Positions 1-20,000 of a stretch of DNA of 20,000 bases are shown piece after piece. The notes under the pieces are model-generated. The model saw nothing but the letters and a program-made list of their open reading frames with translations, ran no database searches and was not told where the DNA came from. The position numbers and the translations under genes were made by a program. This DNA comes from an uncultured virus (IMG/VR IMGVR_UViG_3300027963_000042) (Duplodnaviria > Heunggongvirae > Uroviricota > Caudoviricetes): the IMG/VR virus record IMGVR_UViG_3300027963_000042, positions 117,773 through 137,772 of that record; one strand, given 5' to 3'. Position 1 is the stretch's first letter. Each line of letters opens with the position of its first letter.

Positions 1-602
1 TCTTCTGCTTCTTTCTTTTTAGCATTAATCTTATCCTGAAACTTCTTGATGTCTACGTCGTCAGCTTTATCTCTAGCCAATTTATATTCAAGTTCAGCTA
101 ATGCAATTTCATCGTCTGCTCTTCCTGCCTCGTAATACTCCCTCCTTCTAGTGTTATTATCAATAACCTTAGAGACGAAATCTTTTGCTTTTTTTATCTT
201 AAGTGAATGCGACTTAATGAAAGTTTCAAACTCTTTTGTTTTAACTTCCCTTTCTCTTTCGACAGAGCTTATTTTTCCCTTGTCGTTTATTGAACTCAAA
301 CCATCTATTTCAGATTCTAGTTTTTCAATATTTTCTTCGAAATTTGCTCTTTTCTCGATAGCATCAATTTCTAAATCTACAAGAAGCTTTCTTGCCTTAT
401 CGATCATTCCTACCCTAGATAAAGAGCCTAAGAAAAACTTAGAAAGTGAATTTTTAAGGTAGTCTCCGAAGATGCCTTCGTTTACTGTGTGATTAGGTTC
501 TGATCTTTCTAGGGAAGCAAACTCCTCACTAAGTTCACGGTCTACAGTTTCTATCAGAGACTCGTATTTTTTAAAATCATTAAAAGATGGTAGATTCTTC
601 AT
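1..602 (-). CDS. Hypothetical coiled-coil protein, probable virion/internal head protein; 3' end runs off the window (about 200 aa visible)
   Basis: Not in the ORF track. Manual translation from ATG at 602 gives MKNLPSFNDFKKYESLIETVDRELSEEF...TVNEGIFGDYLKNSLSKFFLG...KKFQDKINAKKKEAE with no stop to position 1. Preceded by GATATATA (629-636) and an A-rich leader; E/K-rich helical composition. Confidence 0.8.
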   Translation of the reverse strand, partial: MKNLPSFNDFKKYESLIETVDRELSEEFASLERSEPNHTVNEGIFGDYLKNSLSKFFLGSLSRVGMIDKARKLLVDLEIDAIEKRANFEENIEKLESEIDGLSSINDKGKISSVEREREVKTKEFETFIKSHSLKIKKAKDFVSKVIDNNTRRREYYEAGRADDEIALAELEYKLARDKADDVDIKKFQDKINAKKKEAE

Positions 603-628
603 TACAAAACAATACTTTTTTTATATTG

Positions 629-636
629 TATATATC
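629..636 (-). promoter_or_regulatory. Putative late promoter box GATATATA
   Basis: Recurring octamer, here 26 nt upstream of the ATG at 602; resembles the T4 gp55 late box TATAAATA. Confidence 0.6.
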
Positions 637-669
637 CAATTGGAATTTTTATTCTTAACCAGGAAGCAC

Positions 670-700
670 AAAAAAACCCTAGGATAAATCCTAGGGTTTT
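670..700 (-). terminator. Intrinsic terminator downstream of the major capsid gene
   Basis: Inverted repeat AAAACCCTAGGAT-aa-ATCCTAGGGTTTT (673-700) followed on the minus strand by a T-run, 18 nt after the MCP stop. Confidence 0.85.
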
Positions 701-718
701 AATTATGCGTGAGTTAGA

Positions 719-2440
719 TTATGCTAAACCACCAGCAGGTACGTTAACAAAGAATGTTAAGTACATAGTTTCAGGTAACATACCAGCTTCAACTAATGCG
801 TATCTAGATTTAACTGCGATCTTAGGTGACATTGTTCCTTCAGAGATAGTCTGAATAGACTCTGCCATCATGTAAGGCATAAATTTGATACCTGGTTCAT
901 CGTCTCCACCTTTTCTTCCAACTAATACTCTTGTATCACTGTAGCTCATGTTTTGATCAACATATACAGTCATACCAGCAAGCGAACCTACAGGGTATAA
1001 AGTACCATTGTTTTGAGTTAAAGTGTTAGAGAATGGTGCGAAAGTGAATTGAGAGATATCTTGAAGTGCACTTGCAACTGCAGCGTTTGTAACGATGAAG
1101 TTAGCAGGACCTCTTCTACCTCTGTTAGCTACCACGTTACCAGCTGCAAGAATTCTTGAGAATAATCTTCTTTGTAAAGTTGATAAGTTCTCATATCCTC
1201 CTGATGCAGGACCTGCAGGGATTACCATTGTAGATGTAGTGTCGTCTTTCTTAACGTAAGCAGCTGTAGTTCCAGCACCACCACCAATAACTAAGTTAAG
1301 GTTAAGGTTTTGGTTTTCTACGCTTAAGAATTGTACGTGGTTAGACCATCCTAAAGCAAATGATCTTGAAAGGATGTGTTTGTTGATTGCTTGAGAAACC
1401 TCATTAACCAATGCGTTCTCGATCATTGAAATAACATCGATACCGAATTGTTTGTTAAGATCCTGAATTTGCTCAGTTGTAACTGAAGCAGCAACTTGGA
1501 AAGTTTCAGCTTCTACGAACTTAGTGAAAGTCGAAAGACCCATTGAGTTGTAGTAAGTAGATTCTCCAACACCTCTTAACATTGGGTTGTAAGTTTTAGT
1601 ACCATCAACGTAAGGACCTTGGTAAGCATCGGTATTGTTAAATCCTGCTCCAGAGAAACCTTGGATATGATCTTCTAAAGCTTTAACTAATTGTGCAGTT
1701 CCAGCTGAGTTTTGAGTGTAGAATCCTGATCCACCAGCTCCAGTAACTACTTGTACAGGAGTACCGTTGAAGTAAGAAGCAACGTTAGAACCTGATGCTA
1801 AAGCAGTGATTTGGAAGATAGGGAAACCATCAATTCTTGATAGACCTACGAAAGTTAAAAGTAAAGTGCTGCTTACAGAAGCAGTAGCACCTACTGTGAA
1901 AGTTCCGGCAGTAGCACCAGTAGCACCAGGAGTACCTGCAGCAGTTTGGTAAACTGGGAATTTAATCATTGAAGGAGCAGAAGCTAACTGATCAGCAGCT
2001 GAACTAGCAGCAGCAGCAGCTACTTTACCACCTGCGTATACGTAGTCTAAGTAAGACAGAATACCAGTTGGACCTGACATAGGGATAACAGGAACGATAT
2101 CAAAACCTACAGTCTTCGCAGCTACCTGAATAGCTAATGGAAGTAATGAAGGGAATTTATCGCCTGAACCTTGCCAAGTGTTGTTGTAAAAACCAGCGTT
2201 TGCGCCAGTTGTTAAAGCAGCAGCACCACCAAATGATGCTCCTGGGAATGCTGGAGGAGCAACAGTACCCATACCGTTTACTACGCCTAGTGAGTTGTAT
2301 GCACCAGCAGATTCATTTAATGAATGGTAATGACAATATTTAGTCAACCATCCTTTTTTGTTCTCGTCTGTGATACCAGCCTTGCTCTCAATAAGAGGTG
2401 ACCAGGTTTCATAGATTTCTTGTTCGTTTATCAATTTCAT
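719..2440 (-). CDS. gp23: Major capsid protein, T4 gp23-like (573 aa)
   Basis: gp23-like motifs: GFDIVPVIPMSGPTGILSYLDYVY, TTEQIQDL...DV...IENALVNEVSQAINK, RRGPANFIVTN, G(S)LAGMTVYVD, FMPY, SPKIAVKSRYAL. Directly downstream of the prohead protease, followed by a strong terminator, codon usage biased as for a highly expressed gene. Confidence 0.92.
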   Translation of the reverse strand: MKLINEQEIYETWSPLIESKAGITDENKKGWLTKYCHYHSLNESAGAYNSLGVVNGMGTVAPPAFPGASFGGAAALTTGANAGFYNNTWQGSGDKFPSLLPLAIQVAAKTVGFDIVPVIPMSGPTGILSYLDYVYAGGKVAAAAASSAADQLASAPSMIKFPVYQTAAGTPGATGATAGTFTVGATASVSSTLLLTFVGLSRIDGFPIFQITALASGSNVASYFNGTPVQVVTGAGGSGFYTQNSAGTAQLVKALEDHIQGFSGAGFNNTDAYQGPYVDGTKTYNPMLRGVGESTYYNSMGLSTFTKFVEAETFQVAASVTTEQIQDLNKQFGIDVISMIENALVNEVSQAINKHILSRSFALGWSNHVQFLSVENQNLNLNLVIGGGAGTTAAYVKKDDTTSTMVIPAGPASGGYENLSTLQRRLFSRILAAGNVVANRGRRGPANFIVTNAAVASALQDISQFTFAPFSNTLTQNNGTLYPVGSLAGMTVYVDQNMSYSDTRVLVGRKGGDDEPGIKFMPYMMAESIQTISEGTMSPKIAVKSRYALVEAGMLPETMYLTFFVNVPAGGLA

Positions 2441-2463
2441 GATTTTAGTTGTTTTTTTTGTTT

Positions 2464-3726
2464 TTATCTTTTTGGAAATTTTTGCTCAAGTGCAGAAGCA
2501 ATATAATTCATATAATCTGAAGAATATCCTTGTGGTTTTGCAGTCTCGGCTACATTTTCACTCTCGTCAAGTTTTTGTACTCCAACTGTTTTAGCTCCAA
2601 GCTGACGTGTTGACCAGAAATTTTTGATCTGATAAGGTGTATCTAAATTATAGAAGTTTGACTGAGCAACAATTGATTGCTGATGTCCTTCAGATAAAGA
2701 TTCCCATACCGGAGCATATTCTGCTGGCATTTGGTCAATAAACTTAAGACCTGTTTTAGAGGTGTCTTCTGACTCGTTAAGAGTTGTTTCGTTAGCCTTT
2801 TGTGTTTCGGCTGATGTTCTTACTGCTTTAGCAGCTTCGTTGATATTTGAAGCGGTTTTTTGTGTCTTAACCGATTCTATTAATGAATCAATCTGTGAAG
2901 TTAGGTTCTCGTAGTTTCCAGCAAAGCCAGATTCGTTAAGACCTGCTTCTGCAGATAGATTTACATTTTCTATTAATGATTGCGTAGATCCTACAGGCAA
3001 TTTGTTAGCAACTGATTCTGCAATATACTCACTGTAAGCAATACCTTTGTTTAATTTCTCCGCAATGTATTCTGAATAATCTAATCCTTTATTAACATTC
3101 TCTGCTAAATAATCAGAGTACTCAATGTTTTTGTTTAGATTCTCTGCAATGTATTCAGTGTATTCGATTCCGTTGTTTAATTTTTCTGCAACGTACTCAG
3201 TGTAAGCAATACCTTTATCTAAGCTTTCGCCAAGATATTCTGAATAAGCAATACCTTTATCTACGTTTTCTGCTAGATACTCAGAATATTGAACGCTTTG
3301 ATCTAATTTTTCTGCTAGGTATTTAGAATACTCGATGTTCTTATCTACGCTCTCAGCTACATACTCTGAATAAGAAATAGATTTGTCAACATTCTCAGCT
3401 AGATATTTAGCATAAGAAATATTTTTGTCTAGATTTTCAGCTAAATATTTACTGTAGCTAATATTGCTATCTAAGTTTTCTGCAAGATATTCGCCATACT
3501 TAATAGAATCTTCTAAATTCTCAGCTAAATATTCTGCATATTTTTCAAGCTTAGCAACTCTTTCCTCAAGAGCATCATTAGCTTTACTTAAATCTTCGGA
3601 TTCGCTTAGCGATGTTTTTTGGGTTTTAGCCTCTGCGATAGCTGCTTTCATCGAATCCATTTCTTTTTTCAAGAATACTGAATACTGATTAAGCTCCTCC
3701 GCAGTAACAAATTCATTGTTCTCCAT
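2464..3726 (-). CDS. Putative nested in-frame scaffold protein (420 aa, starting at Met235 of the fusion)
   Basis: In-frame ATG at 3726 (MENNEFVTAEELNQY) preceded by A-rich leader ACAATAAAAATAAATCAGTCCTT and an internal GATATATA box at 3795-3802. Confidence 0.55.
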   Translation of the reverse strand: MENNEFVTAEELNQYSVFLKKEMDSMKAAIAEAKTQKTSLSESEDLSKANDALEERVAKLEKYAEYLAENLEDSIKYGEYLAENLDSNISYSKYLAENLDKNISYAKYLAENVDKSISYSEYVAESVDKNIEYSKYLAEKLDQSVQYSEYLAENVDKGIAYSEYLGESLDKGIAYTEYVAEKLNNGIEYTEYIAENLNKNIEYSDYLAENVNKGLDYSEYIAEKLNKGIAYSEYIAESVANKLPVGSTQSLIENVNLSAEAGLNESGFAGNYENLTSQIDSLIESVKTQKTASNINEAAKAVRTSAETQKANETTLNESEDTSKTGLKFIDQMPAEYAPVWESLSEGHQQSIVAQSNFYNLDTPYQIKNFWSTRQLGAKTVGVQKLDESENVAETAKPQGYSSDYMNYIASALEQKFPKR

Positions 3727-4428
3727 AAGGACTGATTTATTTTTATTGTCTGATTTATTCACGATTTTGTTGAATTCTTCGTTATTTTCAACTTTATATA
3801 TCTTCAGTGAAGATTCTTTTTCGATACCTAAAGATTCATTTAAGCATTCTAATGAATTTAATATGCTATTATTTTTCATTGCTTGAAAATATTGAGATGT
3901 AAACCCTTCACTCTCATATACTCTTTCAAGCTGAGCATCCTTAAATCCAGGATCTGCTACTAGATCATAGGTAAAAATTTTCTTAATCGCCACCTTCTTA
4001 TCGTTGCCAACGGATCCAGCTGCTCTTGAAGAAATAGAAAGAGGAACACCAGCATCTACTAGATTCTTAGCTATTCTACCCGCTGGGGTATCAAGAAGCT
4101 TAACCTTAATTTTAAGATCCCTATTGCTTTTGTCGTAGTTAAGATCTGTCACCATATGTGAGATATTCTTAAGTGATACGTCAAATTTCTCCGGATGATC
4201 TAATTCTCCAACTAGTCTATTCTGAGATATCTTATCTTTTAAATAATCTAGGTGAGGTAGATATTCGCTCTCTTCGTAAATTCTATTGTTGTTGTTCTCT
4301 TTACCGAAAACAGCAGCAATACCTTCCAGAACGTAATCATCTTTATCAGACTTTTTAGCTTCTAGAACGGAATTCTGTCTTTCGAGGATGAATACCATGT
4401 TTTCGTTTATTGATTGCAGTTGTGGCAT
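2464..4428 (-). CDS. gp21: Prohead protease (T4 gp21-like) fused to a coiled-coil scaffold/core region (gp22-like), 654 aa
   Basis: N-terminal ~170 aa carry gp21 motifs LEGIAAV..ENNNNRIY, GELDHP (catalytic His), LLDTPAG, ISSRAAGS (catalytic Ser), YDLVADPGF. The remainder is acidic coiled coil with a 14-aa repeat. Confidence 0.9.
   Translation of the reverse strand: MPQLQSINENMVFILERQNSVLEAKKSDKDDYVLEGIAAVFGKENNNNRIYEESEYLPHLDYLKDKISQNRLVGELDHPEKFDVSLKNISHMVTDLNYDKSNRDLKIKVKLLDTPAGRIAKNLVDAGVPLSISSRAAGSVGNDKKVAIKKIFTYDLVADPGFKDAQLERVYESEGFTSQYFQAMKNNSILNSLECLNESLGIEKESSLKIYKVENNEEFNKIVNKSDNKNKSVLMENNEFVTAEELNQYSVFLKKEMDSMKAAIAEAKTQKTSLSESEDLSKANDALEERVAKLEKYAEYLAENLEDSIKYGEYLAENLDSNISYSKYLAENLDKNISYAKYLAENVDKSISYSEYVAESVDKNIEYSKYLAEKLDQSVQYSEYLAENVDKGIAYSEYLGESLDKGIAYTEYVAEKLNNGIEYTEYIAENLNKNIEYSDYLAENVNKGLDYSEYIAEKLNKGIAYSEYIAESVANKLPVGSTQSLIENVNLSAEAGLNESGFAGNYENLTSQIDSLIESVKTQKTASNINEAAKAVRTSAETQKANETTLNESEDTSKTGLKFIDQMPAEYAPVWESLSEGHQQSIVAQSNFYNLDTPYQIKNFWSTRQLGAKTVGVQKLDESENVAETAKPQGYSSDYMNYIASALEQKFPKR
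3010..3540 (-). repeat. Degenerate 42-bp / 14-aa coding tandem repeat, 12 full units plus 1 partial
   Basis: Consensus Y(S/T/A)EY(L/I/V)AE(N/K/S)(L/V)(D/N)K(G/N/S)I(A/E/S), from YAEYLAENLEDSIK at 3540 to YSEYIAESV ending at 3010. Confidence 0.92.
3795..3802 (-). promoter_or_regulatory. Putative internal late promoter box GATATATA
   Basis: Exact match encoded in the K-I-Y-K codons of the protease-scaffold linker, 68 nt upstream of the in-frame ATG at 3726. Confidence 0.5.
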
Positions 4429-4455
4429 GTTTTTATACTACTTTTTTATGTTTAT

Positions 4456-4463
4456 TATATATC
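4456..4463 (-). promoter_or_regulatory. Putative late promoter box GATATATA
   Basis: Intergenic, 27 nt upstream of the prohead protease ATG (4428). Confidence 0.65.
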
Positions 4464-4486
4464 GACAGAAAAAATTATTTTTTTGC

Positions 4487-7105
4487 TTATTCATATTTTA
4501 TTCTATCCTTTGTCTGCTCAACAAATCTTTTAGCAAGTTCAAAGGCTTCACCATCTGTCACCCTATATTTTCTTGTTTTATCTCCAAAAGCAGCATATCT
4601 GTTTTTAAACTTAACCTCTGTAGTATCCCCCTTATCGTCAAAAAATTCTTTTGCAAAAGTTATTGTTTTCCAATTTTCTATCTTAAGTGCCTCCTTATCC
4701 CTTGTGGTTAATATGGTATCAAAGAGATTGACACCTCCAGGCAATTGTGTGTCTTTTATAACTGTAGAATTTTTTCTATCCTTAATATCAACGTCTTTGG
4801 CATTAGTTTTTATATAATAATCATCCGCCTTGATATCTACCTCTTTTTCCTTATCCTTATCCTTATCATTATTAGAGTCATCAGCATCTTGAACCTCATC
4901 TTTGACAACTGGTTTAATCTCTTCTTTCTTTTCTACGTAATTATAAAGTCCTCTTTTAGTTTCTTCCAGCATCTCATCGGTATTAGGCTCAATCTCAATT
5001 GAATCACCATTTCTAGCCTCCCAGTCGATAGGATCTAATAAGAAGTTGGTAAAATCACCCGTCTCATATTTTCCTCTAAGCTTAGGATCTGCATAATCCC
5101 TCTCTACAACAATATAGATTGCTATTTCTGCAGGTCCGCTTTTTTGTTCAGAAGTTAGATCTATCATTTGTGATCCTTTAGAATCCATATCATCCGTTCC
5201 TTCTACCGAATTTCCGCTTACTGTTTTAGTCTGAACGTTTTCGTCTTCTAATACAGGATACCCTTGTTTCTTAAAGTCCGAGAATTTAGTTATTACCTGA
5301 GACGATGTATTTAAGTTATCATTAACCTCTACCTCTACCTTCTCTTCATCCTCAACAGGTTTTTGTTCAGCAGTTTCTATTTTATTTTCAGTCTCTCTTG
5401 ATAAGGTAACTCCAAAAATCCTATCAAGATCAGCAGAAGAATATTTAGATAATTCCTCAGTGGTTACTTTTTTACCAACAACATTTATTATATTATCCTC
5501 AGAGTCACTGAAATGAAACTCATACGATTCTGGTGCATCCGGATCAGATATCAATAATGTTCCAGACGAATTATCAAACTCGGACTCAAATAATTCCCAA
5601 TCACATGAACCTTGGTAATTAAACAGAGCATTAAGATCATTCTCGATAGATAACATTTTAAAATCAAGATCTTCATTATCGAAATAGCCTCTTTCTACCA
5701 CATCACTATTATCAAATGAGATTAAAGTTAGATCATACTTTGATATTTGCTTCTGTACTTCTTTCGAGTTGATCTGGCTTAATATGAATACTGATTCGGA
5801 TCCTGTATCTGCAACCTTTACTATCTCCATCGTTGTTCTAGTCTCATTGCTGAATAAGAATGAAACAGCCATTCCCCATCCTCCAGCAGGTTGTGACCAA
5901 CATACGGTGATGGGCACACCAATCTTTATTGATTTTGGATCGAATGATTCTTTAGCAAAATCATCGACGTTTCCTAATCTAGGAGCTTGATTTCCACTAT
6001 ACCAATTCCAAGTTGATCCGACAGCATTAATAGCTAAAAGTGCCCAACCTATCGGATTTGTCAATTCAGCTGCTTTAACAAGACTTCCTGCGGCTTTAGC
6101 TCCAGTAACAAATCCTTTGACCATACCTAAAGATTTTGCTGCTATACCTGCATTCTGCATTCTGCCCAATGATCTCTGGAGTTTAGCTCCTTCTACCCCG
6201 GCCTTTCCTATCTTACTCCAGAATGAAACTGCTTTCATTGGATTTACTGCGCTCCAAATTCCCTTTATACCTTTACTGGCTTTAGTAAGCAGGCTAGCTG
6301 ATTTTACTGCAGTCTTTCCTGTTCTTAGAAACTTTATTGCTTTCCAACCTCTTCTTAGAACAATTGCACCACCTAAATATTTAAGGCTAGCAAATATTGC
6401 GGTTCCTGCTACAGCATAAGTAGCTACTTTAATACCAGTATTAAGTGCGTCCTTTGCTAAACCAGGTCCAGTAGAATCTTCATCTACTTTTCCAGTTAGT
6501 TTTCTGTCACTGATGTCAAACAACATAAACTTAGAGTTTTTGTTATTTGTCTCTAGAGGCATCATCTTATAGGCATCTAATGTCTCAATTAGATTAGCCC
6601 CAGACTCCTGATCTTCCAGACAAAGAAAAACAGCTTTTGAATTTCCTGGTGTCTGGCTCTTAACAATAAATTCACTATCCAATTTTCCGTCCGCCTCTAA
6701 TTTATTATAGGCAAAGTGGAATTTTACAACCTTTTCCTCTTCTGACTTAGTATTGGCAGCATCTTCAAATACTGAATTGGAAATGAAATCACCAAATTTA
6801 GATACCCTTCCTTCTGGCTGAAATTCATTAGATTCCCTTAATGCTTTTTGCATAGAGTAACCGCTGCCTCCTAAAGATTCCCTAATTATCTCAGAAATAT
6901 CCCCGTAGTTTGGTATTTCTTCGGAATCAGCAACCCATTCGCTAGGGTTTTTATCCAACCAATTTTTAAAGTCTGATGAGTATGCCCACCACTGAAAGTC
7001 TTCGAGTGATTGACTTGTTGCTCCCTCCATTTTAATAGGTATAGTAAACATGGGGAAATCGTTTCCTCTAGCATATTTACCGTCTGTTGCTAATAATATT
7101 ATCAT
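4487..7105 (-). CDS. Hypothetical 872 aa protein, probable virion protein with a central hydrophobic/amphipathic G/A/K-rich region
   Basis: Long uninterrupted ORF; late box at 7170-7177; hydrophobic segments VATYAVAGTAIFASLKYLGGAIVL, NPIGWALLAINAVGSTW, GGWGMAVSFLFS; acidic flanks. No family recognised. Confidence 0.75.
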   Translation of the reverse strand: MIILLATDGKYARGNDFPMFTIPIKMEGATSQSLEDFQWWAYSSDFKNWLDKNPSEWVADSEEIPNYGDISEIIRESLGGSGYSMQKALRESNEFQPEGRVSKFGDFISNSVFEDAANTKSEEEKVVKFHFAYNKLEADGKLDSEFIVKSQTPGNSKAVFLCLEDQESGANLIETLDAYKMMPLETNNKNSKFMLFDISDRKLTGKVDEDSTGPGLAKDALNTGIKVATYAVAGTAIFASLKYLGGAIVLRRGWKAIKFLRTGKTAVKSASLLTKASKGIKGIWSAVNPMKAVSFWSKIGKAGVEGAKLQRSLGRMQNAGIAAKSLGMVKGFVTGAKAAGSLVKAAELTNPIGWALLAINAVGSTWNWYSGNQAPRLGNVDDFAKESFDPKSIKIGVPITVCWSQPAGGWGMAVSFLFSNETRTTMEIVKVADTGSESVFILSQINSKEVQKQISKYDLTLISFDNSDVVERGYFDNEDLDFKMLSIENDLNALFNYQGSCDWELFESEFDNSSGTLLISDPDAPESYEFHFSDSEDNIINVVGKKVTTEELSKYSSADLDRIFGVTLSRETENKIETAEQKPVEDEEKVEVEVNDNLNTSSQVITKFSDFKKQGYPVLEDENVQTKTVSGNSVEGTDDMDSKGSQMIDLTSEQKSGPAEIAIYIVVERDYADPKLRGKYETGDFTNFLLDPIDWEARNGDSIEIEPNTDEMLEETKRGLYNYVEKKEEIKPVVKDEVQDADDSNNDKDKDKEKEVDIKADDYYIKTNAKDVDIKDRKNSTVIKDTQLPGGVNLFDTILTTRDKEALKIENWKTITFAKEFFDDKGDTTEVKFKNRYAAFGDKTRKYRVTDGEAFELAKRFVEQTKDRIKYE

Positions 7106-7112
7106 TGTATTT

Positions 7113-7922
7113 TTATTTTTCTGTGTATATTTTATCGTAAGACTCGGAATTTACATCTATTAACTTTTCTATATATCCCTCGTTTCTAAGCTTCTTAAAT
7201 GTTAAATTCCCTATAGAGAACTCACCATCTTTACTTAATCCCTCTTTTCTCATCTTCATAATTTTCTCTTTCAGCTTAGTACTTCTCTTATAAAGCTCTT
7301 TTGCATTGTGTGGTAGAACTGAAGAAGCTACTAGTCTAGTGTGAAGCTGCTCAATCTCGTATGCCATAGCCTCGAATTTTTTATTCACATCCTTCTCGTC
7401 TATCTCTGGCGGATCAAATACTGGGTTCTTTATCCATTCATTATTCATTAGAGAAAATAATCCAGATGCTGTGTGGGGTTCTTTTGCATCCTGTACATAT
7501 AGCTCAACATCATATCCTCTAATTGATATATTATGTCTTAGATTCCAAATGAATCTTATTCCATCTAAAGCTGATTTAAGTATTTGCGGATTGTCGTCAT
7601 CGACACCTTCGAGGTTAACTATTACATGAACGTCAAGATCCGATAACCCCGTGTAATTGAAATTGGCTAGTGATCCGGTTAATTGAATATCAACTATATC
7701 CTTTTCCTTAAGTATATCATCAAATTTTTCAAAGAATTCACCTGCTATCCTAAGAAGTTTTTTTCTAACCCTCTGGTCTAATGTCCATTCAATATCATCT
7801 CCCTTGGTTTTCTTAGTCCAAAAAATAGGGTTTAGCTCATCGTGATAGAATGGATTTACCTGTCTCTCTAGTATAGGAGAAGATAAGTTAATGTAATTTT
7901 TATAAGATAATACTGAACCCAC
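7113..7922 (-). CDS. Nucleotidyltransferase, DNA polymerase beta superfamily (269 aa, GTG start)
   Basis: hG[GS]-x-DhD signature DIQLTGSLANFNYTGLSDLDVHV, a third acidic strand GYDVELYVQD, and a C-terminal helical region. Confidence 0.75.
   Translation of the reverse strand: MGSVLSYKNYINLSSPILERQVNPFYHDELNPIFWTKKTKGDDIEWTLDQRVRKKLLRIAGEFFEKFDDILKEKDIVDIQLTGSLANFNYTGLSDLDVHVIVNLEGVDDDNPQILKSALDGIRFIWNLRHNISIRGYDVELYVQDAKEPHTASGLFSLMNNEWIKNPVFDPPEIDEKDVNKKFEAMAYEIEQLHTRLVASSVLPHNAKELYKRSTKLKEKIMKMRKEGLSKDGEFSIGNLTFKKLRNEGYIEKLIDVNSESYDKIYTEK
7170..7177 (-). promoter_or_regulatory. Putative late promoter box GATATATA for the 872 aa gene
   Basis: Embedded in the 3' end of the nucleotidyltransferase gene, 64 nt upstream of the ATG at 7105. 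Confidence 0.5.
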
Positions 7923-7961
7923 AAAAAAAAGCTTTTCTTGTATATATCAAAGAAAAGCTTT
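7923..7961 (-). terminator. Terminator-like hairpin whose loop contains a GATATATA box (7941-7948)
   Basis: Minus strand reads AAAGCTTTTCTT-TGATATATAC-AAGAAAAGCTTT-TTTTT: perfect 12-bp arms (7928-7939 and 7950-7961) followed by a T-run and directly by the GTG at 7922. Confidence 0.6.
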
Positions 7962-7984
7962 AGATGTTATTATAAACTGAATAT

Positions 7985-8692
7985 TTAGCTAGGGAAGCAT
8001 ACCTTTAGCATAACTTCCATTACTGTACTAACATCGAGTTCACAGTACGTTTTAATGTTTTCATAGTCTTTATCAACCCAGAATGAATCATTTACTTTGG
8101 ACCCGTCCATTATTCCCTTAGGTGATTCTATACCAAGAGAACAAGAAAGAAGATCAAGGCTTAAGTATTTTTGATGTGTCCAGCTACCGAAAGCAAACAC
8201 GTCTGATGTATCAACATACGGAATCTCCCATGGCTTCTTGTCCCAGATTCTAATATTTGCTGGAGGATTGATTCCATTATAGACCATTCTTTTACCTAAG
8301 CATGGAACGTCAAATCCTTTTATATTATGACCGCACAACTTCCAATTTTTTGAAGCTGCATTATTAAGCACCTTAGCTGTTTTAGTTAGAATGTCATGTT
8401 CATCATCTCCATAAAAAGATGCGAATCTCACCTCCCCAGTATCGGTAAATGATCCAAAGGAAACACACACAACACGAGAAAATTCAGGCTCTAATCCAGC
8501 CTTTTGTTTATAGATAGCTTCTGGGTCCTCAGCAGATAATGATGGATATGCTCCAAGATAATATGCTTCCCTCTTTTTCCATAGCTGCCATAAACGGGGA
8601 TTAGCATCATGTAATGTTTCGAGATCCTTATAAAGAGCTGCGGTCTCAACATCAAAATAAAGATATTTATAAATGTCTTCTTTTTTAAACAT
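7985..8692 (-). CDS. DEDDy 3'-5' exonuclease, stand-alone PolB-exonuclease-related family (235 aa)
   Basis: ExoI YFDVETA, ExoII GHNIKGFDVPCL, ExoIII TYCELDV, plus family-typical AGLEPEFSRVVCVSFG and SLDLL..LGIESPK..MDGSKV. Confidence 0.85.
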   Translation of the reverse strand: MFKKEDIYKYLYFDVETAALYKDLETLHDANPRLWQLWKKREAYYLGAYPSLSAEDPEAIYKQKAGLEPEFSRVVCVSFGSFTDTGEVRFASFYGDDEHDILTKTAKVLNNAASKNWKLCGHNIKGFDVPCLGKRMVYNGINPPANIRIWDKKPWEIPYVDTSDVFAFGSWTHQKYLSLDLLSCSLGIESPKGIMDGSKVNDSFWVDKDYENIKTYCELDVSTVMEVMLKVCFPS

Positions 8693-8706
8693 AATTTGGT
8701 TTTTTA

Positions 8707-8714
8707 CAAAGATA
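8707..8714 (-). promoter_or_regulatory. Bacteroidota housekeeping-sigma -7 element TATCTTTG (TAnnTTTG)
   Basis: Intergenic, 14 nt upstream of the exonuclease ATG (8692). Confidence 0.6.
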
Positions 8715-8737
8715 ATAGAATATCGCGGGAATAAAAA

Positions 8738-9637
8738 TTATTTCTTCGAATTTTTATTTATTACTATAGGGGGAAGAGATTTATGATCCATTCTGTATTT
8801 TAAGCATGCATCTTCTCTTGCTGGGGATTCTATGATTACGTCTATATCCAAGCCGAATGTTGGTATCCTTCTTTTGAGGTATTCTGATTGCTTTGGTATA
8901 GATGGTATTCCATAAGCATCACATTCTTGTGACTCTGAATGTATAAATACAGGTTTTTGCCCAGCCTTCCAGGTTGAGCAGGAAAGAAAAAGGGCTTCTC
9001 TTATACTAAGTCCACCATCATTAAACTGATGTGGCAATAGCCTAAAACATATTGGAATATTAGATCTGTAGTAAATACCAGATAGAAGATCAGTAACTGA
9101 GAAAAGACTGGGTTTGTCATCATTAACAACACAAAGTTTAGAAACGACTGTACTGTCCATCTCCGATAATCTCTCACAAAAGAGATCCATAGTATTTCTT
9201 CTATTTCCATAAGCTGATCCAACTCTAACCATTATAGACGGGTAGTTAATCCCAATTAAATCCAGAATGCTAGATAGTCTGGATAGTAACGATATTGTAG
9301 AGCTCTTAATATTATCTAATTGCGTACCTAAAAAATACTCCCTGTTTATACATAGAAATATTCTGAGATCATTTTTAGTTATTGCCGAATTTATCTCGTC
9401 GATTATATTCGATACAGCGGATTCCTCCTCTATTACTTCATTAAAGAAATTTGGTGAAAATTTAAAATTACATACATCTATACATGTGATCTCTATATCG
9501 AGCTCAAGATTTAATTTTATATTATCTCTAATTACACAGAGAAACTCCTCATATGAATTTATCGGGTAGTTTATATCATATGATTCAGAGTGTGGACCTA
9601 TATAAGATAATTTCGGTGGCGTTTGTCCTAATATCAT
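8738..9637 (-). CDS. UV-damage endonuclease (UvsE/UVDE)-like TIM-barrel protein, probably catalytically inactive (299 aa)
   Basis: UvsE-like segments VGSAYGNR..TMDLFCERL, KLCVVNDDKPSLFSVTDL, IPICF..HQFNDGGLS..EAL..STW, PVFIHSES, DIDVIIES; most metal-ligand positions appear substituted. Confidence 0.7.
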   Translation of the reverse strand: MILGQTPPKLSYIGPHSESYDINYPINSYEEFLCVIRDNIKLNLELDIEITCIDVCNFKFSPNFFNEVIEEESAVSNIIDEINSAITKNDLRIFLCINREYFLGTQLDNIKSSTISLLSRLSSILDLIGINYPSIMVRVGSAYGNRRNTMDLFCERLSEMDSTVVSKLCVVNDDKPSLFSVTDLLSGIYYRSNIPICFRLLPHQFNDGGLSIREALFLSCSTWKAGQKPVFIHSESQECDAYGIPSIPKQSEYLKRRIPTFGLDIDVIIESPAREDACLKYRMDHKSLPPIVINKNSKK

Positions 9638-9687
9638 TTAATCTTTTTAAGATTGTACTGATAAAAGTATTTTTAGTTTCTGTTAAA

Positions 9688-10176
9688 TTAGCCCCCGGTT
9701 GTTTCCAGTCCTAACTCGGACGAATTATAAACAGTTTTAGAATTATATCCTTTATCAACGATTTCGCTGTTTTTGTATTTGGTTTTTGTGGAAATGTTAC
9801 CGTGTTCACCACCTTCTGCAAACTTAACTGTATTACCCTTAATCTCTATAACTCTTTCAGTCTTTTTACCTTTATTATAAACTTGAATGAAATATCTATA
9901 GCCTATATTATTAGGATTTCTGAATGCTCTAACAATAACACCAGTTACTTTGTCCTTTGAATCTAACGGTTCAGCTATTACCACATCACCTATCTTATAT
10001 TCGTCGCCCTTTACATTGGTTGGCATATTGGGGTCAGTACCGACAGAAATTGATAAATCGCTAAAAGGTTTATAGTTTATTTTTAGGACGCCATTAGCTC
10101 CTCCATAACCATAGGTATCACCAAAAGCTCCGCTTTCTCCACCAAAGTCCTCGTTTATTGATTTAATATACTTCAT
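9688..10176 (-). CDS. Hypothetical protein with SH3/KOW-like beta segment, probable virion protein (162 aa; start revised from 10206 to 10176)
   Basis: ATG at 10176 gives MKYIKSINE, removes the overlap with the upstream gene and lies 5 nt after GATAAATA (10182-10189). EYKIGDVVIAEP..KVTGVIVR is KOW/SH3-like. Confidence 0.65.
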   Translation of the reverse strand: MKYIKSINEDFGGESGAFGDTYGYGGANGVLKINYKPFSDLSISVGTDPNMPTNVKGDEYKIGDVVIAEPLDSKDKVTGVIVRAFRNPNNIGYRYFIQVYNKGKKTERVIEIKGNTVKFAEGGEHGNISTKTKYKNSEIVDKGYNSKTVYNSSELGLETTGG

Positions 10177-10180
10177 TATG

Positions 10181-10738
10181 CTATTTATCTTCGGAGGCCT
10201 CGCCATTCTGAAGCGCTAGAAGATCTTTTATTTTTGTAGCTAATTCAAAATTCTCTGTATCGATTGCTTTTTTAAGCATTGCTTCCAGTCTGATAATATC
10301 GGATTCATCCTTTGTTATATCATTTTTTTCTGTATTGCCTATTACATGAATTCTTTGTGGCGAATAAATAACTTCCAAGCTAGAATCAAATCTTATATTT
10401 AATCCCGCTTTTATATCACCTCTAGAAGGTTCATCGTCTTCATCATCATAGTCGTCATCACTTAATTCTACCCATTCCCCATTAACCCAGAATATCATCC
10501 AAGGTCCATAGAAAAGCTCGGCCACATCATTATCGATAGCATAGTTAAGCAACATCTTCAGCTCAGATTTAATGTCATTTTTATTTAAAGTATCTGAAAA
10601 TACCTTTCTCTTAATACCAGGGATTACTGATGTTCCCTCGCCTACCCCTATCTTAAAGCATTTATTAACCCCGATAATAGAGTCCCAATCCAAGCTGGAA
10701 ATAACCTTGTCAATTAGTTTATTATTCGGTTTCTTCAT
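10181..10738 (-). CDS. Hypothetical protein with acidic loop and C-terminal UVR (UvrB/UvrC) coiled-coil motif (185 aa)
   Basis: C-terminal IIRLEAMLKKAIDTENFELATKIKDLL matches the UVR pattern L..AI..E.FE.A..I.D.L; acidic run SDDDYDDEDDE. Confidence 0.65.
   Translation of the reverse strand: MKKPNNKLIDKVISSLDWDSIIGVNKCFKIGVGEGTSVIPGIKRKVFSDTLNKNDIKSELKMLLNYAIDNDVAELFYGPWMIFWVNGEWVELSDDDYDDEDDEPSRGDIKAGLNIRFDSSLEVIYSPQRIHVIGNTEKNDITKDESDIIRLEAMLKKAIDTENFELATKIKDLLALQNGEASEDK
10182..10189 (-). promoter_or_regulatory. Putative late promoter variant GATAAATA
   Basis: One mismatch from both GATATATA and T4 TATAAATA; overlaps the stop codon of the upstream gene, 5 nt before ATG 10176. Confidence 0.45.
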
Positions 10739-10751
10739 TTCTTATATATTT

Positions 10752-11171
10752 CTATTTTTGAAGCCCTGCCTGGTCTGATATATCAGATACCCAAGAAGCA
10801 TATTTAGCTGGATAAAAATTCTTAATAGTTTCTATGTCTCTTTTGGATACCCTATATTTATCTCTTATGAAAGATTCTATTAATTCTGACGCTTTAACCT
10901 CCTCTATCTTAATTCCTTCAGATTTCTTAGTCTTTGTATATAACCAAACTGGGGGTTTGGAAAACCTTGCTGAAAGAGTTCCGTGCCACCAATCTACCAC
11001 CGGTGCGGGTACGATTTTCATCTTATTGAACTGATTTGCTTGAACGGGGAATTGTATAGACATTATCCTGTTGATCATAAAAAAGTTTCTAGACTTATCT
11101 ATTTTACCAACAGCTTTCCATTCGTTTGCTTTGTTATTAAAAATAAGTTTTATAATATCAAATAATTGCAT
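10752..11171 (-). CDS. Probable clamp loader small subunit, T4 gp62-like (139 aa)
   Basis: FFMINRIMS..ANQFN..W.Y.K.KK..I..KY.VSKR pattern, size, and proximity to the gp44-like gene. Confidence 0.55.
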   Translation of the reverse strand: MQLFDIIKLIFNNKANEWKAVGKIDKSRNFFMINRIMSIQFPVQANQFNKMKIVPAPVVDWWHGTLSARFSKPPVWLYTKTKKSEGIKIEEVKASELIESFIRDKYRVSKRDIETIKNFYPAKYASWVSDISDQAGLQK

Positions 11172-11177
11172 AGTGTA

Positions 11178-12326
11178 TTATTTTAAGAAATTTTCAAATG
11201 GATCAAATCCTTTAGGCTGGACTGGGGTAACTATCCATTCTGTTCCGTCTAATATTTTTATTCTATCCAGTGTTACTGATTTTTTTTCTAGCTTAATCCC
11301 TCTTGTTGTTTCCATTTTACATGAGAAAGAAACATTCTCCGGTATCACAATGTTATCTAACCACATAAGTTTGGTATTTCTTAAAAAATTATTCTTTACC
11401 TTTATCCTATTTTCTGTGCTATCAACTCCCTTGCATATCTTTAGAATTAATGGGGATATCCAATTTAAAAAATCATCATCACCAACTAATGATTTTATCG
11501 ATAAATTTTTCCATTCCGATTCGATTAGTAAATCATAGATTTTCTCTGCACTCTTTGGGGTAAACCTAGTAATCTTTCCTGCGTTTTCAAATTCCCATAC
11601 GCTGGGTACAGAATCACCCTTGTCACCTATTAATATCTTATTGAATATAAACGGAAAGCTGTCTATCTCTTCTATATCAACTTTCTTTAAGAAATCTTTG
11701 AGTCTTTCTTTCTCGGGAGAAATAGTAGATCCCATATTAAATATGCTTACCTCACTTTTTGTTTCGTCTAGCCAATTTTTCTTCCATCCTTTAGGTACCG
11801 AAAGTACATTATTTTTAGAATTATTGTTCCAGGTTGCTGTCCAGATATCAGGCCCTTTCATTCTAGCAAGCTGATGTAAATCTTTATCACCACTTATTAT
11901 AATACAGCTTTCCCCTATATCGTTGAATTTTTCTGACCAATATAAAAGAAGATCATCGCCTTCTGCTCCCTCCACTTTAGAAAAAATAAATCCCATTTTT
12001 TCTAGGTGAGTTCCAAACGCCTGCATGAGATCAAAGAAAATTGACCAGTCTACATTTTCATCCTTTACCCTTCCCGATTTATATCCGCCATCTTCAATTT
12101 CTACGTCCTTTCTCCAACTTCTACTATCTGATGCAAAAACTAATCTTCCCCCTATAGGTAGCATCTTCAGTGATGAGCATAAATCAGTAGCAATTTTTCT
12201 AATAAACATAGATTGATCTGATTTGCTTTTCAGTACTTTCCCTGGATCTACGTTAGATCCATATCCTGCAAATACCCCAAATGTTTTATGGAATATGTAG
12301 TTGCCATCTATCAGTATATTAATCAT
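11178..12326 (-). CDS. rnh: 5'-3' exonuclease / T4 RNase H-like flap nuclease (382 aa)
   Basis: Motifs ILIDGN, D.RSWRK, YKSGR, AEGDD, ISGDKDLHQL, LIGDKGDSVP. Confidence 0.88.
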   Translation of the reverse strand: MINILIDGNYIFHKTFGVFAGYGSNVDPGKVLKSKSDQSMFIRKIATDLCSSLKMLPIGGRLVFASDSRSWRKDVEIEDGGYKSGRVKDENVDWSIFFDLMQAFGTHLEKMGFIFSKVEGAEGDDLLLYWSEKFNDIGESCIIISGDKDLHQLARMKGPDIWTATWNNNSKNNVLSVPKGWKKNWLDETKSEVSIFNMGSTISPEKERLKDFLKKVDIEEIDSFPFIFNKILIGDKGDSVPSVWEFENAGKITRFTPKSAEKIYDLLIESEWKNLSIKSLVGDDDFLNWISPLILKICKGVDSTENRIKVKNNFLRNTKLMWLDNIVIPENVSFSCKMETTRGIKLEKKSVTLDRIKILDGTEWIVTPVQPKGFDPFENFLK

Positions 12327-12846
12327 TTCCTCCTCCTATTTTTTCTAATACCTCATCTATTGTGAAGTTTGGGTTTGTTATTATACAGTCAAAATCAGAA
12401 AAGTTTTTAAAATCTTCCCTGTCTGCTTGAATTCTTCTCTCCGATTTATCTGCGTCGTTTCTTCCTGCTAGTCTTTCCCTTAATGTATGTTCGTCAATAT
12501 CGATGAACATTATAAGTGACTCTTTTCTATCTTCAGGTTTAAGTTTTTCTATTCCAGAAGGGGTCATTATAAAAAGATTAGCTCTATAGAATTCATCAAG
12601 AGACGTTCCATAGAACCAGCTATTAAATTCGACCCATTCATAAAATTCGCCCCTCCCAATCATTTCCGTAGCCTTATCGTAAGTAATAAAGTAATAATCT
12701 ACACCATTGAATTCACCCTCTCTTGGAGGTCTAGATGTATGCGAAACTGAATATATTAGATCTTTCCCCTTTAGAAGTTTAACTAAATGATCCTTCCCAG
12801 ATCCTCCTTTTCCTGCTATTATTATTCTTCTCCAACTATCTTTCAT
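12319..12846 (-). CDS. gmk: Guanylate kinase (175 aa)
   Basis: P-loop GKGGSGKD, GMP-binding signature VSHTSRPPREGEFNGVDYYF, WFYGT, LRERLAGR. Confidence 0.88.
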   Translation of the reverse strand: MKDSWRRIIIAGKGGSGKDHLVKLLKGKDLIYSVSHTSRPPREGEFNGVDYYFITYDKATEMIGRGEFYEWVEFNSWFYGTSLDEFYRANLFIMTPSGIEKLKPEDRKESLIMFIDIDEHTLRERLAGRNDADKSERRIQADREDFKNFSDFDCIITNPNFTIDEVLEKIGGGND

Positions 12847-12847
12847 A

Positions 12848-13792
12848 TCAATCGGTTAGTTTCTGTATTTGAAACACGAGTGATAATAAAGAAACAATAG
12901 GGTCTATAACTTGAGTCCTTTGAGCTTGATGTTCTGCAACCAATACGATGACAGCAGGAATTATCTTCTTTAATTCAGGTTTATTATTGATTATCCAATT
13001 TATAAACTCCTCGCCAAGTGCAGACATTACCTCATCAACCTTTCCGTTATATTCACCTACTATATTTTGATAATTTTTAACAGGATCTTTCGATGTTGTT
13101 ATGAGGGTATATAAATCCTCGTATGACCAGCCAAGCTCATTTATTTTTGCAGAATCTACTTTCTTTATACCTTCAATCATCCATGTTTGAACCTTGTTAA
13201 GAGCTGATCTAAAATCAGGATAATAATTCTTCTGAAACTCAACAAGAGATTCGGAATCTATTTCAATCCCAATTTTTCCAAGAATCAACCCTATTCTTTT
13301 ATTCCATTCTGCTTTTAATTCCTCCTCCTCGTTACTATTTACAGGGTTGAAATCAATAAGTTCAAAACGGCTTTGGATTGCATCAGGAACCTTATTGATA
13401 TAGTTACATGTAGCAATGAATCTAGCATTGCCAGCGAACTTTTCGACTGTTCCCCTTAGTGCTTTATAGAATTGGTCGGAAGCTCCGTCAAACTCATCTA
13501 AAATAACTATTTTTTTAGATGATTTTCCATCCATTACAGAAATGGTAGAACAGAAGTCATTTATTTTTACTCTGATAGTTTCTACCGAGCTCTCGTCGGA
13601 GACATTTATAAATATACTAGGATAGCCGTTAGCTAAGATTTTGGCAAGAGTTGTTTTGCCACATCCAGGAGGTCCGCTTAAAAGTACGTTATGACCTAGG
13701 CCATTCGTAAAAAGATTCGATATCCTATGAGGGAGAATCATATGCTTAAGCTCCTTTGGTCTAAGCTTTTCTGTTAAAAGTTCCTGTATCAT
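12848..13792 (-). CDS. gp44: Clamp loader AAA+ ATPase subunit, T4 gp44/RFC-like (314 aa)
   Basis: EKLRP, Walker A GPPGCGKTT, Walker B IVILDEFD, FIATCNY, arginine finger IQSRF, YPDFRSALN. Confidence 0.92.
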   Translation of the reverse strand: MIQELLTEKLRPKELKHMILPHRISNLFTNGLGHNVLLSGPPGCGKTTLAKILANGYPSIFINVSDESSVETIRVKINDFCSTISVMDGKSSKKIVILDEFDGASDQFYKALRGTVEKFAGNARFIATCNYINKVPDAIQSRFELIDFNPVNSNEEEELKAEWNKRIGLILGKIGIEIDSESLVEFQKNYYPDFRSALNKVQTWMIEGIKKVDSAKINELGWSYEDLYTLITTSKDPVKNYQNIVGEYNGKVDEVMSALGEEFINWIINNKPELKKIIPAVIVLVAEHQAQRTQVIDPIVSLLSLVFQIQKLTD

Positions 13793-13825
13793 ATTGTTTC
13801 TATAGTTAAAAAATGAAGTTGTTTC

Positions 13826-15172
13826 TTAAAATTTCGAAGAAAGATCGTCTGAAGAATCTTTGTCCTGTCTAATGTCTACAAAACGTGGTAAGAAAAGAGA
13901 TCTATTCTCGTGCTTATCTGTAATAGTGACGTTATATAAAACTGCTGCGATTTTTCCAATGTGTGAATCGGGATCTTTACTTAAAGATTGTAAATCAAGA
14001 TCAGTGAATCCTGATCCAACTTTAACATTAAGTGTCTTCGAAGCATCAGTCATAATAAATCCACCGATATAACCTTCTCTTTTACCTTCACCAGGATACC
14101 ATCCTGTAATTTCAAGGTCACATTCATTAACCTCTTTGAACTTAACCCAGGATTTGGACCTTTTGCATTCATAAGCACCGTTGTCTTTACAGATAACACC
14201 CTCGCCGCCAATATCTACGATTTTTTTATAAATTGCAGGGACTTCGCCAGGATCAGAAAGCTCCCACATCTGGGCAAGCTTAACTGGTGATTCATCGGAT
14301 AATCCATTGGTAATTTTTTCTAAAGTGTGTCTCCTATCAATATACTCTAAAACACCAACTCCTTTATCTAAGGTTACAAGTTCATCGAAATCAAAAACAT
14401 TAAATAAAAATCCACTCTCTATATTAACACTGGCTGTTCCCTTTAGTATTTGTGTCACCTTACCGCTAACTGACTTTCTATTTAAGTCTGTTAATTCGCC
14501 GTCAAAAAACCAATTACCAGATAAACCTGAGTTTATCATACAAAGTTTTAAATCGAAAGTTATCTTAGGGAAGCAAGAGGCATTAAGCTCATTGAATGCC
14601 CGGGTAAAATATGTTATCTCACCATTTTTATATACTGCAATCACACGGACGCCATCATATTTTTCCTCACAATAGATTTTGTCCCATTTATCGATTGTTG
14701 AATGATCGTCGGTAGCTAGCATTAAGGAAGGATCTGGGATTAGCTCTCTAGAAAGTGCCTTATTAATTAGCTTTGCTCCAATCCCTATGTTCATTCTCTT
14801 GGTTAATATCTTCATAAGAGTCTTGCGGAGTTCTTCGTCTTCGCTTTCAACCTCTGATAATTTAGAGGATAATAATGTTTCCGCTCTAGATCTTAGCGAA
14901 TCGTTTGCAGCGGGTGCTTTCTTTAAATCTTCAACCAAATCTTTAAACTCCTCCCATAAATTAGGATTATGCTCTTTACACTGGGGTGGGAAATTTAGCT
15001 TATGCAGCTTAGTAGTAACAAAAGGATTAAAGCATGTATCCAGGATATACTCCATTTGAGGATTTATTGACTCCTTAATTAATACCTGTTTTGCTTTTTG
15101 CGAGCCATCACCTGTTAGAGATTCTACTACCTTTAGAATCTTAATACTGTTTACCATTTCATCAAATTTCAT
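13826..15172 (-). CDS. lig: ATP-dependent DNA ligase, T4 gp30-like (448 aa)
   Basis: Motif I EEKYDGVR, III FDGEL, IIIa FNVFD, IV EGVICK, V WVKFK, VGSGFT, VI LFLPRFVDIRQDK. Confidence 0.95.
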   Translation of the reverse strand: MKFDEMVNSIKILKVVESLTGDGSQKAKQVLIKESINPQMEYILDTCFNPFVTTKLHKLNFPPQCKEHNPNLWEEFKDLVEDLKKAPAANDSLRSRAETLLSSKLSEVESEDEELRKTLMKILTKRMNIGIGAKLINKALSRELIPDPSLMLATDDHSTIDKWDKIYCEEKYDGVRVIAVYKNGEITYFTRAFNELNASCFPKITFDLKLCMINSGLSGNWFFDGELTDLNRKSVSGKVTQILKGTASVNIESGFLFNVFDFDELVTLDKGVGVLEYIDRRHTLEKITNGLSDESPVKLAQMWELSDPGEVPAIYKKIVDIGGEGVICKDNGAYECKRSKSWVKFKEVNECDLEITGWYPGEGKREGYIGGFIMTDASKTLNVKVGSGFTDLDLQSLSKDPDSHIGKIAAVLYNVTITDKHENRSLFLPRFVDIRQDKDSSDDLSSKF

Positions 15173-15189
15173 ATATTGTATATTTTCTA

Positions 15190-15197
15190 CAAATATA
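15190..15197 (-). promoter_or_regulatory. Bacteroidota housekeeping-sigma -7 element TATATTTG (TAnnTTTG)
   Basis: Intergenic, 17 nt upstream of the ligase ATG (15172); same context (TTAnnTTTGTA) as the site at 8707-8714. Confidence 0.6.
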
Positions 15198-15393
15198 ACG
15201 AATGATAACGGTTAAAAAAAATTATTCCTGATAATTTCGGAAAGAAAATTAGTACAATGGCGAAGGGTATTTAATATCTTCTATTTCACATTTTAACCAT
15301 ACTGTATTGAGTCATACGGTATATTGAAGGTGTTATGCTGATATAATGAGTAGAGTCGCTTATAACTGACTATAAGCTGTATTAAGAAAATAC

Positions 15394-17007
15394 CTATAAG
15401 GTTACCTCAGGTGCTTCTTCTTCCGCACCTTCAGCTGGAGCAGCTTCTCCTTCAGCGGCTTCAGCTTTAGGAGCTTCTTTTGCCTCTTTTTTCTTGTAAG
15501 ATTCGTTAGCTGCTAATTGATCTGGTGTTAATCCAAGGAATCTTTGAATAAGATAATCATTATCAAAATATGCTTTTTCCTCTTCCCCTGCTTTAACCTT
15601 AAGTTCTCCTAGGCCTTTGATGAATTCACTTCTTTTAGAAAAATTGGTTAATTGAACCATTTCTTCAAATTCACTTTCCCTATGAAAATCTAATCCAAGA
15701 TTTGTTTTAAAGCTTCTATCCCTAGATAGTTCAGGAAAATCTAAACACATCTGAATGTATAAAGGTTTTACTAATATCTCTTGAAATATCGATCTTAATC
15801 TTCTTAGAAATTTCTCAAATCTTATCTCATCTCTTTCCAATTGATCTATTCCTGTTTGATAGTTAACTGGACCAGAAGCTCTGGATGCAAACCTAGCATA
15901 AGGTATCTTTGAATCCATTTTAAGCTTGTTATAGAAATAAAGAACATTATCCATAACGTTGAAATCAGGTCCGCTTGGATTAAGTGACTCAATTTGAGGT
16001 GATTGTCCATTCTGTTCCGGGAATAGATAGTTTTTATAAAACTGAACCTTAGGTCTTCCGTTAACCGTTAATTCTCCCGATGCGTCATTAATTGAGATAT
16101 CTTCCTTATAGTTTGACATTAGCTGTCCTAAAGTTTGCATCGCTTTTTGAGGTGATTGGCTTCCGGTAGGTATAATAAATTTAAGTCTATAAGAAGCATT
16201 CATAACATTCCAGATTATTCTGGAATTTTCCATGATTCTAAGGATGTTATACGATCTAACTAATCTCTCAATATAGCTAACCCTAGATACACTGTTTCCT
16301 TTAGCATAAGAGATATAGACAATCTGCTCGTTTGTAAGCTTCCTGGTCATTTGTGGATTCTTAGGATACTGAATCCAAAATTGCTGATATTCATTCTCTC
16401 CGATTTTTTCAACCGCTGGCTGAAGTGAAGAAGCATCCAATTCTTTGAATCCTATTATCTCCTTACCCTTATTATCATAGATAATCTCGAAAGCAAGAAA
16501 TCCATCTATTAGGAATTGTTTAAAATACTGCCATCCTAGTATAGAATTCTGAAATCCAAAAACGTTATAAATCCTGTTATAGTGATCGGCTATTTTATCC
16601 TTTACCTTTTCCTTAATATCTAGATTAACGAAAGAAGGATTAGCAAAATAATTTCTATCGTCGTATGTGATAGATTCGTCTGTAATAGTATCAAGTATAA
16701 ATTCAATTTCTCCATTTAGTGAAAATTTTCTTAAAAAGTTTCTTTTTTCTATATAATCCTTATCGAAATAAGCAATATATTTTCTTACCTTGGTATCCTG
16801 ATAGGAAGCTGTCCAATAGAAAGCATCATCCTGGGTAAATCCAGTCCCCTGCTGAGAGAAAGCTCCTTCTGTTTTACCTATGGCCTGAGAGTTTCTAACG
16901 ACCATATCATCATACTGCATACCAAACTTGGAAACCTTTCCTAGGTTCCTTATTATGTTGCCTAGAGCTGACTCGTTAGGTCTTAAAAAATCTAAAAATC
17001 CTGCCAT
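15394..17007 (-). CDS. gp20: Portal vertex protein, T4 gp20-like, paralog B (537 aa)
   Basis: gp20-like motifs EIEFILDTITDESI, QFLIDG.L.FEII, SYIER..RSYN.LR.MENS.II, NY.FP, YF.NKL..SKIP..RF, RDEIRFEKF..RLR..F. Confidence 0.88.
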   Translation of the reverse strand: MAGFLDFLRPNESALGNIIRNLGKVSKFGMQYDDMVVRNSQAIGKTEGAFSQQGTGFTQDDAFYWTASYQDTKVRKYIAYFDKDYIEKRNFLRKFSLNGEIEFILDTITDESITYDDRNYFANPSFVNLDIKEKVKDKIADHYNRIYNVFGFQNSILGWQYFKQFLIDGFLAFEIIYDNKGKEIIGFKELDASSLQPAVEKIGENEYQQFWIQYPKNPQMTRKLTNEQIVYISYAKGNSVSRVSYIERLVRSYNILRIMENSRIIWNVMNASYRLKFIIPTGSQSPQKAMQTLGQLMSNYKEDISINDASGELTVNGRPKVQFYKNYLFPEQNGQSPQIESLNPSGPDFNVMDNVLYFYNKLKMDSKIPYARFASRASGPVNYQTGIDQLERDEIRFEKFLRRLRSIFQEILVKPLYIQMCLDFPELSRDRSFKTNLGLDFHRESEFEEMVQLTNFSKRSEFIKGLGELKVKAGEEEKAYFDNDYLIQRFLGLTPDQLAANESYKKKEAKEAPKAEAAEGEAAPAEGAEEEAPEVTL

Positions 17008-17016
17008 TTCTTATTT

Positions 17017-18627
17017 TTATAATGTTACTTGGGTTGATTTTTCTTCTCCCTCTTCACCCTTCTCTCCGCCTTCTTTATCCTCTGACTTTTTCTTTTCCTT
17101 CGCTTTTCTATCCATGACCTCTCTATTTGCAATGATATCTTGTCTAGACATACCAAGGAATGTTTCGATAAGAAATGCAGTAGAGAAATAAGGCTTTTCC
17201 TCATCACCAACTAATCCGGACATAGCAGTAACAGATTCTTTTCTTTTGTTGATCACGTCCATTTCCTGATTAATCTTAAATGGATTATCAGAAAAGTAGT
17301 CAAGTCCCATTTGACTTTTAAACATGAAATCTTTTTCTAAATGTGTATATTTCTTAGCCATCTGAATCCAGAGTGGTTTGACTAATATCTCTTGGAATAC
17401 AGATCTTAATCTTTCGATAAATTTGGCAAACCTTATCTCCTCCTTGTCCAATCCTTCTGCACCGTTAGAGTAGGGAGAAGTATTACCCCCGTCGGGTGTA
17501 TGAAATCTAGAGGGCGGAACTTTCGATTCCTGGACAAACTTATCAAAGAAATATGATAAAGGTGCGGGATCATTAAGATTTGGTCCTTCTGTATTAACTG
17601 GCTCGATAGTAGGTGTACCGTTAACCCCAGAAGGCATCAGATAGTTCTTATAGAACTGTATCTTAGGTTTACCGTCTACCAGTAATTCTCCGCTATCATC
17701 ATTTAGCTGAATGTCTTCCTTATAAATACTCATAAGTTCTCCTAAAGTCTGCATACCTTTTTGAGGAGATTTAGTACCAATAGGAACTGTCATCTTTAGT
17801 CTGAATGAAGAATTCATTACTGACCATATAATTCTGGTATATTCTATAATCCTTAGAATATTATAGGGCCTAATTAATCTCTCAATGTAACTTACTCTAG
17901 ATATAGAGTTTCCCTTAGCGTATGAAATGTAAATTATTTGTGGATCGTAAAGTACTCTTCTCCTTTTTGGGTCCTGAGGAAATTGTGTCCAGGTATTAAT
18001 AAAGGTACCGTCTATTTGTTTCTCAACCGATGGTACAATAGTAACAGAATCTAATTCTTTGAATCCTACGATATACTTACCGTCATCATCATATATGATC
18101 TCAAAGCATAAAAATCCATCAACTAAAAACTGTCTGAAGTATTGCCATCCTGTTATATCATCACTGAATCCCCATATATCATAAAGCTTCTTGTAATTCT
18201 CATATAACTCATCTTTAAGTTTCTCATTGATATTAGTTATATCAATAAAATCAGGGTATGCAAAAAAGTTAGCCGGATCATAAGATATAGCCTCATCGCA
18301 TATAGTATCTAGTACCCATTCTATTTCGGGATTAAGCGAGAATTTTCTTAAATAATCTCTTTTACCCTTATAATCTTTATCGAAATATGAAATGAATTGT
18401 CTTGTAGTAATATCCTGCTTCGCTAATGTCCAAAGCATGCTTTCATCTTCTACATTAGCCTTATTCTTGTTTAAGAATGCAGCTTCAGTTACACCAACTG
18501 CTTGTGAATTTCTGATGACCATGTCATCATATTTCATACCAAAAGTGCTTAGCTTTCTCACCGATTCCCTAATCCTCTGTATAACAGGAGATTGGGATGG
18601 ATCATTATTATCTACAAAACCGGCCAT
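17017..18627 (-). CDS. gp20: Portal vertex protein, T4 gp20-like, paralog A (536 aa)
   Basis: Same motif set (PEIEWVLDTICDEAI, QFLVDG, SYIERLIRPYNILRIIE, SKVPPSRF, EEIRFAKFIERLRSVF); colinear with paralog B over its full length. Confidence 0.88.
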   Translation of the reverse strand: MAGFVDNNDPSQSPVIQRIRESVRKLSTFGMKYDDMVIRNSQAVGVTEAAFLNKNKANVEDESMLWTLAKQDITTRQFISYFDKDYKGKRDYLRKFSLNPEIEWVLDTICDEAISYDPANFFAYPDFIDITNINEKLKDELYENYKKLYDIWGFSDDITGWQYFRQFLVDGFLCFEIIYDDDGKYIVGFKELDSVTIVPSVEKQIDGTFINTWTQFPQDPKRRRVLYDPQIIYISYAKGNSISRVSYIERLIRPYNILRIIEYTRIIWSVMNSSFRLKMTVPIGTKSPQKGMQTLGELMSIYKEDIQLNDDSGELLVDGKPKIQFYKNYLMPSGVNGTPTIEPVNTEGPNLNDPAPLSYFFDKFVQESKVPPSRFHTPDGGNTSPYSNGAEGLDKEEIRFAKFIERLRSVFQEILVKPLWIQMAKKYTHLEKDFMFKSQMGLDYFSDNPFKINQEMDVINKRKESVTAMSGLVGDEEKPYFSTAFLIETFLGMSRQDIIANREVMDRKAKEKKKSEDKEGGEKGEEGEEKSTQVTL

Positions 18628-18660
18628 TTAGTATATTTTTAGTTATTCTAGTTACGAAAC

Positions 18661-19266
18661 TCAAATTAATTTCGATTGGTATTCCTTATATATCCCTGCT
18701 ATATCTAAGCCCTCTACTTGAGATTTTCTAAGATATGGTATTTTATACCAGTCATCTAGATCTAAAATGCTGATTTCCCTTATGAATGTTGTCTTAAATC
18801 CGAAGACTGAATACTCATATCCCGTACCCAAAAGAATTTTTTTAAGATTTATATTTGTTAAAGGCAGTGGGGTTATTGCTCCACCTTTTGTGTAATGATT
18901 TTGGTTTTTCTCTATGATGCTAGTAAAGTTATCATAGATCTTACCTAATATTTTCACTCTATATTCGGGAGGAGTTACTATTAAATCTATACCGGAGAGT
19001 ATAATCCCATTTTCTTTTGTCTGGTAAGAATCAGTACATAGCACTATGGGATTTCTGTCTATAAACTTTCTTTTCTCTGTGACCTCGCTGTCTGTAGGAT
19101 AGGGAAAGGAGTATATCTCGCCAGGGATAAACGGGGGTGAGAATTTCTTCTCCGATTTCCCGCCTTGGAAATACTTTTCTGTAAATATATCATCGGTATT
19201 CCTTACAAGATCTGCAATACTGGGAAATTCTTTTTTATATTCTAATACTAATTCTGAATAGGTCAT
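18661..19266 (-). CDS. DNA end protector protein, T4 gp2-like (201 aa)
   Basis: PFIPGEIYSFPY...FIDRNPIVL...GIDL...P..R..IL resembles the gp2 pattern PG..Y.F.Y...D..P.....G.NL; ATGA-coupled to the gp4-like gene. Confidence 0.55.
   Translation of the reverse strand: MTYSELVLEYKKEFPSIADLVRNTDDIFTEKYFQGGKSEKKFSPPFIPGEIYSFPYPTDSEVTEKRKFIDRNPIVLCTDSYQTKENGIILSGIDLIVTPPEYRVKILGKIYDNFTSIIEKNQNHYTKGGAITPLPLTNINLKKILLGTGYEYSVFGFKTTFIREISILDLDDWYKIPYLRKSQVEGLDIAGIYKEYQSKLI
18687..18694 (-). promoter_or_regulatory. Putative late promoter box GATATATA for the portal pair
   Basis: In the 3' end of the gp2-like gene, 59 nt upstream of the portal A ATG (18627). Confidence 0.55.
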
Positions 19267-19748
19267 CTACTTTTAAATAGAAATTTTTCATCGACCACAC
19301 CGAATCTAAACCCTCTTTTTTCTGCCCATTCCTTTGCTGCTTTGAATTTTGCCTGATTTGTTATCCATACCTGCATACTGTGATTATATGACTTTAACTT
19401 AGCAAGAGTCATAGCTCCTTCGTAGATGGGCTTTTGTGTTTGTCTTTCGGGTTTTATTTCGATAATCCACTCTTGCTCTTCTTCAGATTCTTTGAGTACC
19501 TTTATATAGAAATCCACATTATAATCATGTTCTTTCTTATCCAGTGGATTGAAATACTTAATTGCTATAGGTTCGGAACTCCATTTTAATATAGAATCAT
19601 TGGTATCGCAATAAACACAAAAACGATATTCCCAGGAAGACCTGTATATTATATTATGGAGGTCACCAATATACTTTTCTGGCTTAGATGGCTCAAATTT
19701 TCCAGATTTATAATCACCATTAGGCTTTACCTTCTTTATATCGGTCAT
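19263..19748 (-). CDS. gp4: Head completion nuclease, T4 gp4-like (TnsA-type PD-(D/E)xK fold), 161 aa
   Basis: GKF.P.KPEKYIGD, IIYRSSWE, WSSE, H.Y.VDF, IEIKP..QT, N.AKF.AA..W. Confidence 0.88.
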   Translation of the reverse strand: MTDIKKVKPNGDYKSGKFEPSKPEKYIGDLHNIIYRSSWEYRFCVYCDTNDSILKWSSEPIAIKYFNPLDKKEHDYNVDFYIKVLKESEEEQEWIIEIKPERQTQKPIYEGAMTLAKLKSYNHSMQVWITNQAKFKAAKEWAEKRGFRFGVVDEKFLFKSR

Positions 19749-19759
19749 TCGGATTAGGA

Positions 19760-20000
19760 TTAAACGTTATAAGTGTTATCGTCACCAGTTATATAACTGA
19801 ATGGTATCATCTTAGGACTTTTCGGAGGATGCAGTTTCTTCCATCCTTTTGCAAATCCATTCTTAGCTATTTGGGTAAAATAAGCAAATGGATTGTTAGA
19901 TTTTTCCGGATTGAATCTGTCCCAATATTTACAAAGATCCTCCATAGCAAATGCCATGCAATCCTCTTTGTCTTCCGGATCCTTATAAGCCATTTTTTTA
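19760..20000 (-). CDS. gp55: Late transcription sigma factor, T4 gp55-like; 5' end outside the window
   Basis: EDLCKYWDRFNPEKSNNPFAYFTQIAKNGF matches the gp55 F.P..S.NPFAY.TQI..N.F motif. The frame is open from ATG 19993 to the window edge, so the true start is probably upstream. Confidence 0.75.
   Translation of the reverse strand, partial: KKMAYKDPEDKEDCMAFAMEDLCKYWDRFNPEKSNNPFAYFTQIAKNGFAKGWKKLHPPKSPKMIPFSYITGDDNTYNV

Follow-up and report, generated by a model that had tools for sequence, protein, structure and literature searches.

An uncultured giant T4-like phage carries two adjacent portal genes, A and B, and the preservation of this old pair suggests that its DNA portal is a ring of two subunit kinds. 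A and B are probably both real portal subunits. In the clade to which the phage belongs, both genes have been equally constrained since one old duplication, and the differences fixed between them concentrate in the channel-lining and subunit-contact parts of the portal. We put the probability that co-expressed A and B build one mixed portal ring at about 0.5. To our knowledge, every known portal structure of tailed phages and herpesviruses consists of twelve identical subunits encoded by one gene, and the models for head assembly, packaging-motor docking and DNA gating rest on such a portal. Our literature searches found no description of paired portal genes or of a heteromeric phage portal. 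Depending on how A and B assemble, the clade would offer the first case of a heteromeric portal or of a phage with two different portal rings. Either outcome bears on the symmetry mismatches at the portal vertex and on the building of giant capsids.

Results

Two intact portal genes in tandem

The window, which is the whole stretch of 20,000 nucleotides analysed here, contains the two genes and the spacer between them at the following positions.

17017..18627, minus strand: portal paralogue A, 536 aa (P0001), T4 gp20 family
17008..17016, minus strand: A/B spacer, 9 nt, TAA aaataagaa ATG from the stop of A to the start of B
15394..17007, minus strand: portal paralogue B, 537 aa (P0002), T4 gp20 family

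The preliminary description of this DNA had read the two as intact tandem ORFs 9 nt apart and roughly half identical. Both statements hold. Neither ORF has an internal stop, and BLASTP aligns them with 257 identities in 504 positions (51%, positives 72%, 6 gaps, E = 0.0), a resemblance far above chance expectation. Both proteins start with MAGF and end with VTL. The Pfam profile PF07230 (Portal_T4, curated cut-off 22.9 bits) is matched end to end by A (3.5e-56, 191.2 bits, profile 7-431 of 433) and by B (7e-68, 229.8 bits, profile 6-433 of 433), which places both in the T4-type portal family. In addition, both match PHROG 213 'portal protein', and phmmer against the PDB aligns 3ja7 to B at 2.8e-24 and to A at 1.8e-11. 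B is slightly closer than A to T4 and to every outgroup. Public records label both proteins 'hypothetical protein', and megablast of the A/B pair against the phage collection gave no match.

Foldseek searches with AF2 monomer models return T4 gp20 chains as the top matches of both A (best 9mkb, E 1.8e-13, prob 1.0) and B (best 9lu7, E 5.4e-17, prob 1.0). Other phage portals come next in the lists; TM-scores are only 0.37-0.49. The models are of low confidence (mean pLDDT 56.7 for A and 57.3 for B, with stem and clip below 50), so no subunit interface can be read from them. A complex prediction of A (70-510) with B (68-510), run with no controls on a 41-row alignment per chain matched by genome order, gave scores of 0.02 and 0.04 (mark 0.32) and speaks neither for nor against binding.

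The pair descends from one old duplication and is equally constrained

Of 80 related viral contigs, with identities to A from 100% down to 67%, 79 show B directly after A. In the lone exception, L036, the contig stops ~60 nt past A. The names of the related contigs contain 69 different dataset numbers by our own count. T4-type portals normally follow a one-gene-per-genome rule, and here two full-length genes stand in the window as in the 79 relatives. One of these relatives is a 348,582-b genome whose completeness was put at 100%. Three metatranscriptome runs (X1, X3 and X4) yielded contigs that span the A/B junction; these may include DNA and are not proof of a single transcript. The runs in which the phage occurs come from freshwater libraries. 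All four RNA runs consist of assembled contigs, from which depth, strand and transcript ends are unreadable. One X3 contig seemed to join 16111 to 17757. Only 18 and 31 of its bases match, at homologous conserved positions of B and A, and we take it as a relative's portal gene with no true joint. The collections searched hold no isolate, virion proteome or structure for the clade.

A tree of 53 unique A/B pairs and 4 single-copy outgroups gathers the A sequences and the B sequences into one clade each (SH-aLRT 100 for either), and it places the outgroups outside the two clades (98). The pair therefore goes back to one old duplication. The two stem branches measure 0.505 and 0.533, the within-clade tree lengths are 5.68 and 5.84, and the patristic distances within A and within B correlate with r = 0.958 and a slope of 0.93. 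Median dN/dS values of 0.021 (A) and 0.018 (B), with maxima of 0.045 and 0.040, come from 25 of the 1378 pairs, the remainder being saturated or too close. Both copies are thus under equal purifying selection, and the proposal of an old duplication kept by selection is borne out by the 79 loci, the separate clades and the dN/dS of ~0.02 in each copy. The preliminary description had named a non-portal fold, decay, absence in close relatives and an unsound junction as grounds for abandoning it; we found a portal fold in both copies, no decay, no relative lacking a copy and a bridged junction.

These results also bear on whether the pair exists at all. The window comes from one end of a linear contig whose completeness was put at ~50%, and the pair could be read as a chimeric assembly of two related phages or as a recent redundant duplicate that is being lost. 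We give this reading practically no weight, since it is already refuted by the recurrence of the arrangement (including the complete genome), by the tree and by the dN/dS values. In addition, neither copy has a frameshift or stop, contigs of three further runs bridge the junction, and A and B, with a protein identity of 51%, differ too much for an assembler to have mis-joined them.

The distances of A and B correlate at 0.970, the top value among six neighbouring genes (others 0.77-0.93; the pairs are non-independent). When the signal of the neighbours is removed, the partial correlation is 0.72 for A and B versus -0.05 to 0.59 for the other pairs. Shared constraint alone can explain this mirror-tree correlation. 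In their last 6 residues, A and B from one genome resemble each other more (3.58/6) than A and B from different genomes do (2.45/6; permutation p 2e-4, phylogeny ignored). Codon identity at positions with identical amino acids is 0.58 in the tail versus 0.50 in the core, so recent gene conversion is not the general cause of this likeness. Older conversion or co-selection by a common partner could both produce it. The terminal motif [T/K][L/I/F] occurs in 37/53 A and 52/53 B sequences, and no pair (0/53) lacks it in both copies. We rejected the idea that the motif is kept in at least one copy, as the pattern goes back to 2 changes within the A clade and 1 within the B clade, too few events to build on.

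Fixed differences concentrate in parts that form subunit contacts and line the channel in T4

Divergence had been placed at the N-terminus, in a middle region and at the C-terminus, and the identity between A and B in each T4 domain upholds this pattern. It is 46% in the N-terminus, 56-57% in the wing, 75% in stem helix a5, 59% in the clip and 37% in the crown, and lowest in stem a7 (27%) and the tunnel loop (27%). In the C-terminal tail, the K/R content is 26% in A versus 15% in B, and on average the tail is net acidic in both copies.

Fixed differences, defined as sites with at least 90% conservation within each clade yet distinct between the clades, number 34. The 147 stem, clip and tunnel-loop columns contain 24 of them and the other 398 columns contain 10 (Fisher p = 5e-8). 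When the count is limited to columns that both clades conserve, these elements have 24 fixed differences in 86 columns versus 10 in 120 elsewhere (p = 2.5e-4). The first wing segment has 2 in 162, and the capsid-facing wing is almost free of them. In T4, according to PMC4493910, the inter-subunit contacts are formed by the clip β-sheet and the tunnel loops, and DNA is touched by the clip, the channel loop and the tunnel loop.

The clip helix is common to both paralogues. All 84 aligned A and B sequences share G284, S287 and K290 (numbering of A). Both proteins have an S-P-Q-K clip motif; K290 of A (K288 of B) aligns to T4 K296, and T4 R295 is Q in both. T4 K296 contacts gp17 and gp13 according to published work, PMC4493910 included. 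Clip helix, channel loop, tunnel loop, wing and crown are all kept in both copies, and each is conserved within its own clade.

The pair lies in a head-gene region and is probably one unit

The portal pair stands in a head-gene setting. Upstream are gp55-, gp4- and gp2-like genes, and 11-15 kb downstream the same strand encodes the prohead protease and the major capsid protein.

19760..19993, minus strand: gp55-like late sigma factor (phrog_234, 2e-12)
19263..19748, minus strand: gp4-like head completion or head closure protein with a TnsA-like nuclease fold (phrog_218, 2.6e-47; PF08722, 1.5e-19)
18661..19266, minus strand: candidate gp2-type DNA end protector, a weak match (phrog_429, 1.8e-4) with conserved C-terminal codons
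18628..18660, minus strand: spacer 5' of A, 33 nt, which includes CTAGAATAAC
15173..15393, minus strand: non-coding stretch 3' of B, 221 nt, ahead of a DNA ligase gene; end of the portal unit
2464..4428, minus strand: prohead protease (gp21-like) fused to a repeat-rich scaffold-like region (phrog_207, 1.2e-37)
719..2440, minus strand: major capsid protein (gp23-like; PF07068, 1.9e-40; phrog_28442, phrog_138)

The gp55-like ORF begins 7 bases from the end of the window and contig, where an alternative open-ended frame runs off the end. The gene may be cut there; its homologue in the complete genome has 119 aa. The prohead protease and scaffold-like ORF contains a tandem repeat with a 42-nt period at 3017-3451.

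The spacer between A and B measures 1-23 nt in 69 related loci with both ORFs complete, with a mode of 9 nt (23 loci) followed by 4 nt (21 loci). It is too short for a promoter, so A and B would form one unit and are probably co-expressed. The late box assigned to ~18687 was not confirmed. It reads TATATAAG, only a near-match to the T4 late consensus TATAAATA, and it sits within the final codons of the upstream gene (..GIYKEYQSKLI*), where its conservation among relatives tracks the encoded peptide. No exact TATAAATA occurs near the portal pair on the minus strand, and the window as a whole has 4 matches versus 3.4 expected. A TAGAAT-like or TATAAATA-like box is seen by eye ~20-25 nt 5' of the ATG of A in many relatives (48 distinct upstream sequences), and the 33-nt spacer may contain a late promoter. 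In scans for sigma-70 promoters and terminators, sites were no commoner than in shuffled sequence, and no terminator-like site was called on the minus strand of 15173..15393.

The complete genome, G001 (348.6 kb), is near-identical to the source phage. Its gene order runs from terminase and sheath through two tail-tube genes to the portal pair ~12 kb on. We found no paralogue of the terminase large subunit or of the tail sheath in G001. The genome also has a short second capsid-like gene of 26% identity.

Discussion

Joint retention and equal constraint of both paralogues throughout the clade are what a heteromeric ring of paralogues would be expected to show. One ancient tandem duplication of a gp20-type portal gene has been retained throughout a large clade. 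We propose that its two products, which would be expressed together from one unit, co-assemble into one mixed dodecamer at a single portal vertex. The capsid-facing wing would be alike on both subunits, and so would the clip helix to which the terminase and the neck bind in T4. The channel loop, the tunnel loop and parts of the clip would each come in two fixed versions. If A and B alternate as A6B6, the ring would have six-fold symmetry, matching the neck and tail. We infer the co-expression, co-assembly, stoichiometry and functional gain of A and B from their genes. An elaborated form of this proposal is more tentative. It holds that the alternating A6B6 ring is obligate, that the break from 12-fold to 6-fold symmetry, located between gp13 and gp14 of the T4 neck, has moved into the portal, that two alternating loop sets line the channel, and that this ring arose with the doubled tail tube to give a whole conduit of paralogue pairs. 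We consider this full form possible but rather doubtful.

Among an A6B6 ring, two vertices and a decoy, the mixed ring seems to us the most economical. A and B might instead build separate homo-dodecamers with different jobs, for example in two kinds of particle, at a second special vertex, as a stacked inner ring that lengthens the channel, or with one ring that initiates the prohead and another that serves in packaging or ejection. Fixed differences at inter-subunit elements would be equally expected from the insulation of two homomers, and all portal elements are kept in both copies. In addition, the tail-tube gene is doubled like the portal gene, so two variants of the whole DNA conduit are conceivable. 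Against separate rings, only one gene each for the terminase large subunit and the sheath was found in the complete genome, which leaves a second type of portal with no motor or sheath of its own. Since A and B share the wing and clip helix, separate rings would compete for the same capsid site and partners. The strict adjacency of the genes at all 69 loci fits subunits that are made together. A portal that starts head assembly also implies one portal per head, which argues against two rings if assembly is of the T4 type. T4 head assembly does begin at the portal, as stated in PMC4493910. On balance, we regard two homomeric rings as rather unlikely.

The other alternative keeps one copy as the working portal and makes the second a non-virion accessory, such as a decoy or sponge for portal-sensing immunity of the Avs4 type or an assembly chaperone. 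Portal proteins, and tail-tube proteins in the case of DSR2, trigger bacterial immune sensors, and both of these trigger genes are doubled in the clade. A decoy would be expected to show relaxed constraint in parts that serve portal function alone. Instead, dN/dS is about as low in one copy as in the other and the branch lengths are equal. Every portal element is conserved in both copies, including the clip helix with its terminase- and neck-binding role in T4, and within the head-gene unit the short spacer between the two leaves B no space for its own promoter. The retention of every portal element under equal constraint in both copies disfavours the immune-decoy reading, and we think an accessory role of either copy improbable. 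The mixed ring of A and B is the reading that we prefer.

Comparison with known systems

The order of wing, stem, clip, tunnel loop and crown in T4 gp20 (PDB 3JA7, 6UZC, 9MKB and 9LU6/9LU7) can be aligned with both A and B, at a low identity of 15-20% in structural alignments. As in T4 gp20, most A and B copies have an acidic C-terminal tail with a hydrophobic end, and the lysine of the clip helix (T4 K296) is invariant. At the position of R338, which T4 needs for packaging, A has S and B has E. The annotated head-gene region of T4 contains one gene 20, whereas two paralogues that are 51% identical are kept here. The T4 portal ring is a homo-dodecamer.

The remaining T4-type phages in the search carry a single copy, with 1397 matching places in 1395 phage records, and in LR756501, the only two-place record examined, the second match is a 101-aa fragment. 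The nearest portals in the phage collection are those of LR756500 (42-46% identity) and of LR756501, LR756502 and Lak-A1 (33-37%). All four are giant genomes of 462-735 kb with one full-length Portal_T4 gene each, and the LR756500 portal has the MAGF N-terminus of A and B. LR756500, LR756501 and LR756502 have one tail-tube gene each, whereas G001 has two (Lak-A1 is outside this count). A single portal copy is also seen in those LR756500-like viral contigs that have 4 kb or more of flanking sequence (L114 and L116).

Structural gene duplication has a precedent in T4 gp23/gp24, which subfunctionalised within one particle. Unlike the portal, gp23 and gp24 hold different lattice positions, whereas a portal ring has one type of position unless its symmetry is lowered. 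The archaeal thermosome alpha/beta, the proteasome and the V-ATPase proteolipid ring are hetero-rings that arose from the duplicated subunit of a homo-oligomer. Co-assembly has been shown experimentally for these rings, whereas for A and B it is deduced. Like them, the A/B pair would be an ancient duplicate of a ring subunit that was kept, with equal constraint on both copies and differences at the contacts between neighbours.

Two intact gp20-type portal genes

The window comprises the final 20 kb of a linear viral contig of 137,772 bases that is estimated to be roughly half complete, and every long ORF in it is on the minus strand. The two ORFs that the preliminary description had read as tandem portal genes are:

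17017-18627, minus strand: portal A, intact ORF, 536 aa
15394-17007, minus strand: portal B, intact ORF, 537 aa

Nine nucleotides separate the A stop from the B start. Aligned over 504 residues with six gaps, the products show 51% identity, and each matches Pfam Portal_T4 (gp20) across essentially the whole profile (3.5e-56 for A, 7e-68 for B) as well as PHROG 213, 'portal protein'. The solved structures found by sequence are T4-type portal chains only, with three distinct sequences (3ja7, 6uzc, 9lu6), and they are closer to B (2.8e-24) than to A (1.8e-11). AlphaFold2 monomer models, made from 84-row alignments, are of low confidence (mean pLDDT 56.7 for A and 57.3 for B, stem and clip <50); for both, Foldseek still ranks T4 gp20 chains first (E 1.8e-13 for A, 5.4e-17 for B, probability 1.0), and below these come other phage portals only. 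The profile and Foldseek matches therefore confirm the tandem-portal observation, A and B both being portal-fold. Public records label both proteins 'hypothetical protein'.

Conservation of the tandem pair

A scan of viral contigs gave 318 relatives, of which the best 80, ranging from 100% down to 67% identity to A, were kept. In 79 of these best 80, an A-like gene is followed directly by a B-like gene on the same strand; the lone exception is a contig that stops ~60 nt past A. By our own count, the contig names of the best 80 carry 69 different dataset numbers, and the A-B spacer measures 1-23 nt in the 69 loci with two complete ORFs. The near-identical complete genome G001 (348,582 bases, judged 100% complete) has copies 99.8% (A) and 100% (B) identical to those of the window, and a profile search of the whole record finds exactly two portal genes. 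The A/B junction is bridged by contigs from three metatranscriptome runs, at 16752-17072 (X1), 16858-17082 (X3) and 16915-17102 (X4); since such libraries may hold DNA, these contigs support the junction, not transcription. Together, the relatives, the complete genome and the three runs exclude an assembly artefact.

An old duplication under selection

In a maximum-likelihood tree (quick IQ-TREE, LG+G4) of 53 unique A/B pairs and four single-portal outgroups (LR756500, LR756501, LR756502 and Tenacibaculum phage PTm1), A forms one clade and B another (SH-aLRT 100 each), with the outgroups outside both (98); the branch order among the outgroups is unsure because their long branches meet, as the tool warned. 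Each of the nearest published genomes carries just one full-length portal gene. The extra portal match elsewhere in LR756501 is only a weak 101-aa fragment, and LR756500-like viral contigs with flanks carry one copy. In the phage collection, A is matched in 1395 records at 1397 places, and two full-length T4-type portals were not seen in any one genome there. The separate clades, the position of the outgroups and the single copies elsewhere point to a single duplication, placed at the base of the clade.

The stem branches (0.505 for A, 0.533 for B) and the within-clade tree lengths (5.68 and 5.84) are nearly equal, and patristic distances in A and B correlate with r = 0.958 and slope 0.93. Nei-Gojobori dN/dS was usable in 25 of 1378 pairs, the remainder being saturated or too close; over the usable pairs the medians are 0.021 (A) and 0.018 (B), and the maxima 0.045 and 0.040. 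Judged from these substitution patterns, selection maintains both copies, and SYMMETRICALLY. The preliminary description had proposed an old duplication kept by selection, and both parts of that proposal hold. Distance correlations among six neighbourhood genes (37 loci, 666 pairs) are highest for A-B (0.970), and with the neighbours' signal removed the A-B value is 0.72, against -0.05 to 0.59 for the other gene pairs; this suggests that A and B share rate changes, but is not a test because the pairs are non-independent.

Where A and B differ

All copies were aligned with gp20 from the T4 record, using the domain limits in Sun et al. 2015 (PMC4493910). A and B agree best in stem helix a5 (75% identity), followed by the clip (59%) and the wing (56-57%), and least in stem a7 (27%), the tunnel loop (27%) and the crown (37%). 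Fixed differences, defined as positions at least 90% conserved within each clade with residues differing between clades, number 34, of which 24 fall within the stem, clip and tunnel loop (147 columns) and 10 in the remaining 398 columns (Fisher p = 5e-8). When only columns conserved in both clades are counted, the figures are 24/86 for stem, clip and tunnel loop versus 10/120 elsewhere (p = 2.5e-4). The first wing segment, 162 columns long, contains 2 fixed differences. Within the channel loop (T4 350-359), A and B differ at N350/D348, L351/F349 and D353/V351 (A/B), and a little beyond it, where stem helix a7 begins, also at P356/N354 and L357/V355. At the position of T4 R338, A has S and B has E. 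A and B share the clip helix motif S-P-Q-K, and K290 (A)/K288 (B), which aligns with T4 K296, is invariant in 84/84 aligned sequences.

According to the T4 papers (PMC4493910; PMC12929587), gp20 touches the capsid through its wing, while gp17 docks on the clip helix, which is later bound by the C-terminal arm of gp13. Neighbouring subunits meet through the clip beta-sheet and tunnel loops, and the clip, channel loops and tunnel loops face the DNA. Given these roles, A and B are both fitted to a common capsid site and share a docking helix. Their channel lining and subunit-contact parts have become fixed in two versions, one in A and the other in B.

The C-terminal tails, ~38 residues each, are both acidic on average (mean net charge -3.0 in A, -5.0 in B), with more K/R in the A tail than in the B tail. 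A terminal x-T-[L/I/F] motif is found in 37 of 53 A copies and 52 of 53 B copies, and no pair lacks it in both; this pattern rests on only about three changes. Over the last six residues, A and B of one genome are more alike than A and B of different genomes. Recent gene conversion is rejected as the general cause, because codon identity in the tail hardly exceeds that of the core (0.58 vs 0.50). T4 gp20 likewise has an acidic C-terminal stretch and a terminal F.

Other paralogues in the genome

In an all-against-all comparison of the 404 ORFs of G001, portal A/B is the strongest paralogue pair, and neither the terminase large subunit nor the tail sheath has a paralogue. Other repeated genes in pieces of this genome are:

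L112, 12002-12577 and 12595-13149, minus strand: two adjacent tail-tube-like genes (phrog_32623, phrog_45)
L102, 9352-10242, minus strand: second capsid-like gene, 296 aa (phrog_138, 5e-8)
L111, 589-2382, minus strand: major capsid gene, 597 aa
L101, 4203-12960, plus strand: four members of a five-member family, clustered within 9 kb
L106, 14194-14940, minus strand: remaining place of that family

The tube-like products (191 and 184 aa) are 55-57% identical, and their genes adjoin the single sheath gene; this region is outside the window, whose contig stops before that point. Four of four single-portal relatives (LR756500, LR756501, LR756502, G002) have one tube gene each. This clade thus has two copies of portal as well as of tube, and the four relatives compared have one of each, a coincidence worth noting that carries no statistic because each is one event. 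The short capsid-like protein is 26% identical to the major capsid protein and may be a gp24-like vertex protein. The products of the five-member family (phrog_21719 and phrog_7816) are 248-352 aa long and 45-63% identical.

Gene neighbourhood

The genes around the pair are:

Upstream of A, minus strand: gp55-like late sigma factor
Upstream of A, minus strand: gp4-like head-completion protein
Upstream of A, minus strand: gp2-like DNA end protector (weak match)
7113-15172, minus strand: DNA-metabolism block, between the portal pair and the protease/capsid genes
4487-7105, minus strand: 872-aa ORF, between the protease gene and the phrog_36119 gene
2464-4428, minus strand: prohead protease with gp21-like N-terminal part, fused to a repeat region

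Directly downstream of B lie 221 non-coding bases, and the block after B encodes DNA ligase, clamp loader, guanylate kinase, 5'-3' exonuclease, UvdE-like endonuclease and PolB-exo-like 3'-5' exonuclease. In T4, genes 20, 67, 68 and 21-23 are contiguous; here this block separates the portal pair from the genes for protease and capsid. Further downstream, beyond the 872-aa ORF and the protease gene, is the gene for the gp23-type major capsid protein. The 872-aa product, which has no match in Pfam or PHROG, appears by eye to have a hydrophobic, glycine/alanine-rich middle and acidic flanks; a place inside the head or an association with membranes is possible. Within the protease fusion, a repeat of 42-nt period at 3017-3451 encodes about ten 14-residue units in tandem (pattern like YSEYLAENLDKxIx), and the repeat region resembles a scaffold or core domain incorporated into the protein. 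The PTm1 homologue is annotated 'prohead core scaffolding protein and protease'.

The late box that the preliminary description placed ahead of the pair is not supported. The sequence near 18687 is TATATAAG, within the final codons of the gp2-like gene, its conservation across relatives tracks the encoded peptide, and no exact TATAAATA occurs near the pair on the coding strand. A strikingly conserved stretch, GGGATATATAAGGAATATCAATCGAAATTAA, lies at 18661-18700 (minus strand) and at the homologous place in 48 distinct relatives, where it codes for the C-terminus GIYKEYQSKLI of the gp2-like protein. In relatives without a gp2-like gene upstream of A, the spacer carries CGATATATAAATATC, which contains TATAAATA. 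A promoter may overlap the end of the gp2-like gene.

Two portal genes and a proposed mixed ring

The gp20-type portal gene underwent an ancient tandem duplication that has been retained and equally constrained across a large clade of giant phages, and the fixed A/B differences are located in channel and subunit-contact elements. Because the genes are so close, A and B are probably made together. The products would co-assemble into a single mixed dodecamer, the most economical reading because the wing and docking helix are common to both; we give it a probability of about 0.5. An alternating order (A6B6) is its boldest version and is possible but doubtful.

Divergence at the contact elements would fit equally well with separate A-only and B-only rings. 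The terminase and sheath genes are single, however, and A and B have the wing and clip helix in common, which makes separate rings unlikely. That one copy serves as a decoy or in another role outside the virion is very improbable, as equal constraint on every portal element fits it poorly.

Our full-text literature search found no description of two portal genes or of a heteromeric portal in a phage, its hits being on surgery or otherwise unrelated, and the available part of the Goslar structure paper mentions paralogues only for other proteins. Compared with known systems, the portal type itself is familiar from T4; the difference here is that a T4-type portal is encoded by two genes.
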